IMG/VR virus record: IMGVR_UViG_2844443253_000003
Direction: 5' to 3' (one strand)
Length of the DNA: 52,166 nucleotides
Source of the DNA: a virus
Lineage: Duplodnaviria; Heunggongvirae; Uroviricota; Caudoviricetes
Shown: in pieces, positions 1 to 52,166 of the stretch
Position numbering within the stretch: position 1 is the first letter of the stretch
Layout of the letters: each line of letters begins with the position of its first letter
Translations under genes and position numbers: made by a program
Notes under the pieces: generated by a model
What the model was told of the DNA's origin: nothing
The model's input: only the letters and a program-made list of their open reading frames with translations
The model's database searches: none

Positions 1-114
1 ATAAAACCGGGTGATGCAAAAGTAGCCATTTGATTCACAAGGCCATTGACGCATCGCCCGGTTAGTTTTAACCTTGTCCACCGTGATTCACGTTCGTGAA
101 CATGTCCTTTCAGG

Positions 115-190
115 GCCGATATAGCTCAGTTGGTAGAGCAGCGCATTCGTAATGCGAAGGTCGTAGGTTCGACTCCTATTATCGGCACCA
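115..190 (+). tRNA. thrW: tRNA-Thr (anticodon CGT), thrW-like; host attachment-site tRNA
   Basis: 76-nt cloverleaf read directly: acceptor GCCGATA/TATCGGC, D-arm AGCTCAGTTGGTAGAGC, anticodon CGT at 148-150, T-loop GGTTCGACTCC, 3' CCA. Confidence 0.9.
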
Positions 191-208
191 TTTAAATCAA
201 TAAGTTAC
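145..208 (+). repeat. attL core: 64 bp (3' part of tRNA-Thr plus 18 bp) repeated directly at 42729-42792 and inverted at 49020-49083
   Basis: repeat found by direct comparison; sequences diverge immediately outside these bounds. Confidence 0.85.
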
Positions 209-1368
209 ACATCATTAGTACCTTCCTTATTTTTTGACTGGGACAAATTTGGGACCGATGGGTTCAGGATCGAGTCTATTTGCCGTGCGTGTTCGGTAAG
301 GTGATTAGGTGCAAGGTGAGCATATCGACGAACCATTTCGATAGACTCCCAGCCTCCCATTTCCTGTAACACTGACAACGGGACTCCGGCTTGAACCAGC
401 CAACTTGCCCAGGTGTGTCTCAAGTCGTGAAATCTGAAATCATCAATACCAGCCCGTCTCAGCGCCGCTTTCCAGGCTGTGTTTGCGTCATACCGCATCT
501 TCCTTACTGTTGGCGCTTTCGTTCCGTCTGGTTTGGTACAGCTTTCCTTGTACACAAATACCCAACGGTGATGATTCCCGATTTGTTTTTTCAATACGCG
601 ACATGCAGTATCATTCAGCGCAACGCCAATTGCGCGGTTTGATTTACTCTCTTCCGGGTTTATCCATGCCACCCGGCGCTGCATATCTATTTGTTGCCAT
701 TCAAGGTTGATGATGTTCGAGCGTCTTAAACCTGTTGCCAGTGCAAATTCAACAACAGACTTTAATGGCTCCGGACATTCATCAATCAGCCTTTGTGCTT
801 CATGGGGCTCCAGCCAGCGGATCCGTTTATTCTTTGGTTGAGGCACTTTAATAATTGGTGCCTTATCCAGCATTTTCCATTCACGCTCTGCGGCTCTTAG
901 TAGGGCCTTTATAAATGAAAGATGCGTAGCCTTCGTTGCAACGGACGCTGGTTTTGGCGTGTATTCTGGAACAGGTTTCCCTTTTTTTCTGCATGCTTCT
1001 GCCCTGAGTCTCCAGTTTTCCTCATGACGCCGGTTCGTCATTTTCTGCATTGCTGAATAAATTTTTGATTCAGTAATGTCTCTTAGTTGCATTCCTGCGA
1101 AATGTTGAAGCCAGAATCCGATCCGGCTTTTGTCATCGTCCAGTGATTTTTTATGTGCTTTCTCTTCAAGCCACCTGACACACGCTTCCTCGAACGTTAT
1201 ATCAGGTATTTCACCAAGTTTGCTGACCCGCCATGCTTCAGCCTTTAGCTTGTCATGGAGTTCTGTCGCCTGCCTTTTGTCCTTTGTTCCAAGAGACTGT
1301 TTAAATCTTTTACCGTTCGGCAATGTGAAACTGGCGTACCATATTTCACCTCTGCGGAAGAGTGACAT
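205..1368 (-). CDS. int: phage tyrosine integrase
   Basis: 387-aa ORF ending inside the att core; C-terminal tyrosine-recombinase motifs ([19 protein letters not shown] ... VRRYAHL). Confidence 0.9.
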
Positions 1369-1595
1369 TTTCTTTCCTCTGTTATGCCATCACCCGCGCT
1401 CACCTGGACAGTATGCAGCGGAGACTGAAGAGCCGCAATGCAGGCTTGTCGTGTTGTGAGGTAAGGAGATTTATTCTTAGTGGGATCTTTGCGTGTTGCC
1501 TGAAGACGCCCTGTGCGTATCCAGTTAATGGCAGTCGGTCTGGATATCTTGAGAAAATGACAGGCCTCATCGAGTGTGAGGCTGTATGGCTCCAT
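1245..1595 (-). CDS. xis: excisionase-like HTH protein (AlpA/Xis family), start placed at MEPYSL
   Basis: small ORF immediately upstream of int on same strand; HTH-like segment [26 protein letters not shown]; ATG overlaps stop of upstream ORF (TAATG). Confidence 0.6.
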
Positions 1596-1921
1596 TATTT
1601 CACCTCTTGCTGTGACATTGTTGAAAAATGGATACCAGCTCGTTGCTGCCAGACGATCCAACCGAGAGCCATATCCCATGCCATGTATTCGTTATCGCCG
1701 TTTTTTGCTCTCCGACGATCTACTAAGTCCCCGAAACGCTTCTCCATAAATAATTCATAGGCTGCTCGTTCATCCGATACTGCTGCCAGTGATGCCAGTG
1801 CAATTTTTAATGCGGTAAGCATGTTGTTTTGATCTTCATCGAATCCGAACGGTATTTCATCCCGTGCTGACTCAATGCTGGTAATCGTGTTCTGTAACCA
1901 TTCTTTGGTAAGAGTATTCAT
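1595..1921 (-). CDS. hypothetical phage protein (C-terminal half shared with the copy at 46062-46367)
   Basis: 108-aa ORF in early-left gene string. Confidence 0.5.
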   Translation of the reverse strand: MNTLTKEWLQNTITSIESARDEIPFGFDEDQNNMLTALKIALASLAAVSDERAAYELFMEKRFGDLVDRRRAKNGDNEYMAWDMALGWIVWQQRAGIHFSTMSQQEVK

Positions 1922-1923
1922 AA

Positions 1924-2136
1924 CTATTTCACTTTAATCTCAACATTTCGCAGCTTTAGCTCTACTGGTAGGTCTGACTTTCCTGTTAATGCTAATGCGA
2001 GATTTTCTGGAGTAATGAGAGCGGTTATTGTTTTCCCCATCGCCAGACGAATAATCATTCGTATCTCGCAATCGTCACATGCTCCAGGTCGAACAATTGA
2101 TATTTGTCCATTCATCTCACGCTCCTTTGATGCCAA
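1924..2136 (-). CDS. hypothetical small phage protein
   Basis: 70-aa ORF tightly packed in same-strand gene string. Confidence 0.4.
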   Translation of the reverse strand: MASKEREMNGQISIVRPGACDDCEIRMIIRLAMGKTITALITPENLALALTGKSDLPVELKLRNVEIKVK

Positions 2137-2545
2137 TGTTTACAGCCTGGCAAGCCTCTTTGAGCACCCAGTCAACAGCGTCTTTCCATGCTCCGGTTTC
2201 GACTGGCGGATTTTCACGCTTAACCTGTTCATAGAAGCGCACTGCTTTAATCAATCCTTCTGGTGTCAGTGGCACAGGCGGGGCAGTGAATAACGCCTGA
2301 ATTTCATAGTTCGGTCTGTCGTTGCAATCCTCTTTTGTCGGTACATATTTCCAGTCACCAAACCACGGCTCCCCCTGTGAGTCCGCAATGCCTTTTTTCA
2401 CGTAGCGATATCGCCACGCTATCGGCTCTGCTTCCAGTGATGTCAGTGCAATTCGTGCCAGTTCCATTTGTTCGCCACGAGTAAGTCCGTTATCAAGCGG
2501 ATTTTTAATGAATAATTTGATACGTTCTTTGGTCATAGCGCTCAT
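2117..2545 (-). CDS. hypothetical phage protein (start trimmed to MSAMTKERIKLF to avoid overlap)
   Basis: ORF in gene string; track ORF 2117-2707 overlaps upstream gene, internal Met chosen. Confidence 0.45.
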   Translation of the reverse strand: MSAMTKERIKLFIKNPLDNGLTRGEQMELARIALTSLEAEPIAWRYRYVKKGIADSQGEPWFGDWKYVPTKEDCNDRPNYEIQALFTAPPVPLTPEGLIKAVRFYEQVKRENPPVETGAWKDAVDWVLKEACQAVNIGIKGA

Positions 2546-2546
2546 C

Positions 2547-3287
2547 TCACTCTCCTTTGATGCGAATGCCAGCAGCGCGCTCGGCTTCACTTTGTTCCCA
2601 AAACCACTTGTGAAGCGCCATAAGCTTTTCGTCAATCGGTGCATATTTGCGATTAAAGTAGGCCTGAGCATCTTTCTCAGATTCGTCCGGTAATTCGCCA
2701 GGGCCAAACAGTGTGTTATAAATCCATGCCAGTCCGCTCTTAGCGTCGCCAGTTGCCTGCCATTCGATAATGGCAGCCTGCATGACCAGAATGTTTTTCC
2801 CGATTAATAGGTCCAGTTCTTTGAACCGGTTGCGGATGTATGCATTCTCGCTTTGTAATTTCGCGTTGCGCTTTTCTGAGGCTTCAAGTAACGCCTGCTT
2901 ATCGCGTAGCGCTTCTTCCAGTTCAGCAACATGGCATTCACTATCAATAAGGTTGTTCTCTGCGGCTTCCTGCTCTGATTTTCGCAGCAAAGCAGCATAC
3001 TTTAATGCGTCCTGTGCTTTCTGGAATTTAAGTGCATAGTCAGTGGCGATTTTTTCCAGTTCAGCGATGCGCTGTTTTGCTGTTTCCCGCTCATCCAGCA
3101 ATGCCAGCACGGTTTCTGGTCCGGCCAGAAGTTTGAAGGCGTTGAGCGCATCAATATCCACGTCGTAATCTTTAAGCTCCTGCTCGCTTAACAAATCATC
3201 ATCAACTGGCAACATTAACAGGCGTTCCATTGCTGGAATTGCACGTTCCGCCGCCTCACGCAGTGCCTGATAGTCAATCTCGCTCAT
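2547..3287 (-). CDS. Ead/Ea22-like early protein (paralog 1)
   Basis: 246 aa; shares INYQALRE / RIAELE motifs with 3525-4226 and 4524-5039. Confidence 0.55.
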   Translation of the reverse strand: MSEIDYQALREAAERAIPAMERLLMLPVDDDLLSEQELKDYDVDIDALNAFKLLAGPETVLALLDERETAKQRIAELEKIATDYALKFQKAQDALKYAALLRKSEQEAAENNLIDSECHVAELEEALRDKQALLEASEKRNAKLQSENAYIRNRFKELDLLIGKNILVMQAAIIEWQATGDAKSGLAWIYNTLFGPGELPDESEKDAQAYFNRKYAPIDEKLMALHKWFWEQSEAERAAGIRIKGE

Positions 3288-3561
3288 TGGTTGCCTCCTG
3301 TTTTTCTGCCTTCAACACCATGCGAGAACCATCATCCAGTTCCCACGCGATCTCACCACCTTCAACCATGACCAGTCGCCACACCAATTGAGCAGCCTCA
3401 TTGGTAACATCACGACCTAGATCATTGCCAACGCGCACACGTCCACCTTCAACATCGCGCATTTTTTCCAGCATGATAGTTTTTGATAGCGGTGAAAAAA
3501 CAAGCTGTAGTCGTGCTGAATTACTCACTGGTTGTCTCCTTTGCGAATCTGTTCCGCCCAT
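3274..3561 (-). CDS. hypothetical phage protein
   Basis: 95-aa ORF in gene string. Confidence 0.4.
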   Translation of the reverse strand: MGGTDSQRRQPVSNSARLQLVFSPLSKTIMLEKMRDVEGGRVRVGNDLGRDVTNEAAQLVWRLVMVEGGEIAWELDDGSRMVLKAEKQEATNERD

Positions 3562-4226
3562 TCTTCAAGGGATTTCTCCGCATATTCACCAGACAGGCCA
3601 TCAATCGGATGCGGTTCATTAGCCAACTCTTCTTTCGCTGACAGAATCATGCGCGTCACGTCGAAAACTTCACGTAAAGACTTATTGATAAATCCGTGGT
3701 TGAAAGCAGCAGCAAGACGGCTTGCGGTATAGTTAATCCCCTCGTTGCGAGCCGCCGCACGAATTTCAGCCAGAAAAGCATCGGTGGCTGGAGTTTCAGG
3801 AATCCGTCTCCTCATCCGTTCTATTGCATGATTGAATCCGAAGTCTTCAGCAAGAGATACGTCATCCATATTGTCATTGTCATCCTCAATATCCCGTGGC
3901 TCCGGGATTGCAGACTTTATTCCAACATTCTCCACCGCCAGTGCCGCAAGATTAGTTTCCAGCTCTGCAATGCGTTTGCTTTGGGCTTCCCGTTCATCCA
4001 GCAGCGCCTGCACTACTACAGGATTGAAAGCTGCGATAAAACGAGCGTTGTTCTCTGCGTTTTTCTGTCCGTCAAAGCCGGGCCATTTGATAACGTCTTC
4101 ACATCGTTTATCACCGGGCGTATGCACAGCATACGTACCTGTACCCGTCGAAATAAACGCGACCCATTCGCCCTGTGTTGCCTGTTTTGCTATCTCACGC
4201 AGTGCCTGATAGTTAATTTTGGTCAT
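3525..4226 (-). CDS. Ead/Ea22-like early protein (paralog 2)
   Basis: 233 aa; motifs INYQALREIAKQATQGEW and TDAFLAEIRAA shared with paralogs. Confidence 0.55.
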   Translation of the reverse strand: MTKINYQALREIAKQATQGEWVAFISTGTGTYAVHTPGDKRCEDVIKWPGFDGQKNAENNARFIAAFNPVVVQALLDEREAQSKRIAELETNLAALAVENVGIKSAIPEPRDIEDDNDNMDDVSLAEDFGFNHAIERMRRRIPETPATDAFLAEIRAAARNEGINYTASRLAAAFNHGFINKSLREVFDVTRMILSAKEELANEPHPIDGLSGEYAEKSLEEWAEQIRKGDNQ

Positions 4227-4227
4227 A

Positions 4228-4527
4228 TCACATCACCCTGAAGCCGTTGCATTTACGTAAAAAATCGCAGATATAGCCCTTCATTTTTTCTTGCCAATCT
4301 CGATCATTCCCATTGCACCAACCATCAGGTGGAGTCCAGTTTTCTATCAGAGCAGCCATTTTCTTTGCTTTCGCCGGAGTAGCTGTTGCGGTATCGCAGT
4401 AATGACGAGTGTCAACCAACGTATCCATACCATCGATATCAAGTACGCAAAACCATGTGTGATTCGGCATTTCAACAGATGGTATTTGTTGCCCACGTCG
4501 ACGTTTATCAATAAGACATACAGTCAC
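4228..4527 (-). CDS. hypothetical Cys-containing phage protein
   Basis: 99-aa ORF in gene string. Confidence 0.45.
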   Translation of the reverse strand: MTVCLIDKRRRGQQIPSVEMPNHTWFCVLDIDGMDTLVDTRHYCDTATATPAKAKKMAALIENWTPPDGWCNGNDRDWQEKMKGYICDFLRKCNGFRVM

Positions 4528-5039
4528 TGGTTGCCTCCTTTACGTAGCTCAGCGGCGAAGGCTACTGCGTGATCATGATGTTCAAGTGTGTATGCGCACT
4601 CAGCAAACATCTCCACGCCCTGCGCACGCACTTCAGCCAGGAAAGCGTCGGTGGCTGACATATTTCCTGTTGCCTTCATGGCCTTCAAAATAACCAGAAC
4701 GCCATCTTGCCCAACCAACTCGGAGATAATCTCAGTGTTGTCGCCAACAACATCGCAGAATGCCTGAACTGCCTTACGAGCCAGCTCATTCTCCGCCGCA
4801 AGCGCCGAAAACTTCTCGTGTGCCAACTTAACAGCTGCATCAGCCTGCTTAATTGACTCAATCGCTCTCTGCTGGTCTTCGGACAGAGCCGAAATCTTGG
4901 CCTCCGCTTCAGCAAATTTACGCACCAGATATTCAGCGTTTGTTTCGTTAACCTTTAAATCACTTGGGATGCATTTACCTTTCAGAAATCCATCCATCTC
5001 AATTAGTGTCATTTGTTCCATTTCTTCCCACTCCGCCAC
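4524..5039 (-). CDS. Ead/Ea22-like early protein (paralog 3)
   Basis: 171 aa; [13 protein letters not shown] and [12 protein letters not shown] motifs shared with paralogs and with fragment at 45762-46062. Confidence 0.5.
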
Positions 5040-5198
5040 ATTGCATTCAGATATTTGTTGTCATTAACAGAACCGAAACTATTTCTCTTAAGCAATTCCT
5101 CTCTCGATGGCATTGGCTTTACGCGTTGGCGAATAATCATTTCTGCCGGAAGAATGCCGGGATTGTATGCAAGTCCTCTCATGGTAAATTCCTCTTTG

Positions 5199-5513
5199 TT
5201 AATTTATTCGTATTCCTGCTCTCTCTTCATCGAGTTTTTTTAGCTTGTATCGCATAGCCCTTACTGAATAAATTGAGCGGCAGGTTGCAATTGCTATTTC
5301 TTCTGCGGAGAACTTACCGAAAAGTGATACTTCGGCTCTTGTCCATCGTCTTCCACGAAGTCGGCTAACAATGTCAGCGCCAATCCTTGTTGCTTTCGCC
5401 ATAACTGCTTTTTCAGTCCTTTCCAGTTTTTCAGCAATAACTTCAACTGGCATTGTCGCCGATACTTCGCGCAAGAAATCGACTTCCCATTTCTCCCATG
5501 GAGTCTTTTTCAT
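5199..5513 (-). CDS. hypothetical phage protein
   Basis: 104-aa ORF. Confidence 0.45.
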
Positions 5514-5524
5514 AGGCGATACCG

Positions 5525-6013
5525 TTATTTGATAAGAAGTGAAGGTTTCCCAACTTTTAGTTGAGCACCGGGGATATTTATTCCTGCTTTTAGTTGGTGT
5601 TTGATTGCCAGTTTGTCGGCTTTAATTGTCGTTTCAAACTCAACGTATTCAGGAGGAATGGCGCTTGAGTCGATGATTTCTACAGTTTCTGACGGTTTGC
5701 GGATTGTTACCTGGTGAATACCTGCTCGAATCTTTTTCTTGCCAACCATTTCAAGCGATGACGCTATATATGATTTGATGCTGTCAATCTTATTTTGAAT
5801 TACTGCGGCTCGCTCATTCAGTGACTTTGCCTCTTCCTTGAGGCGTTCAGCATAACCAGATTCATTTTTAATGACGGAAAGAAGTTGCTCTATTTTATCG
5901 GTAAATTCTCCTTCCATGCCTTCTATTGTGTCAGCAATCATCTCTGGTTCTAAATCTGAATCCATCAATTTTGCGTATTCATTGGCAATTTCATACAGTT
6001 TGCTCACTGGCAA
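5525..6013 (-). CDS. Gp157-like protein (commonly adjacent to phage recombinases)
   Basis: 162-aa acidic helical protein immediately downstream of RecT; family assignment from memory only. Confidence 0.4.
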   Translation of the reverse strand: MPVSKLYEIANEYAKLMDSDLEPEMIADTIEGMEGEFTDKIEQLLSVIKNESGYAERLKEEAKSLNERAAVIQNKIDSIKSYIASSLEMVGKKKIRAGIHQVTIRKPSETVEIIDSSAIPPEYVEFETTIKADKLAIKHQLKAGINIPGAQLKVGKPSLLIK

Positions 6014-6902
6014 CCTCCAGTTTCGCTTTGCATTCTGCGTAAATGGCTTGTACGTTCTGCTGTAATTTCATTCCAGATGTCAGGCGATATGCTTCTGCAA
6101 AATATCGCTTCAAATCATCCATGTTTTCTGCCTGAGCCATTTCATCACAAAGAAGTTGTGCTTTTTCCATTATTTCCTGCTGGCGTTTCCGTTCATCTTC
6201 GCGGATATCTTCCTCTGATTTGTGCGGCATAACTGGTTCAGTCCACACACCTTCTTCTTCGTTTAGTACGTGAATAGCACTATCAAGACGTGATGCCTTA
6301 GGCCAATACTTGCTTGCACGCTTTACGACCGTCTTTCGCGCCATCTCATTCCAGTGATTTACCCATGGTCCTTTATCGCTGAATGCCGCCTTGCTTGTTT
6401 TCCTTACAGCCTCAATTTCAGCCAGACTCATCTCTTCCGTTAGATAATCACCTGCTGGCGTCTTAACTGTGCAGTAAACGCCAACGATATCACCACGATC
6501 ACCGAAGGCGTTGTATTTATGGGTTGGTGCTTTATCAAGCCCGTTTGACTCATAGGTATCGTTAGCATGAACAAGTTTTGCCTGACCCCATGAGATAACA
6601 CCAGACTCCATTGCAATATGGAGCAATCCAATATAACTGATATCAAGGCACACCATGCCGTCGCGCGGAACCAGATAAGCCAGTTTGCTAGCCGGGTTTA
6701 AGGTGATGCCGATCGCCGCAACATTGATGATGGCGTTCTGTGCGCTGGTTGGATTTGCCAGTGCTGTTTTAGCCAGGTAATCGTTTTTCTGGAAATACTG
6801 AATTGCAAACTGGCTTTCCTTAGCCCATGTCACCGTCTGTTCAGTCAATGCTCCGCAGAATAACTGCTCCTGCTGTTTAACGAATTCAACGATATTGCTC
6901 AT
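5991..6902 (-). CDS. recT: RecT-family single-strand annealing recombinase
   Basis: 303 aa; motif GPWVNHWNEMARKTVVKRASKYWP resembles Rac RecT GPWVTHWEEMAKKTAIRRLFKYLP. Confidence 0.8.
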   Translation of the reverse strand: MSNIVEFVKQQEQLFCGALTEQTVTWAKESQFAIQYFQKNDYLAKTALANPTSAQNAIINVAAIGITLNPASKLAYLVPRDGMVCLDISYIGLLHIAMESGVISWGQAKLVHANDTYESNGLDKAPTHKYNAFGDRGDIVGVYCTVKTPAGDYLTEEMSLAEIEAVRKTSKAAFSDKGPWVNHWNEMARKTVVKRASKYWPKASRLDSAIHVLNEEEGVWTEPVMPHKSEEDIREDERKRQQEIMEKAQLLCDEMAQAENMDDLKRYFAEAYRLTSGMKLQQNVQAIYAECKAKLEVASEQTV

Positions 6903-7210
6903 GCAGCTTCTCCAAAAATGTGTCTGCGTTTGAATATTGAGAAGGCATATTCAGCCTTAACTCTTTCGGTTATTGCATCCCAGAACCATTCAGCGGCTTT
7001 TTCCTGATAGTTACAGTCATCATCTTCCAGCCAGTCGATAGCGTCCTTAGTGTGTTCATCTGGTTTATATGAGCGAAGCATTTCGCTTATTGGGTCGCAA
7101 CGTTTGCAGAGACGATCAACTTCACTGTTGATTCGTTCGTAATCTTCATCGGTAAAACTTGCGATGATTTGCGATATTTCACGCTTATCATTCAGAGTCA
7201 GAATCATCAT
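6899..7210 (-). CDS. hypothetical phage protein
   Basis: 103-aa ORF overlapping recT start by 4 nt. Confidence 0.45.
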   Translation of the reverse strand: MMILTLNDKREISQIIASFTDEDYERINSEVDRLCKRCDPISEMLRSYKPDEHTKDAIDWLEDDDCNYQEKAAEWFWDAITERVKAEYAFSIFKRRHIFGEAA

Positions 7211-7291
7211 CTTTCTCCTGTTCTTTGTGCTGATTGAGCATTTCTTTCATCTGACGAATGAATTCTTCGTCTGACCATGTATCCGCAATGC

Positions 7292-7456
7292 TCATTGCTT
7301 AACGACCTTAATCAGTTGAGTTACCTCAATGATGTCCTCGCATAAATCCGAGTACTGAAATGGGCCGCAGTTGTGAGAGTTAGTGCGTCGGGCGAAAGCC
7401 ATTCTTCTAAGCTCTTTCAGGGCTTCTTCCAGTTCCTCGTAAGTTGGTTTTTTCAT
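7292..7456 (-). CDS. small hypothetical protein (54 aa), translationally coupled
   Basis: ORF below the 60-aa track cutoff; ATGA start/stop overlaps with neighbours on both sides. Confidence 0.3.
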   Translation of the reverse strand: MKKPTYEELEEALKELRRMAFARRTNSHNCGPFQYSDLCEDIIEVTQLIKVVKQ

Positions 7457-7623
7457 GGCTGTACCTTTTGATTCAGAAACTCAACAAGACGATCCAGCAA
7501 GCTCTTAACGCGAGGTTGTTTAAAGTCTGCTCCGGTTAAAATGTTTTTTCGTGAATGCTGCACCGATAAAATCGGGTTGAAAGGGCGAACCGATGCCGCC
7601 CCTGCAATAGCGAACTGTTGCAT
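7453..7623 (-). CDS. small hypothetical protein (56 aa)
   Basis: internal Met of track ORF 7453-7728 preceded by strong RBS AAGGAG; the longer ORF would span a terminator hairpin. Confidence 0.35.
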   Translation of the reverse strand: MQQFAIAGAASVRPFNPILSVQHSRKNILTGADFKQPRVKSLLDRLVEFLNQKVQP

Positions 7624-7685
7624 AGGATGCTCCTTCTGTTTGATTGCATAACGAAAACGCCTCGAGTGAAGCGTTATTGGTATGC

Positions 7686-7713
7686 ATATAAAAAAGCCCT
7701 CACACTGGAGGGC
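7686..7713 (-). terminator. intrinsic terminator downstream of the 208-aa gene
   Basis: minus-strand hairpin GCCCTC-CAGTGT-GAGGGC followed by TTTTTTATAT. Confidence 0.6.
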
Positions 7714-7847
7714 AAAGAAGATTTCCAATAATCAGAACAAGTCGGCTCCTGTTTAGTTACGAGCGACATTGCTCCGTGTATTCACTCGTTGGAATGAATA
7801 CACAGTGCAGTGTTTATTCTGTTGTTTGTGCCAAAAATAAAGGCCGA

Positions 7848-8473
7848 TTATGCGGCCTCGGAAGGAAGTCCAATCATCTTATTCAAATCTTCTACCCGTA
7901 AAGCAGGAAGTGCTGCACTTGCTTTATCTGCTTCTTTTGGTAGCAACTCTTTGCTTTCAGGCCAAACTTCAATAAGTCGCTTAACTGTTGTGACTGAGTT
8001 CAAAGCAGCCCATACATTTGATTCGATATCCTTTTTCTTGGCTTCAAGTTTTTGTTGCAATGCGCAGATTTCATCAAACCTTTTTGTTATTTCGTGTTCT
8101 GCGCTAAACATGCATTTATCTTGGGTCGGAGTAGGGAGCAATATATCTTCGCCGTTGCAGTCTTTCCCATATGAAAGCCATCCAACCCTTCTGCCAGATA
8201 CAGTCAGATAAATTGATGCAGAACGAACATCGCATGAGCAAAATGAACATCCCAGTTTTTCAAGTTCTTCACTTATAGCTACTAACTTGGATGATAACTG
8301 ATCCACTTCCTCAGTTTTCTTTTTACCGCCAAACGCAATAACTCTGGCGTTAAGTGCAAGCTGGTTCTTTAACTTTGTTACTTCTTTAAGTTCAGTGAAA
8401 ACCCCAGACTTAATTAAAGCGTTACGAGCGATTTCCTCTTTCATTCTCGTAGTTAAGCGGATTGATGACATAT
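7848..8473 (-). CDS. hypothetical early protein, AT-rich (208 aa from MSSIRLTT)
   Basis: ORF directly downstream of N; RBS GAGAGG upstream of chosen ATG; about 40% GC; coiled-coil-like with Cys cluster. Confidence 0.5.
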
Positions 8474-8482
8474 TAATTCCTC

Positions 8483-8782
8483 TCAAATAAGTGGTTTGCT
8501 GCCTAATTTTATTTTCTGGCGACCAACACAAGTCACACCCATTTCACTCCGTGGCTTCCGGTAGTAAATACGGTTCTGTTTACGCTCGACTTCTTCTGCC
8601 TTCTTGCAGCGAAGGCTTCCGAGTGATGCTGCTTTATCTGCTCTGACGCAACCAGAGAGCTTTAGCGCAATTTTTCGCGCCAGTCTCTGCTCTTGCATTG
8701 CCTGTTCACGTTGAGCCTGCCTGCGTGCTCTGCGGCGATTTCTGGCGTTATCGTCAGCCAGATATGTAATGACCACTGTCAT
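8483..8782 (-). CDS. N: N-like transcription antiterminator
   Basis: 99 aa beginning MTVVITY with arginine-rich motif NARNRRRARRQAQREQ; first gene of pL operon; boxA/boxB-like nutL upstream. Confidence 0.6.
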   Translation of the reverse strand: MTVVITYLADDNARNRRRARRQAQREQAMQEQRLARKIALKLSGCVRADKAASLGSLRCKKAEEVERKQNRIYYRKPRSEMGVTCVGRQKIKLGSKPLI

Positions 8783-9094
8783 GTTGACCTCCGATGAAAC
8801 AACTTTGGAATTTTTTTTATTACAAAGTGGTTTCCTTCCCCGCCAATTAGACGGGGATGGAAGAGCATTTATGAGCCTTTATGGACTCTGCTCGATCAGT
8901 TCTATTTAATTAATCTCTCAATTGAATGTAAGTATTCACATAAATCCTCCTACCTCTTGTGCAGCTTTCTTGAATATGGTGGCGGCTGCATAACGCCTAT
9001 GGAATTGACTTTGGCGGTGACGCGCCGGGTGCTTATCTTCCGGTTGCCGTCGTGCAGCTGCACTTCACGTCACCCCAAAGCCAACTACTCTTTG

Positions 9095-9138
9095 GTTCCC
9101 GCATTTCGGCGGGACAATCCCATCAATGTTAAAGAGCC
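9095..9138 (-). promoter_or_regulatory. nutL-like site (boxA GCTCTTTAAC plus boxB-like hairpin)
   Basis: minus-strand GGCTCTTTAAC followed by hairpin TCCCGC-CGAAAT-GCGGGA, about 40-80 nt downstream of proposed pL. Confidence 0.45.
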
Positions 9139-9183
9139 TGCCAATCTGTTCCGTTTGGCTTCCAGCGTCCTGCTGATGGCTTA

Positions 9184-9262
9184 AATTTAAGATCTCTTTA
9201 ATTAATGGTCAAGAGTATTTTTGAAGAAAACTTAAATTTTCTTTCGTAACTTAAGTTTAGCT
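9184..9262 (-). promoter_or_regulatory. pL/oL region: P22-type operators and leftward promoter
   Basis: 18-mer ATTTAAGATCTCTTTAAT (9185-9202) and related half-sites; minus-strand -35 TTGACC, 17-bp spacer, -10 TAAATT. Confidence 0.5.
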
Positions 9263-9274
9263 TTGATTTTTAAA

Positions 9275-9301
9275 GGAAATAAAAAAGGGGCGAATGCCCC
9301 C
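9275..9301 (-). terminator. intrinsic terminator immediately after repressor stop codon
   Basis: minus-strand hairpin GGGGGCATTCGCCCC followed by TTTTTTATTTCC. Confidence 0.6.
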
Positions 9302-9952
9302 TTATGGAAGGTTTGCTAGTTTTGCATCGACAACTACGCCGATGATTTTGCAGTTTCCGTTGATCTCGATCATCGGATATTGTGGGTTAAGTGGTTTTAG
9401 AAACTTCCTGCCTGCATCAATAACTAACTTCTTGAAAGTTGACTCGTTTTCTCCTTCGAGCTTTGCAACTACCAGTTTCCCGTTACGCGGCTCTACTTCA
9501 GGATCGACGAGTATTATCATTCCTTCAGGGATACTGAGACCGGCCGGAGCCGTCATTGAGTCTCCCTTCACGTCCAACCAAAACGAATCTTCTGAACAGT
9601 CTACGGTTGTATCGTACCAGTTATCTATTGCACGCTTATGATATGGTTCTACAGCTTCCATCCAGCATCCTGCGCTCACCCAGCTAATCAGAGGGTATGA
9701 CCCTCTTGGATCATGCCTACTGTGATAGGCAATGTTTGAAAGACTTTCCTCTCCTTTCATCAGATAGTCAGGGGAACACTTCAACGCATTAGCCAGGGCG
9801 AGAAGATTCTCTCCATTTGGCTCTGTCTCAGAGCGTTCCCACTGAGATATGGCAACATTAGACACGCCGACCATCTTTCCAAGTGCGGCCTGCCTGATCT
9901 TGAGTTCTTTTCTCCGAGCGCGAATGCGCTCTCCCATCAATTGAGTTTTCAT
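9302..9952 (-). CDS. c2: CI-type repressor, P22 C2-like (HTH plus LexA-like S24 autocleavage domain)
   Basis: 216 aa; sequence closely resembles P22 C2 as I recall it (MxTQLMGERIRARRK ... GNCKIIGVVVDAKLANLP). Confidence 0.9.
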   Translation of the reverse strand: MKTQLMGERIRARRKELKIRQAALGKMVGVSNVAISQWERSETEPNGENLLALANALKCSPDYLMKGEESLSNIAYHSRHDPRGSYPLISWVSAGCWMEAVEPYHKRAIDNWYDTTVDCSEDSFWLDVKGDSMTAPAGLSIPEGMIILVDPEVEPRNGKLVVAKLEGENESTFKKLVIDAGRKFLKPLNPQYPMIEINGNCKIIGVVVDAKLANLP

Positions 9953-9959
9953 AGTTAAG

Positions 9960-10032
9960 ACATCTTAAATAAACTTGACTTAAGATTCCTTTAGTGGATA
10001 ATTTAAGTGTTCTTTAATTTCGGAGCGAGTCT
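9960..10032 (+). promoter_or_regulatory. oR/pR region between repressor and cro
   Basis: -35 TTGACT (9975-9980), 16-bp spacer, -10 GATAAT (9997-10002); operator 18-mer ATTTAAGTGTTCTTTAAT at 10001-10018. Confidence 0.6.
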
Positions 10033-10218
10033 ATGTACAAGAAAGATGTTATTGACCACTTCGGAACCCAGCGTGCTGTAGCTAAAGCGTTAGGCATTAG
10101 CGACGCAGCAGTCTCTCAGTGGAAGGAAGTCATCCCAGAGAAAGACGCCTATCGACTGGAAGTCGTTACAGCTGGCGCCCTGAAGTATCAAGAAAGCGCT
10201 TACCGCAAAGCGGCATAA
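10033..10218 (+). CDS. cro: Cro repressor (P22 Cro-like)
   Basis: 61 aa, MYKKDVIDHFGTQRAVAKALGISDAAVSQWK HTH, divergent from cI. Confidence 0.85.
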   Translation: MYKKDVIDHFGTQRAVAKALGISDAAVSQWKEVIPEKDAYRLEVVTAGALKYQESAYRKAA

Positions 10219-10326
10219 GCAAATTGCTCTTTAACAGTCATGGTCCTCATTCCCGCCGAAATGCGGGAATACAACGCGCATAAGTTGATGCGCATAACTT
10301 CTTATTTGTTAAGGAAATACTTACAT

Positions 10327-10605
10327 ATGGAACTTACAAGTACTCGCAAGAAAGCGAATGCAATTACAAGCAACATCCTGAATCGAATTGCTGTACGTGG
10401 TCAGCGAAAGGTTGCCGACGCGTTAGGGATTAATGAATCGCAAATTTCGCGATGGAAAGACAGCTTCATCCCAAAAATGGGAATGCTTCTGGCTGTTCTT
10501 GAATGGGGTGTTGAAGACGAGGAGTTGGCGGAACTGGCTAAGAAAGTAGCCAGAATGCTGACAAAAGAAAAAGCCCCGAAGAACGGCGAATTCTTCGAGG
10601 CCTGA
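10327..10605 (+). CDS. cII: CII-like transcriptional activator (P22 C1-like), start at MELTSTRKK
   Basis: HTH segment QRKVADALGINESQISRWK; position after cro. Confidence 0.7.
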   Translation: MELTSTRKKANAITSNILNRIAVRGQRKVADALGINESQISRWKDSFIPKMGMLLAVLEWGVEDEELAELAKKVARMLTKEKAPKNGEFFEA

Positions 10606-10639
10606 TGTAGAAAGACTGGATCAATCCACAGGAGTCATT

Positions 10640-11539
10640 ATGACAAATACAGCAAAAATACTCAACTTCGGCAGAGGTAACTTTGCCGAACAGGAGCGAA
10701 GAGTGGCTGATATCGATGATGGTTACGCCAGACTATCAAATATGCTGCTTGAGGCTTATTCAGGCGCAGATCTGACCAAGCGACAGTTTAAAGTGCTGCT
10801 TGCCATTCTGCGTAAAACCTATGGGTGGAATAAACCAATGGACAGAATCACCGATTCTCAACTTAGCGAGATTACAAAGTTACCTGTCAAACGGTGCAAT
10901 GAAGCCAAGTTAGAACTCGTCAGAATGAATATTATCAAGCAGCAAGGCGGCATGTTTGGACCAAATAAAAACATCTCAGAATGGTGTATCCCTCAAAACG
11001 AGGGAAAATCCCCTAAAACGAGGGATAAAACATCCCTCAAATTGGGGGATTGCTATCCCTCAAAACAGGTGGACACAAAAGACACTATTACAAAAGAAAA
11101 AAGAAAAGATTATTCGTCCGAGAATTCTGGCGAATCCTCTGACCAGCCAGAAAACGATCTTTCTGTGGTTAAACCGGATGCTGCAATTCAGAGCGGCAGC
11201 AAGTGGGGGACAGCAGAAGACCTGACCGCCGCAGAGTGGATGTTTGACATGGTGAAGACTATCGCACCATCAGCCAGAAAACCGAATTTTGCTGGGTGGG
11301 CTAACGATATCCGCCTGATGCGTGAACGTGACGGACGTAACCATCGCGACATGTGTGTACTGTTCCGCTGGGCATGCCAGGACAACTTCTGGTCCGGTAA
11401 CGTGCTTAGCCCGGCCAAACTCCGCGACAAGTGGAGCCAGCTCGAAATCAACCGTAACAAGCAACAGGCAGTCGTGACAGCCAGCAAACCAAAACTCGAC
11501 CTGACAAACACAGACTGGATTTACGGGGTGGATCTATGA
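10640..11539 (+). CDS. O: replication initiator O (lambda O-like)
   Basis: 299 aa with N-terminus MTNTAKILNFGRGNFAEQERRVADIDDGYARLSNMLLEAYSGADLTKRQFKVLLAILRKTYGW as in lambda O; contains ori iterons. Confidence 0.9.
   Translation: MTNTAKILNFGRGNFAEQERRVADIDDGYARLSNMLLEAYSGADLTKRQFKVLLAILRKTYGWNKPMDRITDSQLSEITKLPVKRCNEAKLELVRMNIIKQQGGMFGPNKNISEWCIPQNEGKSPKTRDKTSLKLGDCYPSKQVDTKDTITKEKRKDYSSENSGESSDQPENDLSVVKPDAAIQSGSKWGTAEDLTAAEWMFDMVKTIAPSARKPNFAGWANDIRLMRERDGRNHRDMCVLFRWACQDNFWSGNVLSPAKLRDKWSQLEINRNKQQAVVTASKPKLDLTNTDWIYGVDL
10988..11115. promoter_or_regulatory. lambda-type replication origin: four iterons plus AT-rich segment, inside O
   Basis: repeats ATCCCTCAAAACGAGGGA-like x4 followed by ACAAAAGAAAAAAGAAAAGATTATT. 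Confidence 0.65.
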
Positions 11540-12237
11540 AAAACATCGCCGCACAGATGGTTAACTTTGACCGTGAGCAGATGCGTCGGATCGCCAACAA
11601 CATGCCGGAACAGTACGACGAAAAGCCGCAGATACAGCAGGTAGCGCAGATCATCAACGGTGTGTTCAGCCAGTTACTGGCAACTTTCCCGGCGAGTCTG
11701 GCTAACCGTGACCAGAACGAACTGAACGAAATCCGCCGCCAGTGGGTTCTGGCTTTCCGGGAAAACGGGATCACCACAATGGAACAGGTTAACGCAGGAA
11801 TGCGCGTAGCCCGTCGGCAGAATCGACCATTTCTGCCATCACCCGGGCAGTTTGTTGCATGGTGCCGGGAAGAAGCATCCGTTATCGCCGGACTGCCAAA
11901 CGTCAGCGAGCTGGTTGATATGGTTTACGAGTATTGCCGGAAGCGAGGCCTGTATCCGGATGCGGAGTCTTATCCGTGGAAATCAAACGCGCACTACTGG
12001 CTGGTTACCAACCTGTATCAGAACATGCGGGCCAATGCGCTTACTGATGCGGAATTACGCCGTAAGGCCGCAGATGAGCTTGTCCATATGACTGCGAGAA
12101 TTAACCGTGGTGAGGCGATCCCTGAACCAGTAAAACAACTTCCTGTCATGGGCGGTAGACCTCTAAATCGTGCACAGGCTCTGGCGAAGATCGCAGAAAT
12201 CAAAGCTAAGTTCGGACTGAAAGGAGCAAGTGTATGA
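11536..12237 (+). CDS. P: replication protein P (DnaB helicase loader, lambda P-like)
   Basis: 233 aa beginning MKNIAAQMVNFDREQMRRIANNMPEQYDEKPQ; overlaps O stop. Confidence 0.9.
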   Translation: MKNIAAQMVNFDREQMRRIANNMPEQYDEKPQIQQVAQIINGVFSQLLATFPASLANRDQNELNEIRRQWVLAFRENGITTMEQVNAGMRVARRQNRPFLPSPGQFVAWCREEASVIAGLPNVSELVDMVYEYCRKRGLYPDAESYPWKSNAHYWLVTNLYQNMRANALTDAELRRKAADELVHMTARINRGEAIPEPVKQLPVMGGRPLNRAQALAKIAEIKAKFGLKGASV

Positions 12238-12524
12238 CGGGCAAAGAGGCAATTATTCATTACCTGGGGACGCATAATAGCTTCTGTGCGCCGGACGTTG
12301 CCGCGCTAACAGGCGCAACAGTAACCAGCATAAATCAGGCCGCGGCTAAAATGGCACGGGCAGGTCTTCTGGTTATCGAAGGTAAGGTCTGGCGAACGGT
12401 GTATTACCGGTTTGCTACCAGGGAAGAACGGGAAGGAAAGATGAGCACGAACCTGATTTTTAAGGAGTGTCGCCAGAGTGCCGCGATGAAACGGGTATTG
12501 GCGGTATATGGAGTTAAAAGATGA
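12234..12524 (+). CDS. ren: Ren-like protein
   Basis: 96 aa beginning MTGKEAIIHYLGTHNSFCAPDVAALTGATVTSINQAAAKMARAGLL. Confidence 0.8.
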   Translation: MTGKEAIIHYLGTHNSFCAPDVAALTGATVTSINQAAAKMARAGLLVIEGKVWRTVYYRFATREEREGKMSTNLIFKECRQSAAMKRVLAVYGVKR

Positions 12525-12597
12525 CCATCTACATTACTGAGCTAATAACAGGCCTGCTGGTAATCGCAGGCCTTTTTATTTGGGGGAGAGGGAAGTC

Positions 12598-13038
12598 ATG
12601 AAAAAACTAACCTTTGAAATTCGATCTCCAGCACATCAGCAAAACGCTATTCACGCAGTACAGCAAATCCTTCCAGACCCAACCAAACCAATCGTAGTAA
12701 CCATTCAGGAACGCAACCGCAGCTTAGACCAAAACAGGAAGCTATGGGCCTGCTTAGGTGACGTCTCTCGTCAGGTTGAATGGCATGGTCGCTGGCTGGA
12801 TGCAGAAAGCTGGAAGTGTGTGTTTACCGCAGCATTAAAGCAGCAGGATGTTGTTCCTAACCTTGCCGGGAATGGCTTTGTGGTAATAGGCCAGTCAACC
12901 AGCAGGATGCGTGTAAACGAATTTGCGGAGCTATTAGAGCTTATACAGGCATTCGGTACAGAGCGTGGCGTTAAGTGGTCAGACGAAGTGCGACTGGCTC
13001 TCGAATGGAAAGCGCGATGGGGAGATCGGGCTGCATGA
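12598..13038 (+). CDS. ninB: NinB (Orf-family recombination mediator)
   Basis: start at MKKLTFEIRSPAHQQNAIHAV after RBS GGGAGAGAGGGAAG. Confidence 0.8.
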   Translation: MKKLTFEIRSPAHQQNAIHAVQQILPDPTKPIVVTIQERNRSLDQNRKLWACLGDVSRQVEWHGRWLDAESWKCVFTAALKQQDVVPNLAGNGFVVIGQSTSRMRVNEFAELLELIQAFGTERGVKWSDEVRLALEWKARWGDRAA

Positions 13039-13391
13039 CTATCAAATCAAATACGCCAGCACACGACAAGGACTGCTGGCAAACGCCGCTTTGGCTTTTT
13101 GATGCACTGGATATTGAGTTTGGATTCTGGCTGGATTCGGCAGCGAGCGACAAAAATGCTCTGTGCACTCACTGGTTAACTGAGGCCGACGACGCGCTAA
13201 ATTCTGAGTGGATAAGCCACGGTGCAATCTGGAATAACCCACCGTACAGCAATATCAGGCCGTGGGTGGAAAAAGCCGCTGAGCAGTGCATACAACAGCG
13301 ACAGACGGTAGTTATGCTTGTGCCAGAGGATATGTCAGTCGGATGCCGGACATTACCGGACAACTGCTGCGGCACCTCAACTCCGATTTGA
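13035..13391 (+). pseudogene. truncated phage Dam-like N6-adenine DNA methyltransferase (N-terminal part only)
   Basis: start coupled to ninB stop (ATGA); motif NPPYS present; ORF stops about 30 codons later where the NinG frame takes over. Confidence 0.5.
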
Positions 13392-13617
13392 TGAACGCAA
13401 TATTCACAAGCAATGCGTGGTGTGCAACCAGCACAAAAGCGGAAATCTCGTTCCGTATCGCGTCGAACTGATTAGCCGCATCGGGCAGGAAGCAGTAGAC
13501 GAAATCGAATCAAACCATAACCGCCATCGCTGGACTGTCGAAGAGTGCAGGGCCATCAAGGCGGAGTATCAGCAGAAACTCAAAGACCTGCGAAACAGCA
13601 GAAGTGAGGCCGCATGA
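13318..13617 (+). pseudogene. ninG: NinG C-terminal fragment (no N-terminal half, no ATG)
   Basis: [16 protein letters not shown]...[43 protein letters not shown]...NSRSEAA matches the C-terminus of lambda NinG as I recall it. Confidence 0.6.
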
Positions 13618-13660
13618 CGTTCTCAGTAAAAACCATTCCAGATCACAAGGGAGAAGGCGC

Positions 13661-14149
13661 ATGGGCATAAGAGAACTAAACCTCACCAAAGAACAGCACG
13701 AGTGGCTGAATGGCTGGCTTGAACTGTGGGGCGCATGGGTTTATTCAGGTCGTCTGGAAAAGCGCATGAGCAGCGTAATAGCTAAGTTCATGGAGAGCGT
13801 AGAGCCGGGAAGAGTTATGACAAGGCCAATGTGTAATGATGATGATGGAATGTTGATTTCTCAGGTCGTCGATTCCGTCATGTACATTGACAAGAAAGCC
13901 TTTGGCATCCTCCTCAGCTACTACGCCCACGGCTCTTCCAAGCACGCCATTGCATCTTACTATCATCGCGTCGCAAGACCTCGCAAGATGTTATGCCGGG
14001 GCGGCGGGCGCATTCAAAAACCATCGCTCGCAACCTGTCGACGGGAAGTTGACGAAATCCTCAATGCCTCGTTGTTTATGATTTACCCGGTTCTGGATAG
14101 TGCGTTTAAAAACCGGAAACGTGTAGAGAAAATTAAACATGTAGCATAG
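13661..14149 (+). CDS. Q: late-gene antiterminator Q (QuuD/Q21-like family), start at MGIRELNL
   Basis: motifs WGAW and RPMCNDDDGMLIS / ILLSYYAHG resemble the E. coli QuuD pattern; position before tRNAs and lysis genes. Confidence 0.6.
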   Translation: MGIRELNLTKEQHEWLNGWLELWGAWVYSGRLEKRMSSVIAKFMESVEPGRVMTRPMCNDDDGMLISQVVDSVMYIDKKAFGILLSYYAHGSSKHAIASYYHRVARPRKMLCRGGGRIQKPSLATCRREVDEILNASLFMIYPVLDSAFKNRKRVEKIKHVA

Positions 14150-14194
14150 AACGTGTTGACATCATTGAGCAAATGAGCAACACTATTCGCATAA

Positions 14195-14237
14195 GCTGCC
14201 GTTAGTGACTCTTAAGTTGCAACGGTGGCTTTTTTTA
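14195..14237 (+). terminator. candidate tR'-like terminator just after Q
   Basis: imperfect hairpin GCTGCCGTT...AACGGTGGC followed by TTTTTTTATTT; candidate -35 TTGACA at 14156-14161 upstream. Confidence 0.35.
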
Positions 14238-14240
14238 TTT

Positions 14241-14315
14241 GGGTCAGTCGTATAAAGGTCATTACGGAAGGCTGTTAACCTTCTTATCGTGGTTCGAGTC
14301 CACGCTGTCCCGCCA
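14241..14315 (+). tRNA. phage-encoded tRNA-Asn (anticodon GTT)
   Basis: hand-folded cloverleaf: anticodon loop CTGTTAA, T-arm CGTGGTTCGAGTCCACG, 3' CCA; one mismatch each in acceptor and D stems. Confidence 0.6.
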
Positions 14316-14320
14316 AACAT

Positions 14321-14396
14321 GCTGGTTTAGCTCCAATGGTAGAGCAGTCGCCTTGTAAGCGAATGGGTAGCGGTTCAAGTCCGTTAACCAGCACCA
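14321..14396 (+). tRNA. phage-encoded tRNA-Thr (anticodon TGT)
   Basis: hand-folded cloverleaf: acceptor GCTGGTT/AACCAGC, D-arm GCTCCAATGGTAGAGC, anticodon loop CTTGTAA, T-loop TTCAAGT, 3' ACCA. Confidence 0.7.
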
Positions 14397-14483
14397 TAAC
14401 TGAGCCGTAGCCACTGGCTATCCTGAATTCATCAGTGATAGTTACGCTGCGGCCTTCTACACATGACCTTCGTGAAAGCGGGT

Positions 14484-14520
14484 GGCAGGAGGTCGCGCTA
14501 ACAACCTCCTGCCGTTTTGC
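14484..14520 (+). terminator. intrinsic terminator after the tRNA pair
   Basis: 10-bp perfect stem GGCAGGAGGT...ACCTCCTGCC followed by GTTTTGCC. Confidence 0.6.
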
Positions 14521-14638
14521 CCGTGCATATCGGTCACGAACAAATCTGATTACTAAACACAGTAACCTGGATTTGTTCTATCAGTAATCGACCTTATTCC
14601 TAATTAAATAGAGCAAATCCCCTTATTGTGGGTAAGAC

Positions 14639-14962
14639 ATGAAGATGCCAGAAAAACATGACCTGTTAGCCGCCATTCTCGCGGCAAAGGAACAAGGCAT
14701 CGGGGCAATCCTTGCGTTTGCAATGGCGTACCTTCGCGGCAGATATAATGGCGGTGCGTTTACAAAAACAGTAATCGACGCAACGATGTGCGCCATTATC
14801 GCCTGGTTCATTCGTGACCTTCTCGACTTCGCCGGACTAAGTAGCAATCTCGCTTATATAACGAGCGTGTTCATCGGCTACATCGGTACTGACTCGATTG
14901 GTTCGCTTATCAAACGCTTCGCTGCTAAAAAAGCCGGAGTAGAAGATGGTGGAAATCAATAA
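14639..14962 (+). CDS. S: holin (lambda S-like, dual-start MKM)
   Basis: 107 aa, apparently near-identical to lambda S as I recall it ([41 protein letters not shown]...). Confidence 0.9.
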
Positions 14963-15422
14963 TCAACGTAAGGCGTTCCTCGATATGCTGGCGTGGTCAG
15001 AGGGAACTGATAACGGACGTCAGAAAACCAGAAATCATGGTTATGACGTCATTGTTGGCGGAGAGCTATTCACTGATTACTCCGATCACCCTCGCAAACT
15101 TGTCACGCTAAACCCAAAACTCAAATCAACAGCAGCCGGACGTTACCAGCTTCTTTCCCGTTGGTGGGATGCCTACCGCAAGCAGCTTGGACTGAAAGAC
15201 TTCTCTCCGAAAAGCCAGGACGCTGTGGCACTGCAACAGATTAAAGAGCGTGGCGCTTTACCGATGATTGATCGCGGTGATATCCGTCAGGCTATCGACC
15301 GTTGCAGCAATATCTGGGCTTCACTGCCGGGCGCTGGTTATGGTCAGTTCGAGCATAAGGCTGACAGCCTGATTGCAAAATTCAAAGAGGCTGGCGGAAC
15401 GGTCAGAGAGATTGAGGTATGA
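14946..15422 (+). CDS. R: endolysin (lambda R-like lytic transglycosylase)
   Basis: 158 aa beginning [39 protein letters not shown]. Confidence 0.9.
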
Positions 15423-15856
15423 ACAGAGTAACCGCGATTATCTCCGCTCTGGTTATCTGCATCATCGTCTGCCTGTCATGGGCGGTTAATCATTACCGTG
15501 ATAACGCCATCACTTACAAAAAGCAGCGTGATAAGGCCGCATCCATTATTACTGACATGCAGAAGCGTCAACGTGATGTAGCTGAACTCGATGCCAGATA
15601 TACAAAGGAGCTTGCTGATGCTAACGCGACTATCGAAAGTCTTCGTGCTGATGTTTCTGCTGGTCGTAAGTGGCTGCACGTCGCCGCCACCTGTGCAAAG
15701 TCAACGACCGGAGCCAGCGGCATGGGCGATGGAGAAAGCCCAAGACTTACAGCAGATGCTGAACTCAATTATTACCGTCTCCGAAGCGGAATCGACAGGA
15801 TAACCGCGCAGGTTAACTACCTGCAGGAGTACATCAGGATGCAATGCCTTCGATGA
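15419..15856 (+). CDS. Rz: i-spanin Rz
   Basis: 145 aa with N-terminal TM segment [20 protein letters not shown]; follows endolysin. Confidence 0.85.
15618..15803 (+). CDS. Rz1: o-spanin Rz1 lipoprotein embedded in +1 frame of Rz
   Basis: embedded ORF with lipobox-like LLVVSGC and Pro-rich tail; start codon uncertain. Confidence 0.55.
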
Positions 15857-16200
15857 TAGCGATAATTTTACTCATCATACTTCACATCTGGCTCTGTAGA
15901 CAGGGTGGTGATCACTTCTGGAGTGAATCCAGATTAAACATCTCATTGCTGATGCTTGACGTTAAGCATATGGCGCGCGGTAAGGGGCTGCGTTGAGATA
16001 AGAGCCAGTCATTACAAATACCAGGATTTAGCCTCGCATTTGCGGGGCTTTTTTACATCTGCAGTAAACCGCGCATCGCAGCGCGTAACAATCCCGAGTC
16101 TTTCAGAAAGCTGAGCCTGAGAACTGCCGTATATGGTGGCGACCATCTCGGGGCGGCTTTTCTGTGCGAACAGGCTCATCTTTCTAAAAGGTAAGACGCT

Positions 16201-16722
16201 ATGAATATCGTTCCACTAAATTACAAAGGCGAACCTATCCGCTTCAATACTGATGGCTGGATTAATGCCACTGATATTGCAAAACGTTTCGGGAAGCGTC
16301 TGGATCACTGGTTGTCCAACGCTGAAACTCTCGAATACGTTAGAGCTCTGGATGAGGTTTATTCAGGTGAACCATCGAAAATTCTACATACCCGTGATTC
16401 CGGGTATGTAAAAACAAGCAAGGCACGAAAGGACAGGGGCGGCGGAACATGGCTGCATCCAAAGTTATCAGTTGCCTTTGCAAGATGGTGCGATCCGAAA
16501 TTCTCCGTATGGTGCGACCTGCACATTGATAGTCTGCTTCGCGGTGAACTGACTGAGCAGCAGAAATATGAGCAAGCATGTCGCATTCGCGATGACCGGA
16601 AATCGAAAGCCAGCAATGGGGCAAGAGAGATGGCTCGCTGGCGATGGGATAAGCCGGTTATTGAAGCAAATGTCGAGTACTGGCGCGAGCAACTGCAGTT
16701 GACTCTCGATATTGCGTGCTGA
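16201..16722 (+). CDS. KilA-N domain protein (antirepressor-like N-terminal DNA-binding domain)
   Basis: N-terminus NTDGWINATDIAKRFGKRLDHWL typical of KilA-N/Bro-N; sits between lysis and terminase. Confidence 0.55.
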   Translation: MNIVPLNYKGEPIRFNTDGWINATDIAKRFGKRLDHWLSNAETLEYVRALDEVYSGEPSKILHTRDSGYVKTSKARKDRGGGTWLHPKLSVAFARWCDPKFSVWCDLHIDSLLRGELTEQQKYEQACRIRDDRKSKASNGAREMARWRWDKPVIEANVEYWREQLQLTLDIAC

Positions 16723-17146
16723 TGGCAAACGCAAAACTGCGTTATCGGAAAAATCAAAGCATTACGAGAACTGAGCAACAGCTATCCATTACAAAGCCCA
16801 TCTACGGGTGGGCTTGATAATGAAACCGGAATTTATTCTGGGTAACCAGTTACGGCAGTACAGCGAAACAACCCAAGCCAGTAAGTGGGGAAATAACACT
16901 GGCAGCCACTGAAAGATGAACCTCCAGCCTTATGGCAAAAAAGATTCTTTGTGGTGGCGGACTGATGGAAAGACATCGGTTATTGCAGAGACCATTCAAT
17001 GAGTGGTCTCGACAATGGCTTATACCCTACACGGGATAACTTAACTGATATCCCCACAAGCGGATAAAGAGATTCTCAATGTCAGGAATCTACTTTTAGT
17101 CCTAGTAATGATGAACTAGATATCAGTTGAGTCGCTTGGGTGGTGA

Positions 17147-17383
17147 TTACGATTCTGCTTCAAACTCAGAAATTAGTTGATGAACACGTTCAGTATATGA
17201 TGGGTTAGAACCTAGAAACTCTTCCACTGTCTGAATGGTTTCATCACCCTCCCATTCAAAATGGCTCACAGGCGACGAATGACCAACCCTGACTTGGTAG
17301 GAGCCATTGTCCAATTTGTCCAGGAATATATAAGTTTCATTATCATGACCTGTATTTCGGTAAAAAATTTGCTTTGAGTTCAT
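17147..17383 (-). CDS. hypothetical small protein (78 aa), AT-rich, opposite strand to neighbours
   Basis: ORF about 38% GC in lysis-terminase gap, antisense to flanking late genes. Confidence 0.4.
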   Translation of the reverse strand: MNSKQIFYRNTGHDNETYIFLDKLDNGSYQVRVGHSSPVSHFEWEGDETIQTVEEFLGSNPSYTERVHQLISEFEAES

Positions 17384-17407
17384 TAAAGAAACCCTCTAGA
17401 GAAAACT

Positions 17408-17959
17408 ATGGCACTCACCGACAAGCAAGAAATGTTCTGTCGCGAGTACCTCATCGATTTAAACGCCACGCAAGCGGCTATTCGGGCGGGGTACAGCGCA
17501 AAGACAGCTAACCGTACCGCATCCGAAAACCTGTCAAAACCTGACATCAAGTTAAGAATCGCCGAACTGAAAGCGCAACGCAATGATCTTATTGGTATTA
17601 ATGCAGAATATGTACTTAATCGCCTTATTGAAATCGACCAGATGGATGTGCTCGACATTCTCCTGCAAAACGGTGAGCTAAAGCCCATTAAAGACTGGCC
17701 TAAGGTATGGCGCACAACGCTATCAGGAATGGATGTCGTGGAGATGGCATCCGCAGATAGCGCCGCACTTCTGAAGAAAATCAAATGGCCTGATAAGGTT
17801 AAAAACCTTGAATTGCTTGGGCGTCATGTTTCTGTTCAGGCGTTTAAAGACAACGTCAAAAATGAAGTGACTGGCGCTGATGGAGGACCAGTCAGAACAG
17901 AAATTACCAACTTAACGCCGGAGCAGGCTGCAGAGGCGTATAGAAAAATGATGGGCTAA
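17408..17959 (+). CDS. terminase small subunit
   Basis: 183 aa beginning [42 protein letters not shown] (terminase small-subunit signature as I recall it); immediately upstream of terL. Confidence 0.75.
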
Positions 17960-17961
17960 GT

Positions 17962-18136
17962 ATGCCGTTACCATTCCCCTTCGATTTTAAACATCCTGAT
18001 TACCAGATGGTTTTTGAATGGCGGATGGAACGCCTACAGCGCATTCGCCAGAATCCTGAAATATTGCCCGTATTGAAGCAGTTTTACCGAACCAATCCGG
18101 CTCAGTTCATCATCGACTGGGGCATGACAACGGACC
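17962..18136 (+). pseudogene. terminase large subunit, N-terminal fragment (split by IS911)
   Basis: ORF reads ...[10 protein letters not shown] then enters the IS911 left inverted repeat at 18137; continues in frame at 19386. Confidence 0.75.
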
Positions 18137-18208
18137 TGAAGTGGCACACTGAATTTGGCCACCTGAACAGAGGTGATATGCTCACCTCAGAACAACACAG
18201 GTGCTCCA

Positions 18209-19377
<1,169 letters not shown>

Positions 19378-19385
19378 CCACTTCA

Positions 19386-20837
19386 GACCCGCGTAATATT
19401 GATTATGGCCTGCCGGTGACCATTCCGTTTTTACTCTTCCCTAAGCAGGAGGAGTGGATCCACTGGATTATGGAACGCTGGGGCAATCGGGAGAATGGTA
19501 TTACCGAAAAATCCCGTGAAATGGGGCTCAGTTGGACCGCGATCGGACTGGCCTGCTCGCTTTGTCTCTTCAACAAAGAAATGGTTATCGGTTTCGGCTC
19601 CCGTAAAGAGGAATACGTCGACAGCACTGGTGACCCGAAAGCATTGTTCTGGAAGGCACGCAAGTTCGTGGAAACGCTACCTGTAGAGTTTCGCGGTTCG
19701 TGGAGTGAGAAGAAGCACGCGCCATATATGCGTGTTGAGTTTCCTGAAACTGGTGCCGTTATCAAAGGCGAGGCTGGCGATAATATTGGTCGTGGTGACC
19801 GTACCACGCTTTATCTGGTTGATGAGGCTGCATTCCTTCAGCGTCCTCTACTGATTGATGCGGCGTTGTCACAAACGACGCGTTGCCGTATCGACCTGAG
19901 TTCAGTTAACGGCATGGCTAACCCGTTCGCTCAGAAGCGTCATGGCGGGAAGATACCGGTATTCACATTCCACTGGCGGGATGATCCTCGCAAGGATGAA
20001 GAGTGGTATCGCAGGGAATGCGAGAAAATCGATAATCCGGTGGTGGTGGCACAGGAACTTGATCTGAACTACAGCGCATCAGCGGAAGGCGTTCTGATTC
20101 CATCCGAATGGGTACAGGCTGCCGTTGATGCGCATATCAAACTGGGTATCCAGCCAACAGGCAAACGACTTGGCGCGATGGATGTCGCCGACGAAGGCAG
20201 GGACAAAAATGCCTTTTCCACCCGTCATGGCTTCCTCCTGGAAAATGTGCGGGAATGGTCCGGTGTGGGCAGCGACATTTATCAGTCCGTCGAGAAGGTT
20301 TTCGGCTTTTGCGAACAGGACAACCTCGAAGAGTTTCGCTTTGACGAGGACGGGCTGGGCGCTGGCGTTCGCGGCGATGCACGCGCTATCAACGAACTGC
20401 GTAACGCTGCGCGTCGACCGTCAATACTTGCCACACCGTTTCGAGGTAGTGGCGCGGTATTTGATCCGGATGATGAAGCTGTTCGCGGGGACAACGGGCA
20501 AGCCGCACGTCTGAACAAGGACTTCTTCGCTAACGCCAAAGCCCAGAGCTGGTGGCGGTTACGTAAACTTTTTCAGAATACCTGGCGCGCCGTGGTTGAA
20601 GGTATGGCTTACAACCCGGACGAAATCATCTCAATCAGCAGTAGCATGGCACTCAAAGATAAACTCATCATCGAGCTTTCGCAGCCGACCTATTCCATTA
20701 ATGGTGTGGGAAAAATCGTTATTGATAAACAGCCTGATGGAACCCGATCGCCAAACCTTGCCGACTCGGTGATGATCAACTATGCCCCAATGAATTCAGC
20801 CCTGAACATCTGGGAGCTGCTAGGGAGACAGGCCTGA
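19386..20837 (+). pseudogene. terminase large subunit, C-terminal remainder
   Basis: frame continues DPRNIDYG... after IS911; ATPase-like segment [11 protein letters not shown]. Confidence 0.75.
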
Positions 20838-22306
20838 TGGCACGAAACAAACAAGCCCTGCGGCGAACTGCGCAGGCCACAGCTGATGGTTATGAGAATT
20901 TTATTGCCCGCGTAGGGATGCAGACGCCTAACCAGCACTCAGCATCGACCTACCGGGCTAACTTCACCAGCCGCAACCGCATGCTGGTGGAATGGTCCTA
21001 TCGTTCGTCCTGGATCATCGGCGAAGCGGTCGACGCTATCCCGGACGATATGACCCGGAAAGGCATTCGCATCACTTCGGAGATTGACGCCAAAGACCGT
21101 GGCACCCTGGAAGCGCAGCTGGATGAGTTGCAGATCTGGGATGCGCTGAACGACGTGCTGAAATGGTCGCGCCTCTACGGCGGCGCGGTCGGCTTCATCA
21201 TGATCGAGGGGCAGGCACCAATGACCCCGCTGCGGCTCGAAACCATTGGAGAAGGCAAGTTTAAGGGCATTCTCCCGCTCGACCGCTGGATGATTAACCC
21301 GGTCCTGACCCGCCGCATTAAAGAGATGGGGCCGGATCTCGGCAAACCTGAGTTTTACGACGTGGTGACCACTGCCACGGGCATTCCAGCCTGGCGCATC
21401 CATCACAGCCGCCTGATTCGCTTCGACGGGGTGACGCTGCCATTCCAGCAGAAGATGACCGAAAACGAATGGGGAATGTCGGTTGTAGAGCGTATCTGGG
21501 ATCGGCTTACTGCGTTCGACAGCGCCACTGTCGGCGCGGCGCAGCTGGTCTACAAAGCGCATTTGCGTACCTACAGCGTGGAGAAGCTACGCGAGCTTAT
21601 CGCACTTGGTGGTCCTGCGTATGAAGCGTTGCTGAAGAATATCGACCTGATTCGACAGTTCCAGAGCAATGAAGGCATGACGCTCATGGACTCGCGGGAT
21701 AAGTTTGAAACGCATCAGTACAGCTTCAGTGGTCTGGATGACATCCTATCGCAGTTTGCAGAACAGATTAGTGGCGCTGTTGGTATTCCACTGGTGCGGT
21801 TGTTCGGACAGTCCCCGAAAGGATTTTCTACCGGTGATGCAGATCTTGCCAACTATTACGACCGCATCAGTTCGTTGCAGGAGAGACGTTTACGTCTTCC
21901 GGTGCGGCGGATACTGGACATCATGCATCGTTCGGAACTTGGCAAGCCGCTCCCGGATGATTTCACGTTTGAGTTTAACCCGCTCTGGCAAATGTCTGAT
22001 GTCGATCGCTCAACGGTGGCGTTAAACACCACCAACGCAATCAGTACGGCGCTGGGTGATGGTCTGATGACACTGAAAGCCGCTATGACTGATTTGCGCG
22101 AAAACTCTGACGTCACCGGCATCGGGGCATCCATTACCGACGAGGACATAGAGAATGCCGAAGACGAAGCGCCGCCAGGCATCGGCGAACTTGGCGACAA
22201 CCCGCCAGAGTCGCCAGGCGGAGATCCGATATCGAACGAGCCTACGGCAGATAGCGCGGGCGGTCGGGGATATCGTAAATGGGCGCTACGATGGTTCAAA
22301 CGATAG
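20837..22306 (+). CDS. portal protein
   Basis: 489 aa directly after terL; acidic C-terminal tail. Confidence 0.75.
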   Translation: MARNKQALRRTAQATADGYENFIARVGMQTPNQHSASTYRANFTSRNRMLVEWSYRSSWIIGEAVDAIPDDMTRKGIRITSEIDAKDRGTLEAQLDELQIWDALNDVLKWSRLYGGAVGFIMIEGQAPMTPLRLETIGEGKFKGILPLDRWMINPVLTRRIKEMGPDLGKPEFYDVVTTATGIPAWRIHHSRLIRFDGVTLPFQQKMTENEWGMSVVERIWDRLTAFDSATVGAAQLVYKAHLRTYSVEKLRELIALGGPAYEALLKNIDLIRQFQSNEGMTLMDSRDKFETHQYSFSGLDDILSQFAEQISGAVGIPLVRLFGQSPKGFSTGDADLANYYDRISSLQERRLRLPVRRILDIMHRSELGKPLPDDFTFEFNPLWQMSDVDRSTVALNTTNAISTALGDGLMTLKAAMTDLRENSDVTGIGASITDEDIENAEDEAPPGIGELGDNPPESPGGDPISNEPTADSAGGRGYRKWALRWFKR

Positions 22307-22928
22307 CGTCACCGAAATCATGGATGCGCTGGAGCGCTACAGCGAAATCATCACCCCCTGGGCGACGAAGGTTGCTGAGAACTTTACCGCCGACATTGCG
22401 CGCCAGAATGAAAAGCAGTGGCGTCAGCACAGCCGGAACATCAGTGCAGAGCTGCGCAACATGGTTGACCGCGCCCCGGTAGGCCAGTTGATGAAATCCA
22501 TCGTTGCCGAGCAGATTAAGTACATCAAATCGCTACCTCTTGAGGCCGCCGATCGGGTGTATGACATTCAGAACAAAGCCATCGAGGCCGTTGTGACTGG
22601 TGGCCGCGCTGAGCCATTCGCGAAAGAGATAGCTGCGTCCGGTGACGTGTCACGCTCACGAGCGAACCTTATCGCCCGTACCGAGCTTGGACGCGCAATC
22701 GGCGCGCTCGATCAGGCGCGTGCGCTGTCAATCGGCTCGAATGGTTATATCTGGCGTACAGCCGAAGATGGCGACGTCCGGCATTCTCATCGGGAGATGG
22801 AAGGTAAGTTTGTCGAATGGGGCCGACCTCCAACGCTTGACGGTATGACCGGTCACGCTGGTGAGCTGCCGAACTGCCGCTGTTACAAAGAAATCGTCTT
22901 CCCCAACCCTCATTCTTATCTCGCCTGA
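22155..22928 (+). CDS. head morphogenesis protein (Mu F-like minor head protein); start may be 22320
   Basis: follows portal; overlaps portal by about 150 nt if the first ATG is used. Confidence 0.55.
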   Translation: MPKTKRRQASANLATTRQSRQAEIRYRTSLRQIARAVGDIVNGRYDGSNDSVTEIMDALERYSEIITPWATKVAENFTADIARQNEKQWRQHSRNISAELRNMVDRAPVGQLMKSIVAEQIKYIKSLPLEAADRVYDIQNKAIEAVVTGGRAEPFAKEIAASGDVSRSRANLIARTELGRAIGALDQARALSIGSNGYIWRTAEDGDVRHSHREMEGKFVEWGRPPTLDGMTGHAGELPNCRCYKEIVFPNPHSYLA

Positions 22929-22942
22929 ATCGCAGGTAAACC

Positions 22943-24163
22943 ATGAAATATTTTTTCAATACCCGGCTGGGGGAAACCCGCTATCAGCTGGCTGACGGCT
23001 CGCTGCTGTGCAAAGACGTGCCGATAGGTCGAACGGGTAAGCAGCTCTACGGCGCTGCCGATCTGCCAAACCTCAAACCCGACAAGCTCGGTGAGATAGT
23101 CGTAACGCGTTCTCCTGAGCAGGTATTCCATCCGGCCACGCTCGCCTCATTCGAAGGGATGAGCATCACGATCCTGCATCCTGAAGATGAAAACGGGAAT
23201 GTGCGGCTGGTAAATCCCGAGAACTGGAAAGAGCTTGCTGTCGGGCATCTTCAGAATGTGCGGCGCGGGACTGGTGACCAGTCTGATTTGATGCTGGCTG
23301 ACCTTATCATCAAAGACGAAAGCGCCATTCAGCTTATCGAAGATGGCCTGCGTGAAGTGTCGTGTGGCTATGACGCGGAGTACGAGCAGACCGAGCCAGG
23401 TAAAGCCGAGCAGGTCGATATTACCGGAAACCATGTGGCTCTTGTCCCTAAAGGCAGAGCCGGAAATCGTTGTGCAATTGGAGACAGAGACACAATGGCA
23501 AATCAAAAGAAAAGCTGGTGGACCCGCATGCGCACGGCCATCAAAACGGGTGACGCTGACACCATGAACGAACTGGTGGAGTCGGCTCCCGCATCGGTTA
23601 CAGGAGATGAGGGGGATTTGCCGCAGGGCGTTAATCTCAACATCAACCTGTCCCCGCAGCAACCGCTACCGGACAAAGCACCAGAGATGGGCGGAGGTCC
23701 AACCGGCGACAGTGATGATGACCTCAAAACATTACTGAAAGCCCTGCTGGCTAAGCTGGAAGGAAATGCCACGGGCGATAACGATAATAAACCTGACGCT
23801 AATCCGACCGGTGACGGCGAGGACGATGAAGAGGAAACCACGATTACTGGTGACTCAGCCTGGCGTGCCGAAGTTATCGTTCCGGGTATCGATCTGAGCC
23901 GTAAGATGAAACCGACCGCGTTCAAACGCGAGGTTCTGGCTTCCGCTGACAAAACGCTGGTTCGCCAGATAGTCGGTGATGCGGATATCCGCAAATTACC
24001 GAAACAATCGGTCGACATGGCGTTTAATGCCGTGTCTGAGATTGCCAAAGGGCGAAACACCCGCGCCACCACCGGCGATGCACAGCGCCCAAACATGGGC
24101 ATGACCAGTATCGCTTCCCTGAACAAACAAAACGCTGAATTCTGGGCAAACCGTAAAGGGTAA
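22943..24163 (+). CDS. putative scaffold/prohead protease-like head protein
   Basis: 406 aa with low-complexity acidic/Gly-rich middle; position between Mu F-like and capsid genes. Confidence 0.4.
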   Translation: MKYFFNTRLGETRYQLADGSLLCKDVPIGRTGKQLYGAADLPNLKPDKLGEIVVTRSPEQVFHPATLASFEGMSITILHPEDENGNVRLVNPENWKELAVGHLQNVRRGTGDQSDLMLADLIIKDESAIQLIEDGLREVSCGYDAEYEQTEPGKAEQVDITGNHVALVPKGRAGNRCAIGDRDTMANQKKSWWTRMRTAIKTGDADTMNELVESAPASVTGDEGDLPQGVNLNINLSPQQPLPDKAPEMGGGPTGDSDDDLKTLLKALLAKLEGNATGDNDNKPDANPTGDGEDDEEETTITGDSAWRAEVIVPGIDLSRKMKPTAFKREVLASADKTLVRQIVGDADIRKLPKQSVDMAFNAVSEIAKGRNTRATTGDAQRPNMGMTSIASLNKQNAEFWANRKG

Positions 24164-24166
24164 AAA

Positions 24167-24673
24167 ATGAATAATGTATTTCTGTACCGGATGCCTGTTG
24201 GCATTGCCGGGGCTGTCTCTCGCCCGCAGGACTTAACCGTCGAACCGGTGGTCCTTAAATCCGATAACGCCTTCGCTGCCTATGGCCTGGCTGGTAAATA
24301 CGATGATGACGGTTTTTTCGTGCCGCTGGCAGATGGTGATACCGCAGACAAGGTGAAGGGGATCTACGTGCGCCCTTATCCGACCACGTCGCAGCCGGAC
24401 ATGGTTCGCCAGGTGGGAACAGGCAAGAACTTCCCGGGCGACGCCATGAAGCGTGGCTACGTGACTGTTAATCTCGGTTCTGATTTTGATGCCAGCACCA
24501 TCAAAAAAGGCGACCCGGTATACGTTGTCGTCTCCACTGATGAATCTATCAAAGTGCCGCTGGGTGGATTCATGTCCACGTCAGTCAGTGGCAAAAACGT
24601 GGTGCTGACCAACGCTGAATTCACAGGTGCCGGTGATGCTGACGGCAATGCAGAAATTTCCTGGAAGATTTAA
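24167..24673 (+). CDS. putative head decoration/structural protein
   Basis: 168-aa ORF immediately upstream of major capsid gene. Confidence 0.4.
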   Translation: MNNVFLYRMPVGIAGAVSRPQDLTVEPVVLKSDNAFAAYGLAGKYDDDGFFVPLADGDTADKVKGIYVRPYPTTSQPDMVRQVGTGKNFPGDAMKRGYVTVNLGSDFDASTIKKGDPVYVVVSTDESIKVPLGGFMSTSVSGKNVVLTNAEFTGAGDADGNAEISWKI

Positions 24674-24684
24674 GGAACAGACGA

Positions 24685-25626
24685 ATGATTACTTTTGATC
24701 AGGCAACCGTTGACAGCTCTGGTGCCTTTCTCATCGGGGAGCTGGAGCGACTCGACCAGACGCTGAACCTGCCACTGGTGGGGTACACCTGGACCCGCGA
24801 TATTCAGTTGCGTGAAGATGTCTCTATCGCAGATGACATTTCCAGCTGGACGAATACCAGCTTCGCCGCTGCGGGTACTGGTGCAAATCCGAATGGAAAA
24901 AACTGGGTAGGCAAAGACTCAACCGCTATTGCTGGCGTAAACGTGGATATCGGCAAATCCGGTAACCCGCTGAACCTGTGGGGGATGGAACTTGGCTGGA
25001 CGGTCATAGAATTGCAGGCTGCTCAGCAGGTCGGCCGCCCGATTGATACGCAGAAGTATGACGGTATGCAGCTGAAATGGCAGATGGATAACGATGAACA
25101 GGTATATGTTGGCGATTCCGCATTAAACCTGAAAGGCCTTGTTACCCTGGACGGCGTGCCTGTCAACAACGCTGCTAAAACGTGGGCAACCTCAACACCG
25201 GACGAAATCCGCGCAAGCATTAACCAGGTGCTGTCTGATGCGTGGGCCGCTTCCGGTTACTCTGTGGTTCCGCGTGATTTGCTGATCCCGCCTGAGCAGT
25301 TTGCTCTGTTGTCCAGCATCATCGTTTCATCTGCGGGTAACCAGTCCCTGTTGACGTACCTTCAGACCAACACCATCAGCTATCACCAGAACGGTGTTCC
25401 GCTGAATATCCGCGCGGTTAAATGGCTGAAAGGCCGTGGTGTGGGGAATAAGGATCGCATGATTGCGTACACCAACGATAAAAAATACGTCCGTTACCCG
25501 CTGGTTCCGCTTCAGAGCGTGCCGGTGCAGTATCGCGGTCTGTATCAGATCGTCACTTACTACGGCAAGCTGGGTGCGGTCGAGCCAGTGTATAAAGAAA
25601 CTCTGTCCTATGTGGACGGTATCTGA
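24685..25626 (+). CDS. major capsid protein
   Basis: 313 aa in canonical position; strong RBS-type spacing. Confidence 0.7.
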   Translation: MITFDQATVDSSGAFLIGELERLDQTLNLPLVGYTWTRDIQLREDVSIADDISSWTNTSFAAAGTGANPNGKNWVGKDSTAIAGVNVDIGKSGNPLNLWGMELGWTVIELQAAQQVGRPIDTQKYDGMQLKWQMDNDEQVYVGDSALNLKGLVTLDGVPVNNAAKTWATSTPDEIRASINQVLSDAWAASGYSVVPRDLLIPPEQFALLSSIIVSSAGNQSLLTYLQTNTISYHQNGVPLNIRAVKWLKGRGVGNKDRMIAYTNDKKYVRYPLVPLQSVPVQYRGLYQIVTYYGKLGAVEPVYKETLSYVDGI

Positions 25627-25666
25627 TAACCAGAATGGCCCCGAAAGGGGCCTGAAGGAAACTGAA

Positions 25667-26035
25667 ATGGCGAAAGAAAAACTGGTTACCATCCATGTTC
25701 ACACCCCGTTTACGCTGACGCTCGGCGATCAGTCAAAACAGGAGTTTGGCCGGGGACGACATAACGTACCGGAAGAGGTCGCGTCGCACTGGTTCACCCA
25801 GGCGCATTCTGAGATTTCCGAAAGCGTGATTAGCGACACCGATGATCTGCAACCCATTGTCGACGGCCTGCAAGCGCAGATTGCTGACAAAGATAAGCTG
25901 ATTGCCGATCTGAAAGATGCATTGCTCAAACTGCAGGAGCAGAACGACAGCCTGCAGGTACAGATTACTGCCGCCCGGACTGGCGGTAATGGGGCTAAAG
26001 ATGCCAAAGAATCAAAGTCTGCCAGCGGTAAGTGA
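25667..26035 (+). CDS. hypothetical head-associated protein (start at MAKEKLV)
   Basis: RBS AAGGAAACTGAAATG after capsid stop. Confidence 0.4.
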
Positions 26036-26408
26036 TTTTCGCCGCGACTTCCCGCAGTTTGCTGACCCGGCAAAATATCCCGACGCCCAAATCGGGTTCC
26101 GTCTGAATCTGGCCGATGAACTGCTGAGCGAAAATGTCACCGGCAAAAAGTTGTTTCCGTACTTTGCCGGATTGTTCGTTGCGCACTACATGACGCTCTG
26201 GGCGGCTGACAGCAGGGCGATGCTGGCTGGTGGTCCTGGCGGCTCAACCAATGGTGTTCAGTCCTCAAAGTCCGTTGACAAGGTAAGTGTCAGTTATGAC
26301 ACCAGCGCGACGCTGAATCCTGATGCAGGTTTCTGGAATAACACCCGATATGGCGCTGAATTTTATCAGTTGATCACGATGTTCGGTGCAGGTGGTCGCC
26401 AGCTATGA
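25989..26408 (+). CDS. hypothetical virion protein (start uncertain)
   Basis: ORF in head-tail joining region. Confidence 0.4.
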
Positions 26409-26959
26409 GTTTCAAAAGCGGTGTAACAACGAGGGTGGATAACGCTAAGGCCATTCTGGATGCGCTCAGGTCGTTAACCAAAAAAGATGTGCTGGTCGGC
26501 ATCCCTTCGGAAGACAGCGGGCGGGATGATGTTCCGTTTGGTAATGCGGGCATCGGTTACATCAACGAATACGGCTCACCAGAGCAGAACATCCCGCCAC
26601 GACCTCACCTGGTCCCCGGCGTTAAATCGGCAGAAGAGCAGACGGTGCCGCAGCTCAAAGCCGCGGCGCAGGCTGCACTTGATGGTAATGCTGCGGGAGC
26701 AGAAAGTGCACTCAACCGTGCCGGAACGCTGGCCGTTAATGGCGTCAGGCGTTACATGACCATTACCGGCTTTACGCCGCTTGCTGACAGTACTGTTGAA
26801 GCCAGGGCTCGTCGGGGGCGCAAGGGGGCAACATTGGAACTTGCCCGGCGTGCTGCTGGCGAATCCCCGGGAACCGAACTGGCGAAACCATTAATTGACA
26901 CCGGGCAATATCGCAGAGCGATTACCCATGTAGTGAGGGATAAAGATGCCGACTCTTGA
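26405..26959 (+). CDS. hypothetical virion protein
   Basis: 184-aa ORF, overlapping-stop coupling. Confidence 0.45.
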
Positions 26960-27335
26960 TGTAACAGATGTGCTTTTTGACCCCGATTTTTGCGACTTCA
27001 ATTTGTGGGTAACACGCCGAGTGCAAACGGTTGATGAGGACGGGATCGGCAGCGACAGTGAAGTTAAAAAGCAGTTTGCCGGAGTCGTAACTGTTGATCG
27101 CTCTCTGGAAAACCGCCGTATGCAGGCAGGGCAGGTAATCAGCGGTGCAATTCTGATTGTGACGACTGAGCGACTGACGCAGGGACAGACTGGCCGTGAT
27201 GCCGATATCGTGACGTATCAGGGCCGTGATTATCGTGTGACCTTCGTCGACCCGTATACAGCTTATGGGGCCGGATTCGTTCAGGCGCATTGTGAGTTGA
27301 TGCCGTTTGATGGGGGAACTCCGGTTGAGCAATAA
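26946..27335 (+). CDS. hypothetical head-tail joining protein
   Basis: 129-aa ORF. Confidence 0.45.
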   Translation: MPTLDVTDVLFDPDFCDFNLWVTRRVQTVDEDGIGSDSEVKKQFAGVVTVDRSLENRRMQAGQVISGAILIVTTERLTQGQTGRDADIVTYQGRDYRVTFVDPYTAYGAGFVQAHCELMPFDGGTPVEQ

Positions 27336-27873
27336 CACCAGTACAGAGCGCGGATGGTTAATACCAACCAGTGGCGATCCGGATTATGACGAAGCGCTCG
27401 ACAGGCTGTTAAGCCAGTGGATGCGTAACGTTTCCGGCCTGTCTGCCAGGATGGTTCGCCCGCGCTGGCAGAAAGAGCAGCCGCCACTGCTACCGGTTGA
27501 AACGAACTGGTGTGCGTTTGGGGTTATCGGATGGTCAGGTGATGACAGTCCGGCATTCACCAGACAGACCGATAATAGCTCTCAGCTCTGGCGGCATGAA
27601 ACGATTGAGTGTATGGCTTCGTTTTATGGACCGGCGGGGATGGTGTATGCGTCCCGGTTTCGTGACGGTATATCTGTGCCGCAGAACAATGCTGCACTGA
27701 ATGCGCTGGGGCTGTCTCTTGGCGATTACACAGGTCTGACTCCCTTCCCTGAACTTATTAATCAGCAATGGGTCCGCCGCTACGATATGACGGTGCGTCT
27801 GCGCCGGAAGGTTGTGCGCGAGTACGGTATTAAATCGCTGGTGGAAGCACCAGTCATCTTTTTCGGAGATTAA
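27307..27873 (+). CDS. hypothetical virion protein
   Basis: 188-aa ORF. Confidence 0.45.
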   Translation: MMGELRLSNNTSTERGWLIPTSGDPDYDEALDRLLSQWMRNVSGLSARMVRPRWQKEQPPLLPVETNWCAFGVIGWSGDDSPAFTRQTDNSSQLWRHETIECMASFYGPAGMVYASRFRDGISVPQNNAALNALGLSLGDYTGLTPFPELINQQWVRRYDMTVRLRRKVVREYGIKSLVEAPVIFFGD

Positions 27874-27876
27874 GCT

Positions 27877-29022
27877 ATGGCACAGGGCTTGCCTGTATCA
27901 AACGTTGTTAATGTTGATGTGATCATGTCGCCGCGTGCAGCATCAGGGCGAAATTTTGGTGCATTACTCATTCTCGGCCCGTCCACAATAATTCCGGTAA
28001 GTGAGCGCATTCGCCGTTATTCTGCCGCGGAAGATATTGGAAAAGATTTTGGCGTGGAATCACCAGAATATAAGGCTGCGCAGGTGTTTTTCTCACAATC
28101 ACCGAAACCTCAGGAGGTTTTTGTTGGTCGTTGGGTGAAAACGAAGGGAGACAGCGAACAGGCCACGCCTGAGACGCTGGAGCAGGCTGTGAATGCCATG
28201 CTCGATTATACTTCATGGTATGGGCTGGGGATTGCAGACGATGAAGATATTCCGGATGCAGACTGGCTGAAAGTGGCTGCGGCGATCGAATCCTCTTCTG
28301 TAAGCCGTATTCTGGCGATTACGACAAGCGATGAGAAATGCCTGCAGACTGCATCCAGCGATGATTTGGCATCAAAACTGAAAACCGCCGGATATTCACG
28401 CAGTTTTATTCAATATTCATCGGGTAATAAATACGCTGCGTTATCTGCATTTGGCCGGGCATTCACGGTTAATTTCAATGGCAGTAATACCGCGATTACG
28501 CTCAAGTTTAAGCAGGAGCCGGGTGTCGGGTATGAAACACTGACAGTCAGCCAGGCATCGGCACTTGATGCAAAAAACTGCAATGTGTTCGTGTACTACC
28601 AGAATGATACAGCTATCCTCCAGCAGGGAGTGATGGCTAACGGCGATTTCTTTGATGAACGCCACGGCCTGGACTGGTTACAGAATTATGTGCAGACCAA
28701 CCTCTATAACCTGCTTTATACCAGCACCACGAAAGTTCCCCAGACTGAAGCCGGTATTACCCGACTGTTATCAAATGTTGAAAAATCACTGGATCAGGCC
28801 GTTCAGAATGGACTGATTGCTCCGGGCGTATGGAACGGGGGCGACCTTGGCCAGTTGTCATCAGGTGACACGCTGCCCAAAGGTTATTACGTATACGCCC
28901 AGCCGCTGGATGAACAGGCACAATCAGAACGTGAAGCCCGTAAGGCTCCGGTGATTCAGGCTGCAATAAAACTTGCAGGCGCGGTTCATTACGCTGACGT
29001 ACAGATTAACGTTGTTCGCTAA
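27877..29022 (+). CDS. putative tail sheath protein
   Basis: 381 aa; gene order sheath-tube-chaperone-tape measure. Confidence 0.5.
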
Positions 29023-29032
29023 GGGGAAGTGA

Positions 29033-29473
29033 ATGTCTACCTATTCTTTTATGGATGTCACTGCGACGCTGACCGGGCCGACCGGTTCGATTGACCTCGG
29101 GTACGGTTCTGCAAGTTCTGAAGAGGGGATTGTGGTTGCGATGGGCGGTCCTAAAAACACCATGACCATCGGTGCTGATGGCGAAGTGATGCACAGTCTC
29201 CATGCAGATAAAAGCGGGACGATTACCGTTAACCTTCTGAAGACATCACCGACAAATAAAAAATTGTCGCTGGCGTATAACGCACAGAGCCAGTCTTCTG
29301 CCACATGGGGGAATAACGTTATTGTGATCCGAAACAAGGTCAGCGGCGACATCATCACGGCACGTAGTGTTGCGTTCCAGAAACAACCGGATAATGCCAA
29401 CGCTAAAACCGGTAATACGATGCCATGGGTGTTTGACTGCGGCAAGATTGACCAGGTTCTCGGGGAGTTTTAA
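29033..29473 (+). CDS. putative tail tube protein
   Basis: 146 aa following sheath candidate. Confidence 0.5.
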   Translation: MSTYSFMDVTATLTGPTGSIDLGYGSASSEEGIVVAMGGPKNTMTIGADGEVMHSLHADKSGTITVNLLKTSPTNKKLSLAYNAQSQSSATWGNNVIVIRNKVSGDIITARSVAFQKQPDNANAKTGNTMPWVFDCGKIDQVLGEF

Positions 29474-29476
29474 TAC

Positions 29477-29929
29477 ATGGAATTCGAAATCAAAGGCGTG
29501 AAATATCGCGCGGCAAAACTCAGCGTTTTTGATCAGCTGAAAGTGACCCGCAAACTTCTGCCGGTGCTGGCAGGAATGATGTCAGATTTCGGGAGCATTC
29601 GCTCCCGTTTGCCTGCTGATGGCAAAATCGACACCGTGAAATTCGAGCAGTTAAAACCGGTGTTTGAAACCATGCTCCCGCGTATCGCTGAGGAACTGTC
29701 TTCCCTGACCGAAGATGACACCAGTGCGATTATTCATCCCTGTCTTGCGGTGGTATCGCGGCGTCATATGGACGGATGGGTTCCGGTATTTACCCAGGGC
29801 GAACTGATGTTTGATGATATTGACTTGCTGGTCATGCTGCATCTGGTGGCGCGGGTGGTCGCCGATTCGCTGGGAAATTTTTTGCCTACACCCCTTACCA
29901 GCACGACGCAGAGCCTGCAACAGGGCTGA
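29477..29929 (+). CDS. tail assembly chaperone (short form); candidate -1 frameshift extension to 30117
   Basis: 150 aa; slippery T TTT TTG at 29878-29884 and open -1 frame of 78 codons reaching the tape-measure start. Confidence 0.5.
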   Translation: MEFEIKGVKYRAAKLSVFDQLKVTRKLLPVLAGMMSDFGSIRSRLPADGKIDTVKFEQLKPVFETMLPRIAEELSSLTEDDTSAIIHPCLAVVSRRHMDGWVPVFTQGELMFDDIDLLVMLHLVARVVADSLGNFLPTPLTSTTQSLQQG

Positions 29930-30106
29930 CGTTTAACAGCCTGCCGGACGGGCTGTCTTACCTTCTCAATCCGGTTGACGCCGGGTTAATTCCTTATACA
30001 GCACTTAAAGATGGCTCTGTCGATTTGTACGACATTGCTCTCTTGAATGACCATCTGGCGGTAAAAGCGGATAACCAGCGGCGCATTGAGAAATGGAGAG
30101 AGGATA

Positions 30107-32095
30107 ATGAACGCTGAAACTATTAAAGATTTCCTCGTCTCGCTTGGCTTCAGTGTGGATGATGCAGGAGCGAAAAAGTTCGGTTCTGTCCTCGCCGGTA
30201 CAACTGCAAATGTCATCAAAATGGGACTGGCCGTTGAAGGAGCTGCGCTGTCCGTGGTGGCCTTCACGGCTAAGATCGCCTCCGGCCTGGATAATCTTTA
30301 CTGGGCGTCACAGCGCACCGGCGCGACAGTCCAGGGAATTCAGTCTATTGGCTATGCGGTTTCGCAGGTTGGCGGCAGCGTGGACGCTGCGCGCGGGTCA
30401 CTGGAGAGCCTTGCCCGTTTTATCCGTAATAACCCCGGGGCTGAGGGATTTCTGAATCGTCTGGGGGTACAGACACGGGATGCCAGCGGTAACATGCGTG
30501 ACATGGCCGCTATTTTTACAGGTGTAGGACAGAAGCTCAGCGGCATGCCGTATTACCGGGCTAACCAGTATGCGCAGATGCTGGGCATTGACGAAAATAC
30601 CCTTATGGCGATGCGCCGGGGTGTGGGTGGTTTCTCCGGACAGTACAGCGCAATGGTGAAAGCTATCGGCTTCAATGCTGACGAGGCGGCCAGAAGCTCC
30701 AACAAATTTATGACCTCCCTGCGTGAGTTTAGCGCGATGGCAGGCATGGCCCGTGACAAAATCGGCTCTAATCTTGCGGGTGGGCTTGCGGGTTCGCTGG
30801 ACACCCTGCGCCGCCATATCCTGGACAACTTCCCTCGTATCGAGCAGACCCTGACGAAAGCCATAAAAGGCATTCTGGCGCTCGGGGATATTATCGGGCG
30901 GCTGTTCTTCAGACTGATTGAAGGAACATCAGGCCTCATCACCTGGTGGCAATCGCTGGATAAGCAAACGCGGGAGTTGATCTCGCTGTTTGGTGCACTG
31001 ACGATTGCGCTGCGCATTCTGAACAGTACGTTCTGGATGTCGCCGATTGGCCTCATTACCGCGCTGGCGGCGGGGATTGCCCTTCTGTGGGAGGACTATC
31101 AGACCTGGAAGGAAGGCGGCGACAGCCTGATTGACTGGGGCAAGTGGAAGCCGGAGGTCGATGCCGCGCTGAAGATGGTTCGTGACCTGAAAGGGGCTGT
31201 TAATGAACTGGCGAAAGCGCTGGCGAAACTGCTCAATATTGACCCCAAATCATGGTCCCTGAAGTGGGATTTCAGCAACTTCATCGACCAGATGGGCGAA
31301 TTCAGCAAAATGCTGAACATGATCGCCGACCTCCTCAACGCTATCAAAGATGGCCGCTGGGCTGATGCAGTCAGCATCAGCAAACAGATACTTAATCAGG
31401 GCAGCGAAAATCCGTCAGCGATGCCGATGGTTACAGACAGCGCTAACAGTACTGCCGACTGGATTAAAGAGCGCTGGGGATTCGATCCTCGCAGCGTGGG
31501 CCGGACGGTACGCGGCTGGTTTGGTGATGATGAGCCGGAACAATATGCACAGGCTACGAAACGAGGAGAACGGAATAACAATCCGGGAAACCTTAATTTT
31601 GCTGGTCAGGCAGGGGCTTCTCTTGAACGCCCGGGCGGGAGATTTGCCAGATTTGAAACTGCTTTTGATGGATTACGGGCTCTTGCTCGTCAGTTAATGT
31701 TGTACGCCGGACGTGGAATAAACAGCGTGGAGAAAATTATCTCTACCTGGGCACCTGCGTCTGATAATAACAACACAACTGCGTATATCAGGGCTGTATC
31801 GCAACGACTGGGAGTGGATCCCCGGGCTGCCCTGAATATGAGCGATCCGCAAACCATGTCAGCATTGATGAGCAGCATTATCCAGCATGAAAATGGAAGA
31901 AATATCTATTCTCGAGAGCTGATTAATAAGGCTGCCGTGGCGGGAATTAGTGGCAAAATGACAGAGGTTAACCAGCAAAATACTTACCACATTTACGGTG
32001 GCGGAGATCCGCACGCTGTCGGTAATGAGGTTGCACGTCGGCAACAGTCTGCAAATGCTCAGGTCATGCGAAGTAATCAGGTGAGGGTGGGTTAG
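30107..32095 (+). CDS. tail tape measure protein (start at MNAETIKDF)
   Basis: 663 aa, helical/Ala-Gly-rich; RBS GGAGAGAGG. Confidence 0.7.
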   Translation: MNAETIKDFLVSLGFSVDDAGAKKFGSVLAGTTANVIKMGLAVEGAALSVVAFTAKIASGLDNLYWASQRTGATVQGIQSIGYAVSQVGGSVDAARGSLESLARFIRNNPGAEGFLNRLGVQTRDASGNMRDMAAIFTGVGQKLSGMPYYRANQYAQMLGIDENTLMAMRRGVGGFSGQYSAMVKAIGFNADEAARSSNKFMTSLREFSAMAGMARDKIGSNLAGGLAGSLDTLRRHILDNFPRIEQTLTKAIKGILALGDIIGRLFFRLIEGTSGLITWWQSLDKQTRELISLFGALTIALRILNSTFWMSPIGLITALAAGIALLWEDYQTWKEGGDSLIDWGKWKPEVDAALKMVRDLKGAVNELAKALAKLLNIDPKSWSLKWDFSNFIDQMGEFSKMLNMIADLLNAIKDGRWADAVSISKQILNQGSENPSAMPMVTDSANSTADWIKERWGFDPRSVGRTVRGWFGDDEPEQYAQATKRGERNNNPGNLNFAGQAGASLERPGGRFARFETAFDGLRALARQLMLYAGRGINSVEKIISTWAPASDNNNTTAYIRAVSQRLGVDPRAALNMSDPQTMSALMSSIIQHENGRNIYSRELINKAAVAGISGKMTEVNQQNTYHIYGGGDPHAVGNEVARRQQSANAQVMRSNQVRVG

Positions 32096-32682
32096 TGGAT
32101 ATTCTCTCTACACTTTTTCATCAGCAGAGCAGAAAAATAGGAATGATTGTTCCCAGTGTTGTTATTTCAGAGAAGCATACAGATATGCTTGAAATAACAG
32201 AGCATCCGGTAGAGGTTGGGGCCGCTGTCGCTGATCATGCCTATAAAAAACCGTCAGAAGTGGTGATGGAGGTTGGTTTCGCCGGTGGCGGCGCATTGCT
32301 GGATTTTGCCAGTAATCTGACGGCTACCAGCCTGCTCGGCCTGAGTCCTCAGCAGACGTATCAGGAGCTACTGGATCTGCAGGAAAGCCGTATCCCCTTC
32401 GATGTGGTAACCGGTAAACGGCTGTACAGCAACATGTTGATCCGGGCGCTGGAAGTGACGACGGACAAGACAACCGAAAACGTCCTGTCCGCCGTCCTCA
32501 CCCTGAGGGAGGTCATTATCTCCCGGACACAGCAGATTACCGTCGCGGATAAAACCAACATGAAGGAAGGGGCCAGCACGTCGGCGGTACAGAACAGCGG
32601 CAACAAAACCACAAAACCTCCAGATACTTCACTGCTGAAAAGCATCACGGGTAACGTGGCGTCATTACTGGGGGGCGGCTAA
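32095..32682 (+). CDS. putative tail/baseplate protein
   Basis: 195-aa ORF coupled to tape measure stop. Confidence 0.4.
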   Translation: MDILSTLFHQQSRKIGMIVPSVVISEKHTDMLEITEHPVEVGAAVADHAYKKPSEVVMEVGFAGGGALLDFASNLTATSLLGLSPQQTYQELLDLQESRIPFDVVTGKRLYSNMLIRALEVTTDKTTENVLSAVLTLREVIISRTQQITVADKTNMKEGASTSAVQNSGNKTTKPPDTSLLKSITGNVASLLGGG

Positions 32683-32984
32683 TGACAATTCAGGAAATTC
32701 CGCTGACAGCGGACAACCAGCAGTTCAGCATCGTCCTAGGTGGTGTCACCTGGCGGATTAGCATCATATGGCGCGATCTGTACTGGATTATGGACCTGCA
32801 GAACGACAGAGGGGAGCCGGTAATCTCCGGTATTCCTCTCGTCACTGGTGCTGACCTGCTGGCGCAGTACGCCTGTATGGGGCTTGGTTTTAAGATGGTG
32901 GTGGTCTGCGATGACAATACACAGGATTATCCCACGAAAACTGACCTGGGCGGCCGCAGTCATTTACTGGTATCAACGGAGTAA
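32682..32984 (+). CDS. putative tail protein
   Basis: 100-aa ORF. Confidence 0.4.
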   Translation: MTIQEIPLTADNQQFSIVLGGVTWRISIIWRDLYWIMDLQNDRGEPVISGIPLVTGADLLAQYACMGLGFKMVVVCDDNTQDYPTKTDLGGRSHLLVSTE

Positions 32985-32986
32985 GC

Positions 32987-34054
32987 ATGTCACAGAACTG
33001 GATGAGACATTTCGAGCTGCAGCTTGTGGACGGGAACGGTCAGGGAATTGAGCTAAGTGATTTCAAAGTCACCTTTACGATCGACTGGTTCAACATCAGC
33101 AGCGCGTCCCGGGTAGGGACTATCAAAATTTATAACCTCTCGGCAGATACTGTGAACCGAATTACCGGGCAGGAGTTTTCGAAAGTGCGTCTGATTGCGG
33201 GTTACGACGGTATCGCGCCGGAGGTGTCGGCAAGCGACGTCGGGACAGTGCGGGAAGTTGACGCGGCGGACGTGGGCCAGAGTGATGGTCGCAACTACGG
33301 ACTGATTTTCAGCGGTGAAATTCGCTACTCGGTCACAGGAAAAGACAGTCCGGTTGATTCCTACGTCCTGATTCAGGCAGCAGATACTGATCTGGCTTTT
33401 GCCACCAGTATAACCTCACAGACGCTGGCTGCCGGTTACACGGTCGCTGATGTGAACCGTGCGCTGATGAAAGACTTCGAAGCCAAAGGTGCGACCGAAG
33501 GCCTGACGCCTGAAATGCCTGCTACTGTATTCCCCCGGGGGCGGGTACTCTTTGGCATGACGCGGCATCTAATGGATAACGTAGCCGGGCAATGTGGCGC
33601 AACATGGCAATTCGTGGACGGTCAGCGCCAGATGGTGGCGAATAACGAATATGTTCATGAAGCGATTGTGCTCAACAGCGCTACCGGGCTTATTGGCATG
33701 CCGCAGCAGACTATCGGTAACGGCGTAAACGTCCGCGCGCTTATTAATCCGAACATCCGGGTTAACGGACTTATTCAGCTGGATCAGGCTTCCGTGTATC
33801 GTACCGCCTTGTCGAACAACGATATTGCGATGGCTGGTGGTCAGATCACCGACCAGAACACGGATGGAAATATCACGCTAAGCGGCACCACATCGCAGCC
33901 TGCCAGCATCGCAACGGATGGCGTTTATATTGTGCGCGGGATTATGTACACTGGCGACACAAGGGGCCAGGCGTGGTACATGGATATGATGTGCGAAGCG
34001 CGTGGCGCGGCGGATCTTCGTTCTGCGTCGTCTTTACAGCGTGAGGTAGGATAG
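32987..34054 (+). CDS. putative baseplate hub/tail protein
   Basis: 355-aa ORF preceding the accessory insertion. Confidence 0.5.
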   Translation: MSQNWMRHFELQLVDGNGQGIELSDFKVTFTIDWFNISSASRVGTIKIYNLSADTVNRITGQEFSKVRLIAGYDGIAPEVSASDVGTVREVDAADVGQSDGRNYGLIFSGEIRYSVTGKDSPVDSYVLIQAADTDLAFATSITSQTLAAGYTVADVNRALMKDFEAKGATEGLTPEMPATVFPRGRVLFGMTRHLMDNVAGQCGATWQFVDGQRQMVANNEYVHEAIVLNSATGLIGMPQQTIGNGVNVRALINPNIRVNGLIQLDQASVYRTALSNNDIAMAGGQITDQNTDGNITLSGTTSQPASIATDGVYIVRGIMYTGDTRGQAWYMDMMCEARGAADLRSASSLQREVG

Positions 34055-34407
34055 TGAAAAAGTGGATTGTTATCGGACTCTGTTTCCTTACGGGGTTAGC
34101 ATTTGCTGCGAATCCTGGCGGTATCACGCTTCAGTGTGGTGGCTACAAATTAGAGTTGATTCCTGATTCATTGTTCAGGATGAATGGTGAGACAGTTACC
34201 TCCCAGAAAATCAAAACGCTCGGCAACGGTAATGGAATGAAGGCGGATATGGGTCTTATGCCTGCCAAAGACGGTAACAACTACGGCTTTGAATACATTC
34301 GTCGCCCTGGTACCGAAACGCGATTCCTGAATGTCCAGCTTCTGCAGAACAGCATGGATGCGCCGAAAATCATCGGATCTTTCCCTTGTAAAAAAGTGGC
34401 TGGGTGA
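34054..34407 (+). CDS. small secreted protein with signal peptide (moron candidate)
   Basis: GTG start overlapping upstream stop; N-terminus MKKWIVIGLCFLTGLAFA then ANPGG; not a recognisable tail protein. Confidence 0.5.
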   Translation: MKKWIVIGLCFLTGLAFAANPGGITLQCGGYKLELIPDSLFRMNGETVTSQKIKTLGNGNGMKADMGLMPAKDGNNYGFEYIRRPGTETRFLNVQLLQNSMDAPKIIGSFPCKKVAG

Positions 34408-34556
34408 AGGTAACCTGAAATTCGTAACGCCTGAAAAACAACAAAATGTGCTCTAAAAACTATTGTTTTTTGAGACGAGCGATTACACTGCACTGACTTT
34501 TTGATGGTGGATTGCCATCGATATGCTACTTCATTAAAGCCAGGAATAACTAAAAC

Positions 34557-35288
34557 ATGAGTTTAGCGCAGCCAAAATCAGGAGAACTGTTAGATCTTCT
34601 GACTCCTTCATTAACTAAGGGTGAAAACCTTCTGAGTGAGTTTGAAATCCATCGAATCATTCGTGAAGCGAAGAAACTACCTGAACGTTATCAGGGGCTA
34701 TCAATTGAAGGCTTAGCTAAGCTTGTTCTTGGTGAAATAGATGAAGGATGTTCACTCTGTGAGCGGGGGTTGAGAATAGCGCCTAACGATCCAGTTTCTT
34801 TTTGTAACTATACGATTGCGCTGCGTAACTTAGGTTTGCATGCTCGCCAGTATGTGATGATTCAGAAAGCATCTGATTCACTTAATCCAACGATATTGGC
34901 TGAGGTTGCTACAATTTCTGCATACTGGGTTGATATCGATTTGCTTGAAAAGGTGATGCCGATGCTAACTGCAATGGAAGTACCGCGCCCTGAAGATATG
35001 GGCAAATGGTATGACACGCTCAATTATCTGCATACCCAAAAAGATCATGCTCAGGAGCTAAAAACTATTGGGCGGCTCATGATGAACGTTGCAGAAAAGT
35101 ACCGCGCTCGTCTTGCTGGCGCTCATGCTTTTTATGTAATGTCAGAACTTGATACGCTGTTCGTTGAAGTCAAAACAGACGATCCAGTGCTTCTTTCGCA
35201 GATGAATAATGCCTTGGCTGATGAGATTATTATTGCGGGGCTTGCGGATTCAGAATGCGTCGGATGCTTTGAAGCCGGGGAACTCTAA
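34557..35288 (+). CDS. hypothetical helical protein, accessory cassette gene A
   Basis: 243 aa, about 40% GC versus about 52% in flanking tail genes; no recognisable structural-protein features. Confidence 0.55.
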   Translation: MSLAQPKSGELLDLLTPSLTKGENLLSEFEIHRIIREAKKLPERYQGLSIEGLAKLVLGEIDEGCSLCERGLRIAPNDPVSFCNYTIALRNLGLHARQYVMIQKASDSLNPTILAEVATISAYWVDIDLLEKVMPMLTAMEVPRPEDMGKWYDTLNYLHTQKDHAQELKTIGRLMMNVAEKYRARLAGAHAFYVMSELDTLFVEVKTDDPVLLSQMNNALADEIIIAGLADSECVGCFEAGEL

Positions 35289-35716
35289 TGTCGGTTGAGC
35301 ATACCTGTTTTCTTGAATTGGCTAAGCATTCCCTGGCTCTAAACGGTGAGATGTGGACGAGAAATGCTATTAGCCGAGCATACTATGGTATGTACCATTC
35401 CGCCTTACGGATCACCAACAATCTGGTACCGACCGCTACACAAGATGGTGAAAAACTAAAAGGTGGAGTTCACATGCGAGTCTATACGGCCTTTTGTAGT
35501 GGTGAGGCAGCTGCACTTAACGATGTTGATGTTAACGCAGTAAAGAAAATCGGCGTTAAACTGAAAATGACGCATGCCCAACGTGTTAATTCTGATTACA
35601 AGCTTGAGCGGAAAATCAACCGGATTACCGCGAGAAGTGTAATTCTGGATGCGGAAGAGGTCGATGCAATCGTTAATCAATTACTGAAGATTGGTGATGA
35701 CTCGTTAACTGCATAA
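35288..35716 (+). CDS. hypothetical protein, accessory cassette gene B (possible HEPN-like fold)
   Basis: 142 aa; start overlaps stop of gene A (TAATG); motif AISRAYYGMYHSALR. Confidence 0.5.
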   Translation: MSVEHTCFLELAKHSLALNGEMWTRNAISRAYYGMYHSALRITNNLVPTATQDGEKLKGGVHMRVYTAFCSGEAAALNDVDVNAVKKIGVKLKMTHAQRVNSDYKLERKINRITARSVILDAEEVDAIVNQLLKIGDDSLTA

Positions 35717-35737
35717 GCTGAAATTTCTCAAAATTCA

Positions 35738-35761
35738 AACCCGCCACTTGGCGGGTTTTTT
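35738..35761 (+). terminator. intrinsic terminator closing the accessory cassette
   Basis: hairpin AACCCGCC-ACTT-GGCGGGTT followed by TTTTTGC. Confidence 0.7.
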
Positions 35762-35780
35762 GCTTTCTGGAGCCTACTAA

Positions 35781-36533
35781 ATGGCAGTATCTGACCAGAC
35801 CCGCAGCGGCGACCTTGCCGAAACATTTAAATCTGAACGGGAAACAACAAAGAACCAGATCCGTGTCGCCTTGCCTGGCATTATTCAGTCATTCGATCCT
35901 GATGCGGTGACGGCAGTTGTGCAGCCTGCTATCCGTTCGGTTGAAAAGGATAATGACGGCAACCGCATTACCAAAAATTACCCATTGCTGGTGGATGTGC
36001 CAGTGGTATTCCCGCGCGGCGGAGGATGTACGCTAACGTTCCCAGTTAAAGCCGGTGATGAATGTTTGGTGATTTTTGCCGATCGTTGTATTGATTTCTG
36101 GTGGCAGAGTGGCGGGATACAGGAGTCGGTCGATGACAGAATGCATGATTTATCGGATGCGTTTTGTATTGTCGGTCCCCAGTCGCAGGCAAGGAAGATT
36201 AGCGGTATTAATACCAGTGCCACACAGTTGCGTAGTGATGACGGCAGCACCTATTTTGAGCTTAATCCTGATACCAGGAAAATTAAAATTGTCGCTCCGG
36301 GGGGCCTTGATGTGGTTGCCCCTATGGCTGATTTTTCTGAGAAAGTAACCATTCATGGCCTGTTAACCTGGATGGGAGGCATGGTGGGGTCTGTTGTTTC
36401 TGGTGTGGCTTCAAAAATTACTGGTGCTGTTGAGTTTTTGGGTAGCGTGAAGGCTAACGGCAAGCCAATCGATGATACGCACACTCATGGTGGTGTTCAG
36501 CGCGGTGGAAGCAATACCGACGGAGTAAACTGA
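35781..36533 (+). CDS. baseplate spike/assembly protein V-like
   Basis: 250 aa; position and size match a Mu/P2-type gpV. Confidence 0.55.
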   Translation: MAVSDQTRSGDLAETFKSERETTKNQIRVALPGIIQSFDPDAVTAVVQPAIRSVEKDNDGNRITKNYPLLVDVPVVFPRGGGCTLTFPVKAGDECLVIFADRCIDFWWQSGGIQESVDDRMHDLSDAFCIVGPQSQARKISGINTSATQLRSDDGSTYFELNPDTRKIKIVAPGGLDVVAPMADFSEKVTIHGLLTWMGGMVGSVVSGVASKITGAVEFLGSVKANGKPIDDTHTHGGVQRGGSNTDGVN

Positions 36534-36886
36534 TGCGATACAGACGTGAAGACGCCGATGGCGATTACACCTTTGGCAGCGGTGATGACACCTGGCTGAT
36601 TAACTCACCGGAGGCCGTGGCGCAGGCGGTAAAAACGCGATTCGAATTGTGGTATGGGCAATGGTTTCTCGACACCACCGAGGGGACTCCGTGGATCCAG
36701 TCCGTACTCGGTAAGCAGAAGCCGGAAACCTACAACCTGGCGATCCGTAAGCGCATCCTCGAAACGCAGGGCGTTAAATCAATCCTCTCTTTCAATACGA
36801 CGGTGGATACCACGACCCGACGTGTCATGTTTTCCGCTGAAATCGACACTCTTTATGGAATAACGACTGTTACATCGGAGGCGTAA
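36533..36886 (+). CDS. baseplate protein W-like
   Basis: 117 aa between V-like and J-like genes. Confidence 0.5.
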   Translation: MRYRREDADGDYTFGSGDDTWLINSPEAVAQAVKTRFELWYGQWFLDTTEGTPWIQSVLGKQKPETYNLAIRKRILETQGVKSILSFNTTVDTTTRRVMFSAEIDTLYGITTVTSEA

Positions 36887-38085
36887 TGGCTCTGAACCTT
36901 GATTCTCTCGGTTTATCTGCAAAGGTAACCGCGGAGGGGATCAGTGCGCCTGATTATCAGACGATACTCAGCACCCTGATTAGCTATTTTCAGCAGATTT
37001 ATGGCAGTGATGCCTACCTCGAACCGGACAGCAAAGACGGCCAGATGGTGGCTCTGATGGCGCTGGCGATTCATGATGCCAATAATATGGCGATAACTGT
37101 CTACAACTGTTTTTCACCGGCAACCGGCTATGGGGCTGCACTGACCAGTAACGTGAAAATAAATGGTATTTCACGTAAAGGCGCGACGAACTCTACGGTT
37201 GATTTGCTTCTTACAGGAACTGCCGGAACAACCATCATTAATGGCAGCGTGAAAGACAGTAATAATGTGATATGGCGTTTGCCTGCTTCAGTGGTGGTCG
37301 GCGTGGATGGTACAGTGATGGTGACCGCAACATGTTCCGTCAGTGGTGCAGTGGCGGCGCTGGCTGGAACTATCACTGAAATTAATACGCCAACCCGTGG
37401 CTGGGTTTCGGTAACCAATCCTGCTGCGGCTACTGTGGGCACTCCGGCAGAAACTGATGCGGAGTTACGTATCCGACAGTCGCAAAGTGTTGCGTTGCCA
37501 TCAATAACCCCATTTGAAGCACTGGATGGTGCTGTTTCTAATGTTACCGGTGTAACCCGCCACAAACTCTATGAAAACGATAATGGTTCGGAGGACGGTA
37601 ACGGGTTACCGCCACACTCTGTTGCTGTAATTGTGGATGGCGGTGATGTGACGGATATTGCTCAGGCTATCAGAGGGAATAAAGGCCAGGGGACAGCCAC
37701 TCACGGTACAACATCCGTTACGGTTCCGGATAAATACGGCAATCCCCATGTAATCAAATTCTCGCGTTCCAGTGATGTACCTGTTTATGCCCGGATTAAA
37801 TTAAAAGTTTTTACGGGTTATACCTCACAGATAGGGCAGCAGATCCAGCAGGCTATTTCCGACTATATCAATAGTCTGATGATTGGTGATTCGGTCCTTT
37901 TAAGTCGCATTTACTCACCGGCGAATCTTGGCGTGGTGAGTGGCGGGAATGCACGCTATTACGATATTCAGGAACTGACGATTGGGAAATCCCCGGGGGC
38001 TTTGTCGTCATCAAACATTGATATCAGATACAACGAATCTGCGTCCTGTACCCCGGAAAATATCGTTATAACGGTGGAGTCATGA
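36886..38085 (+). CDS. baseplate J-like protein
   Basis: 399 aa; canonical position. Confidence 0.65.
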   Translation: MALNLDSLGLSAKVTAEGISAPDYQTILSTLISYFQQIYGSDAYLEPDSKDGQMVALMALAIHDANNMAITVYNCFSPATGYGAALTSNVKINGISRKGATNSTVDLLLTGTAGTTIINGSVKDSNNVIWRLPASVVVGVDGTVMVTATCSVSGAVAALAGTITEINTPTRGWVSVTNPAAATVGTPAETDAELRIRQSQSVALPSITPFEALDGAVSNVTGVTRHKLYENDNGSEDGNGLPPHSVAVIVDGGDVTDIAQAIRGNKGQGTATHGTTSVTVPDKYGNPHVIKFSRSSDVPVYARIKLKVFTGYTSQIGQQIQQAISDYINSLMIGDSVLLSRIYSPANLGVVSGGNARYYDIQELTIGKSPGALSSSNIDIRYNESASCTPENIVITVES

Positions 38086-38762
38086 GCAAATACACCGAAC
38101 TAATCACGAACTACCACGCCACCAAACCTAAATTTCTTGCGCATGTTGATCTGATGACCCGGCCGCTTATTGATGTTGCGGCTGCTACCAGAGGGCTGAT
38201 TACTGCATTTGATATTGACTCTGCGATTGGTGTGCAACTTGACATTCTGGGATTGTGGATCGGACGTAGCCGTGTTGTCAGCCAGCCTATCTCAGGAGTC
38301 TATTTCAGCTGGGATACCGACGGGCTTGGATATGATCAGGGGGTATGGCAGGGGCCATATGATCCTGATTCCGGATACATGTATCTCAGCGATGAAACTT
38401 ATCTTGTCATTCTTAAAGCGAAGATTGCGATTAATAACTGGGACGGACGGAATGATTCGCTTCCGGCAATTCTTGACGCGGCAACAGCAGGATCCGGGCT
38501 GCGCATGCAGATAGTCGATAACCAGGACATGACGATATCGGTCTGGGTCTTTCCTGATACGGATATTTCAGATGTATCGCGTGAGTTAATTGCGGCAATT
38601 AAACAGGGGTATCTCACAGTAAAAGCCGCCGGGGTATGGGCGGGTGGCATTGAAACACCTTCGGTGGAAACCCCATCGGAAGGCTCAAAATTTTTTGGTT
38701 TTGATATGGATAACGAATTCATCAGTGGTTTTGATGTAGGAGCATGGGGAGTATTACTCTGA
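38082..38762 (+). CDS. tail protein I-like
   Basis: 226 aa following J-like gene. Confidence 0.5.
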
Positions 38763-39460
38763 TGGCGAAAAATGACTTTAAAGCGTTTGCAACGGATCGA
38801 AATGCCAATGTTATGTCGCAGGAGGAATGGGAAGCGTTGCCTGCGCTTTTATCCGGATTTACAGCAGGTAAAGCATCCAGTGCGCAAGTCAATAAGGTTA
38901 TTCGGCAGGCCAGCTTTATTGCTGCAGCTCTGGCCCAGTTTGTAAGTGACAAAACGCAACGGGATGTGCTTGATAATGGTGATCTGCCCGGTTTTGTTGA
39001 ATTGCTGGGATCGGGGTTTGCTGTTGAATACCTGAGCCGCAAGAATCCGTTTGGCGATATCAAATCGGATGGCACTGTGCAAACGGCTCTCGCAAACCTT
39101 GGTTTGGGAGAAGCGGCTAAAAGGAATGTAGGTACAGGGGCGAATCAGATACCTGATATGAGCCTGTTCGCGTCAAGTAATACCGCAACGGCTGCTGCGC
39201 AAAAATTTCCGTCTGGATTAATTTTACAGTGCGGTCAGTTGAATGGTGCCCCGAATGTATCTTCAACATACGGGATGAGGTTTCCGATGACGTTCTCAAG
39301 AGTCATTGCTGTCGTAGTTACATTGAACGTTACTGGCGCGGCAGGGCAGCCGACTGTATCGGCGACAAATGTCCATAACACTGGATTTGATATTACAGTG
39401 TCGCCCGGTTCAGGATATGGTTCATCTGCTGATGCGTATTACATTGCAATGGGATATTAA
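38762..39460 (+). CDS. tail fiber protein
   Basis: ATG overlapping upstream stop (TGATG); followed by tail fiber assembly gene. Confidence 0.5.
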
Positions 39461-39464
39461 CGAA

Positions 39465-39872
39465 ATGTCATATTTTTATTCTGCATCGACAAACGGATTT
39501 TATTTGACTGAATTTCACGGCACCAATATTCCTGATGATGCAGTGGAAATCTCGGAATCAGAGTGGAAAACACTGATTAACTCACAGAGTGTCACAAAAA
39601 TGATTACCTGTGGTGAGGACGGTCACCCTGTCATTGTTGACCGTCCTTCTCCAACACTAGAACAATTAGCCTTAATAAATGATGAAAAGAAATCTGCACT
39701 GATAGCAGAGGCAACGAATGTAATAGCTCCGCTTCAGGATGCGGTTGATTTAGGTATGGCAACAGATGATGAAACGAAACTATTACTGGCATGGAAAAAA
39801 TATCGGGTGCTATTGATGCGTGTTGATATAAAAAATACAGAGTGGCCGAAAAAACCAGAGGGAAATAAATAA
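39465..39872 (+). CDS. tail fiber assembly protein
   Basis: N-terminus [19 protein letters not shown] typical of Tfa proteins. Confidence 0.65.
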
Positions 39873-39993
39873 GGGGGCGTTATCGGATGAAGAAAGAGGC
39901 CGTTAATTATAACTGCAGATGCCCCCCCTAAGTTTCGGGGGGGTTATTGATGCAAAACTTAGATCAATAACATTAAGTAACTACCATTCAACA

Positions 39994-41247
39994 TTAAGGC
40001 TGTTTTTTTATTAATGTCATCGTCCATCCTGCAGGGTTGAACTTGAAAGAATACGATTCTCCTGGTGCTAAGCTTTCAAATTTTTTAACTTGCTCTTTCC
40101 ACCCGTAATCTGGGAGTGGGGTAAGATTGAAAAAATATAAACATGAGATTAACGATGTTGTATATAACATCCATGGTAGGAATTTAAAGTGCAAGTGGGA
40201 AATATAGTTTAAGAAGTAAACCAATACAGAGTACCATATAATTGTTGGTATGACAGAATATCTTCCTCCGCCATGAATTAATAATGGCCATTGCTCACTT
40301 GTAGATGAAAGCATTGGTTTTGCTAGTGAAAACGTTAATGTTAGTATTGCGAAAACTATTGCCGAGCGCATGGGGTAATTGGAAACAATAAATGTAAAAA
40401 TAGTGATGGAAAGACAAATTATTGTAATTGCAATGCAAATTGAATCATGATTCCATAAAGGTGATAAAAAGTCACCATTAGCCCATAAACCCAGAAAAAC
40501 CTTTGTTGTTAATATTTTGCAAAGTGTTGCAAAATTAGCTCCAAGAACCATATCAACTCTGGTCTCAGAGGATGTCATAATAATAGAAATAAATTGAATC
40601 AAACAAATGGCAATGAAAACGTATTCGTGAGTGGTTATTTTTTTTGTAGATAAGCGTTTTTGTATAAGTATATTTATCCCTACCATTGGAGCCATGAATA
40701 CTATAAATGGACCACTTAGTCCACATATGATTATCGCTATATAATCGTGTGCTTTTTGATAATTATTTGTAGGCTTTGGAGCTAACATAACAAGAAGTAA
40801 ATATAGTGATAAATACCAATGATCATTAGTAACATTGGCGTGCACTTCTGATACTTCAGGCATTATTATAATAAACAAAGCAGTAAATATTCTTGGTGTT
40901 ATGTTTACGTAACTAAATCTTCCAGAGAGTATGAAAGATACAAGCAATGCCCTAACAATAATTGCGGAGATGTTAAAAATTAAAGGGGCATACATTAAAT
41001 TAAAATTTAATGATATGGAGGCAATAAGTTTTGATATGGTTTGATAATATCCATTTTGAGGGAATATCATTGATGTGAATATGCCATTATTGTATGCCAT
41101 AGCATACCATACATGACCATCTTCTGCCCAAAACTGCGGTGTTCTGATTATATCAGGGCGGCGCAAATACATCAAAATAACCGCAATGAAAAATACAGCA
41201 ATTAAGAAAAATAGTTTTTTTACATATGATGTTTTAAGGCTTTTCAT
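39994..41247 (-). CDS. serotype-specific O-antigen glucosyltransferase Gtr(type), polytopic membrane protein
   Basis: 417 aa, hydrophobic, AT-rich, third gene of gtrA-gtrB-gtr operon next to attR; exact type (GtrV/GtrX/other) not determinable here. Confidence 0.8.
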
Positions 41248-42167
41248 TTTTGTTTCTCATTTTTGATGATGTATTTGGGACGATGTTTGCTTTCAATATA
41301 GATTCTGCCTATATATTCACCGAGAACACCAATCCCGATCAGCTGCACTCCACCCAAGAAAAGTATTGATACAAGCAGGGAGGGATACCCGCGTACTGGG
41401 TTACCAAAGACAAGGGTGTCTATAATCATCCATGCACCATATAAAAATGAAATGCTTGCAACAAACAAGCCTATATAAGTCCATACGCGAAGAGGAAAGG
41501 TTGAAAAACTTGTGATACCTTCCAGTGCCAGATTCCATAATTTCCAGCCATTAAATTTTGAGATGCCAGCAACGCGCTCTGCGCGTACATATTCAACGAC
41601 ATCTGTCTGACCACCCACCCAGCTCAGTATGCCTTTCATGAAAAGATTGCGCTCAGGCAACAGTTTAATGTTCTCCACAACCTCACGAGACATGAGTCGA
41701 AAATCTCCGACATTTTCCTCGATCTTTGGGGTGCTTATTTTGTTGTGTAACTTATAGAACCACTCAGCTGTCTTACGTTTCAGTCGTCCATCAGTTGAGC
41801 GGTCTGAACGTTTAGCAAGCACCATGTCAGCACCTGCCTGCCACTTTTCAATAAGATGAGGGATAACCTCAATTGGGTCTTGCAGGTCGACATCAATAGG
41901 AATTACAGCATCGCCGCTTGCATGGTCTAACCCTGCAAATAAGGCTGGTTCTTTACCAAAGTTGCGTGTAAATGACAGCGGAACAACTAGCGGGTCTGAA
42001 ACAGCCAGCGCGTTAATAATTGACTCCGTGGCATCTTTACTTCCGTCATTTATGAATACAATTTCTACTTCATATGGCTTCAACTCTTGGAATTCACGTA
42101 CCGTTTTATAGAAAACAGGTATCGCTTCTTCTTCATTGAAGACAGGAACGACAAGAGATATTTTCAT
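41244..42167 (-). CDS. gtrB: bactoprenol glucosyltransferase GtrB
   Basis: 307 aa GT-2 family N-terminus [17 protein letters not shown]...INDGSKD; C-terminal TM helices. Confidence 0.9.
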
Positions 42168-42526
42168 TTCGCATCCCTAAAGACAATGAACTTTGAATAG
42201 ACGAAACCGCACACCAGGCTGATGGCGGAGAAGGTGATAAGAGTGACTATTGGAGGAAGTGAGCATTTATCAGCAGCCCAACCAACAATCACACTCAATA
42301 TTCCCATGAATCCCACGTATAACATGTAGCGCATCGCTGTAGTCGATGCTTTGAATGTGAATCTTGCATTCGCGAAGAAGCTAAAGCTCACAGCCACTAC
42401 GAAACCTGTGAAGTTTGCCAGGGCCTGACTGGTATGTGCGGCATAGATACATACACCAAAAACCACCCAGTGTATAAGTGTGTTCAGCACACCTATAGAT
42501 GTGTACTTTACAAATAACTTTAACAT
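42164..42526 (-). CDS. gtrA: GtrA flippase-like membrane protein
   Basis: 120 aa, four predicted TM segments, [23 protein letters not shown]. Confidence 0.9.
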
Positions 42527-42728
42527 TTATTTAATCAATGAGCTCTGAAAGGCATGAAGTCTATCATCCAAGTCTCAATTGATCGATACTTGCTATGTCT
42601 GATGAGACAAAACTGAGACACATAAGGCCTCACAATGGCTTGCAAGGCTTTACATGTTTTGATGTGGTGGGACGTGAGAGCGCAGTGTTGATGGGATAAT
42701 CTCTTGAATTACAAGCGGATTCTTATAA

Positions 42729-42792
42729 TTCGTAATGCGAAGGTCGTAGGTTCGACTCCTATTATCGGCACCATTTAAATCAATAAGTTACC
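42729..42792 (+). repeat. attR core: partial 3' tRNA-Thr copy, direct repeat of 145-208
   Basis: same 64-bp sequence; preceded by phage DNA instead of the tRNA 5' half. Confidence 0.85.
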
Positions 42793-43146
42793 TCGCATTT
42801 AAGTAAACTACGTTCTCCTCTTGTGCCGTATTTGTGCCATTGCGACTTATAATCGCATCGATTTTGCTCGCGTGCTCGGTAAGATGCCCGGCTGAAAGGT
42901 GGGCGTATCTTTGAACCATTTCGAGAGTTTCCCATCCTCCCATCTCTTTAAGCGCAAGAAGAGAGACACCGGACTGAACCAGCCAGCTTGCCCAGGTATG
43001 CCTCAGGTCATGGAAGCGGAAGTTGCTAATGCCTGCCCGCTTTAACGCTCCCTTCCATGCCTTGTTGCTGTCGGTTCTCATCTTCCTTACCGCTGCTGTT
43101 TTTGTTCCGTCGCTTCGGTAGGCAGGTTTGGTGTGGACAAACACCC
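42788..43146 (-). pseudogene. C-terminal fragment of a second, divergent tyrosine integrase, truncated by IS600
   Basis: [19 protein letters not shown]...VQRYAHL motifs; differs from int at 205-1368; reading frame runs into the IS600 end at 43147. Confidence 0.7.
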
Positions 43147-44412
43147 TGAGGTGTACTGGCAATAGCGGACACTACCATTTGTTCTTTTTTTAAGCAGCCA
43201 TCTGATGATATTTTTCCCTGAAGGCTGCCGGGGAGATATTCCCCAGACGAGAGTGACGACGCTGACGATTGTAGAAAATCTCAATGTATTCCCGTATTAC
43301 TGAGATGGCTTCATCCCGGTTATTAAAACGATAGTGGCTCAGGCTCTCATTTTTCAGCGTTCCCCAGAAGCTTTCCATCGGAGCGTTGTCGTAACAGTTA
43401 CCTTTACGCGACATTGATGTTTTCAGACCAAACTGCTCCTGTATGACCCGGTAATCGTATGCGCAGTACTGTGAACCTCGATCAGAGTGGTGGATTAGCC
43501 CGGCAGGTGGGCGCTGGCTCCTGAGCGCCATAAACAGGGCTTTACCTGTCAGCTCTTTTGTCATGCGCTCTCCCATGGCGTAGCCGACAATTTCGCACGT
43601 ATAAACATCTTTGATGCCAGCGAGGTACAACCATCCCTCCTGTGTGGCAACATACGTCAGGTCCGCCACCCAGACCTGATTTGGTGCTGTAGGAGCGAAC
43701 GTCTGGTTCAGCAGATTTGGCGCAACTGGCAGATTGTGGTTCGGGTTCGTAGTCGCTCTGAACTTGCGTTTCTGCTTACAGCGTAGCCTCAGCTCCTTAC
43801 GAAGACGTGCCAGTCGGTCACGACCAACGATGATGCCATTCTCTGCCAGCTCCGTCTGGAGCCGCCGGGTTCCATATGTTTCGCGAGTGCGGATATGTGC
43901 CACCTTAATCTCCGGTTTTAGCCGCTCATCACTTTGTTTTCTGTCTGAGGGTTCATGCTGTACCCAGTTGTAATAACCGCTCCTGGATACACCAAATACC
44001 TGACACATCGCTTCAATGGGAAATTGTTGTCGCCATTGTTCGATTAACGCGTATTTTTCAGCGACTCCTGTGCAAAATACGCTGTTGCTTTTTTTTAATA
44101 TATCTCGCTCAAGGCGAGCTTCATTTAACGCCTTACGCAGTTGCAGAATTTCAGATTCCAGTTCAGCCAGCGTGCGGGAACCAGGAGTACCGAGCCCTTT
44201 TCTGGCGGCGGTAACCCATTGTCCTAAAGTGCCTTCAGGAAGGAATAATCGGGAAGCGTCTTCACTGATCGAAAGTTGATTTTCAAGAACCGTTCTGACA
44301 GCTTCGGCTTTGAACTCTTTAGAGTAACGTTGGGTTTTTCTGCTCATTATTAGCTCCTTCTGATGCCATTCTATTTCAGGAAGGAGTGTCCGTTAAACTC
44401 AGGCTACCTCAG
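43147..44412 (-). mobile_element. IS600 (IS3 family) copy 1, no flanking target duplication
   Basis: ends TGAGGTAGCCTGAGTTTAACGGACACTCC / GGTAGTGTCCGCTATTGCCAGTACACCTCA shared with copies at 47312 and 51306; flanking triplets differ (CCC vs GAC). Confidence 0.85.
43190..44347 (-). CDS. IS600 transposase as a contiguous OrfAB fusion (385 aa)
   Basis: A-run of 8 at the slippery site (vs 7 in copy 2) puts orfA and orfB in one frame. Confidence 0.8.
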   Translation of the reverse strand: MSRKTQRYSKEFKAEAVRTVLENQLSISEDASRLFLPEGTLGQWVTAARKGLGTPGSRTLAELESEILQLRKALNEARLERDILKKSNSVFCTGVAEKYALIEQWRQQFPIEAMCQVFGVSRSGYYNWVQHEPSDRKQSDERLKPEIKVAHIRTRETYGTRRLQTELAENGIIVGRDRLARLRKELRLRCKQKRKFRATTNPNHNLPVAPNLLNQTFAPTAPNQVWVADLTYVATQEGWLYLAGIKDVYTCEIVGYAMGERMTKELTGKALFMALRSQRPPAGLIHHSDRGSQYCAYDYRVIQEQFGLKTSMSRKGNCYDNAPMESFWGTLKNESLSHYRFNNRDEAISVIREYIEIFYNRQRRHSRLGNISPAAFREKYHQMAA

Positions 44413-44509
44413 ACGTCCCGTATGATGGATATGAAATCAAGACAATCACACATCCTGAACCGCCCCGGGAATCCTGGAGACTAAACTTCCTGAGAAAGAG
44501 GTAAACAGG

Positions 44510-44832
44510 ATGACTAAAAATACTCGTTTTTCCCCCGAAGTCCGTCAACGGGCAGTCCGTATGGTTCTGGAAAGTCAGGGCGAATATGACTCACAATGGG
44601 CGACAATTTGTTCCATTGCCCCAAAGATTGGCTGTACGCCGGAGACTCTGCGTGTCTGGGGTCGCCAGCATGAGCGGGATACCGGGGGCGGTGATGGAGG
44701 GCTCACCACCGCTGAACGTCAGCGTCTGAAAGAGCTGGAGCGTGAAAATCGTGAACTGCGCCGCAGTAACGATATCCTTCGCCAGGCTTCCGCTTATTTT
44801 GCGAAGGCGGAGTTCGACCGCCTCTGGAAAAA

Positions 44833-44836
<4 letters not shown>
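44510..44836 (+). CDS. IS629 OrfA
   Basis: [50 protein letters not shown]. Confidence 0.85.
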
Positions 44837-45719
<883 letters not shown>

Positions 45720-45761
45720 GTTCACAGATAAAACACTCTCCAGGAAACCCGGGGCGGTTCA

Positions 45762-46062
45762 GAAAGTAAATGAAACAGATGCTGAATACCTGGTGCGTAA
45801 ATTCGATGAGCTTGAAGCTAAATGTGCAGCACAGGAAAACAAAGTAATACCAGTGTCAACTGAACTGCCACCAGCAAATGAAAGTGTTTTGTTATTCGAT
45901 GCTAACGGAGAAGGCTGGCTAATTGGCTGGCGTTCTCTCTGGTACACCTGGGGACAAAAAGAAACCGGAGAATGGCAGTGGACATTTCAGGTCGGGGACC
46001 TTGAAAACGTCAATATCACTCACTGGGCAGTAATGCCAAAAGCACCGGAGGCTGGAGCATAA
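45762..46062 (+). pseudogene. Ead/Ea22-like gene, C-terminal fragment truncated by IS629
   Basis: [19 protein letters not shown]... similar to 4524-5039; ORF upstream part lies inside IS629. Confidence 0.55.
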
Positions 46063-46367
46063 TGACCACTTTTACCGACAAAGAACTGATTAAAGAAATT
46101 AAAGAGCGTATCAGCAGCCTTGACGTGCGAGACGATATTGAGCGCCGTGCTTATGAAATCGCACTCCTATCTCTGGAAGTAGAACCAGATGAACGCGAAG
46201 CTTATGAATTATTCATGGAAAAGCGTTTTGGTGACTTAGTAGATCGTCGGAGAGCAAAAAACGGCGATAACGAATACATGGCATGGGATATGACTCTCGG
46301 TTGGATCGTCTGGCAGCAACGAGCTGGTATCCATTTCTCAACAATGTCACAGCAAGAGGTGAAATAA
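46062..46367 (+). CDS. hypothetical phage protein (mosaic relative of 1595-1921)
   Basis: C-terminal 55 aa near-identical to 1595-1921 product, N-terminus different. Confidence 0.5.
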   Translation: MTTFTDKELIKEIKERISSLDVRDDIERRAYEIALLSLEVEPDEREAYELFMEKRFGDLVDRRRAKNGDNEYMAWDMTLGWIVWQQRAGIHFSTMSQQEVK

Positions 46368-46717
46368 TGGAGCCATACAGCCTCACACTCGATGAGGCCT
46401 GTCATTTTCTCAAGATATCCAGACCGACTGCCATTAACTGGATACGCACAGGGCGTCTTCAGGCAACACGCAAAGATCCCACTAAGAATAAATCTCCTTA
46501 CCTCACAACACGACAAGCCTGCATTGCGGCTCTTCAGTCTCCGCTGCATACTGTCCAGGTGAGCGCGGGTGATGGCATAACAGAGGAAAGAAAATGTCAC
46601 TCTTCCGCAGAGGTGAAATATGGTACGCCAGTTTCACATTGCCGAACGGTAAAAGATTTAAACAGTCTCTTGGAACAAAGGACAAAAGGCAGGCGACAGA
46701 ACTCCATGACAAGCTAA
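46367..46717 (+). CDS. xis: excisionase-like protein, second copy
   Basis: near-identical to 1245-1595 product. Confidence 0.55.
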
Positions 46718-47311
46718 AGGCTGAAGCATGGCGGGTCAGCAAACTTGGTGAAATACCTGATATAACGTTCGAGGAAGCGTGTGTCAGGTGGCTTGAAGAG
46801 AAAGCACATAAAAAATCACTGGACGATGACAAAAGCCGGATCGGATTCTGGCTTCAACATTTCGCAGGAATACAACTAAGAGACATTACTGAATCAAAAA
46901 TTTATTCAGCAATGCAGAAAATGACGAACCGGCGTCATGAGGAAAACTGGAAACTCAGGGCAGAATCATGCAGAAAAAAAGGGAAACCTGTTCCAGAATA
47001 CACGCCAAAACCAGCGTCCGTTGCAACGAAGGCTACGCATCTTTCATTTATAAAGGCCCTACTAAGAGCCGCAGAGCGTGAATGGAAAATGCTGGATAAG
47101 GCACCAATTATTAAAGTGCCTCAACCAAAGAATAAACGGATCCGCTGGCTGGAGCCCCATGAAGCACAAAGGCTGATTGATGAATGTCCGGAGCCATTAA
47201 AGTCTGTTGTTGAATTTGCACTGGCAACAGGCTTAAGACGCTCGAACATCATCAACCTTGAATGGCAACAAATAAATATGCAGCGCCGGGTGGCATGGAT
47301 AAACCCGGAAG
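46594..47311 (+). pseudogene. int: integrase N-terminal fragment (second copy) interrupted by IS600
   Basis: about 98% identical to N-terminal 238 aa of int 205-1368; frame broken at IS600 left end. Confidence 0.8.
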
Positions 47312-47375
47312 TGAGGTAGCCTGAGTTTAACGGACACTCCTTCCTGAAATAGAATGGCATCAGAAGGAGCTAATA

Positions 47376-47678
47376 ATGAGCAGAAAAACCCAACGTTACT
47401 CTAAAGAGTTCAAAGCCGAAGCTGTCAGAACGGTTCTTGAAAATCAACTTTCGATCAGTGAAGGCGCTTCCCGATTATCTCTTCCTGAAGGCACTTTAGG
47501 ACAATGGGTTACCGCCGCCAGAAAAGGGCTCGGTACTCCTGGTTCCCGCACGCTGGCTGAACTGGAATCTGAAATTCTGCAACTGCGTAAGGCGTTAAAT
47601 GAAGCTCGCCTTGAGCGAGATATATTAAAAAAAGCAACAGCGTATTTTGCACAGGAGTCGCTGAAAAATACGCGTTAA
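47376..47678 (+). CDS. IS600 OrfA
   Basis: 100 aa MSRKTQRYSKEFKAEAVRTVLENQ... Confidence 0.85.
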   Translation: MSRKTQRYSKEFKAEAVRTVLENQLSISEGASRLSLPEGTLGQWVTAARKGLGTPGSRTLAELESEILQLRKALNEARLERDILKKATAYFAQESLKNTR

Positions 47679-47713
47679 TCGAACAATGGCGACAACAATT
47701 TCCCATTGAAGCG

Positions 47714-48532
47714 ATGTGTCAGGTATTTGGTGTATCCAGGAGCGGTTATTACAACTGGGTACAGCATGAACCCTCAGACAGAAAACAAAGTGATGAGCGG
47801 CTAAAACTGGAGATTAAGGTGGCACATATCCGCACTCGCGAAACATATGGAACCCGGCGGCTCCAGACGGAGCTGGCAGAGAATGGCATCATCGTTGGTC
47901 GTGACCGACTGGCACGTCTTCGTAAGGAGCTAAGGCTACGCTGTAAGCAGAAACGCAAGTTCAGAGCGACTACGAACCCGAACCACAATCTGCCAGTTGC
48001 GCCAAATCTGCTGAACCAGACGTTCGCTCCTACAGCACCAAATCAGGTCTGGGTGGCGGACCTGACGTATGTTGCCACACAGGAGGGATGGTTGTACCTC
48101 GCTGGCATCAAAGATGTTTATACGTGCGAAATTGTCGGCTACGCCATGGGAGAGCGCATGACAAAAGAGCTGACAGGTAAAGCCCTGTTTATGGCGCTCA
48201 GGAGCCAGCGCCCACCTGCCGGGCTAATCCACCACTCTGATCGAGGTTCACAGTACTGCGCATACGATTACCGGGTCATACAGGAGCAGTCTGGTCTGAA
48301 AACATCAATGTCGCGTAAAGGTAACTGTTACGACAACGCTCCGATGGAAAGCTTCTGGGGAACGCTGAAAAATGAGAGCCTGAGCCACTATCGTTTTAAT
48401 AACCGGGATGAAGCCATCTCAGTAATACGGGAATACATTGAGATTTTCTACAATCGTCAGCGTCGTCACTCTCGTCTGGGGAATATCTCCCCGGCAGCCT
48501 TCAGGGAAAAATATCATCAGATGGCTGCTTAA
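47714..48532 (+). CDS. IS600 OrfB (DDE domain)
   Basis: 272 aa in -1 frame relative to orfA; A7 slippery run at 47627-47633. Confidence 0.85.
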   Translation: MCQVFGVSRSGYYNWVQHEPSDRKQSDERLKLEIKVAHIRTRETYGTRRLQTELAENGIIVGRDRLARLRKELRLRCKQKRKFRATTNPNHNLPVAPNLLNQTFAPTAPNQVWVADLTYVATQEGWLYLAGIKDVYTCEIVGYAMGERMTKELTGKALFMALRSQRPPAGLIHHSDRGSQYCAYDYRVIQEQSGLKTSMSRKGNCYDNAPMESFWGTLKNESLSHYRFNNRDEAISVIREYIEIFYNRQRRHSRLGNISPAAFREKYHQMAA

Positions 48533-48574
48533 AAAAGAACAAATGGTAGTGTCCGCTATTGCCAGTACACCTCA

Positions 48575-49023
48575 AAGAGAGTAAATCAAACCGCGCAATT
48601 GGCGTTGCGCTGAATGATACTGCATGTCGCGTATTGAAAAAACAAATCGGAAATCATCACCGTTGGGTATTTGTGTACAAGGAAAGCTGTACCAAACCAG
48701 ACGGAACGAAAGCGCCAACAGTAAGGAAGATGCGGTATGACGCAAACACAGCCTGGAAAGCGGCGCTGAGACGGGCTGGTATTGATGATTTCAGATTTCA
48801 CGACTTGAGACACACCTGGGCAAGTTGGCTGGTTCAAGCCGGAGTCCCGTTATCAGTGTTACAGGAAATGGGAGGCTGGGAGTCTATCGAAATGGTTCGT
48901 CGATATGCTCACCTCGCACCTAATCACCTTACCGAACACGCACGGCAAATAGACTTGATTCTGAACCCATCGGTCCCAAATTTGTCCCAGTCAAGAAATA
49001 AGGAAGGTACTAATGATGTGTAA
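48575..49023 (+). pseudogene. int: integrase C-terminal fragment (second copy)
   Basis: ESKSNRAIG...[16 protein letters not shown]...GTNDV, near-identical to C-terminus of int 205-1368. Confidence 0.8.
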
Positions 49024-49083
49024 CTTATTGATTTAAATGGTGCCGATAATAGGAGTCGAACCTACGACCTTCGCATTACGAAT
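49020..49083 (-). repeat. third copy of the 64-bp att core, inverted, joined to unique DNA
   Basis: reverse complement of 145-208; sequence beyond 49084 matches neither the tRNA 5' half nor the gtrA promoter region. Confidence 0.8.
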
Positions 49084-49371
49084 CTGTAGCACCAATCATA
49101 ACTATCTGTTTTAGCAAGCATTAACCGCATTCACTAAGCTATAGTTGATGACACAAACAGAAAGTTGATGCATGATGTTGCCATATATATGTCACAAATA
49201 CGGCACAACGATCTTCAAACATATAGCCACACATTCACAGAAGAGCACAAAGCCTTGCAATCCAGTGCAAAGCTTGGTGTGTCTCCGTTTTGTTTCATCA
49301 GTTACACATAACTATATGATCATTAACTAAAAGTCAGTATACTTGGAGAAATTTTAATTGCGTAATAGAGC

Positions 49372-50544
49372 ATGCATATGATTGAAATTAACAGTTTATT
49401 ATTAATAACATCCGTGATATTGATGTCGTTATTAGCTGTGGGGTTATTTGATAAAATTTCCCCAATAAATCTTGTTGAGCACGGCAGGAATAATCAAATA
49501 GATGGAATGCGGGGGTTCTTAGCAATTTTCGTGCTTATTCATCACGCAGCAATTTGGAATGGATACTTGTCATCTGGAGTATGGGAAGCACCTTCATCAA
49601 ATCTGTTAGCAAATTTAGGCCAAGTTGGTGTGTCATTCTTTTTTATGATTACTGGTTATCTGTTCTTTTCAAAGATTATCTCTGGAGATCAGGACTGGAC
49701 AAGGCTTTATGTATCAAGATTACTACGATTAACCCCAATGTTCATAGTTAGCCTATGTCTCATTTTTATCATTGTAGGTTTTAAGTCTGGATGGAGAATG
49801 CAGGTATCCACAGAAGAGCTTTTTGTGTCAATAATGAAGTGGTTGCCATTCACTGCGCTAGGTATGCCGAACATTAATGACGTAAAAGATTCATTTACTA
49901 TCAATGCCGCTGTAACATGGACACTTGTATATGAATGGTTCTTTTATTTTTCTCTTCCGGTAATTTCCGCGCTCATAAAAAGAAAAGTCAGTATTTACAT
50001 GGTTATGATTAGCGCAATATCGCTATTTGTTTTCATTTTATTTTTCAGTAAAATACACATAGCATCATTTCTTTTTGGGCTCCTGGCATTTTTGCTAAAT
50101 AAATCAAAGATAGTCAATGGAATTGCCAAAGCAAAAGTAACACCAATTATAATAACTGCGATAATGGTTTTTGAAATGACGTATTTCAAAACAACTTACG
50201 CACCGCTACCACTGATTCTTTGTGGAATAACATTTATCATTATCGCATCAGGTTGTGATTTGTATGGAATATTAAGATTAAATATAACCAGAAAGCTAGG
50301 AGAAACTACCTACAGCGTTTACCTTCTGCATGGGATATTCCTTTATTGCCTAATGACGTGGATTATTCCTAATAATTACACTGAAAATACATTTATCATA
50401 CTGGTAAGCACAACTGCATTTCTTATTACGTTCACATCATGCCTAACTTTTAAATTAATAGAGACGCCATTCATCAAATTAACAAAACAAACCACAACTT
50501 TAGTAAAAGAATTAATACCCACATTAACAAACAACAATCAATAA
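49372..50544 (+). CDS. acyltransferase-3 family integral membrane protein, candidate O-antigen O-acetyltransferase
   Basis: 390 aa, about 10 TM segments, AT-rich; N-proximal motif IDGMRGFLAIFVLIHH typical of acyltransferase-3/OafA-like enzymes. Confidence 0.7.
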   Translation: MHMIEINSLLLITSVILMSLLAVGLFDKISPINLVEHGRNNQIDGMRGFLAIFVLIHHAAIWNGYLSSGVWEAPSSNLLANLGQVGVSFFFMITGYLFFSKIISGDQDWTRLYVSRLLRLTPMFIVSLCLIFIIVGFKSGWRMQVSTEELFVSIMKWLPFTALGMPNINDVKDSFTINAAVTWTLVYEWFFYFSLPVISALIKRKVSIYMVMISAISLFVFILFFSKIHIASFLFGLLAFLLNKSKIVNGIAKAKVTPIIITAIMVFEMTYFKTTYAPLPLILCGITFIIIASGCDLYGILRLNITRKLGETTYSVYLLHGIFLYCLMTWIIPNNYTENTFIILVSTTAFLITFTSCLTFKLIETPFIKLTKQTTTLVKELIPTLTNNNQ

Positions 50545-50597
50545 ACAATAAACATAAGCCGCCCTACATATATGTCCAAATGGGGCGGCGAATGTAT

Positions 50598-51305
50598 TTA
50601 TATTAGTCTGGTAATGCTAAATGCAAACGAACTGGAGATTCCTGCCCCGCTAAGCGTATTGCGCAGGGTCACCCTAAATGTATCTACGCCAATATAAGTA
50701 ACATCACAACTAACTGAATCAGGCGCAGATATAGGTGTTATCTGCACAATATAACCGCTAGCAACTGCTGCGAGCGGATGAGAAAAGCTAACATCATACA
50801 CACCTGTAGAAACCACGTTAACCGATGAAACACCAGTAGCAACGTCGATACTACCATTGGCGTTAATTTTTCCCGAGCGTGTGACTGACAATGCAGAAGC
50901 CGATGTTACCTTACTGGTTGTTTCTGTAAAAACACACCCAATGTCAACTACCTCGCAATTAGCTCCTGTTATCCAGTATGGTCGTTCTGCACTTGGCTGA
51001 TAATCCCCTGCGCTCTGGAACGTTGTGCCGTTGAGTATGACTGTAACTTTTCCCCCACCTGAGCTTGTTACTTGAATATTCGTGTGCGTGTATCTTGCAC
51101 TGCTCACGCGATGAAAATTTCCACCGTTTATAACCACAGTTACAGGGCGCGTCCCAGTATTATCTATAGCAAGGTCTGCCCCCCCGGCATTAGCCTCAAA
51201 GTATGGGTTGTTTAATACCAAAGCGCACGAACCGTTAAGGCCATTTATAGCTAATTGCGCACCACCTGTACTGGAATCCCCCTGAGTACCATTTCCTTCA
51301 CAAGT
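50598..51305 (-). pseudogene. N-terminally truncated gene of unknown function (Ser/Thr/Gly/Val-rich), cut by IS600
   Basis: open frame continues without a start codon up to the IS600 end at 51306. Confidence 0.45.
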
Positions 51306-52166
51306 TGAGGTGTACTGGCAATAGCGGACACTACCATTTGTTCTTTTTTAAGCAGCCATCTGATGATATTTTTCCCTGAAGGCTGCCGGGGAGATATTCC
51401 CCAGACGAGAGTGACGACGCTGACGATTGTAGAAAATCTCAATGTATTCCCGTATTACTGAGATGGCTTCATCCCGGTTATTAAAACGATAGTGGCTCAG
51501 GCTCTCATTTTTCAGCGTTCCCCAGAAGCTTTCCATCGGAGCGTTGTCGTAACAGTTACCTTTACGCGACATTGATGTTTTCAGACCAAACTGCTCCTGT
51601 ATGACCCGGTAATCGTATGCGCAGTACTGTGAACCTCGATCAGAGTGGTGGATTAGCCCGGCAGGTGGGCGCTGGCTCCTGAGCGCCATAAACAGGGCTT
51701 TACCTGTCAGCTCTTTTGTCATGCGCTCTCCCATGGCGTAGCCGACAATTTCGCACGTATAAACATCTTTGATGCCAGCGAGGTACAACCATCCCTCCTG
51801 TGTGGCAACATACGTCAGGTCCGCCACCCAGACCTGATTTGGTGCTGTAGGAGCGAACGTCTGGTTCAGCAGATTTGGCGCAACTGGCAGATTGTGGTTC
51901 GGGTTCGTAGTCGCTCTGAACTTGCGTTTCTGCTTACAGCGTAGCCTCAGCTCCTTACGAAGACGTGCCAGTCGGTCACGACCAACGATGATGCCATTCT
52001 CTGCCAGCTCCGTCTGGAGCCGCCGGGTTCCATATGTTTCGCGAGTGCGGATATGTGCCACCTTAATCTCCGGTTTTAGCCGCTCATCACTTTGTTTTCT
52101 GTCTGAGGGTTCATGCTGTACCCAGTTGTAATAACCGCTCCTGGATACACCAAATACCTGACACAT
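51306..52166 (-). mobile_element. IS600 copy 3, partial (runs off window end)
   Basis: right-end repeat and orfB (51348-52166) matching copies 1 and 2. Confidence 0.8.

Follow-up and report, generated by a model that had tools for sequence, protein, structure and literature searches.

A Gene of the Nmad5 Family Next to N in a Lambdoid Prophage and Its Possible Role in Phage–Host Conflict

Which gene lies directly behind the N antiterminator gene of a lambdoid prophage, and what could its product do for the phage? The question was raised by a first-pass annotation of the 52,166-nucleotide viral DNA of IMG/VR record IMGVR_UViG_2844443253_000003 (the whole of this stretch is called the window here), which pointed to an AT-rich gene in a slot known for anti-restriction and exclusion functions and did not recognise the family of its product. 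Our analysis showed that this gene, here called nmad5, is known, catalogued and already annotated, and is not a new kind of gene or system; it is a rightly spotted accessory gene that belongs to a known, uncharacterised family.

The minus-strand reading frame directly after the N-like gene holds, with its ATG 11 nt past the N stop codon (Table 1). Its start had been placed 2 nt too far upstream, at position 8473, giving 208 amino acids; translation of 7848–8473 is out of frame. The gene does have its own ribosome-binding site and a low GC content, as had been noticed before (40.4%; the window has 48.4% and N has 49.3%). Close homologues are intact in 79 of 81 loci (the window and 80 prophage loci) and comprise 64 distinct alleles, for which dN/dS is about 0.31. 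Thus, nmad5 is a functional gene and not a chance reading frame. Antisense to it runs a 133-aa ORF (7810–8211, plus strand), which is probably a shadow ORF because homology and selection both back the minus-strand gene.

Table 1. Features of the immunity region and of the early-left operon around nmad5 (window coordinates)
Feature	Position	Strand	Details
nutR	10226-10236 (boxA), 10251-10268 (boxB)	+	Exact second copy of the nutL elements, after cro
cI	9302-9952	-	Immunity region
Terminator-like hairpin at end of cI	9284-9303	-	Consensus scan; dG -12.8 kcal/mol
pL-like sigma-70 promoter	9184-9212	-	TTGACC-17 nt-TAAATT; consensus scan; between cI terminator and nutL
nutL	9097-9137	-	boxA GCTCTTTAACA at 9137-9127; boxB hairpin TCCCGCCGAAATGCGGGA at 9114-9097
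N-type antiterminator gene	8483-8782	-	99 aa; arginine-rich motif DDNARNRRRARRQAQREQ; PHROG 271 "anti-termination protein N-like", E 1.7e-36
Shine-Dalgarno sequence of nmad5	8479-8484	-	GAGAGG; overlaps the N TGA stop; 7-nt spacer to ATG; direct sequence reading
nmad5 coding sequence	7848-8471	-	207 aa; ATG 8471-8469, TAA 7850-7848; ORF list and sequence
Hairpin 1	7831-7859 (stem-loop 7859-7840)	-	GAGGCCG-CATAAT-CGGCCTT plus U-rich tail; dG -11.0 kcal/mol; loop holds the nmad5 stop codon
Hairpin 2	7688-7713 (stem-loop 7713-7696 plus T-run)	-	dG -11.1 kcal/mol
Hairpin 3	7656-7675	-	Just upstream of cIII; dG -9.9 kcal/mol
cIII-like gene	7453-7623	-	56 aa; next in operon; PHROG 550 "CIII", E 2.2e-18, residues 36-91 of a longer ORF; ATG read from sequence

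The window holds a lambdoid prophage integrated beside a tRNA-Thr gene, with int at 205–1368. Identical boxA-plus-boxB nut sites lie on both sides of the immunity region, and the boxB pair was never attained in 100 shuffles. On the rightward side, the order is cro, nutR, a cII-like ORF, O and P. The N-type gene, assigned by its PHROG match, also matched the Pfam N_peptide model with an E value of 8.3e-4, under the gathering score.

In phage lambda, the terminator tL1 lies directly after N. In this prophage, consensus scans, from which all promoter and terminator calls were made, gave no sigma-70-like promoter between pL and nmad5 and no minus-strand terminator-like site over the same interval. 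Three consecutive terminator-like hairpins occupy the 225-nt spacer between nmad5 and cIII (7656–7859), and the counterpart of tL1 comes after nmad5. One of them is the terminator described in the first-pass annotation at 7686–7713, and another, closer one overlaps the nmad5 stop codon. Hairpin 1 also occurs in the related loci, and some variants have mismatched stems; 12 of these loci have T-T in place of one C-G pair, a change on both arms that weakens the stem and is not compensatory. Since nmad5 lies upstream of all three hairpins, it is probably transcribed together with N before antitermination sets in, and its product is probably an N-independent, immediate-early product of infection or induction. 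In the lysogen, nmad5 should be silent and repressed along with pL, because no promoter-like site precedes it and a terminator follows cI; the hairpin at the end of cI would insulate the genes of the pL operon from pRM transcription.

This layout bears on a role in superinfection exclusion or lysogenic conversion from the prophage, such as those of sieB, rex and nun. Such a role would agree with the moron-like low GC content of nmad5 and with the slot that it has in common with a Nun-like gene in some phages. However, only a Shine-Dalgarno sequence, and no promoter-like site, was found in front of the gene, which starts 11 nt past N, and nmad5 also occurs in strictly virulent phages (N4-like, Dhillonvirus and M6-like). 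A sieB-like exclusion in the lysogen is therefore unlikely, and we consider exclusion or conversion as a whole very improbable.

Several other features of the window were recorded. The distal early-left operon (2547–4226, minus strand) contains two paralogous Ead/Ea22-like genes (246 and 233 aa) and genes of DUF7446 and DUF7739. Genes for tRNA-Asn (GTT) and tRNA-Thr (TGT) at 14241–14396 (plus strand) lie between the Q antiterminator gene (13604–14149) and the lysis genes, comparable to some Stx-type phages. At the far end of the prophage is an O-antigen glucosylation (serotype-conversion) module (39994–42526, minus strand) made up of gtrA (PF04138), gtrB (GT2) and a 417-aa gtr-specific gene. 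IS3-family transposase genes (43190–44347, minus strand; 44510–45719, with an ALIL frameshift pseudoknot at 44791–44907 inside it; and 47714–48532), an integrase fragment (46594–47319) and an Acyl_transf_3 gene (49372–50544) suggest that the prophage end or a neighbouring island is degraded.

The profile search that had been proposed for the product gave a clear family. The protein matched Pfam PF18757 (Nucleotide modification associated domain 5, Nmad5) over its full length with 229.9 bits, compared to a gathering cut-off of 27, and an E value of 4.2e-68; residues 4–203 align to positions 1–206 of the 206 in the model. It also matched PHROG 1965 (E 1.2e-80), an entry without an assigned function. 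The family had in fact been named already, as RefSeq/PGAP labels copies about 95–98% identical in DNA sequence "Nmad5 family putative nucleotide modification protein". No assignment as a recombination accessory or other housekeeping protein, which would have contradicted the accessory reading, was obtained. There was no match in NCBIfam, none to any of the PADLOC defence models at E values up to 1, and none to Ral (PF11058) or Gad1 (PF25705) at E values up to 0.1; neighbouring genes in related loci did match the Ral and Gad1 models of the same library. The validated "NMAD" defence domain of DefensePredictor was considered as well and set aside as irrelevant, as it is Nmad2 and not Nmad5. Full-text literature searches found nothing for PF18757 or phrog_1965; of four papers that mention Nmad5, a single one reports experiments, on Dhillonvirus and on no lambdoid copy.

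Nmad5 genes are widespread in phages. Among 5,426 complete E. coli genomes, 211 carry a copy of nmad5 at 90% nucleotide identity or more, and lambdoid carriers include Stx1a- and Stx2a-converting phages, HK244, mEp235 and E. coli prophages. When 1.84 billion cluster representatives were searched with a profile, 2,661 Nmad5 clusters (50% identity) were obtained at E values up to 1e-3; the best 150 of these are almost all single-domain proteins of 190–230 amino acids that align over their whole length. Shortened Nmad5 clusters (P0004 and P0009) are common in the protein database. Plasmids almost lack the family (6 of 72,556 records, none of them mobilizable), and a location on conjugative plasmids or in their leading regions was rejected for this reason. 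Ard-type antirestriction genes are characteristic of conjugative plasmids, so the near-absence of Nmad5 from plasmids counts against a counter-defence function.

The predicted slot was examined in 80 related E. coli loci. Homologues were found at the same N-proximal place in related prophages, and their varied neighbours support the view that an accessory slot of variable content lies between N and cIII. N is the gene immediately upstream of nmad5 in 51 of the 81 loci, with four types of arginine-rich motif distinguished by sequence inspection, and the upstream stop codon lies at a distance of exactly 11 nt in 37 loci. Ral is directly upstream in seven loci (PF11058, E 2e-48) and a Nun-like termination factor in another seven (phrog_5632); the remaining upstream neighbours are several small ORFs of no recognised family. 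The Nun-like gene is located between N and nmad5, as in L015 (5520–5861), mEp235 (L003, 3532–3861) and a Shimwellia locus (L104, 4526–4864), and several prophages therefore have N and a Nun-like gene together. The phrog_5632 E value is about 1e-69 for the L015 and mEp235 genes, and the Shimwellia gene was assigned by sequence similarity only.

Downstream of nmad5, at least 18 arrangements occur in the 80 loci. Homology to the window breaks about 20–340 nt past the stop codon and runs through hairpin 1 in most loci. One arrangement opens with a homologue of the anti-Gabija protein Gad1 (PF25705, E 5.7e-67); this gene lies at L019:6703–7770 (plus strand) on an E. coli-type lambdoid prophage contig (IMGVR_UViG_3300045988_127283). 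With neighbours varying on both sides, nmad5 and hairpin 1 appear to behave as a small mobile module in the N–cIII accessory slot. In at least nine enterobacterial genera, nmad5 is the first or second early-left gene after cI or N. Outside E. coli, 31 loci with 44–60% identical homologues were compared, among them prophages of Klebsiella, Proteus, Providencia, Morganella, Photorhabdus, Dryocola and Izhakiella as well as IMG/VR viral contigs. An S24 repressor gene lies on the same strand at most 2.2 kb upstream in 23 of these loci, N is found upstream in 12–15, and nmad5 is the first ORF after cI in several. The Shimwellia copy (95% identical) is arranged likewise, and a 27% identical relative heads an early operon that diverges from an HTH gene.

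What kind of protein is encoded at this place? The first-pass annotation described it as rich in coiled coils and suggested a structure prediction. A confident AlphaFold2 model (pLDDT 87, pTM 0.73, from a 54-sequence alignment) shows mostly long helices. There are three N-terminal helices (8–72), a small beta region (86–124), a long helix (127–158) and a C-terminal cluster of short helices with a low-confidence linker (184–192) and a final conserved helix. The beta region is the variable part and is larger by about 50 residues in Dhillonvirus. No solved structural relative of the model was found, and sequence searches of the PDB, with the single sequence and with a profile, gave nothing significant.

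Conservation in the family is found at both ends. The N-terminus contains R5-L6-T7 ... N17-A18-L19, and conservation is strongest at the C-terminus (A-L-N-S-V-T-T-x-K-R-L-I-E-V-W-P-E ... L-P-A-L-x-V-E-D-L-N-K-M-I-G-L-P), where the product carries the W-P-E and L-N-x-x-x-G-L-P motifs of the family. Residues T162, L166, W170, E172 and N197 are invariant in 54 Nmad5 sequences; judged from the alignment, this is not a catalytic-looking constellation. The cysteine cluster that had been noted is present in this allele (C75, C78, C80, C105, C120 and C136) and is not a family feature. In a set of 65 distinct E. coli-type proteins, Tyr replaces C78 in 63 and C80 in 42, and Gly replaces C105 in 63; neither the 54- nor the 68-sequence family alignment contains a conserved cysteine. 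These replacements, which affect the majority of close homologues, led us to reject a zinc-binding or other cysteine-cluster metal-binding protein. The product has a pI of 8.1 and a net charge of +1.6, and the pI of its N-terminal 75 residues is 9.5. DNA-mimic proteins such as Ocr and ArdA are strongly acidic. A DNA mimic of this type therefore seems unlikely.

The name of the family originates from its occurrence in thymidine-hypermodification clusters. In M6/YuA/PaMx11-like Pseudomonas phages, Nmad5 lies between aGPT-Pplase1/HMUDK_hel and a dU hydroxymethylase (thymidylate-synthase-like). A factor that recruits or regulates a base-modifying enzyme of phage or host, and thus participates in DNA or nucleotide modification, would agree with this association; PGAP and Pfam keep the name, and a Dam-family remnant is found in the nin region of this prophage. 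We regard such a factor as improbable for several reasons. First, Pfam scans of 31 window ORFs (early-left, nin and accessory) revealed no kinase, transferase or hydroxymethylase of thymidine hypermodification, no aGPT-Pplase and no intact methyltransferase or other DNA-modification enzyme, but only the shortened Dam fragment. The association implied by the family name does not extend to these ORFs. Second, the Dam-family ORF (12975–13617, plus strand) covers only positions 1–101 of the 169 in its model and overlaps an ORF whose match to NinG is confined to the C-terminal half (105–192 of 193), which looks like a deletion fusing two nin-region genes. Dam occurs in 12 of the 80 nmad5 loci, compared to 40 that reach ninB, and an obligatory partnership with a phage Dam was rejected on these grounds. 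Third, thymidine hypermodification in M6 was studied with gp51–55 only, and gp51 and gp54 were enough for the first transfer step (PMC8989533); by gene order, the Nmad5 gene of M6 is outside this set. Fourth, the annotation of one phage record suggested that Nmad5 is homologous to the helical domain of the 5-hmdU DNA kinase or to aGPT-Pplase1; this was rejected with an hhalign probability of 0.5%. Residues conserved in a catalytic manner are absent from the family alignment.

The contexts in other phages suggest a further explanation, which is the main rival to the one we prefer. The product could be a replication or nucleotide-metabolism adaptor, that is, a non-catalytic scaffold that couples dNTP-synthesis or replication proteins of phage or host to the phage DNA as lytic growth begins; its link to defence would then be incidental, for example as a "core" protein that is sensed. 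Such an adaptor would be in keeping with the order ThyX–Nmad5–PD-(D/E)XK–primase in N4-like phages, exonuclease–Nmad5–dNMP kinase in a metagenomic phage and HMUDK_hel–Nmad5–thymidylate-synthase homologue in M6/PaMx11-like phages, and with the DUF2800 nuclease, ssDNA-binding protein and DNA polymerase A genes downstream of Nmad5 in a Photorhabdus prophage. The family is also broad, conservative, phage-restricted and under purifying selection. However, none of those enzymes is encoded by the lambdoid prophages that carry nmad5, and some of these prophages have a very small early-left operon (in Klebsiella, nmad5, kil, a few small ORFs, xis and int). Recombinase genes show no consistent linkage either: RecT is found here, Erf in mEp235 and AAA_24/SSB in Proteus, and a tie to one recombination module was rejected accordingly. 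Overall, we regard the adaptor as possible but somewhat unlikely.

Direct experiments come from Dhillonvirus phages that escape the defence system Tmn. Escape mutants carried K216E in nmad5 of PhiSMA8 or K296E in nmad5 of PhiSMS22; the mutation alone allowed escape and its reversion restored sensitivity to Tmn (PMC11846954). Counted along the 253/254-aa Dhillonvirus homologues, position 216 takes the K/R place in T-x-K-[K/R]-L-I-x-x-W-P-E, the most strongly conserved motif of the family, and corresponds to R165 here; this mapping holds if the protein of PhiSMA8 is as long as is usual in Dhillonvirus. Deletion of nmad5 gave viable phages that did not escape Tmn, and the wild-type gene could not be cloned, which the authors attributed to apparent toxicity (PMC11846954). 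That nmad5 is dispensable for plaque formation speaks against an adaptor. Because the deletion is viable without escape, the escape mutation represents a gain or change of function. A dispensable, apparently toxic early protein in which a single charge reversal in the best-conserved motif alters the outcome of a defence fits a binding protein in phage–host conflict.

Collectively, we tentatively favour the view that the nmad5 product is a non-catalytic, immediate-early binding protein in phage–host conflict, serving counter-defence or host takeover. The evidence for it consists of the position of the gene, its low-GC, moron-like module, the conflict genes that share its slot (Ral, Nun-like and Gad1), the Dhillonvirus data, the lack of an enzyme signature and the M6 work on a set of proteins that, by gene order, does not contain Nmad5; from these we infer N-independent expression, binding in place of catalytic action, and a counter-defence role. 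The 23-kDa, mostly helical and probably non-catalytic product would be made from pL with N, before the first terminators, and would most likely act stoichiometrically. Its invariant C-terminal module (T-x-K-[K/R]-L-I-x-x-W-P-E ... L-P-A-L-x-V-x-D-L-N-x-x-I-G-L-P) may dock on a partner, such that the response of the host to incoming or replicating phage DNA would be blunted or evaded; no nucleotide would be chemically modified by the protein. Some findings run against a counter-defence role. The neighbours of Nmad5 in virulent phages (ThyX, a thymidylate-synthase-like hydroxymethylase, dNMP kinase, DNA polymerase, primase and PD-(D/E)XK nuclease) do not make up typical anti-defence islands, and a large, conservative family with a dN/dS of 0.31 looks more like a core accessory function than like an inhibitor that evolves fast. 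A bolder proposal, which is speculative and on present evidence somewhat unlikely, is that "Nmad5" is a misnomer. The family would then be widespread among phages and restricted to them, and its protein, of a fold absent from the PDB, would act immediately early in counter-defence or host takeover. Its conserved C-terminal motif would engage a sensor or effector pathway of the host (for example, that of Tmn-type KAP NTPases), and lambdoid phages would place the gene with N, before the first terminator, to have it made first.

These results are of interest beyond the present prophage. Nmad5 is a large phage family whose name steers annotators toward nucleotide modification. The lambdoid copies argue against this, as no intact modification enzyme was detected in their vicinity and they take the most promoter-proximal place of the early-left operon, beside known counter-defence genes. 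Phages mEp235 and HK244 carry nmad5 and plate on E. coli K-12, and they therefore offer simple genetics for the function of Nmad5 and its relation to Tmn.

Compared to other lambdoid copies, nmad5 of the window shows only allelic differences, including its extra non-conserved cysteines. The HK244 and mEp235 ORFs are 94% identical to its product in amino acid sequence over the full length, and copies of this type lie between N and cIII/kil, as here. Unlike the window, mEp235 has its Nun-like gene between N and nmad5, and nmad5 of the Stx2a phages is split by a 1.3-kb insertion. In Stx2_EH1965 (LC616032.1, L103), the homologue is in two parts (1089–1199 and 2501–3022) that encode residues 1–37 and 34–207 and lie about 1.3 kb apart, which suggests disruption by an inserted element.

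Compared to more distant systems, the likeness is partial. The Dhillonvirus proteins (PhiSMS22 CDS6 and PhiSMA8 CDS7, with homologues in SECphi18 and LM40P1) belong to the same Pfam family and share the N-terminal R-L-T and the C-terminal T-x-K-K/R-L-I-x-x-W-P-E ... L-N-x-x-x-G-I/L-P; however, they are only about 25% identical, reach 253–254 amino acids through an insertion of about 50 residues in the middle region, and are encoded between head genes on the opposite strand and not in an early operon. [quoted passage not shown] Ocr and ArdA resemble nmad5 as promoter-proximal, first-expressed accessory genes, but they show no homology to its product, whose family is almost absent from plasmids. 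Finally, the counter-defence genes for Ral (PF11058) and Gad1 (PF25705) have no sequence or fold relationship to nmad5; all are early accessory genes of the same pL-proximal slot, in which Ral and Gad1 accompany nmad5 and do not replace it.

Follow-up and report, generated by a model that had tools for sequence, protein, structure and literature searches.

Results

Genomic setting of the interval

The window, by which we mean the whole 52,166-nucleotide stretch of DNA that was analysed (IMG/VR record IMGVR_UViG_2844443253_000003), carries a lambdoid, P22-like prophage, as judged from its list of open reading frames and from profile searches. The interval considered here, positions 15857 to 17383, lies between the lysis genes and the terminase, and the genes in and around it are as follows.

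13604-14149: Q antiterminator gene, lying 5' of two tRNAs, holin, lysozyme and Rz
15419-15856: Rz, the last lysis gene ahead of the KilA-N interval
15844-15996, plus strand: 50-aa ORF that begins inside the end of Rz; its N-terminus is hydrophobic, and it matches phrog_11822 over its full length (E 1.5e-37)
16201-16722, plus strand: KilA-N domain protein of 173 aa, pI 8.9 (PF04383, E 2.8e-24)
17147-17383, minus strand: 78-aa orphan gene, pI 4.6, net charge -9, GC 39%
17408-17959, plus strand: terS, Terminase_2 small subunit (PF03592, E 7.1e-40), the constant neighbour of the 78-aa gene

After terS, the ORFs at 17962-18228 and 19371-20837 appear to be the two parts of a large-subunit gene interrupted by an IS3-family element, a reading based on position and on comparison with relatives; a Pfam search returned no match for either piece.

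The interval matches, piecewise only, thousands of E. coli prophages together with P22-like, HK97-like and Stx phages, and no record in the BLAST comparison with relatives covers 80% of it, which is the pattern expected of a mosaic slot. At this position, KilA-N, Rha, GIY-YIG-like or other genes are found in relatives, in agreement with the original prediction of a variable accessory slot between lysis and terminase, and among these relatives the segment with the 78-aa gene and terS is joined to different upstream modules. A sigma-70-like promoter scan of 15400-17900 gave no sites against 4.0 expected in shuffled sequence, so that no promoter of its own can be proposed either for the 78-aa gene or for the RNA leader described below. 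PADLOC searches with the 78-aa, 55-aa and 50-aa products of the interval matched no defence or exclusion model, and the sole PADLOC match of the KilA-N protein covers 30 residues at 24 bits and belongs to a candidate family, PDC-S22. No result of the analysis points to the immunity, exclusion or abortive-infection functions that had been suggested for genes at this slot.

A KilA-N protein with a Rha-like C-terminal segment

The KilA-N gene that had been read from the sequence is borne out by PF04383, which scores 85.5 bits against a cut-off of 23.8 over residues 7-114, and the protein also matches phrog_129 (E 1.4e-58). Of the three products for which profile searches had been suggested, this is the one with a family (PF04383); the 55-aa and 78-aa products match none in Pfam, PHROGs, NCBIfam or PADLOC. 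The C-terminal third of the KilA-N protein resembles the Rha/ORF11CD3 segment in profile comparison: residues 118-170 match phrog_518 (Rha-like, E 2.3e-8), while PF10549 (ORF11CD3) scores 16.5 bits there, below its cut-off of 25, a threshold that is exceeded by other genes lying behind the leader. The closest known counterparts are the domain-shuffled KilA-N/Bro/Ant DNA-binding proteins of phages and Rha of phi80 and P22 (ORF201). This Rha likewise combines a Rha-type C-terminal segment with a position in the rha slot after Rz, but carries a Phage_pRha domain at the N-terminus where the window protein has KilA-N. According to a note in the phi80 record, Rha is harmful to phage growth in IHF-deficient hosts; this IHF-dependent toxicity is recorded for Rha and not for KilA-N proteins.

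From Rz to the KilA-N start codon

Three further features lie on one or the other strand between the 50-aa ORF and the KilA-N gene.

16030-16049, with a T run to 16055, plus strand: intrinsic-terminator-like hairpin of 8 bp, 6 of them G-C, followed by TTTTTT (from a scan)
16012-16179, minus strand: ATG-initiated 55-aa ORF with an HTH-like stretch, judged spurious
about 16066-16200, about 135 nt, plus strand: conserved structured 5' leader of the KilA-N mRNA, recognised from conservation, covariation and the minimum free energy (MFE) fold

Some 340 bp before KilA-N had been described as non-coding. This does not hold for 15844-15996, which codes for the 50-aa ORF, annotated as a hypothetical protein in a RefSeq relative and belonging by its match to a PHROG of unknown function; it does hold for the remaining 204 bp (15997-16200). 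The terminator-like hairpin reported in this stretch also finds support, with a predicted G+C-rich stem directly before the T/U run, and the homologous site is curated as a rho-independent terminator in HK544, HK106, phi80 and HK639. A hairpin with a T run stands 7-27 nt upstream of the first leader helix, H1, in 88 of 113 distinct leaders, compared with 4 of 113 shuffled controls.

The original prediction had further placed a small divergent HTH gene in this region, on the minus strand at 15996-16169 and 57 aa long. An ORF containing SQAQLSERLGIVTR does exist, although its coordinates are 16012-16179 and its length is 55 aa. The existence of a gene is another matter. The 55-aa product finds no family in Pfam, PHROGs, NCBIfam or PADLOC, HTH families included. 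When 114 distinct homologous segments are compared, the median length of their longest minus-strand ORF is 29 aa (62 segments stay below 30 aa), the reading frame differs between variant classes, and 1-nt indels are visible in the alignment. As the frame is not kept and there is no family match in four libraries, we do not regard the ORF as a gene. Judged by sequence comparison, it is an artefact, the complement of a conserved structured plus-strand RNA, and its C-terminal codons fall on the strand complementary to the terminator hairpin. That 16012-16179 should encode a small HTH regulator divergent from KilA-N is hardly credible: an ATG-initiated ORF with an HTH-like motif is present, and a 41-aa version is annotated in one Salmonella phage record, but the end of the ORF traverses the terminator hairpin and the substitutions within it compensate the plus-strand RNA helices set out below.

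Architecture and covariation of the leader

The leader is predicted to contain seven helices, all on the plus strand.

16070-74 with 16081-85: helix H1, a small hairpin
16093-98 with 16147-52: helix a, crossing pairs of the long hairpin
16100-10 with 16180-90: helix f, base of the long hairpin, containing the Shine-Dalgarno AAGG at 16188-91
16112-19 with 16171-78: helix d of the long hairpin
16120-23 with 16160-63: helix b-ext of the long hairpin
16126-29 with 16154-57: helix b of the long hairpin
16133-37 with 16142-46: helix c of the long hairpin

Helices H1, f, d, b-ext, b and c make up a nested fold (model R1), whereas helix a (model R2) joins the 5' flank of the long hairpin to an internal loop near its tip. 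The nested fold was scored on covariance-model (CM) alignments, in which, with pairing counts inflated by the fitting of these alignments to the structures, 85% of cells are paired and 25-26 of the 35 pairs have changed on both sides. None of 500 shuffles reaches the observed covariation score in either alignment, none of 500 reaches the observed value on any of five measures in alignment A6, and controls with the fold slid along the alignment give 37-54% pairing. In helices d, b-ext and b, 45 cells hold G-U or U-G and 4 are unpaired, which is compatible only with the plus strand as the structured one. Furthermore, weaker and divergent second copies detected inside the same phages with the R1 model keep every helix, each with a different sequence.

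For helix a, single-sequence shuffles were uninformative (p 0.005-0.8) and were replaced by a cross-class permutation and the covariance model. All six of its pairs show double changes, with 99.3% pairing across 78 distinct sequences and 0 of 500 shuffles reaching the observed value. Segments set against their own partner form a mean of 6.5 Watson-Crick bp across classes, versus 3.8 with a foreign partner, and the observed sum was reached in 0 of 100000 permutations.

A raw MAFFT alignment gives 79% pairing overall and 58% for helix a, figures lowered by register slips that misalign helices a and f; at three pairs of b/b-ext the same alignment shows 99.6% pairing with 12 compensatory sequences. 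Even allowing for structure-fitted alignments, chance is very unlikely in view of the slid controls and of how many distinct pair types occur. On this comparative evidence the segment is a structured plus-strand mRNA leader with compensatory base changes, adjoining the start codon.

A reading of the conservation at the level of DNA, as a recombination linker between phage modules with no RNA function, is very improbable. Conserved boundary sequences have been described in lambdoid phages, and the segment does stand at a module boundary with different genes joined to it. A linker predicts sequence identity, however, and neither compensatory changes in five helices nor G-U pairs on one strand; it is the covariation that counts against it.

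Two further elements were considered and set aside. A helix e (16161-65 with 16170-74, closed by a GNRA loop), a candidate for an ON state, is not kept in the divergent copies, and a 23-codon uORF at 16133-16204, with its stop overlapping the KilA-N start, is confined to this sequence class.

Distribution and annotation of the leader family

Distant BLAST matches to 15960-16260 show that phi80, HK106, HK639 and Stx2a phages, as well as phages of Klebsiella, Enterobacter, Pantoea and Providencia, share a conserved segment that runs from the terminator up to the KilA-N start. Conservation ends exactly at the start codon of the following gene, be it KilA-N, Rha or GIY-YIG-like, and the leader is always found directly upstream of a KilA-N, Rha (Phage_pRha), P22_AR_N, ANT, T5orf172/MUG113 or HNH_3 gene. 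A degenerate pattern of the leader core occurs in at least 120 IMG/VR contigs and at 49 loci in species-representative genomes, about 44 of which are Enterobacterales of several families, and the leader is present in at least 916 of 5426 complete E. coli genomes, about a sixth.

Full-length matches to the pattern also turned up in metagenome-assembled genomes labelled Collinsella, Bacillota, Nanosynbacter and Cellvibrionaceae. They score like the E. coli copies, with two tying exactly, and we regard them as mis-binned enterobacterial phage contigs. A match in Streptomyces is partial and looks like chance.

The family has no counterpart in the resources that we consulted. A scan of 15700-17500 with Rfam 15 at E <=5 gave matches at chance level only, of 20 bits or less, and no match at E <=1 came from ten loci bearing divergent copies, among them P22, phi80, HK544 and an Stx2a phage; the comparison included IsrK, AsxR, AgvB, STnc100, c4, riboswitches and ribozymes. 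The prophage small RNAs Pas, AsxR and AgvB, considered as candidates, lie at positions different from that of the leader. Among the RefSeq entries listed for the E. coli genomes with a leader, no annotation lies under it. Literature searches for the 16-nt core returned no paper, those that combined KilA-N or Rha with RNA motifs yielded no relevant work, and inspection of the leader by eye revealed no IHF consensus site.

The annotated starts of P22 rha/ORF201 (39575) and of phi80 rha fall inside the leader, which is probably what hid it. Both starts call for correction, and small minus-strand ORFs called within the leader are to be treated as spurious. To our knowledge, the leader family, its structure and its link to this class of genes are newly described here, although one of its members has already been seen as an RNA species. 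This is P22F, a discrete 89-nt RNA of P22 detected by small-RNA sequencing and RT-PCR and presented as one of ten P22 small RNAs, on the plus strand, partially overlapping ORF201 and with no known function (PMC13397905, June 2026). P22F occupies NC_002371 39550-39638, inside the CM match at 39498-39657, on the same strand and with homologous sequence; it takes in most of the long hairpin together with the Shine-Dalgarno and stops 6 nt short of the conserved rha start. The sections of that report that we consulted give no family, structure or covariation (PMC13397905), whereas the leader described here forms an Enterobacterales-wide family, so that the present analysis supplies P22F with a structural and family context and Rfam with a candidate new family.

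Discussion

Our main reading, to which we assign a probability of roughly 60%, is that, within the late operon of a P22-like prophage, the interval forms an accessory slot of mosaic make-up with one unrecognised functional element, the plus-strand RNA leader. What such a leader might do is suggested by its predicted folds, all of which were calculated in silico with pseudoknots outside the model. For 16066-16206 the long hairpin comes out as the MFE fold, at -48.9 kcal/mol; when helix a is imposed on the full leader, the best energy is -34.3, some 14 kcal/mol less favourable. In basal helix f, an anti-Shine-Dalgarno of the CUUUC type pairs with AAAGG, the Shine-Dalgarno, for which the predicted pairing probability has a median of 0.84 and lies above 0.7 in 47 of the 65 variants; the upstream partner is the same throughout. 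Sequestration is predicted to be weaker (0.34-0.6) in the subclass with an AAGGC-type Shine-Dalgarno, and, as read from the sequences, the 7-nt insertion present in one class supplies an ACCU that pairs with AGGU of the Shine-Dalgarno. For transcripts cut just past the 3' arm of helix a, the MFE fold includes helix a in 97 of 114 variants.

Since the 5' arm of helix a adjoins the foot of a stack some 27 bp long and has its partner near the tip of that stack, we think, from geometric reasoning and not from computation, that helix a and the long hairpin are alternative folds rather than parts of a static pseudoknot. From these models we infer that the simplest reading of the leader is a translational gate, which would keep translation of the DNA-binding and potentially toxic genes downstream low. 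Helix a would form first on the nascent transcript and delay closure of the hairpin that sequesters the Shine-Dalgarno; alternatively, an unknown factor would stabilise helix a. In either case the Shine-Dalgarno would be open only while helix a holds and closed afterwards, limiting translation to a window of time or to a condition. Such a gate would suit the downstream genes, at least one kind of which, Rha, is recorded as harmful. The leader is probably read only by a Q-modified, terminator-resistant polymerase, given that a terminator precedes it in 88 of the 113 variants and that no promoter was found; the transcript context, a Q-antiterminated late mRNA, is assumed throughout.

Translation is known to be controlled by alternative or delayed RNA folding in the 5' UTR of the MS2 maturation gene, in lambda cIII mRNA and in hok mRNA. 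There, as here, a long-range helix sequesters the Shine-Dalgarno and a competing helix can form earlier, but those leaders have no sequence relation to ours, whose kinetics are deduced from prefix folding alone. Carried further, the gate leads to a tentative proposal, possible if doubtful, that the leader is a new class of RNA switch, operated by a ligand, a protein or folding kinetics and common to P22, phi80, HK97-like and Stx phages, with helix a and the Shine-Dalgarno-sequestering hairpin as its two states and with the translation of antirepressor-like and KilA/Rha-type genes as the process that it times. If true, it would time the translation of genes that are toxic or that affect the decision between lysis and lysogeny.

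Two other readings accept the RNA and differ over how it works. All helices might coexist in a pseudoknotted aptamer, the leader then being a riboswitch or protein-binding switch whose ligand would stabilise helix a and either release the Shine-Dalgarno or lock it. Several helices, a pseudoknot and a Shine-Dalgarno-sequestering helix do resemble riboswitch architecture, both of the crossing helix sets covary, and unpaired positions are invariant across classes (UGAGRA, GU after helix b, GGGC and CUGUG). We nevertheless consider this unlikely: the invariant motifs are partly imposed by the search pattern, and divergent copies found with the CM have CCGUG, CUACG and CUGAG; coexistence of the helices looks sterically hard on geometric reasoning, especially in the 7-nt-insertion class, where helix f is extended; and the downstream genes suggest no ligand.

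It is also conceivable, but quite unlikely in our judgement, that the main product is a small RNA, the equivalent of P22F at about 16108-16195, released by processing or by termination at an internal U run and acting in trans or, like IsrK, on a read-through isoform. A hairpin of about 27 bp is in principle long enough for RNase III, and helices b and b-ext, with UUUUCU behind them, are terminator-like. The ends of P22F, however, do not match the 2-nt staggered cut of RNase III, its 3' end lies beyond the U run, and that U run is itself paired, and its pairing covaries: in 20-21 sequences one pair has changed from A-U to G-C. No targets are known. In favour of a small RNA, P22F is a discrete species with RT-PCR behind it, and its authors proposed an analogy with IsrK (PMC13397905). 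IsrK of Gifsy-1 is described as a prophage RNA that immediately precedes an ORF and an antirepressor-type gene, in a position like that of the leader (PMC4825925), and its read-through isoform is translationally inactive (PMC4825925, PMC13397905). Its own promoter (PMC4825925) sets IsrK apart from the leader, which sits after the lysis genes with no promoter found for it, and the Rfam IsrK model does not match the leader, which weighs against the analogy. The accumulation of P22F could still mean that the RNA is processed or acts in trans, and that the proposed gate is not purely cis-acting.

Few unexplained genes are as common in temperate enterobacterial phages, Stx phages included, as those of the Rha, KilA-N and Ant types. 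A shared, covarying leader over their predicted ribosome-binding site offers a concrete and testable handle on how they are controlled.

From the KilA-N gene to terS

The downstream half of the interval adds a second, separate set of features.

16723-16931, plus strand: conserved structured spacer between KilA-N and the DUF2560 remnant
16932-17039, plus strand: DUF2560 5' remnant of 35 codons, homologous to a 118-aa Salmonella phage protein
about 17054-17075, no strand: mosaic joint, beyond which most relatives of the KilA-N module in E. coli and Salmonella are no longer similar

The roughly 420 bp behind KilA-N that had been described as free of long ORFs hold the structured spacer and the DUF2560 remnant, of which just the first 35 codons are left. 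Together, the spacer and the KilA-N gene are 98.7% identical in Salmonella P22-like phages. The RNA fold of the spacer has a z-score of -3.55, with 0 of 200 shuffles reaching the observed value, and nt 59-204 of another P22 small RNA, P22G (PMC13397905), match window positions 16852-16995 at 96.6%, P22G being homologous to the 3' part of the spacer. The remnant shares 34 of 35 residues (97%) with the start of the 118-aa protein and lacks the DUF2560 domain itself (PF10834, residues 43-114 of the full-length protein). Neither of the small plus-strand ORFs at 16808-16912 and 16932-17039 has a match in Pfam or PHROGs. The module with the 78-aa gene and terS begins at the mosaic joint.

The AT-rich gene called on the opposite strand stands up well to comparison. 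Its GC content is 39% versus 48% for the whole window, and homologues down to 60% identity keep a length of 78-79 aa and a conserved core. The family is small, with 13 clusters among 5.8 billion sequences and 16 representatives among 1.84 billion; a tblastn search of 50,697 phage records gave no match, as did searches of Pfam, PHROGs, NCBIfam and PADLOC with the protein. Of 5426 E. coli genomes, just 12 contain the complete segment 17040-17410. A 72-aa minus-strand gene in the same slot of E. coli LWY24 is unrelated to the 78-aa protein and without a Pfam match.

In this window the start codon of the 78-aa gene lies 24 bp from that of terS, in divergent orientation. The gene is divergent to, and 24-27 bp from, a Terminase_2 terS in six of seven informative contexts, the exception being the most divergent member, while the large subunits and portals beyond terS differ among contexts. 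By conservation and synteny, it is a real but rare orphan that travels with Terminase_2 terS; a relation to the TerS protein is suggested only by this synteny. Because late transcription reads the gene antisense, it is most likely expressed outside the late phase. An AlphaFold2 model (pLDDT 85.8) has four strands and two helices, and the top-ranked matches in a fold search are weak and PUR/Whirly-like (Borrelia and Drosophila Pur-alpha), with no sequence-profile match to go with them. The acidic charge of the protein argues against nucleic-acid binding, and its acidity fits a protein-binding or DNA-mimic role better.

Leader copies, start codons and the spacer after KilA-N

The conserved structured leader RNA is present twice in the Stx2a phage LC645411 (L014), with one copy (650-806) lying upstream of the ORF in the Rz position and before a P22_AR_N antirepressor-like gene (791-1360), and the other (2016-2171) located after the lysis gene Rz and before a Rha-like gene (2158-2709). 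A divergent second copy is also found in several further phages (L022, L032, L061, L072 and L080). An IMG/VR contig (L108) represents a deletion variant, in which the leader ends after CTGTGCGAA and is joined to sequence equivalent to window position about 16820, downstream of KilA-N, with the KilA-N gene removed.

Annotated start codons fall within the conserved leader both in P22 (L142, NC_002371; rha/ORF201 start at 39575, leader 39498-39657) and in phi80 (L012; rha). Use of the family-conserved ATG as the start would produce shorter proteins, of 182 aa in the case of P22. The leader of the window additionally contains a 23-codon plus-strand uORF (16133-16204), whose terminal TGA overlaps the KilA-N ATG (ATGA) and whose start codon is missing from the commonest leader class.

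The spacer 3' of KilA-N (16723-16995) folds far better than its shuffled counterparts (z -3.55), and part of it (16852-16995) shares 96.6% identity with nt 59-204 of P22G, a small RNA of phage P22 (PMC13397905). This spacer may represent a second RNA element.

Reverse-oriented genes and an apparent IS3-family insertion

The accessory slot between the lysis genes and terminase is home to alternative small reverse-oriented genes, since in E. coli LWY24 (L003, 3157-3375) the place of the 78-aa gene is taken by an unrelated 72-aa minus-strand gene, directly 5' of a terS of the same type as that of the window. Beyond terS, an IS3-family element appears to split the presumed terminase large-subunit gene (17962-20837).

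Features of the split interval
17962-18228: truncated ORF, 5' fragment of the presumed terminase large-subunit gene
18173-18511: IS orfA (HTH_Tnp_1)
18538-19377: IS orfB (rve)
19371-20837: remainder of the presumed terminase large-subunit gene

The flanking pieces are presumed to be TerL from their position and from relatives; Pfam returned no matches for either (17962-18228; 19371-20837). Because this gene appears to be IS-split, the prophage has probably lost the ability to package DNA. One database 'homologue' of the 78-aa protein (P0013) consists of its first 32 residues fused to a 29-residue peptide identical to the C-terminal end of the truncated ORF 17962-18228, and this shared peptide indicates that the same IS has also entered the 78-aa gene in other genomes.

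Other features of the window

An ALIL pseudoknot, the frameshift element of IS3-family transposases, was detected at 44791-44907 (116 bits) and is the mark of another IS. Three identical weak model matches (43347-43426, 48296-48375 and 51505-51584) point to a sequence that occurs in three copies within the final 9 kb of the window. Three tRNA genes were found:

tRNA genes
115-187: window start
14241-14312: between the Q antiterminator and holin genes
14321-14393: between the Q and holin genes

The same Q-holin pair arrangement is seen in a relative (L005), as tRNA-Asn and tRNA-Thr.

Follow-up and report, generated by a model that had tools for sequence, protein, structure and literature searches.

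A conserved gene for a small, very probably exported protein between the baseplate hub and spike genes of a lambdoid prophage and its relatives

In the 52,166-nucleotide viral stretch analysed here (the window), the 117-residue open reading frame at 34054–34407 on the plus strand is best explained as an accessory gene of the phage backbone whose product is exported and is no part of the virion, a reading to which we give a probability of roughly 0.6. The frame opens with GTG (34054–34056) and closes with TGA (34405–34407), and the first G of its start codon is the last base of the TAG stop (34052–34054) of the upstream baseplate hub gene, so that the two genes have one base in common; this GTG overlapping the upstream stop had been pointed out in an earlier sequence-only reading of the same DNA, and a renewed read of the sequence, with a Shine-Dalgarno motif in place, bore it out. 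The hub-to-ORF gap is −8 to +4 nt in 23 of 24 loci of relatives, and translation of the ORF is coupled to the hub gene. The features discussed below are the following:

14639–15856: lysis cassette
14946–15422: endolysin
32987–34054, plus strand: baseplate hub gene, with the ORF coupled to it in translation
33917–34006, plus strand: hub codons 311–340, putative left homology arm for allele exchange, with raised synonymous identity
34043–34046, plus strand: Shine-Dalgarno motif GAGG, 7 nt 5′ of the GTG and within the last hub codons (sequence read)
34054–34407, plus strand: ORF of the predicted exported protein, 117 aa, member of PHROG 3443
34054–34107, plus strand: predicted signal peptide, residues 1–18, MKKWIVIGLCFLTGLAFA, with a predicted signal peptidase I cut after AFA (heuristic n/h/c analysis, family conservation, low-pLDDT N-terminal helix)
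34108–34404, plus strand: mature domain, 99 aa, 10.7 kDa, pI 9.3, an up-and-down beta-barrel in the AlphaFold prediction
34135–34137, plus strand: Cys28, first strand of the predicted barrel
34387–34389, plus strand: Cys112, last strand of the predicted barrel
34408–35736, plus strand: variable cargo slot, separate from the exported-protein gene (homology break points, GC)
34557–35288, plus strand: cassette gene 1, 243 aa, in the cargo slot
35288–35716, plus strand: cassette gene 2, 142 aa, weakly HEPN-like, in the cargo slot
35737–35768, plus strand: intrinsic terminator (hairpin 35737–35758) with a 9-bp stem (6 G-C pairs), 4-nt loop and T-rich tail
35781–36533, plus strand: spike gene (PF18352 N-terminal domain and Apex motif), where the backbone restarts

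The ORF is a real gene; its match to PHROG 3443 (E 1.4e-46; ORF residues 8–116 on profile positions 5–114 of 115), its 389 homologous protein clusters and the purifying selection acting on it mean that it is no chance reading frame. The clusters come from Enterobacterales prophages, were retrieved together with the PHROG by a homology search that the sequence-only reading had proposed, and are all named hypothetical or ‘Secreted protein’, the latter being used by UniProt for proteins in the same 90% cluster or in neighbouring ones. Purifying selection was shown by pN/pS, which is 0.75 in the signal peptide and drops to 0.21 for residues 73–113, with synonymous divergence in the family saturated (pS ~0.8). 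The ORF is a full member of PHROG 3443, a family that has neither an annotated function nor a Pfam domain nor an NCBIfam model and that is also matched by distant Klebsiella, Mixta and lipoprotein-fusion forms. Searches of Pfam (E up to 0.01), NCBIfam, PADLOC and PDB sequences with the protein and the family profile gave no informative match; in particular, none of the known exclusion or defence families (e.g., T4 Imm) covered by Pfam, NCBIfam and PADLOC was matched, no known exclusion protein was detected as a homolog, and publications on the gene, on its homologs or on the locus were searched for without success, as were virion proteomics of any relative. An exhaustive profile search added few distant members, and its matches to the giant repeat proteins P0122, P0159, P0162 and P0163 were discarded as they look compositional. 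The lipoprotein sub-branch, which has an extra N-terminal domain that is almost confined to such fusions and carries no annotation, sits at the same locus. Homologs also occur away from phages: those on the Mixta chromosome lie between yciY and yciI, and a further one is on a plasmid-like contig.

The classic Sec signal peptide that the earlier reading had described held up under the heuristic n/h/c criteria on which all our signal-peptide calls are based, both in the window protein and, depending on the criterion, in 112–114 of 114 full-length homologs. The N-terminus reads (M)KKWIVIGLCFLTGLAFA/ANPGG..., the slash marking the predicted cleavage; the n-region has two lysines (KK) and no acidic residue, residues 4–19 are uncharged with a 10-residue Kyte-Doolittle maximum of 2.46, and A-F-A occupies positions −3/−1. 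An n-region devoid of acidic residues and a stretch of 10 or more uncharged residues are found in all 114 homologs and an AXA-type cleavage site in 112; a lipobox ([LVI][ASTVI][GAS]C at the signal-peptide end) is present in one homolog and in the window protein is missing. Exactly two cysteines occur beyond residue 20 in 109 of the 114 proteins, and an alignment of 45 sequences shows C28 and C112 without exception. Because a conserved, cleavable-looking Sec signal peptide is combined with this cysteine pair, the product is very probably exported to the bacterial periplasm, and we infer that it is absent from virions. The AlphaFold model places residues 1–20 in a low-confidence helix separate from a confident barrel of seven DSSP strands plus short bridges, the strands being 5–11 residues long; as Cys28 and Cys112 fall in the first and last strands, we infer a disulfide between them. 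Within the family, variation affects the signal peptide and strands one and two; conservation is strong over the C-terminal two thirds. No close structural relative of the predicted barrel was found: Foldseek returned no significant match, and in BFVD a ‘lipoprotein’ of a Serratia phage was matched weakly (TM 0.48, E 0.03).

All relatives examined have the gene at this position, also those at an identity of ~30% and those from another bacterial order. Among 134 loci the hub gene is directly upstream in 118 and the spike gene downstream in 120, and the order hub, exported barrel, cargo, terminator, spike is kept from E. coli to Photorhabdus and Carnimonas; the syntenic loci include Klebsiella phages (30% identity), the lipoprotein-fusion form and Carnimonas. 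DNA homology with 10 relatives reaches 34394–34407 and restarts at 35722–35781, mostly at 35737, i.e., the ORF lies within the homologous backbone, which is interrupted precisely at the stop codon of the ORF, with only 34408–35736 being variable. In the window this cargo slot holds a two-gene cassette and an AT-rich spacer, and the same cassette was also seen beside other alleles of the exported-protein gene. The GC content of the ORF is 47.2%, compared to 54.4% for the hub, 49.7% for the spike, 49.4% for the sheath and 48.9% for gpJ, the outliers proper being the cassette (44%) and the spacer (36.9%). By these comparisons the gene appears to be a fixed, ancient accessory gene of the tail module and no recent add-on.

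The right boundary of the cargo slot is the terminator just 5′ of the spike RBS. The terminator recurs in 38 of 38 relatives, its stem having 21 different sequences and compensatory changes. It closes the hub-to-spike interval and is common to the gene and to whatever cargo lies between. The phage is lambdoid and has a Q antiterminator; terminator and Q together support a moron-style insulation, as expected for genes transcribed outside the late programme. A scan of 33500–36000 yielded no sigma-70-like promoter scoring at least 9/12, the best relaxed candidates reaching 8/12, although a consensus scan of this kind can miss weak or non-sigma-70 promoters. Since the start overlaps the hub stop there is no room for a promoter, and as no convincing one lies upstream, the lysogen expression that classic exclusion requires is unsupported; judging by its tight coupling to the hub, the gene would be expressed late and at a low level. 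An embedded promoter had been considered on account of the synonymous-site conservation in hub codons 311–340, which is better explained as a recombination arm.

At these codons synonymous identity is 0.84–0.89 vs. ~0.65 elsewhere; the final ~12 codons of the hub gene, which follow the arm, co-vary with the allele of the exported-protein gene. Exported proteins only 55–72% identical were found beside hubs 97–98% identical, and the alleles shuffle between prophages with hubs 97–99% identical. One locus (L016), the only stacked array among the 134, carries four paralogs with every later copy preceded by a hub 3′ fragment, the hub arm being duplicated there as a 261-nt repeat; this array reads as the footprint of serial allele replacement through the conserved homology arm. 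The stacking of copies behind duplicated 3′ fragments is shared with displaced-module arrays such as the orphan CT-immunity pairs of CDI/Rhs systems and the tail-fibre tip plus chaperone cassettes; however, the variable hub tail here is only 12–16 residues long and is no toxin domain, and there is a single array. Comparison of the alleles does not appear to indicate a target for the exported protein: allele type did not track spike, Dit or plug identity among the tail proteins compared, nor did it covary with the type of muralytic domain in the tape measure, both domain types occurring with every allele type, and for this reason the idea of a specific partner there was dropped. Hub-tail type was also tabulated against allele type at 62 loci, but as the two are adjacent and the clustering is crude, linkage cannot be separated from co-evolution in this table.

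In the model that we favour, the gene closes the tube-to-hub block of a myovirus tail module and is translated by coupling to the hub, and its product would be exported by Sec and probably cleaved by signal peptidase I to give a soluble beta-barrel of ~10.7 kDa that resides in the periplasm and is held together by a single disulfide. Passage through the terminator, from the downstream cargo slot into the spike gene, should be reserved for Q-modified late transcription, and allele swaps would occur by recombination between the conserved hub 3′ stretch and the gene’s own conserved 3′ part. As to what such a protein does, we tentatively suggest, at odds clearly below even, that it interferes in the periplasm with envelope penetration or DNA entry by kin phages, i.e., superinfection exclusion, acting either at a late stage of infection or, at a low level, in the lysogen. 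A bolder and more doubtful version is that the family is a new, widespread class of exclusion protein tied to the tail module, a secreted barrel that recognises the ejection apparatus of kin phages and blocks penetration allele-specifically, with the variable C-terminal hub tail travelling with each allele as the part that might be recognised; allele-specific blocking would explain both the shuffling of alleles between otherwise identical tails and the four stacked copies, which would resemble orphan immunity genes.

Several envelope proteins of phages offer comparisons for this suggestion. The prototype of a moron-encoded superinfection-exclusion protein is HK97 gp15, a YebO-like protein of the inner membrane. 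Its gene is missing from close relatives and has a promoter and a terminator of its own, and its exclusion depends on the tail region of the incoming phage (PMC3594210), a type of mechanism like the one suggested here. Both it and the protein described here are small and envelope-targeted, are encoded within a lambdoid tail operon and have homologs outside prophages; ours, in contrast, is a predicted soluble periplasmic barrel, is coupled to the hub and is present in all relatives, and no sequence similarity between the two was found. The lipoprotein exclusion factors T5 Llp, phi80/N15 Cor and TP-J34 Ltp are likewise envelope proteins encoded beside tail genes, and one sub-branch of the present family is a lipoprotein; the window protein is not, and no homology to these was detected.

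The sequence-only reading had instead proposed a lysogenic-conversion or superinfection-exclusion moron like lambda bor/lom, possibly inserted together with the two-gene cassette. A moron is defined as extra DNA that is absent from related phages and has its own promoter and terminator, deviant GC and expression from the prophage (PMC3594210, after Juhala et al. 2000); among these hallmarks we found a terminator, and neither absence from relatives nor an own promoter. That the gene is a recent conversion or exclusion moron of this kind, co-inserted with the cassette and expressed in the lysogen from its own promoter, is very unlikely: the export-type product, the terminator at the end of the slot in a phage with Q antitermination and a GC content below that of the hub all fit, but the gene is in the same place in all relatives, homology breaks after its stop and not before its start, the cassette combines with other alleles, and the start overlaps the hub stop with no promoter of 9/12 or better. 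The export signals of the proposal stand, and the terminator and Q agree with a moron; recent acquisition does not stand, since a presence/absence check found the gene in all relatives with backbone homology spanning it, an own promoter is unsupported, and co-insertion is refuted by the position of the homology break and by the pairing of the cassette with different alleles. The likeness to bor/lom fails as well, as the protein has neither the lipobox of the lipoprotein Bor nor a Bor, Lom or Ail Pfam match, and with 99 mature residues and short strands it is too small for an outer-membrane barrel such as the 8-stranded Ail/Lom proteins (~150–180 aa); the C-termini of the family (e.g., KKVAG, KKVSD) never end in F, Y or W. 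The same reading had held that the gene should not be a conserved virion component of related phages: conserved it is, but nothing points to the virion.

A virion or tail-assembly component, with the N-terminal hydrophobic helix being no export signal, would agree with the strictly conserved, translationally coupled position between hub and spike and with a divergence similar to that of structural proteins; it is nevertheless most improbable, as the n/h/AXA architecture is kept while its sequence varies freely (pN/pS 0.75), the invariant cysteine pair fits an oxidising compartment, and lipoprotein-fusion variants and non-phage homologs exist. In addition, the solved virion model of phage E217 omits an unrelated gene between hub gp41 and tip gp43; its product, gp42, was considered as a counterpart and rejected, being unrelated and having no signal peptide. 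A more plausible but still unlikely alternative is a secreted helper of the late phase without a role in the lysogen, which would tune lysis timing or protect progeny, e.g., by preventing futile ejection into debris or by blocking late superinfection. The conserved hub coupling, the failure to find an own promoter and the persistence of the gene deep within the tail module also at loci with cargo turnover are in keeping with such a helper, but the lysis cassette is far off, chromosomal and plasmid-borne homologs occur without any phage, and lysis would lose a soluble periplasmic protein. Quite unlikely, too, is a periplasmic inhibitor of peptidoglycan hydrolases (like T4 Sp, MliC/PliC or Brucella PhiA) directed at the C-terminal muralytic domain of an incoming kin tape measure or at the phage’s own endolysin. 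There is no family match to these proteins, with no MliC, PliC or Ivy match in Pfam, T4 Sp has a different, helical fold, and no allele type is restricted to one of the two muralytic domain types; besides the lack of a significant Foldseek match, avidins and other unrelated barrels outscored the inhibitors in structure comparison, and the fold resemblance found for the model is generic.

E. coli, Shigella, Salmonella (Typhi included), Klebsiella, Photorhabdus and other bacteria commonly carry prophages of the kind described here, and the gene is one of the few non-structural genes that all of these prophages keep, with no name, domain or assigned function. If its product blocks phage entry, it would represent a new fold and a new genetic layout among exclusion proteins, namely a hub-coupled gene with exchangeable alleles and an adjoining cargo slot, and would bear on predicting the host range of therapeutic phages in lysogens; if the function is mundane, an ordinary conserved hypothetical protein remains. 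The locus comparison also defines a precise cargo hotspot, extending from the stop codon of the gene to the conserved terminator, in which TA- and defence-like genes are exchanged.

The ORF directly downstream of the baseplate hub gene (34054–34407, + strand) starts with a GTG at 34054–34056, 7 nt downstream of a GAGG, and ends with a TGA at 34405–34407, giving a 117-residue product. As the sequence-only reading had stated, its start overlaps the upstream stop: the G of 34054 is both the last base of the hub TAG (34052–34054) and the first of the GTG. The product begins (M)KKWIVIGLCFLTGLAFA/ANPGG, and the classic signal peptide also claimed for it held up when we scored the classical features directly, by heuristics, in the window protein and 114 full-length homologs. 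In the window protein the n-region has two lysines and no acidic residue, residues 4–19 form an uncharged run (best 10-residue Kyte-Doolittle window 2.46), and the −3/−1 motif is A-F-A. All 114 homologs likewise have an n-region free of acidic residues and an uncharged stretch of 10 residues or more; an AXA-type site precedes the first mature cysteine in 112, and a lipobox is present in only one. Members of the same or neighbouring clusters, one of them from S. Typhi, carry the UniProt name 'Secreted protein'. The prediction that the product is exported is well supported.

The ORF matches PHROG 3443 (E-value 1.4e-46), a family of unknown function that is already catalogued and uncharacterised, and its homologs form 389 clusters at 90% identity; these are all from Enterobacterales, and none has a Pfam domain or carries an informative name. 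Synonymous differences among 28 diverse copies have reached saturation (pS 0.71–0.80), and pN/pS declines from 0.75 in the signal peptide through 0.55 (residues 19–44) and 0.37 (45–72) to 0.21 (73–113). The protein is thus subject to purifying selection, strongest in the C-terminal two thirds, and the ORF is a real gene. The deposited starts of SEN34_20 and of the ST340-VIM1phi10.1 gene are internal ATGs (77–78 residues) that lose the signal peptide; the full ORFs, of 113 residues each, include it, that of SEN34 starting with TTG at L003:4158 (contig L003, 4158–4499) and that of ST340-VIM1phi10.1 with an ATG at L008:4980 that overlaps the hub stop (contig L008, 4980–5321). The giant repeat proteins P0122, P0159, P0162 and P0163 also match the family profile, via many short stretches (for example DGSG..QFLNVTV and LLQASDGNLYG), and were judged compositional or repeat artefacts rather than homologs.

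An AlphaFold2 model built from a 45-sequence alignment (≤80% identity) has a pLDDT of 82.6, with residues 1–20 as a separate helix (~55) and residues 24–115 as an all-beta domain (~90) with predicted strands at 24–28, 31–35, 50–56, 61–68, 76–83, 90–97 and 105–115. The first and last strands close an up-and-down barrel and contain C28 and C112, respectively, both invariant in the alignment, a placement that suggests a C28–C112 disulfide; exactly two cysteines occur beyond residue 20 in 109 of the 114 full-length homologs.

The gene lies in the tail region of a lambdoid prophage with a contractile tail. Among sequenced phages, the prophage is closest to Escherichia phages vB_EcoM-689R2, -606R2, -611R5 and -683R1, Yersinia phage YP3 and Salmonella phage SEN34 (genus Brunovirus).

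Features of the prophage
205–1368, − strand, integrase
9302–9952, − strand, CI-like repressor
13604–14149, Q antiterminator
14639–15856, holin, endolysin and Rz
30086–32095, tape measure protein (TMP), after sheath, tube and chaperone genes and before genes for a Dit-like protein and a Pam3-gp18-like plug
32987–34054, baseplate hub
34054–34407, + strand, exported-protein gene
34557–35716, cassette of a 243-aa gene and then a 142-aa gene, the latter with a weak HEPN_IX match
35737–35758, intrinsic terminator, AAACCCGCC-ACTT-GGCGGGTTT then TTTGCTTTC (T tract to 35768)
35781–36533, spike, followed by sheath initiator, Baseplate_J, DUF2612 wedge, fibre and fibre-assembly protein
39994–42526 and 43190–44347, − strand, gtrA (120 aa), gtrB (GT2, 307 aa) and a 417-aa gene, at the end of the tail region

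A homolog of the exported-protein gene lies directly downstream of the hub in every relative examined, and the cargo that follows varies: a protein of 170 residues in 689R2, of 266 in YP3 and of 138 in SEN34; YafO and an unknown protein in strain 98201; DUF2335 in BR1220; DUF4282 in DETEC-P1056; and no annotated gene in E. coli IAI1. Pairwise blastn of 32001–37000 against ten relatives gave a first block covering the hub and the ORF that ends at 34394–34407 and a second that begins at 35722–35781, mostly at 35737, which places the variable segment at 34408–35736. The same cassette occurs in near-identical copies in Pseudocitrobacter (L018) and Citrobacter braakii (L026), where it adjoins a different allele of the exported-protein gene (58–61% identical). 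The suggestion that the ORF and the cassette arrived as one insertion is refuted by this pairing with other alleles and by the homology break after the ORF stop. Composition agrees with the ORF as backbone and the cassette as cargo: the GC content of the ORF (47.2%) is slightly under that of spike, sheath and gpJ (49–50%; hub 54.4%), the real outliers being the cassette (44%) and the spacer at 34408–34556 (36.9%). The slot is a toxin-antitoxin (TA)- or defence-type hotspot. It holds distant homologs of the two-gene cargo in Yersinia phage YP3, in Carnimonas (L054) and in a phage contig that is Serratia-like (L045). In other relatives it contains YafO, DUF2335, DUF4282, a T5orf172 protein, or another protein that has an RNNLFH motif and looks HEPN-like on inspection, without a profile match.

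The order of hub, exported barrel, cargo and spike is kept in Klebsiella phages ST340-VIM1phi10.1 and ST16-OXA48phi5.2 (copy ~30% identical) and in Photorhabdus, Yersinia, Pantoea, Rosenbergiella and others. It also holds in Carnimonas, from another bacterial order, and in a branch whose family member is a ~290-residue lipoprotein with the barrel as its C-terminal domain. Of 134 loci that contain a family member, 118 have the hub C-terminus immediately upstream and 120 have the spike downstream; between the exported-protein stop and the spike lie 26 to 2359 nt. In 23 of 24 loci the gap between hub stop and exported-protein start measures −8 to +4 nt, and translational coupling to the hub is thus an ancestral trait.

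The mature N-terminal third, comprising strands one and two and the loop after them, falls into at least five allele types, for example ITLQCGGYKLELIPDS (window), TITMQCGNFRMDAIPDS, FTVKCGGYTMVANQGE, AIQCGNYTMTGDG and DLQCGGYRLHAADNG, and the DGNNYGFEY...FLNVQLLQNSMDAPKIIGSFPCKK segment is nearly invariant in the 45-sequence alignment. Hubs 97–98% identical to that of the window are followed by alleles only 55–72% identical to its own, and the last ~12 hub codons co-vary with the downstream allele. Just ahead of these codons, we read hub codons 311–340 (33917–34006), where synonymous identity is 0.84–0.89 versus ~0.65 (20 relatives), as a putative left recombination arm. The strongest evidence for allele exchange comes from Pseudescherichia vulneris (L016, NZ_BBMZ01000043.1, 600–2900), the only array among the 134 loci. 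There, four paralogs with a ~625-nt period stand in tandem between hub and spike, three intact and one without the C-terminal cysteine; upstream of each of copies 2–4 lies a 261-nt piece of the hub 3′ end, duplicated (70–96% identical) and with a different short tail of 12–16 residues. The array resembles the displaced orphan modules of CDI/Rhs loci, or tail-fibre tip cassettes, and is the footprint of serial allele replacement, suggesting that different alleles are worth keeping.

Inside the late tail operon, 22 nt upstream of the spike ATG and immediately upstream of the spike RBS, the canonical intrinsic terminator at 35737–35758 has a hairpin and T tract at the equivalent position in 38 of 38 relatives, with 21 different stem sequences that include the compensatory forms CCTGC/GCAGG, GCCGC/GCGGC, CCCAC/GTGGG and GGTCGC/GCGGCC. 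Homology with relatives resumes only 44 nt upstream of the spike ATG; the interval from terminator to spike has no room for a conserved promoter, and the spike must therefore be transcribed by (Q-dependent) read-through. Since the phage encodes Q, late transcription should ignore the terminator; other transcription from the hub, the exported-protein ORF or the cargo would stop there. Such insulation is typical of morons (as defined in PMC3594210). For the exported-protein ORF we found no promoter site of at least 9/12 in 33500–36000, against 3.8 expected by chance, and the best candidates of a relaxed search reached only 8/12. The comparison of the gene to a moron like lambda bor or lom finds partial support in spirit, as regards an envelope-targeted, terminator-insulated accessory gene, but breaks down on most of the defining tests, given the promoter search and a homolog in every relative. 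The late region contains just one other strong intrinsic terminator on the + strand, at 16030–16049, just past the lysis cassette and upstream of a KilA-N gene (16201–16722).

Some homologs stand outside phages. A stand-alone homolog with signal peptide and both cysteines lies on the Mixta chromosome between yciY and yciI, near cls and without phage genes nearby (L049 6001–6357, L052 5001–5357; the two copies 74% identical; PHROG 3443, E-value 1e-26), and looks like a domesticated copy; another shares a plasmid-like contig with genes for Rep3 and a NikA-like protein. These non-phage homologs, the export signals and the cysteine pair together argue against a virion or assembly role. The literature yielded no virion proteomics for any relative. 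The model of the solved E217 virion does not include gp42, encoded between hub gp41 and tip gp43; gp42 is unrelated to the exported protein and lacks a signal peptide.

We envisage a periplasmic protein, produced together with the tail genes and perhaps at a low level at other times, that has accompanied the tail module across bacterial orders, diversifies at one end of its barrel, can be stacked and occasionally becomes domesticated. The best-fitting known kind is tentatively a superinfection-exclusion factor that acts on the tail of the incoming phage (probability roughly 0.3), for which HK97 gp15 is a precedent: its gene lies in a tail operon, and the specificity of its exclusion maps to the tail region (PMC3594210). 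The main alternatives are a late-phase helper, which we consider improbable, and a hydrolase inhibitor, more doubtful still. The inhibitor idea was made attractive by the TMP of the window, which ends in a muralytic domain: residues 491–623 (31556–31954) match endolysin 7q47 (5e-13) and Gp29 (9vvp, 1.8e-19). Pfam does not detect the window's version of this module, in place of which about half of the relatives have an SLT lytic transglycosylase domain. However, covariation with TMP domain type was not found, every allele type occurring with both, nor does allele type track the identity of spike, Dit or plug; no partner is indicated. Foldseek returned nothing significant for the small barrel of the model; in a structure comparison, avidins and other unrelated barrels came above periplasmic inhibitor or immunity proteins, namely the T6SS immunity protein BtaiB (7.3), Brucella PhiA (7.2) and PliC/MliC (5.6–6.5), with small outer-membrane barrels at 6.5–7.1. 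An outer-membrane barrel is unlikely because the mature protein has 99 residues, strands of 5–11 residues and no C-terminal aromatic residue. Returning to exclusion, the genetic layout, hub-coupled with exchangeable alleles and then a defined cargo slot, is a variant that has no described counterpart among known exclusion or conversion genes.

The gtr cluster suggests O-antigen modification by the prophage; its 417-aa product has no Pfam match, and an IS3-family transposase comes after that gene. The TMP ORF is listed with a TTG start at 30086; since the alignment with homologs begins only at residue 8 (MNAETIKDF), translation probably starts from the ATG at 30107.

What the first reader, a model, noticed from the sequence alone, without database searches (positions are those of the whole stretch)
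34557..35761. Low-GC two-gene cassette with its own terminator inside the tail module: candidate undescribed accessory (defence or toxin-like) system
Two translationally coupled ORFs (243 aa and 142 aa; stop/start overlap TAATG at about 35286-35290) sit between the baseplate hub-like gene and the spike V-like gene, a place where Mu/P2-type tail operons normally have nothing. Sampled GC is about 40%, against about 52% in flanking tail genes. The pair ends in a strong intrinsic terminator (35738-35761). Neither protein looks structural. Protein B carries AISRAYYGMYHSALR (R-x6-H in a helical context), weakly reminiscent of HEPN-type RNase folds, but the motif is near the N-terminus, which is atypical. 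Protein A looks all-helical and TPR-like and has no nucleotidyltransferase (MNT) motif, so this is not a standard HEPN/MNT pair. Embedded late-operon morons of this kind are where prophage-encoded anti-phage and exclusion systems are repeatedly found.
Basis: partly seen in the sequence, partly recalled or inferred. Interest (0 to 1): 0.8.

Follow-up and report, generated by a model that had tools for sequence, protein, structure and literature searches.

The report
Prophage HEPN nuclease with TPR partner
Two tightly coupled genes sit in a swappable cargo slot of a prophage tail operon; they encode a probable RNA-cutting HEPN toxin and a previously undescribed acidic partner protein, and together they make a good but untested candidate for a new anti-phage or toxin-antitoxin module.

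Summary
The two overlapping ORFs (A, 243 aa; B, 142 aa), the lower GC and the terminator are all present. The details need correcting. GC is 44%, not 40%. A conserved 117-aa gene lies between the hub gene and the cassette. The terminator belongs to the slot and is shared by every cargo variant.

A is not an MNT nucleotidyltransferase. It has TPR-like repeats and an acidic C-terminal alpha-beta-beta-alpha-beta domain, with no enzyme-like conserved residues.

The pair is obligate: 75 of 76 viral loci with a B homologue have an A homologue coupled upstream. It is also mobile, occurring in the tail slot, lambdoid nin regions and P2-like accessory loci. In E. coli, 353 of 5,426 complete genomes carry this tail module, but only 32-33 carry this cargo. 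Others hold a YafO toxin pair, a second HEPN pair or small membrane proteins.

Best reading: a two-component HEPN RNase effector with an inhibitor/sensor partner, acting as an abortive-infection or TA module. Function is untested. This is a new variant of a known kind.

The parts
34408..34556 (+). Left end of the variable cargo: 149-nt AT-rich spacer (36.9% GC) upstream of gene A
   Evidence: Homology between cargo variants ends just after the stop codon of the small backbone ORF, at about 34408. Blocks of the spacer are conserved between E. coli and Salmonella copies of the cassette. No sigma-70 consensus promoter was found. GC.
34557..35288 (+). Gene A (243 aa, pI 4.8): TPR-like helical repeats (residues ~7-160) plus an acidic C-terminal alpha-beta-beta-alpha-beta domain (residues 162-240). 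Predicted non-enzymatic partner (inhibitor and/or sensor) of B
35286..35290 (+). TAATG stop/start overlap coupling A and B
   Evidence: Read directly from the sequence. Tight coupling (adjacent, or overlapping by 1-20 nt) is kept in all homologous pairs.
35288..35716 (+). Gene B (142 aa, pI 8.6): HEPN-domain protein of the AF0298/UPF0332 (HEPN-T) type; predicted metal-independent RNase effector
35348..35398 (+).
   Evidence: All are invariant (H37 99%) in 119 family members, 51 of them below 40% identity. The stretch aligns to S33-x2-Y36-Y37-x3-H41 of AF0298.
35471..35473 (+). Codon of H62, the alternative histidine in the insert between helices 2 and 3
   Evidence: Invariant in 119 of 119 sequences. 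This is the position predicted as the alternative catalytic His of AF0298-like HEPN domains (PMC3710099). The analogous H64 is essential in retron IX HEPN effectors. Residue-level equivalence was not verified.
35582..35599 (+). Codons of R99-V-N-S-D103-Y104 at the C-terminal end of helix 3: the counterpart of the Rx4-6H motif, with no histidine
   Evidence: R99, D103 and Y104 are invariant in 119 of 119 sequences. The stretch aligns to R-E-E-S-D-Y of AF0298. Helix limits.
35737..35764 (+). Intrinsic terminator (AAACCCGCC-ACTT-GGCGGGTTT plus T run), which is also the conserved right junction of the cargo slot
   Evidence: The hairpin is conserved in all cargo variants: the A-B pair, the second HEPN pair, the YafO pair, DUF2335, DUF4282 and the 170-aa gene, and also in Salmonella and Ewingella. 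About 180 E. coli genomes match only this part of the cassette query.
34054..34407 (+). Backbone gene that bounds the slot on the left: 117-aa basic protein with an N-terminal hydrophobic, signal-peptide-like stretch. Not part of the cargo
   Evidence: phrog_3443. It is present after the hub gene in all relatives but one, whatever the cargo; in SEN34 the gene at that position is a 77-aa protein that was not tested against phrog_3443. The signal-peptide-like stretch was read by eye from the translation; no predictor was run.

Best explanation
The cassette is a self-contained, horizontally exchanged two-protein module carried as cargo by temperate phages. B is a HEPN RNase of the AF0298-like subfamily. 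Its active site is probably built, at a dimer interface, from H62 and R99 (with D103/Y104 and the helix-2 residues E21/R25/R30/H37) rather than from a canonical Rx4-6H motif. A is made in fixed proportion with B through translational coupling. A binds B and keeps it inactive. The most likely mode is that A's acidic C-terminal alpha-beta-beta-alpha-beta domain covers B's basic RNA-binding face. A's fast-evolving TPR domain probably serves as the protein-recognition surface that releases B when a trigger appears. That trigger would be a protein of an infecting phage, or loss or degradation of A. Released B would cut tRNA and/or rRNA and stop translation. This would abort the infection or, as a toxin-antitoxin pair, penalise loss of the element.

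Shown: the gene anatomy, the HEPN fold, the invariant polar residues, the obligate pairing, the cargo nature of the cassette and its mobility between loci.

Inferred: RNase activity, A-B binding, which domain of A does what, the trigger, and the anti-phage outcome.
For: 2. Conservation pattern typical of an enzyme. E21, R25, S29, R30, Y32, Y33, H62, R99, D103 and Y104 are invariant, and H37 99% conserved, in 119 homologues, 51 of them below 40% identity. Anantharaman et al. 2013 predicted exactly this alternative site for AF0298-like HEPN domains: Arg kept, His replaced, and a second His from the helix 2/3 insert (PMC3710099).
3. Experimental precedent. Retron type IX HEPN effectors also lack Rx4-6H and use H64 plus R122 at the dimer interface. 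H64A or R122A abolish both toxicity and defence. The enzyme cuts tRNA/rRNA and is silenced by an acidic small alpha/beta domain of a partner that caps the active site (bioRxiv 10.64898/2026.07.14.737667 and .738597). B's only PADLOC hit is that family's profile (HEPN_IX, E 0.009, near full length).
4. A is not an enzyme. Only N84, N217 and F238 are at least 80% conserved. A is acidic across the family (median pI 4.8) and B is basic.
5. Obligate pairing. 76 of 76 IMG/VR loci with a B homologue have a coupled upstream ORF of 243-291 aa, and 75 of these hit the A-family HMM. Pairs persist down to 25-30% B identity, and A diverges faster than B.
6. Cargo behaviour. Only 32-33 of the 353 E. coli genomes with this tail module carry the pair. 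Alternative cargo in the same slot includes a YafO toxin pair and a second A-like/HEPN pair. The pair also sits in lambdoid nin regions and in P2-like int-proximal and ogr/repA-proximal loci.
7. Prophage-encoded HEPN abortive-infection proteins are established in enterobacteria and staphylococci: HepS and RemAIN (PMC13043305) and Tha (PMC11087260).
Against: - There is no experimental datum for this family. RefSeq calls both proteins 'hypothetical protein', although other sources use generic labels ('uncharacterized protein (UPF0332 family)', 'Bacteriophage protein', 'DNA-binding protein'). Both are 'unknown function' in PHROGs, and they are absent from the DefensePredictor tables that could be read.
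- B does not reach Pfam HEPN or any NCBIfam threshold. The PADLOC hit is weak.
- The canonical catalytic histidine is missing, so a non-catalytic, RNA- or nucleotide-binding HEPN domain cannot be excluded.
- A-B contact was not modelled, because no complex prediction was available.
- No promoter was found upstream of A in any context, so expression in the lysogen, which is needed for defence, is unproven. In this window the pair may be transcribed only with the late tail genes.
- A has no DNA-binding domain of the kind typical of type II antitoxins.
- A distant A-like protein stands alone in Yersinia phage YP3.
Confidence: 0.55

Rival explanations
1. Selfish toxin-antitoxin (addiction) cargo. 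B is a toxin and A its labile antitoxin. The pair only stabilises the DNA segment or prophage that carries it and gives no protection against other phages.
For: The layout is antitoxin-first, overlapping and two-gene, with an acidic A and a basic B. A YafO-family toxin pair occupies the same slot in other prophages. The pairing is obligate.
Against: A is large (243 aa) and has a TPR recognition domain. It lacks the DNA-binding and disordered-tail features of classical type II antitoxins. Many TA modules on phages turn out to act in defence, so the two readings are not exclusive. No instability of A has been shown.
Confidence: 0.17
2. A function in the phage's own lytic cycle. Here the pair would be expressed with the late tail genes. 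B might degrade host or competitor RNA, or counter a host defence. A might be a chaperone or inhibitor aimed at a host protein.
For: In this window the pair lies inside the late operon on the same strand, with no detectable promoter of its own. The host prophage type encodes a Q antiterminator that would read through the slot terminator. A distant A-like protein occurs alone in Yersinia phage YP3.
Against: The same pair sits in early or accessory regions (nin region, next to int, between the ogr-like gene and repA) in other phages, so late timing is not a conserved property. It is dispensable: about 90% of related tail modules lack it. No similarity to known anti-defence proteins was found.
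Confidence: 0.13
3. A non-catalytic adaptor pair. B would be an inactive HEPN domain that binds RNA or a nucleotide, and A a TPR scaffold. Together they would act in regulation or assembly without nuclease activity.
For: The histidine of Rx4-6H is absent. Several HEPN families (sacsin, the aminoglycoside NTase C-domain) are not nucleases (PMC3710099). TPR proteins are often assembly chaperones.
Against: Eleven polar or aromatic residues are invariant or 99% conserved across 25-100% identity, which is typical of a catalytic centre. The equivalent His/Arg arrangement is catalytic in retron IX HEPN effectors. A tail-assembly role is contradicted by the patchy distribution and by occurrence outside tail modules.
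Confidence: 0.08

Closest known systems
AF0298-like / UPF0332 HEPN domains (HEPN-T clade; Pfam PF05168) and their HEPN-MNT (type VII) toxin-antitoxin pairs
Retron type IX (Retron-Sen3/Yin1/Kva2): HEPN RNase effector plus KH/WH-HTH partner
   Same: Both HEPN proteins lack Rx4-6H and have an essential His near residue 62-64 and an Arg on a later helix. Both are silenced by an acidic small alpha/beta domain of a co-encoded partner. B's only hit in PADLOC is the HEPN_IX profile. A's C-terminal domain has the same alpha-beta-beta-alpha-beta order as the fold that the retron partner was compared with (CDF transporter C-domain).
   Different: The window has no reverse transcriptase, no ncRNA and no msDNA. 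A has TPR repeats and no HTH. A does not hit the PADLOC retron IX partner models. The HEPN_IX hit is weak (E 0.009), and the equivalence of H62/R99 with H64/R122 was not checked residue by residue.
Prophage-encoded HEPN abortive-infection proteins: HepS and RemAIN (Salmonella Gifsy-1), Tha (S. aureus phages)
   Same: All have a HEPN effector carried in an accessory slot of a temperate phage. [quoted passage not shown]
AbiV (lactococcal HEPN RNase)
   Same: It was grouped with AF0298-like domains by Anantharaman et al. as HEPN proteins in which the motif His is often absent. It has been shown to be a toxic, metal-independent RNase acting on rRNA.
   Different: AbiV is 201 aa, the characterised protein has R91...H97, and it is neutralised by an RNA (type III-like), not by a protein.
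Phage cargo hotspots and morons (lambda morons; P2/P4 hotspots of Rousset et al. 2022)
   Same: Fixed junctions with interchangeable, compositionally distinct cargo that includes toxins. A terminator lies at the downstream junction.
   Different: This slot lies inside the baseplate gene block, between the small gene after the hub gene and the spike gene, of lambdoid prophages with an E217/SEN34-type contractile tail. I found no description of this site as a hotspot in the papers searched, but the search was not exhaustive.

Membership tests
HEPN superfamily | Four-helix up-and-down bundle with the HEPN topology | tested here: met
HEPN superfamily | Rx4-6H motif between helices 3 and 4 | tested here: not met
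   R99 is present and invariant, but the position four or five residues on holds D103/Y104 and no His. Anantharaman et al. describe the same deviation for AF0298-like and AbiV families.
AF0298-like / UPF0332 HEPN-T subfamily (PF05168) | Arg of the motif retained, D in place of H, and a second conserved His from the insert between helices 2 and 3 | tested here: met
   R99, D103 and H62 are invariant in 119 of 119 sequences. H62 lies at the start of the short helix 61-71, just after the loop that follows helix 2.
AF0298-like / UPF0332 HEPN-T subfamily (PF05168) | Score above the Pfam gathering threshold for PF05168 | tested here: not met
   B has no Pfam hit. The paralogue in the same slot (L015) scores E 0.001, 19.6 bits against a cut-off of 22. 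Distant family members P0133, P0136 and P0146 have PF05168 on record. JGI labels several members 'UPF0332 family'.
HEPN RNases | Metal-independent endoribonuclease activity | not testable with these tools
   Inferred only, from the invariant residues and from retron IX and AbiV biochemistry.
Type VII HEPN-MNT toxin-antitoxin | Adjacent minimal nucleotidyltransferase (Pol-beta NTase fold, G-S-x(9-13)-D-x-D) that AMPylates the toxin | tested here: not met
Type II toxin-antitoxin | Two-gene operon with the antitoxin upstream and translationally coupled | tested here: met
   TAATG overlap. The coupling is kept in 76 of 76 viral loci.
Type II toxin-antitoxin | Antitoxin with a DNA-binding domain (HTH, RHH, AbrB) for autoregulation and a labile toxin-binding segment | tested here: not met
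Type II toxin-antitoxin | Toxicity of B that is neutralised by direct binding of A | not testable with these tools
   No complex prediction or experiment was available.
Retron type IX | Reverse transcriptase and msr/msd ncRNA next to the HEPN gene | tested here: not met
   There is no RT ORF in 30-40 kb of the window. Rfam finds only sub-threshold terminator-like hits.
Known anti-phage defence systems (PADLOC-DB v2) | Significant match of the components to a system's models | tested here: not met
   A: best E 0.037 (PDC-M71B). B: best E 0.0094 (HEPN_IX).
Phage moron / cargo cassette | Present or absent between conserved flanks in related phages, with deviating composition | tested here: met
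   32-33 of 353 genomes carry it. Junctions were mapped. GC3 is 0.38-0.41 against 0.58-0.63.
Phage moron / cargo cassette | Own promoter and own terminator | tested here: inconclusive
   A terminator is present but belongs to the slot. There is no consensus promoter, although blocks of the spacer are conserved.
Tail assembly / virion protein | Orthologues at this position in all related tail modules; structural-protein families | tested here: not met
   The distribution is patchy. The pair occurs outside tail modules in 26 of 76 viral loci. There are no structural families among the profile hits.

The most novel reading that the evidence does not exclude
The pair is a protein-only counterpart of the retron type IX effector logic. 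A non-canonical His/Arg HEPN tRNase dimer would be capped by the acidic alpha-beta-beta-alpha-beta domain of A. A's rapidly diverging TPR domain would act as a direct receptor for a structural protein of an invading phage and release the nuclease on binding. Under this reading, the hub/spike slot of these prophages is a previously unrecognised defence hotspot found in about 6.5% of complete E. coli genomes.
Probability: 0.22. Interest if true: 0.75.

Novelty: new variant of a known kind. Interest (0 to 1): 0.6.

Why it matters
HEPN RNases carried by prophages are emerging as a major class of abortive-infection effectors (HepS, RemAIN, Tha, retron IX). This module would add a widespread family with a new kind of controlling partner. 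The pair is found in Escherichia, Salmonella, Citrobacter, Enterobacter, Klebsiella, Serratia, Yersinia, Ewingella and a Vibrio phage.

It would also give a simple two-protein system for studying the non-canonical His/Arg HEPN active site that Anantharaman et al. predicted in 2013. That site has so far been tested only inside large retron assemblies.

Separately, the mapped slot between the small post-hub gene and the spike gene has fixed junctions. It holds at least seven alternative cargos, including a YafO toxin pair and a second HEPN pair. It is a ready-made place to mine for further accessory or defence genes, comparable to the P2/P4 hotspots.

Tried and rejected
- **MNT partner.** Rejected. 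A has no NTase fold or motif.
- **Tail-assembly or virion role.** Rejected, because the distribution is patchy and the pair occurs in nin and P2-like loci.
- **Retron.** Rejected. There is no RT and no ncRNA.
- **R30-x6-H37 as the Rx4-6H motif.** Rejected on topology, since it lies on helix 2. The residues are nevertheless invariant.
- **A terminator 'owned' by the cassette.** Rejected.
- **Identity with validated DefensePredictor systems.** The accessions WP_000050470 and WP_000110002 are absent from the supplement text held. The two-gene HEPN system DS-28 has unrelated sequences.
- **A literature hit on the accessions.** None.
- **Sequence-profile search of A's C-terminal domain against the PDB.** Nothing meaningful.
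- **Rfam scan of the cassette.** Only sub-threshold hits on the terminator.
- **Promoter scans in four genomic contexts.** No consistent consensus site upstream of A.
- **AFDB fold search for A.** The library was not available.
- **BFVD.** It gave two uncharacterised full-length structural relatives only.
- **The AT-rich inverted repeat at 34451-34474.** It is not conserved in the Salmonella copy, so it was not pursued.
- **Not done.** The Brenes and Laub study of E. coli prophage defence systems is not in the library and could not be checked.
Full report
**1. What is in the sequence**

Two ORFs on the + strand occupy 34557-35288 (A, 243 aa) and 35288-35716 (B, 142 aa). They share one base in a TAATG stop/start overlap. 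Downstream, a 9-bp G+C-rich hairpin at 35737-35758 is followed by six T. The 59-nt stretch containing it (35717-35775) folds at -18 kcal/mol, z = -2.5 against shuffles.

The flanking genes are a baseplate hub (32987-34054; phrog_196, weak PF22759) and a membrane-puncturing spike (35781-36533; PF18352 plus the GpV apex motif). Its product starts with a hydrophobic, signal-peptide-like stretch, which I read by eye from the translation.

Exact composition:

| Region | GC | GC3 |
|---|---|---|
| A | 44.0% | 0.38 |
| B | 44.1% | 0.41 |
| Upstream spacer 34408-34556 | 36.9% | n/a |
| Four tail genes upstream | 52-54% | 0.58-0.63 |
| Four tail genes downstream | 48-53% | 0.45-0.63 |

The contrast is real but smaller than '40 vs 52'. 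The finding's region (34557-35761) ranks only at the 16th percentile of same-size windows in the 52-kb window. A strict sigma-70 scan finds no promoter in 33900-35900.

**2. The cassette is cargo in a fixed slot**

A closely related prophage in E. coli strain WAT (99.9% identical over the cassette) is lambdoid. It has cI/Cro, Red, nin genes and a Q antiterminator, combined with an E217/SEN34-type contractile tail, and it is integrated between torS and torT.

In 5,426 complete E. coli genomes, 353 carry this hub/spike module, but only 32-33 carry the A-B pair. Related phages and prophages keep the hub gene, the small post-hub gene (phrog_3443) and the spike gene, and hold something else in between:

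- a 258-aa protein plus a 123-aa 'HEPN domain-containing protein' (L015);
- a 190-aa protein plus a YafO-family toxin (L016);
- a DUF2335 protein (L017);
- a DUF4282 protein (L018);
- a 170-aa protein (phage vB_EcoM-689R2);
- a 266-aa weakly TPR-like protein (Yersinia phage YP3);
- 77-aa and 138-aa proteins (Salmonella phage SEN34; here the 77-aa gene sits where the small post-hub gene lies in the others and was not tested against phrog_3443).

Alignments of the junctions show that all variants diverge just after the stop codon of the small gene, at about 34408. They converge again exactly at the terminator hairpin, the T-run and the spike ribosome-binding site. This also explains why about 180 genomes match only the last 45 bases or so of the cassette query. 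The terminator is therefore a property of the slot, not of this cassette. The Q-type antiterminator of the host phage offers an untested way for late transcription to pass it.

**3. Protein B**

Sequence libraries give little. There is no Pfam or NCBIfam hit. B falls in phrog_5176 (function unknown) and hits PADLOC HEPN_IX at E 0.009.

A broader profile search links the family by sequence to proteins that carry PF05168, and to the 123-aa HEPN protein in the alternative cargo (27% identity, E 2e-11).

In 119 family members, 51 of them below 40% identical to B, the following are invariant or 99% conserved: E21, R25, S29, R30, Y32, Y33, H37, H62, R99, D103 and Y104.

- R99-x3-D103-Y104 sits at the C-terminal end of helix 3 (residues 82-104), which is where HEPN domains carry Rx4-6H.
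- H62 lies at the start of the short helix 61-71, just after the loop that follows helix 2.

Anantharaman et al. (PMC3710099) described this deviation for AF0298-like and AbiV families. The motif His is absent, often replaced by D, while a second strongly conserved His from the helix 2/3 insert could form an alternative active site with the Arg.

Two 2026 preprints on retron type IX now give experimental weight to that idea. Its HEPN effector is the family behind PADLOC's HEPN_IX profile. It 'lacks the canonical Rx4-6H motif' and uses H64 and R122 from two protomers. H64A or R122A abolish toxicity and defence, and the enzyme cleaves tRNA and rRNA. I could not align B to those proteins residue by residue, so the equivalence of H62/R99 with H64/R122 is an inference.

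**4. Protein A**

A falls in phrog_22649 (function unknown). It also matches phrog_37103 and phrog_17809, and phrog_17809 is the family of the 258-aa partner in the alternative HEPN cargo.

The model (pLDDT 90.5) shows TPR-like helical pairs over residues 7-160. These are followed by helix 162-181, strands 186-194 and 198-205, helix 210-226 and strand 234-240.

- The TPR part is also seen by sequence.
- A profile of the C-terminal domain alone finds nothing in the PDB.
- In a library of 1.84 billion representatives, the family consists of roughly 60 to 70 full-length proteins of about 220-276 aa among the 150 listed hits. A 103-aa and a 78-aa match look like fragments; no hit shows the family fused to another domain. 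The remaining hits are generic TPR proteins.
- Only N84, N217 and F238 are at least 80% conserved. That argues against an enzyme.
- The family is uniformly acidic (median pI 4.8; C-domain of A 4.55), whereas B is basic at 8.55.

**5. The pair is obligate and mobile**

Homologous pairs lie at the same tail slot in Salmonella and Ewingella (A 69% and 43% identical). They also lie elsewhere:

- the nin region of Klebsiella lambdoid prophages (A-like protein, hhalign probability 99.9);
- next to int, or near Fic and ogr, in Yersinia P2-like prophages (probability 93-97);
- between an ogr-like gene and repA in a Vibrio P2-like phage (probability 92);
- in a Serratia prophage, in another context.

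In IMG/VR, 76 of 76 loci with a B homologue and enough upstream DNA have a coupled upstream ORF of 243-291 aa. Of these, 75 hit an HMM of the A family. Fifty loci are in the hub/spike slot and 26 are not. The sample is biased by the search patterns and contains near-duplicates.

A diverges faster than B. For example, A is undetectable by BLASTP where B is still 27% identical.

**6. Mechanism**

I combine five observations:

- a small basic HEPN protein with an enzyme-like invariant polar cluster;
- a co-translated, acidic, non-enzymatic partner that never separates from it;
- residence in accessory slots alongside bona fide toxins;
- the retron IX precedent, in which an acidic small alpha/beta domain of a partner caps the same kind of non-canonical HEPN site;
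- the established role of prophage HEPN proteins in abortive infection: HepS, RemAIN and Tha.

The best-supported reading is an effector plus inhibitor/sensor module. A holds a B dimer inactive. A trigger, either a foreign phage protein bound by the TPR surface or loss of A, frees B. B then cuts tRNA/rRNA and arrests the cell. I put about 0.55 on this as a whole. By component:

| Claim | Confidence |
|---|---|
| B has the HEPN fold | ~0.97 |
| B is catalytically active | ~0.7 |
| A directly neutralises B | ~0.55 |
| The benefit is anti-phage defence rather than pure addiction | ~0.5 |

Rival readings are a purely selfish TA module, a role in the phage's own late programme, and a non-catalytic adaptor pair. 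They are set out separately with their tests.

**7. Comparison with known systems, and novelty**

[quoted passage not shown] It is not a HEPN-MNT (type VII) pair, because there is no nucleotidyltransferase. It is not a retron, because there is no RT and no ncRNA. It is not a match to any PADLOC system. It is not HepS, Tha or RemAIN.

RefSeq calls both proteins 'hypothetical protein'. Other sources use generic labels such as 'UPF0332 family', 'Bacteriophage protein' and 'DNA-binding protein'.

I found no paper or supplement that mentions the two proteins. The library is incomplete, however, and at least one relevant study could not be read.

I class the module as a new variant of a known kind: a HEPN effector with a new type of partner, in a cargo slot not previously described as far as I could check.

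**8.

Corrections are needed to the GC value, the neighbouring small gene, the fold of A's C-terminus and the ownership of the terminator.

It was wrong about which residues correspond to the catalytic motif, and wrong that the site is normally empty. The proposed mutagenesis should target H62 and R99 (and D103/Y104) in addition to R30/H37.

Noticed in passing
window 34054-34407 (+): A 117-aa basic protein (pI 9.4) with an N-terminal hydrophobic stretch that looks like a signal peptide (MKKWIVIGLCFLTGLAFA; read by eye, no predictor run), phrog_3443, function unknown. It follows the hub gene in all relatives but SEN34 (77-aa gene there, not tested), whatever cargo comes next. It is a backbone gene of this tail module, with intermediate GC (47%).
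   Followed up: partly
window 35737-35780 and loci L001, L006, L009, L015-L018: A strong intrinsic terminator immediately upstream of the spike gene is conserved in every cargo variant, and even in Ewingella. So a terminator sits permanently inside the late tail operon. It probably insulates the cargo and is read through by Q-modified polymerase, and it may also serve as the homology anchor for cargo exchange.
   Followed up: partly
L002 (Yersinia phage YP3) 4577-5377: A 266-aa protein in the same slot is a distant, full-length A-like protein (hhalign probability 71%, E 3.6e-5), with no HEPN gene after it. It may be an orphan partner, possibly an anti-toxin decoy, or the similarity may be fortuitous.
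   Followed up: partly
L016 2190-3180 (E. coli 98207) and other genomes: The same slot holds a 190-aa protein (phrog_35514, function unknown) coupled to a YafO-family toxin (PF13957, E 4e-17). The upstream protein is not a known YafN-type antitoxin.
   Followed up: no
L029 3001-3396 (Klebsiella phage ST405-OXA48phi1.3, MK416008.1): The record annotates two small CDSs where a single intact 132-aa HEPN ORF of the B family can be read. It keeps E, R, S-R-x-Y-Y-x3-H, H and R-x3-D-Y. This looks like an annotation error in the public record.
   Followed up: yes
window 39994-42526 (-): A low-GC block (about 37% over 40001-42000) after the tail-fibre genes encodes GtrA (PF04138), GtrB (a family 2 glycosyltransferase) and a 417-aa polytopic membrane protein with no Pfam hit. 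This is the layout of a serotype-converting O-antigen glucosylation (gtrABC) cluster.
   Followed up: partly
window 43190-44347 (-): An IS3-family transposase ORF (HTH_Tnp_1 plus rve domains) lies next to the gtr block.
   Followed up: no
window 34408-34556 vs L009/L010 5841-6000: Blocks of the spacer upstream of gene A (CGATTACACTGCA, TTTTGA[T/A]GG, TTGCCATC) are conserved between E. coli and Salmonella copies whose A proteins are only 69% identical. No sigma-70 consensus promoter is detectable. These blocks could be a regulatory site or an atypical promoter.
   Followed up: partly
output: The cluster look-up placed the 243-aa and 142-aa proteins in one '162-member cluster' that mixes both lengths. 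This looks like an artefact of how the tool reports two queries, not a biological fusion.
   Followed up: no

Follow-up and report, generated by a model that had tools for sequence, protein, structure and literature searches.

IS600, an insertion sequence first described in Shigella sonnei, belongs to the IS3 group of the IS3 family, is 1264 bp long and generates a 3-bp target duplication. Elements of this family typically carry two overlapping reading frames, orfA and orfB, with orfB in the −1 frame, and versions in which these frames have been joined are already standard laboratory tools, as in the case of IS2, IS3, IS911, and IS150. In fused IS3, IS911, IS150, and IS1, OrfAB is the main product, and more circles and transposition products are formed. 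For example, a one-base insertion that turned the A6G slippery run of IS2 into A7G made OrfAB the principal product, with OrfA still seen (PMC3219604). Another group of IS elements relies on transcriptional slippage at runs of A9 or T9, with the nine-nucleotide length conserved and the slippage itself being programmed (Baranov et al., 2005; PMC1088944). In bacteria, slippage generally becomes apparent at nine A or T, and a run of eight A in a human gene led to about a tenth corrected product (PMC1088944), while runs of seven A are prone to indels in both mRNA and DNA (PMC4066793).

Here we describe a chromosomal IS600 copy whose two frames are joined by a single additional A. The window, by which we mean the whole stretch of DNA analyzed (52,166 nucleotides), comes from the chromosome of Shigella flexneri 74-1170 (CP026793.1, assembly GCA_002950255.1), which is the sole contig encoding the exact 385-aa protein discussed below; the strain is of serotype 5a (PMC9455713). 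The element, hereafter copy 1, is located just past the end of the gtrA-gtrB-gtrV genes (39994-42526) of a prophage of about 42 kb that is inserted at a tRNA-Thr gene (115-190). It is full length, occupies 43147-44411 on the minus strand and measures 1265 bp, i.e., the canonical 1264 bp plus one A. On its own strand it starts with TGAGGTAGCC and ends with ...GTACACCTCA, the termini being TGAGG...CCTCA; the end coordinate of 44412 given in the first-pass annotation was 1 bp too far and took in one flanking C. By repeat comparison, the left inverted repeat (IRL) lies at 44382-44411 and the right inverted repeat (IRR) at 43147-43176, both on the minus strand; 20 of their first 30 positions match, and TGAGGT... 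is present at both ends, giving the 5'-TG and CA-3' termini. A promoter-like site, TTAACG-17-TAGAAT (44396-44368), is found inside IRL.

Copy 1 shares 99.4% nucleotide identity with a second copy in the window (copy 2) and 99.6–99.8% with annotated IS600 copies (RefSeq "IS3-like element IS600"), against the at least 95% over the full length by which copies are assigned to the same IS. However, the flanks on its own strand are GTC and GGG (GAC and CCC on the plus strand), so that the 3-bp target duplication is lacking, as had been noticed earlier from the sequence, whereas copy 2 is flanked by AAG on both sides. A C-terminal fragment of an older phage integrase gene, recognized by translation of its ORF and missing its N-terminal part (42788-43146, minus strand), abuts IRR, and this junction recurs in other S. 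flexneri genomes. Between IRL and an IS629-type element of the IS3 family (44456-45761, plus strand), which adjoins copy 1 and is common to other strains, lies a 44-bp spacer (44412-44455, no strand assigned). The orfB of this neighbor is broken into two overlapping ORFs (44833-45189 and 45051-45719); other S. flexneri genomes share the same indel structure, so this orfB is a true pseudogene and the break is no assembly error.

The departure of copy 1 from IS600 lies in the slippery run. At 44089-44096 (minus strand) there are eight A, that is, the slippery A_AAA_AAA heptamer plus one A, which is the single frame-fusing base; the minus-strand reading around the run is TTAAAAAAAAGC. As a result, orfAB is one contiguous ATG-to-stop ORF (43190-44347, minus strand) of 385 amino acids plus stop. 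The proposal of the first-pass annotation that the eighth A joins orfA and orfB into the 385-aa frameshift product was confirmed by the ORFs and by a simulated −1 shift: when one A was duplicated in copy 2, the resulting protein was that of the copy 1 ORF except for G30D, S35F, L145P, and S306F. The canonical residue at position 306 is F, and the S is private to copy 2. The OrfAB of copy 1 has the organization of a DDE transposase, with an N-terminal helix-turn-helix followed by an rve core; the Pfam matches are HTH_Tnp_1 (77.8 bits), HTH_21 (51.8 bits), rve (91.1 bits), rve_3, and rve_2. The catalytic residues D229, D289, and E325 are all present, and among 117 homologues D229 and D289 never vary and E325 hardly ever does.

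Just 3' of the slippery run is a hairpin (44046-44086, minus strand) with the main stem GCGUAUUUU/AAAAUACGC, for which the folding of the identical copy 2 segment gave −13.1 kcal/mol with z = −1.77. It is likely the predicted frameshift stimulator, and the spacing in copy 1, a slippery heptamer with a hairpin 4–10 nt downstream, follows the rules of PMC4066793. The hairpin ends at the codon that used to terminate orfA (44044-44046) and that is no longer in frame in copy 1.

Judged by sequence, copy 1 can be assigned to IS600 and hence to the IS3 family, with the fused frame being the departure in question. It resembles IS600 in its 99.4–99.8% identity, inverted repeats, ORFs, domains, slippery A-run, and hairpin, but differs in the extra A, the absence of an orfA/orfB overlap, the absence of a target duplication, and the substitutions G30D, S35F, and L145P. 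The two overlapping ORFs that characterize the family are found in copy 2, in a third copy in the window (copy 3) and in all orthologous copies, but not in copy 1; we regard this as an allelic departure and no ground for exclusion from the family. In having one base added to the slippery run, copy 1 resembles the engineered IS2 fusion (PMC3219604). By contrast, the engineered IS2, IS3, IS911, and IS150 fusions are laboratory mutants, usually driven by strong promoters, whereas copy 1 is chromosomal and has its own weak, putative promoter. Copy 1 is also similar to the A9/T9 elements in that orfA and orfB meet at a long A-run, on which slippage of RNA polymerase can yield both frames, but its run is 8 nt long, a singleton, and not conserved.

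A natural variant of IS600 in E. coli provides a closer comparison. This variant is a full-length element with a contiguous transposase of 379 amino acids and occurs in natural isolates, e.g., P0083, P0005, and P0012; one example is found at 2437-3683 of locus L025 (E. coli JAAPRZ010000050.1), and others at loci L026-L029. It has in common with copy 1 a contiguous orfAB in a full-length IS600. However, its frames are fused by a 17-nt deletion (ATATATTAAA|TTGCACAGG) that removes the whole slippery run, whereas those of copy 1 are fused by one extra A and the slippery run is kept as A8. In 15 of the 17 contigs read, the variant has a lipid A acyltransferase gene on one side and a BCCT transporter gene on the other; the two remaining contigs are IS-sized and without flanks, one of them occurring in at least 20 samples. 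Since short-read contigs assemble through the variant at its locus, it is low-copy. The variant shows that, at the level of assembled sequence, an element with joined frames can be maintained with no visible proliferation.

Copy 2 (47312-48574, plus strand, 1263 bp) is inserted in an integrase gene and retains the usual arrangement, with seven A at 47627-47633 and separate orfA (100 aa) and orfB (272 aa). Copy 3 (51306-52166, minus strand), which was absent from the first-pass annotation, runs off the window with its first 79 bp missing, and its slippery run is A7; in the longer locus L023 it spans 12713-13896, again with A7 in the slippery run, and A6 in the terminal run. There it abuts another IS629-type element, and the annotation pipeline calls a 399-aa product. 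Over the 861 bp inside the window, copy 3 is identical to copy 1 except for the terminal run, and its orfA has the canonical G30/S35.

This terminal run, which starts in the stop codon of orfAB, is A7 in copy 1 (43185-43191, minus strand), the canonical length that is also seen in E. coli IS600, and A6 in copy 2 (48525-48530) and copy 3 (at about 51350). We therefore considered whether copy 1 had undergone two homopolymer expansions, one in the frameshift run and one in the terminal run, but rejected this, since a terminal A7 is the canonical state and the shorter A6 run seen in copies 2 and 3 represents a real variant. The A6 run of copy 2 is kept in the nine other records of the locus, including strain 301 and with the exception of L016, and is therefore a real lineage marker rather than an error.

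These nine records, comprising eight S. flexneri assemblies and one JGI sample, were retrieved using the 241-aa integrase fragment that adjoins copy 2. When the GtrV protein was used as the query instead, mostly E. coli prophages in other contexts were found, and there was no second copy of the junction among them. The flanks of copy 1, ATACGGGACGTC / IS600 / GGGTGTTTGTCC, are identical in at least four S. flexneri genomes (WACK01000005.1, AFHA01000015.1, CP044152.1, and CP007037.1). The four orthologous copies (loci L015, L018, L019, and L021) all have A7 in the slippery run, A7 in the terminal run, and the same nucleotide changes for G30D and S35F; the orthologue in CP007037.1 has an internal 27-bp deletion. 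Copy 1 and its flanks lacking a duplication are thus ancestral to several S. flexneri lineages, while the eighth A is private to the assembly of 74-1170. Because A7 orthologues have identical flanks without a duplication, the loss of the duplication is older than the eighth A and unrelated to it. The earlier suggestion that the missing duplication fits a rearrangement therefore holds for an old rearrangement, but its tie to the A8 run does not.

Taken together, these observations lead us to prefer the following account, to which we would give an even chance as a whole. Copy 1 would be an ordinary, old resident IS600 in the prophage-remnant region beside gtrABV of S. flexneri 74-1170, and its target duplication would have been lost in an ancestral IS-mediated rearrangement. 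Its A7 run would later have gained one A by replication slippage in 74-1170, a change that would be recent, private, and probably near-neutral. On the narrower question of the origin of the eighth A, we consider a real replication slip and a homopolymer error of long-read sequencing roughly equally probable.

The strongest alternative, which we rate somewhat below an even chance, is that the eighth A is an assembly artefact, i.e., the true run is A7 as in the orthologues, the eighth A is an error of a long-read-only consensus, and copy 1 is a standard two-ORF IS600. The eighth A occurs in one assembly only, against the A7 of the four orthologous copies, and lies in a long homopolymer inside a multi-copy repeat. 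The accession block suggests that CP026793.1 is a PacBio assembly, given that the neighboring CP026832 is described as a PacBio sequence from Kim et al. (2018). However, over 7824 colinear bases, 74-1170 differs from three of the orthologue genomes by 27–37 substitutions and by exactly one gap, which is the eighth A, so that an artefact would have to be the sole indel in 7.8 kb. At least seven other runs of seven or more bases in the window are confirmed by independent assemblies; for example, agreement was seen for T7 at 40003, T8 at 40638, T7 at 41215, A7 at 43185, A7 at 46974, and the run at 47627. The three T-runs lie in GtrV, the exact protein of which is present in 94 blocks of the collection, and the A7 run at 46974 lies in the 241-aa integrase fragment, which is listed in 269 blocks. 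As these long runs match independent assemblies, the assembly is locally accurate. Comparison of the prophage with sequenced phages was of no use for gauging this accuracy, as the best matches were mosaic and 94–97% identical. The direction of the change also argues against an artefact. Homopolymer errors in long-read consensus sequences mostly take the form of deletions, and here a base was inserted; the rarity of A8 relative to A6 in plasmids is consistent with this pattern.

In addition to the eighth A, the copy 1 of 74-1170 has a second private difference, T498C (L145P), located 182 bp from the A8 run. This substitution could reflect gene conversion, or alternatively a consensus contaminated by other IS600 copies.

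How often the slippery run varies elsewhere was surveyed using an 88-bp probe centered on the A8 run, counting records with a place that covers at least 80% of the probe. Among 1333 records from complete E. coli genomes, a perfect A8 was found in three and a perfect A6 in six. Among 262 records from the plasmid collection, a perfect A8 was found in three and a perfect A6 in at least 12, with an estimate of about 29 that derives from the bands of at least 99% identity (74 with the A6 probe vs. 48 with the A8 probe) and assumes equal partial perfect matches. In plasmid assemblies, A8 is outnumbered by A6 about tenfold. The six-to-three ratio of A6 to A8 records in E. coli is as a deletion-biased mutational spectrum would give. 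The three E. coli A8 copies are full-length (1265 bp), lie at unrelated loci and have their own 3-bp duplications (ATC, GAA, and ATG), and in all, A8 outside 74-1170 was found at six unrelated loci, all of them singletons, three with intact target duplications. Of the three plasmid A8 records, two come from invasion plasmids of S. flexneri, with the copies at 1726-2990 of locus L032 (S. flexneri 1b, CP128221.1) and 1726-2990 of locus L031 (LR861786.1); neither has a target duplication, and the copy in CP128221.1 is of the D30/F35 subtype, as is copy 1.

Run-length variants at the slippery site are thus sporadic in both directions, with A8 being the rarer. Of the six E. coli A6 records, two are from clonal O145:H28 genomes that have A6 at the same site (NZ_CP007136.1, 2374329-2374414; NZ_CP006027.1, 2374331-2374416), which indicates that the run-length mutation there is real and heritable. 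However, where A8 or A6 occurs as a singleton in another long-read assembly, it could equally be an error, and the clustering of plasmid deviations by assembly series (e.g., A6 in CP102201-CP102223) suggests technical causes for at least part of the variation, which adds to the case for an artefact. Because the assemblies surveyed are the only ones that resolve IS copies, the census does not separate mutation from error.

If the eighth A is taken as real, in accordance with our preferred account, its products can be predicted. Plain translation of the A8 copy yields the 385-aa OrfAB. Slippage of the ribosome by −1 would give an OrfA-like protein of 96 aa with the C-terminus KKKQQRILHRSR, as computed from the sequence, while an mRNA one A shorter would encode the normal 100-aa OrfA. 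Since the slippery heptamer and the hairpin are retained, the OrfAB:OrfA ratio would be inverted rather than OrfA being abolished. Little free OrfA had been expected in the first-pass annotation; with the frameshift signal kept, however, an OrfA-like protein would still arise, for which IS2 provides the precedent (PMC3219604). The accompanying suggestion that the copy could be hyperactive amounts to an analogy with engineered IS2, IS3, and IS911 fusions, and it finds no counterpart in daughter copies: a search for the exact fused protein returned one place in one genome only. Nothing indicates that copy 1 has transposed since it gained the eighth A.

The residues that distinguish copy 1 also bear on its activity. 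G30D and S35F are located in the helix-turn-helix, and both fall outside the residues of 15 full-length homologues; together they bring the HTH_Tnp_1 score down by 6 bits, from 83.8 to 77.8. L145P is uninformative, because its column is variable, P being found in 4 of 116 homologues. The D30/F35 subtype is found on S. flexneri invasion plasmids (pINV), with 57 plasmid records at 99% identity or more (e.g., locus L030), and the same search at the same threshold found none in E. coli genomes. This distribution places copy 1 in an apparently S. flexneri-specific IS600 subtype whose DNA-binding domain carries G30D and S35F. We dropped the idea that its substitutions make copy 1 clearly defective, given the variable column of L145P and the occurrence of the D30/F35 subtype also on pINV plasmids; it is kept as a weak hint.

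It is improbable that the eighth A is both real and consequential, in the sense of a constitutive OrfAB that would render copy 1 hyperactive and add to IS600 movement or rearrangement in 74-1170: the engineered A7G allele of IS2 and the intact inverted repeats and promoter-like site would favor such an effect, but the fused protein is confined to a single place in a single genome, the flanks without a duplication are older than the A8 change, all A8 copies found elsewhere are singletons, the 379-aa variant is low-copy and occupies one locus in almost all of the assemblies found with flanks, with no sign of spread, and G30D and S35F depart from the residues of the homologues. The broader form of this idea, a natural "transposase-up" allele in which a one-base slip gives constitutive OrfAB and recurrent, purged alleles help to drive IS600 bursts and rearrangement in Shigella, likewise has only a slim chance of being correct in our estimation. 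If the eighth A were real and active, a one-base slip in the frameshift run would switch an IS from low to high transposase output, and slips of this kind might account in part for the episodic expansion of IS elements in Shigella. As the evidence stands, this well-known element carries either a single-base variant private to one assembly or an error, with no consequence seen.

The practical value of the A8 case lies rather in a caution on protein-level IS600 data. Contiguous A8 IS600 coding sequences are already present in RefSeq, where they are annotated without comment. As annotated by PGAP, A7 copies (with annotated slippage) and A8 copies (as a contiguous CDS) have the identical 385-aa product, and since the two products are identical, protein-level data and protein-based censuses cannot separate the alleles.

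Beyond copy 1, the IS600 copies at the locus (L015-L024, around window positions 42600-49100) are SNP mosaics across strains, with differences at positions 153, 168-169, 498, 622, and 981. The flanks of the "same" copy vary as well, for example TGCGGCTCTGAC in strain 301 and a different right flank at copy 2 in L016. These mosaics and flank differences suggest that IS600 copies have repeatedly recombined or undergone gene conversion with one another. The window also contains two closely related integrase genes, 45 kb apart and in inverted orientation. The integrase region of the prophage (145-1806, gene at 205-1368, beside the tRNA-Thr gene) is 98–99% identical to the region at 46156-49083, which is interrupted by copy 2, leaving the gene fragments 46594-47319 and 48559-49023. 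An oac-like acyltransferase gene (49372-50544) lies beside the broken integrase gene.

Follow-up and report, generated by a model that had tools for sequence, protein, structure and literature searches.

The window analysed here, a stretch of 52,166 nucleotides, is 100% identical to the Shigella genome CP026793.1 and belongs to its proA-thrW...adrA region (SHI-O). As detailed in Table 1, the window begins with the integration end of a resident SfV-like gtrV prophage at thrW and continues beyond the other end of that prophage into a mixture of IS elements, pieces of phage integration modules, and the O-antigen modification gene oacB. The 64-bp att core occurs in three identical copies, the first 46 nt of which are the published core of SfI, SfII, SfV, SfX, and P22 (PMC3636060); the published sequence, ATTCGTAATGCGAAGGTCGTAGGTTCGACTCCTATTATCGGCACCA, is matched exactly at 145-190, at 42728-42773, and, as the reverse complement, at 49038-49083. 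The exact protein encoded by int1 is common beside proA-thrW in E. coli.

Table 1. Features of the window, in order of position (nucleotides from its first letter)
Feature	Position	Strand	Evidence or remark
thrW, tRNA-Thr(CGT), tRNA gene bearing attB	115..190	+	ARAGORN
att core copy 1	145..208	+	sequence comparison of the three copies
int1, intact 387-aa integrase of resident SfV-like gtrV prophage	205..1368	-	PF00589
xis1, 116 aa, HTH_17	1245..1595	-	
yfdT-like gene of resident prophage	1595..1921	-	homology to inverted copy stops at 1806, within the gene
att core copy 2 (resident prophage attR), adjoins gtrA P arm	42728..42791	+	
SfX-type integrase 3' fragment, cut by IS600 copy 1	42788..43146	-	self-BLAST, protein comparison
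IS600 copy 1	43147..44411	- (transposase strand)	flanks CCC and GAC, without target duplication
IS629/IS1203-like IS3-family element	44456..45761	+	
yfdS', 5' end cut off by IS629-like element	45762..46062	+	E. coli homology from 45759
yfdT-like gene of remnant	46062..46367	+	identity to prophage copy from 46156
xis3, protein identical to xis1	46367..46717	+	PF12728 match
int3 5' part, 241-aa ORF	46594..47311	+	tyrosine-recombinase profiles, PF00589
IS600 copy 2, inside int3	47312..48574	+	target duplication AAG (47309-47311 / 48575-48577)
int3 3' part	48575..49023	+	tyrosine-recombinase profiles
att core copy 3, inverted relative to thrW	49020..49083	-	
SfX-type attP 'P' arm	49084..49301	-	95-98% to SfX U82084, HK542, ECP1
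oacB, O-antigen 3/4-O-acetyltransferase, AT3 family, 390 aa	49372..50544	+	PF01757
P22-like tailspike 3' fragment, cut by IS600 copy 3	50598..51305	-	98.2% to SfX tailspike 3' end
IS600 copy 3, cut at window end	51306..52166	-	followed by inverted IS629 and adrA (yaiC) in source genome

Phage DNA resumes, within yfdS', exactly where the IS629-like element ends, and the segment from there through att core copy 3 is a decayed remnant of one or more older phages rather than a copy of the resident prophage end. It retains the layout of a thrW integration module of the P22/SfV type: the 46-bp core matching the 3' end of thrW lies beside int3, the int3 frame ends at the core, and a helix-turn-helix excisionase gene (xis3) overlaps the int3 start. 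A functional integrase is absent because int3 is interrupted by IS600 copy 2; the module is thus a remnant, and recombination at its att site requires an integrase supplied in trans. The interrupting element is a simple insertion and the single lesion in int3. It has the characteristics of an IS600 (IS3 family) in its length (1263 bp), its terminal repeats (TGAGGT...CGGACAC), its orfA/orfB pair (100 and 272 aa), and its 3-bp target duplication, and RefSeq labels matching DNA as 'IS3-like element IS600 family transposase'. Once reconstructed, int3 reads as one open frame of 387 codons, the product of which differs from that of int1 at 6 of 387 residues (98.4% identity).

The initial annotation had described this segment as an inverted near-duplicate of the int-xis end of the prophage, about 98% identical at the protein level and interrupted only by IS600 copy 2, a description that our alignments confirm. 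Positions 145-1806 are the reverse complement of 46156-49083 with the IS element intervening, and self-BLAST recovers the match in two segments (145-653 against 49083-48575, 98.8% over 509 bp; 647-1806 against 47315-46156, 97.8% over 1160 bp; E = 0 for both). With IS600 copy 2 and one AAG taken out, the two copies align without gaps over 1662 bp with 30 mismatches (98.2% identity), of which 13 fall in 145-1729 and 17 in 1730-1806; the Xis proteins agree at all 116 residues. The limits of the repeat, previously put at about 46200 and 1770, were roughly right and are refined here to 46156 and 1806. Identity decays inside the yfdT-like gene on both sides, the encoded proteins being near-identical over their C-terminal ~56 residues and divergent in the N-terminal half, which bears out the mosaic junction that had been proposed within this gene.

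Adjoining the resident attR is a second, more divergent integrase sequence, which the initial annotation had also picked out and which proves to be of SfX type: its protein is 99.2% identical to the Int of SfX, HK542, and mEpX2, and at the nucleotide level 42728-43146 is 71% identical to 145-563 in direct orientation. There are consequently three types of integrase in the window (int1, int3, and this fragment), each abutting an identical 64-bp core, an arrangement that supports the earlier suggestion of at least three integrations at thrW. In the source genome a second IS629-like copy, inverted, follows IS600 copy 3 just beyond the window. When we attempted to pair the target duplications of IS600 copies 1 and 3 and of both IS629 copies, the flanks mismatched in every pairing tried, so that target duplications give no order for the earlier IS-mediated steps.

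The remnant does contain the int-xis end attributed to it, but it does not stop at the att core, being continued there by an SfX-type attP arm, by oacB, and by a fragment of a tailspike gene. In SfX U82084, HK542, and ECP1 this P arm adjoins an SfX-type int, whereas in the window it is joined to int3; we therefore rejected the possibility that int-core-oacB represents the unrecombined attP of a single phage. The OacB protein carries all 19 of the residues named in PMC8952252 at the same positions (including R47, H58, W71, F98, R116, R119, and S146), and 2457T, like numerous further S. flexneri genomes, encodes exactly the same 390-aa protein; its gene is 91.5% identical in nucleotide sequence to oacB of Sf101 (annotated 'O-acyltransferase B'). 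With int3 on its left and IS600 copy 3 on its right, followed in the source genome by IS629 and the MASE2-GGDEF gene adrA/yaiC, this characterised gene lies between the flanks described for the oacB element (PMC8973906).

An indication of how these parts came together is provided by E. coli, in which a yfdRST-xis-int module adjoins proA-thrW in many strains. In E. coli GDSC2BY4G, the int-core-P-arm junction is 98.9% identical to the window over 45759-49301, and there it separates two tandem prophages, with the P22-like tailspike end of one set against the lambdoid int end of the other. On this comparison, the int3-core-P arm segment of the window looks like a hybrid junction between old tandem prophages at thrW. 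The 5,426 complete genomes of E. coli that we searched (a collection without Shigella) supplied E. coli comparators, and none of them has the window's junctions.

The initial annotation had also recommended a comparison of thrW regions among related strains, and that comparison reveals the same block in mirror-image orientation. No difference over 1662 bp separates the int3::IS600 allele that lies beside oacB, as in the window and its source genome, from the one beside thrW-proA, as in Sf301 and three further loci. Altogether, Sf301 is one of eight assemblies in which int3::IS600 adjoins thrW in direct orientation, with the block between the outer att cores mirrored, and between those cores CP178302.1 shows the block order of the window fully reversed, as a mirror image. 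The breakpoints of the flip (144|145 and 49083|49084) are located at att cores, with no IS at either, and in both isomers IS600 copy 2 retains its target duplication and the int halves remain collinear. Since the first allele-diagnostic SNP is at 233, the exchange took place within 145-232 (88 bp, comprising the 46-bp att core and 42 bp more); this interval contains no diagnostic SNPs, and the exchange is therefore not placeable inside the 46-bp core itself. The proposal that the 1.6-kb inverted homology could invert the whole block is thus borne out insofar as Sf301-type genomes carry the exact mirror, but the exchange is confined to the first 88 bp and does not fall in the body of the repeat, so that site-specific recombination by Int is no less likely than general homologous recombination. 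We did not find a flipped isomer of the resident SfV-like prophage: its specific 108-aa protein is located beside int and proA in all eight of the matches listed, only one of which is a complete Shigella genome, the source itself. In a published comparison (PMC7565858, Fig. 2), SfI remnants are inverted relative to a complete SfI lysogen while the oacB remnant is collinear.

We note in addition that the two orientations have been observed solely between strains, each as a fixed state, and that the region contains no dedicated invertase; we do not class it as a programmed switch of the Hin/Gin/Fim type.

The anatomy of the locus, the identities of its parts, the place of the exchange, and the mirror-image arrangements are seen directly; from them we infer an order of events and a responsible enzyme that together form what we regard as the probable history of the region: a junction between two phage remnants, later entry of an SfV-like phage, and an att-bounded inversion mediated by Int. 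The yfdS'-yfdT-xis-int part, with int subsequently split by IS600, would be the decayed left end of an old lambdoid prophage belonging to the yfdRST type, which occurs very commonly at thrW in E. coli. The att core of this prophage would have become joined to another old phage at its right end, an SfX-like, P22-like podovirus carrying oacB where the gtr cluster would be. The attP arm, oacB, and the 3' end of the tailspike gene would be the survivors of that podovirus, and the SfX-type integrase stump is probably its left end. IS600 and IS629 insertions, deletions, and an inversion would then have left the junction upside down before adrA, and IS events were probably behind this original inversion. 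In the CP026793.1 strain an SfV-like gtrV myovirus would later have integrated normally at thrW, giving rise to the inverted int-xis repeat of 1.6 kb and to two att cores that lie ~49 kb apart in inverted orientation. Such inverted att/int sites could act as recombination partners, and in the Sf301 lineage all that lies between the outer cores has been inverted as a single block, most likely by the integrase of a resident or infecting phage acting on attL and the inverted attP-like site. An exchange within the 88 bp that include the att core fits an Int-mediated inversion, and the attP x attL reaction that this family uses for integrating in tandem has been documented for SfI at attL of SfX (Sun et al. 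2011, PMC3306764).

The flip may instead have resulted from RecA-dependent homologous recombination between the inverted int-xis copies, with a crossover that fell near the att core by chance, an account that we consider rather unlikely. The arms (506 bp and ~1080 bp, at least 99% identical, with perfect runs of up to 534 bp) are ample for RecA, and two of the compared loci (L007 and L012) have patches of int3-specific SNPs inside the oacB-side int that resemble gene conversion and would imply that the copies interact by homology, although polishing of repeats with short reads could also have produced such patches as artefacts. If crossovers are taken as uniformly distributed, an exchange confined to the first 88 of ~1360-1660 homologous bp has a 5-17% chance, the value of ~17% applying if IS600 copy 2 must end on the thrW side and the crossover thus falls in 88 bp of the 506-bp arm. 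If, moreover, a second similar int was still absent when the flip took place, the sequence shared with the 71%-identical SfX-type int would have been limited to the 64-bp core. We think it very improbable that the window-type and Sf301-type orientations arose by an IS600- or IS629-mediated inversion, as most Shigella rearrangements do. IS600 is present three times in the region and IS629 as an inverted pair, the rearrangement that separates 2457T from the Sf301 type has its breakpoints in IS600 copies, a large rearrangement at another of the compared loci was mediated by IS600 copy 2, and Nie et al. 2006 ascribed an inversion around SHI-O to IS629; IS events thus explain other differences between strains, but the absence of IS at either core breakpoint and the undisturbed state of IS600 copy 2 in both isomers argue against them here. 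Finally, the high identity and the proximity to the other prophage end might have pointed to an assembly artefact (a misjoined repeat or, as the initial annotation had named it, a collapsed one) or to a resident int-xis end that was recently duplicated in inverted orientation. Both readings are refuted for all practical purposes by the 30 fixed differences (including 6 amino-acid changes), the IS600 insertion with its target duplication, and the unlike flanks on both sides, by the identical int3::IS600 allele in genomes without the resident SfV-like prophage (Sanger-era Sf301 among them), and by the int-core-oacB junction in 2457T and at least 10 independent complete assemblies. The mismatches, the unlike flanks, and the presence of the allele in genomes without that prophage also uphold the view that the segment derives from a related phage distinct from the resident one.

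Taken by itself, an inverted remnant beside oacB is an ordinary and largely known feature, conserved in most S. flexneri genomes. The passages of PMC4159516, PMC4206707, and PMC8973906 that cite Wang et al. 2014 describe a "transposon-like" oacB element upstream of adrA (yaiC), flanked by an integrase and IS, present in S. flexneri serotypes 1a, 1b, 2a, 5a, and Y within the SHI-O serotype-conversion region, and regard it as a cassette that was mobilised by IS and moved there from phage Sf101 at sbcB. The window agrees with these passages in the gene, in its place ahead of IS600-IS629-adrA, and in its integrase/IS flanks; the flanking integrase is the IS600-split int3 in the window versus an intact 387-aa int in 2457T and Sf301-type genomes. 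Unlike in the published view, however, oacB is here contiguous with an SfX-type attP arm, the thrW core, and an SfX-type tailspike, which, together with its divergence from Sf101 oacB, points to delivery by a thrW-integrating SfX-like phage, an origin of the chromosomal oacB that would be more economical than IS translocation. With known tandem integrations at thrW (SfI into SfX attL; E. coli GDSC2BY4G) the locus shares the att core, the int/xis family, and phage-core-phage junctions, but its junction is inverted relative to thrW and reduced by IS to ~5.5 kb. Serotype-converting blocks have likewise been found in both orientations among strains, as in the SHI-O inversion between Sf8401 and Sf301 (PMC1550401) and the inverted SfI remnants of strain Y394 (PMC7565858), whereas the breakpoints here are at inverted att cores and not at IS elements. 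That such att-core breakpoints fit an integrase-catalysed inversion is not stated in the literature that we searched, and constitutes a modest new detail.

The general understanding of such regions is unchanged by these observations, as prophage remnants, tandem integration, and inversion between phage repeats are all well known. A broader and more doubtful idea is that the inverted attP-like site serves as a standing Int partner for any serotype-converting phage resident at thrW, that recurrent Int-catalysed flips of the whole prophage with the remnants are a regular early stage in the domestication of gtr prophages, and, as a corollary, that oacB reached adrA via an SfX-like phage and not by IS translocation from Sf101; the recurrent flips are suggested by the canonical orientation of complete prophages and the inverted orientation of decayed ones. 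The practical bearing of the locus lies in the O-antigen serotype of S. flexneri, which this region sets through gtrV and oacB and on which both typing and serotype-specific immunity depend. The two att-bounded orientations of the thrW-oacB block explain discordant SHI-O maps between strains, and any PCR scheme across proA, int, gtr, oacB, and adrA would be expected not to work on one of the isomers.

Comparison of the window with itself shows that positions 145-653 are the reverse complement of 49083-48575 (98.8% identity) and positions 647-1806 that of 47315-46156 (97.8%), with a 1263-bp IS600 (copy 2, 47312-48574) as the spacer between the two homologous pieces. Their 7-bp overlap includes AAG, the 3-bp target duplication of this insertion. 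After removal of IS600 copy 2 and one AAG, the two copies align end to end over 1662 bp without a gap and with 30 mismatches, 13 of them in 145-1729 and 17 in 1730-1806, where identity decays; perfect matches run up to 534 bp. The reconstructed inverted integrase gene (int3) is an open frame of 387 codons that differs from the intact integrase of the resident prophage (int1) at 6 residues, and the Xis proteins (116 aa) are identical. The two YfdT-like proteins nearly match over their C-terminal 56 or so residues, and their N-terminal halves are unrelated. The inverted int-xis near-duplicate proposed in the initial annotation is therefore confirmed, as is a break of identity within the yfdT-like gene, but its limits move from 1770 and 46200 to 145-1806 and 46156-49083.

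At loci retrieved by exact protein look-up, the window matches CP026793.1 (GCA_002950255.1) with 100% identity: positions 1-15573 of one (L024) correspond to window 36594-52166, and the other (L038) corresponds to window 1-6421. Beyond IS600 copy 3, that genome continues with an inverted IS629, the MASE2-GGDEF gene adrA (yaiC), proC, and further genes. The window therefore covers SHI-O, the serotype-conversion region proA-thrW...adrA, in a genome of Shigella flexneri type. Att copies 1 and 2 enclose a 42.6-kb mosaic lambdoid prophage with SfV-like myovirus tail genes and a gtrA-gtrB-gtrV cluster 97.6% identical to that of SfV. The first 46 nt of the repeated att sequence are the published att core of SfI, SfII, SfV, SfX, and P22 (PMC3636060). 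The integrase fragment at att copy 2 is 99.2% identical in protein sequence to the SfX, HK542, HK446, and mEpX2 integrases. With the resident SfV-like phage included, three integrase types lie at three att cores, and at least three integrations at thrW, as had been suggested, follow from this.

Features around thrW, the att cores, and the inverted remnant
Feature	Position	Remarks
thrW, tRNA-Thr (CGT)	115-190	
att copy 1	145-208	64 bp, identical to the other two
att copy 2	42728-42791	64 bp, identical to the other two
Integrase 3' fragment	42788-43146	abuts att copy 2; cut off by IS600 copy 1
44-bp segment	44412-44455	separates IS600 copy 1 from the IS629-like element
IS629/IS1203-like element	44456-45761	complete
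yfdS		5'-truncated; left of the homologous block
att copy 3	49020-49083	64 bp, inverted, identical to the other two
218-bp segment	49084-49301	P arm of SfX-type attP
AT3 acyltransferase gene (OacB)		390 aa; right of the P arm
P22-like tailspike gene, 3' end		convergent with the acyltransferase gene; cut by IS600 copy 3

The inverted copy is a prophage remnant within the oacB element, an ordinary feature of S. flexneri architecture that is largely documented already. Exact OacB and the int-core-oacB-tailspike'-IS600 layout recur in many complete S. flexneri genomes, 2457T (AE014073) among them. Sf301 (AE005674) and others share the exact 5' fragment of int3, likewise interrupted by IS600 at this position. 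For the host proA-yaiC interval, a putative int, IS600, and IS629 have been described (PMC3306764). The yfdR/S/T-xis-int module forms the left end in a family of lambdoid prophages found extremely often next to proA-thrW in E. coli. The first 37 bp of the 44-bp segment (44412-44448) recur exactly in loci L009, L016, L018-L020, L022, and L024.

Right of the inverted att core we found no bacterial DNA, but a phage-type segment, oacB, and a tailspike end. The 218-bp segment is assigned to an SfX-type attP since in SfX (U82084), HK542, and ECP1 it lies across the att core from an SfX-type int. The acyltransferase has every one of the 19 residues that the OacB mutagenesis study names, at the stated positions (PMC8952252), and the tailspike fragment shares 98.2% identity with the 3' end of the SfX tailspike. 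Two papers have offered IS-mediated translocation from Sf101 at sbcB as the source of chromosomal oacB. However, the Sf101 oacB-tailspike region matches the window at only 91.5%, which, together with the adjoining SfX-type attP arm and tailspike end, argues that oacB before adrA was delivered by a thrW-integrating, SfX-like podovirus rather than from Sf101. This SfX-like, thrW-phage signature appears to be a new detail.

The remnant occurs in two settings. In Sf301 (L025) and in loci L016 and L018-L023, int3::IS600 is joined via the att core to the 5' part of thrW and to proA, and so has the canonical direct orientation. In the window, L024, L009, and L010, what follows the core is instead the oacB arm. 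The int3 allele is the same at 1662 of 1662 positions in both settings, as are the internal junctions (IS600 copy 1, 44-bp segment, IS629, and yfdS'), so the two arrangements share an ancestor and differ by a rearrangement. Joining two loci (L021 and L013) gave the whole proA-adrA interval of CP178302.1, in which all blocks between the outer att cores are reversed in order and orientation relative to the window; the SfV-like prophage is replaced by an SfII remnant, and oacB has an intact 387-aa int beside it. Neither breakpoint of this inversion carries an IS. The first allele-diagnostic SNP lies at position 233, from which the thrW-side copy in the CP178302.1-type arrangement is int3-type and the oacB-side copy SfII-type; this places the exchange within 145-232 (the 46-bp core plus 42 bp). 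Such confinement fits inversion by a phage integrase, as the putative enzyme, acting on attL and an inverted attP-like site, a type of reaction documented for these phages by the integration of SfI at attL of SfX (PMC3306764). A RecA crossover within the same 88 bp, which would have a chance of about 17% given the 506-bp arm, is a less likely origin. Inversion of the whole block, which the initial annotation had considered possible by homologous recombination, is seen between strains, in a form that fits an integrase. Among the eight matches listed for a 108-aa protein specific to the SfV-like prophage, no flipped isomer of that prophage was found. That the window-type and Sf301-type arrangements are related by an inversion bounded by att cores, not by IS, also appears to be new.

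As to how the remnant arose, int, core, and P arm are likewise contiguous in E. coli GDSC2BY4G (98.9% over window 45759-49301), at a junction that joins tandem prophages, one P22-like (tailspike end) and one lambdoid (int start). The simplest reading is that 45762-51305 would be what is left of such a junction: an SfX-like podovirus with oacB may have been followed, in tandem, by a yfdRST-type lambdoid phage, with the SfX-type int stump at 42788-43146 as the putative left end of the podovirus. A remnant of a related but distinct phage had been anticipated, and the yfdS'-yfdT-xis-int end is indeed fused to an SfX-type arm, oacB, and tailspike. The junction is inverted relative to thrW and bracketed by inverted IS629 copies, which agrees with a possible IS-mediated inversion; comparison of the flanks of the IS copies shows that target duplications fail to reconstruct its steps. 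This early history, with tandem integration first and IS inversion and deletion later, is argued from parsimony.

Further rearrangements are apparent in other genomes. In 2457T (L014), gtrII-gtrB-gtrA-core-SfX-type int stump-IS600 lies immediately beside xis'-int387, whereas in Sf301-type genomes (L013/L025) tail-fibre genes lie at that IS600; from this difference we infer a further, IS600-bounded inversion within SHI-O between these classic 2a references. In UDWW01000005.1 (L017, 10783-13000), IS600 copy 2 is bordered on the right by another integrase fragment instead of the int3 3' part, followed by acpS-pdxJ-recO-era-rnc, with adrA at the other side, which indicates a large chromosomal rearrangement via this IS600. 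Published maps place SfI remnants in inverted synteny with a complete SfI lysogen, the oacB remnant being collinear (PMC7565858), and an inversion by which Sf8401 and Sf301 differ around SHI-O has been ascribed to IS629 (PMC1550401). The intact oacB-side int (locus positions 8355-9712) of CP106857.1 (L007; 996A/1010T/1090T) and CP045941.1 (L012; 376T, 451-508, 996A/1010T) carries int3-specific SNP patches, which point to gene conversion from one inverted int copy to the other if they are not artefacts of short-read polishing. In CP178302.1 (4.44 Mb, labelled E. coli ECMA0423), the SHI-O layout is that of S. flexneri 2a, and many housekeeping genes (proA, proB, phoE, frsA, rdgC) are annotated in fragments; the record looks like a Shigella flexneri assembly rich in indels and deposited as E. 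coli.

Within the SfV-like gtrV prophage, a 1249-bp IS3-family element (18137-19385; ends TGAAGTGG.../...CCACTTCA; flanked by GACC on both sides) sits shortly after the small-terminase gene (17408-17959, PF03592), where it apparently interrupts the large-terminase gene, and the prophage is therefore probably packaging-defective. The same IS interrupts the xis region of the remnant in CP026871.1 (L009). The late-regulatory region of the prophage also holds tRNA-Asn(GTT) and tRNA-Thr(TGT) genes (14241-14396), a pair shared with SfI-like phages, where it has been reported.
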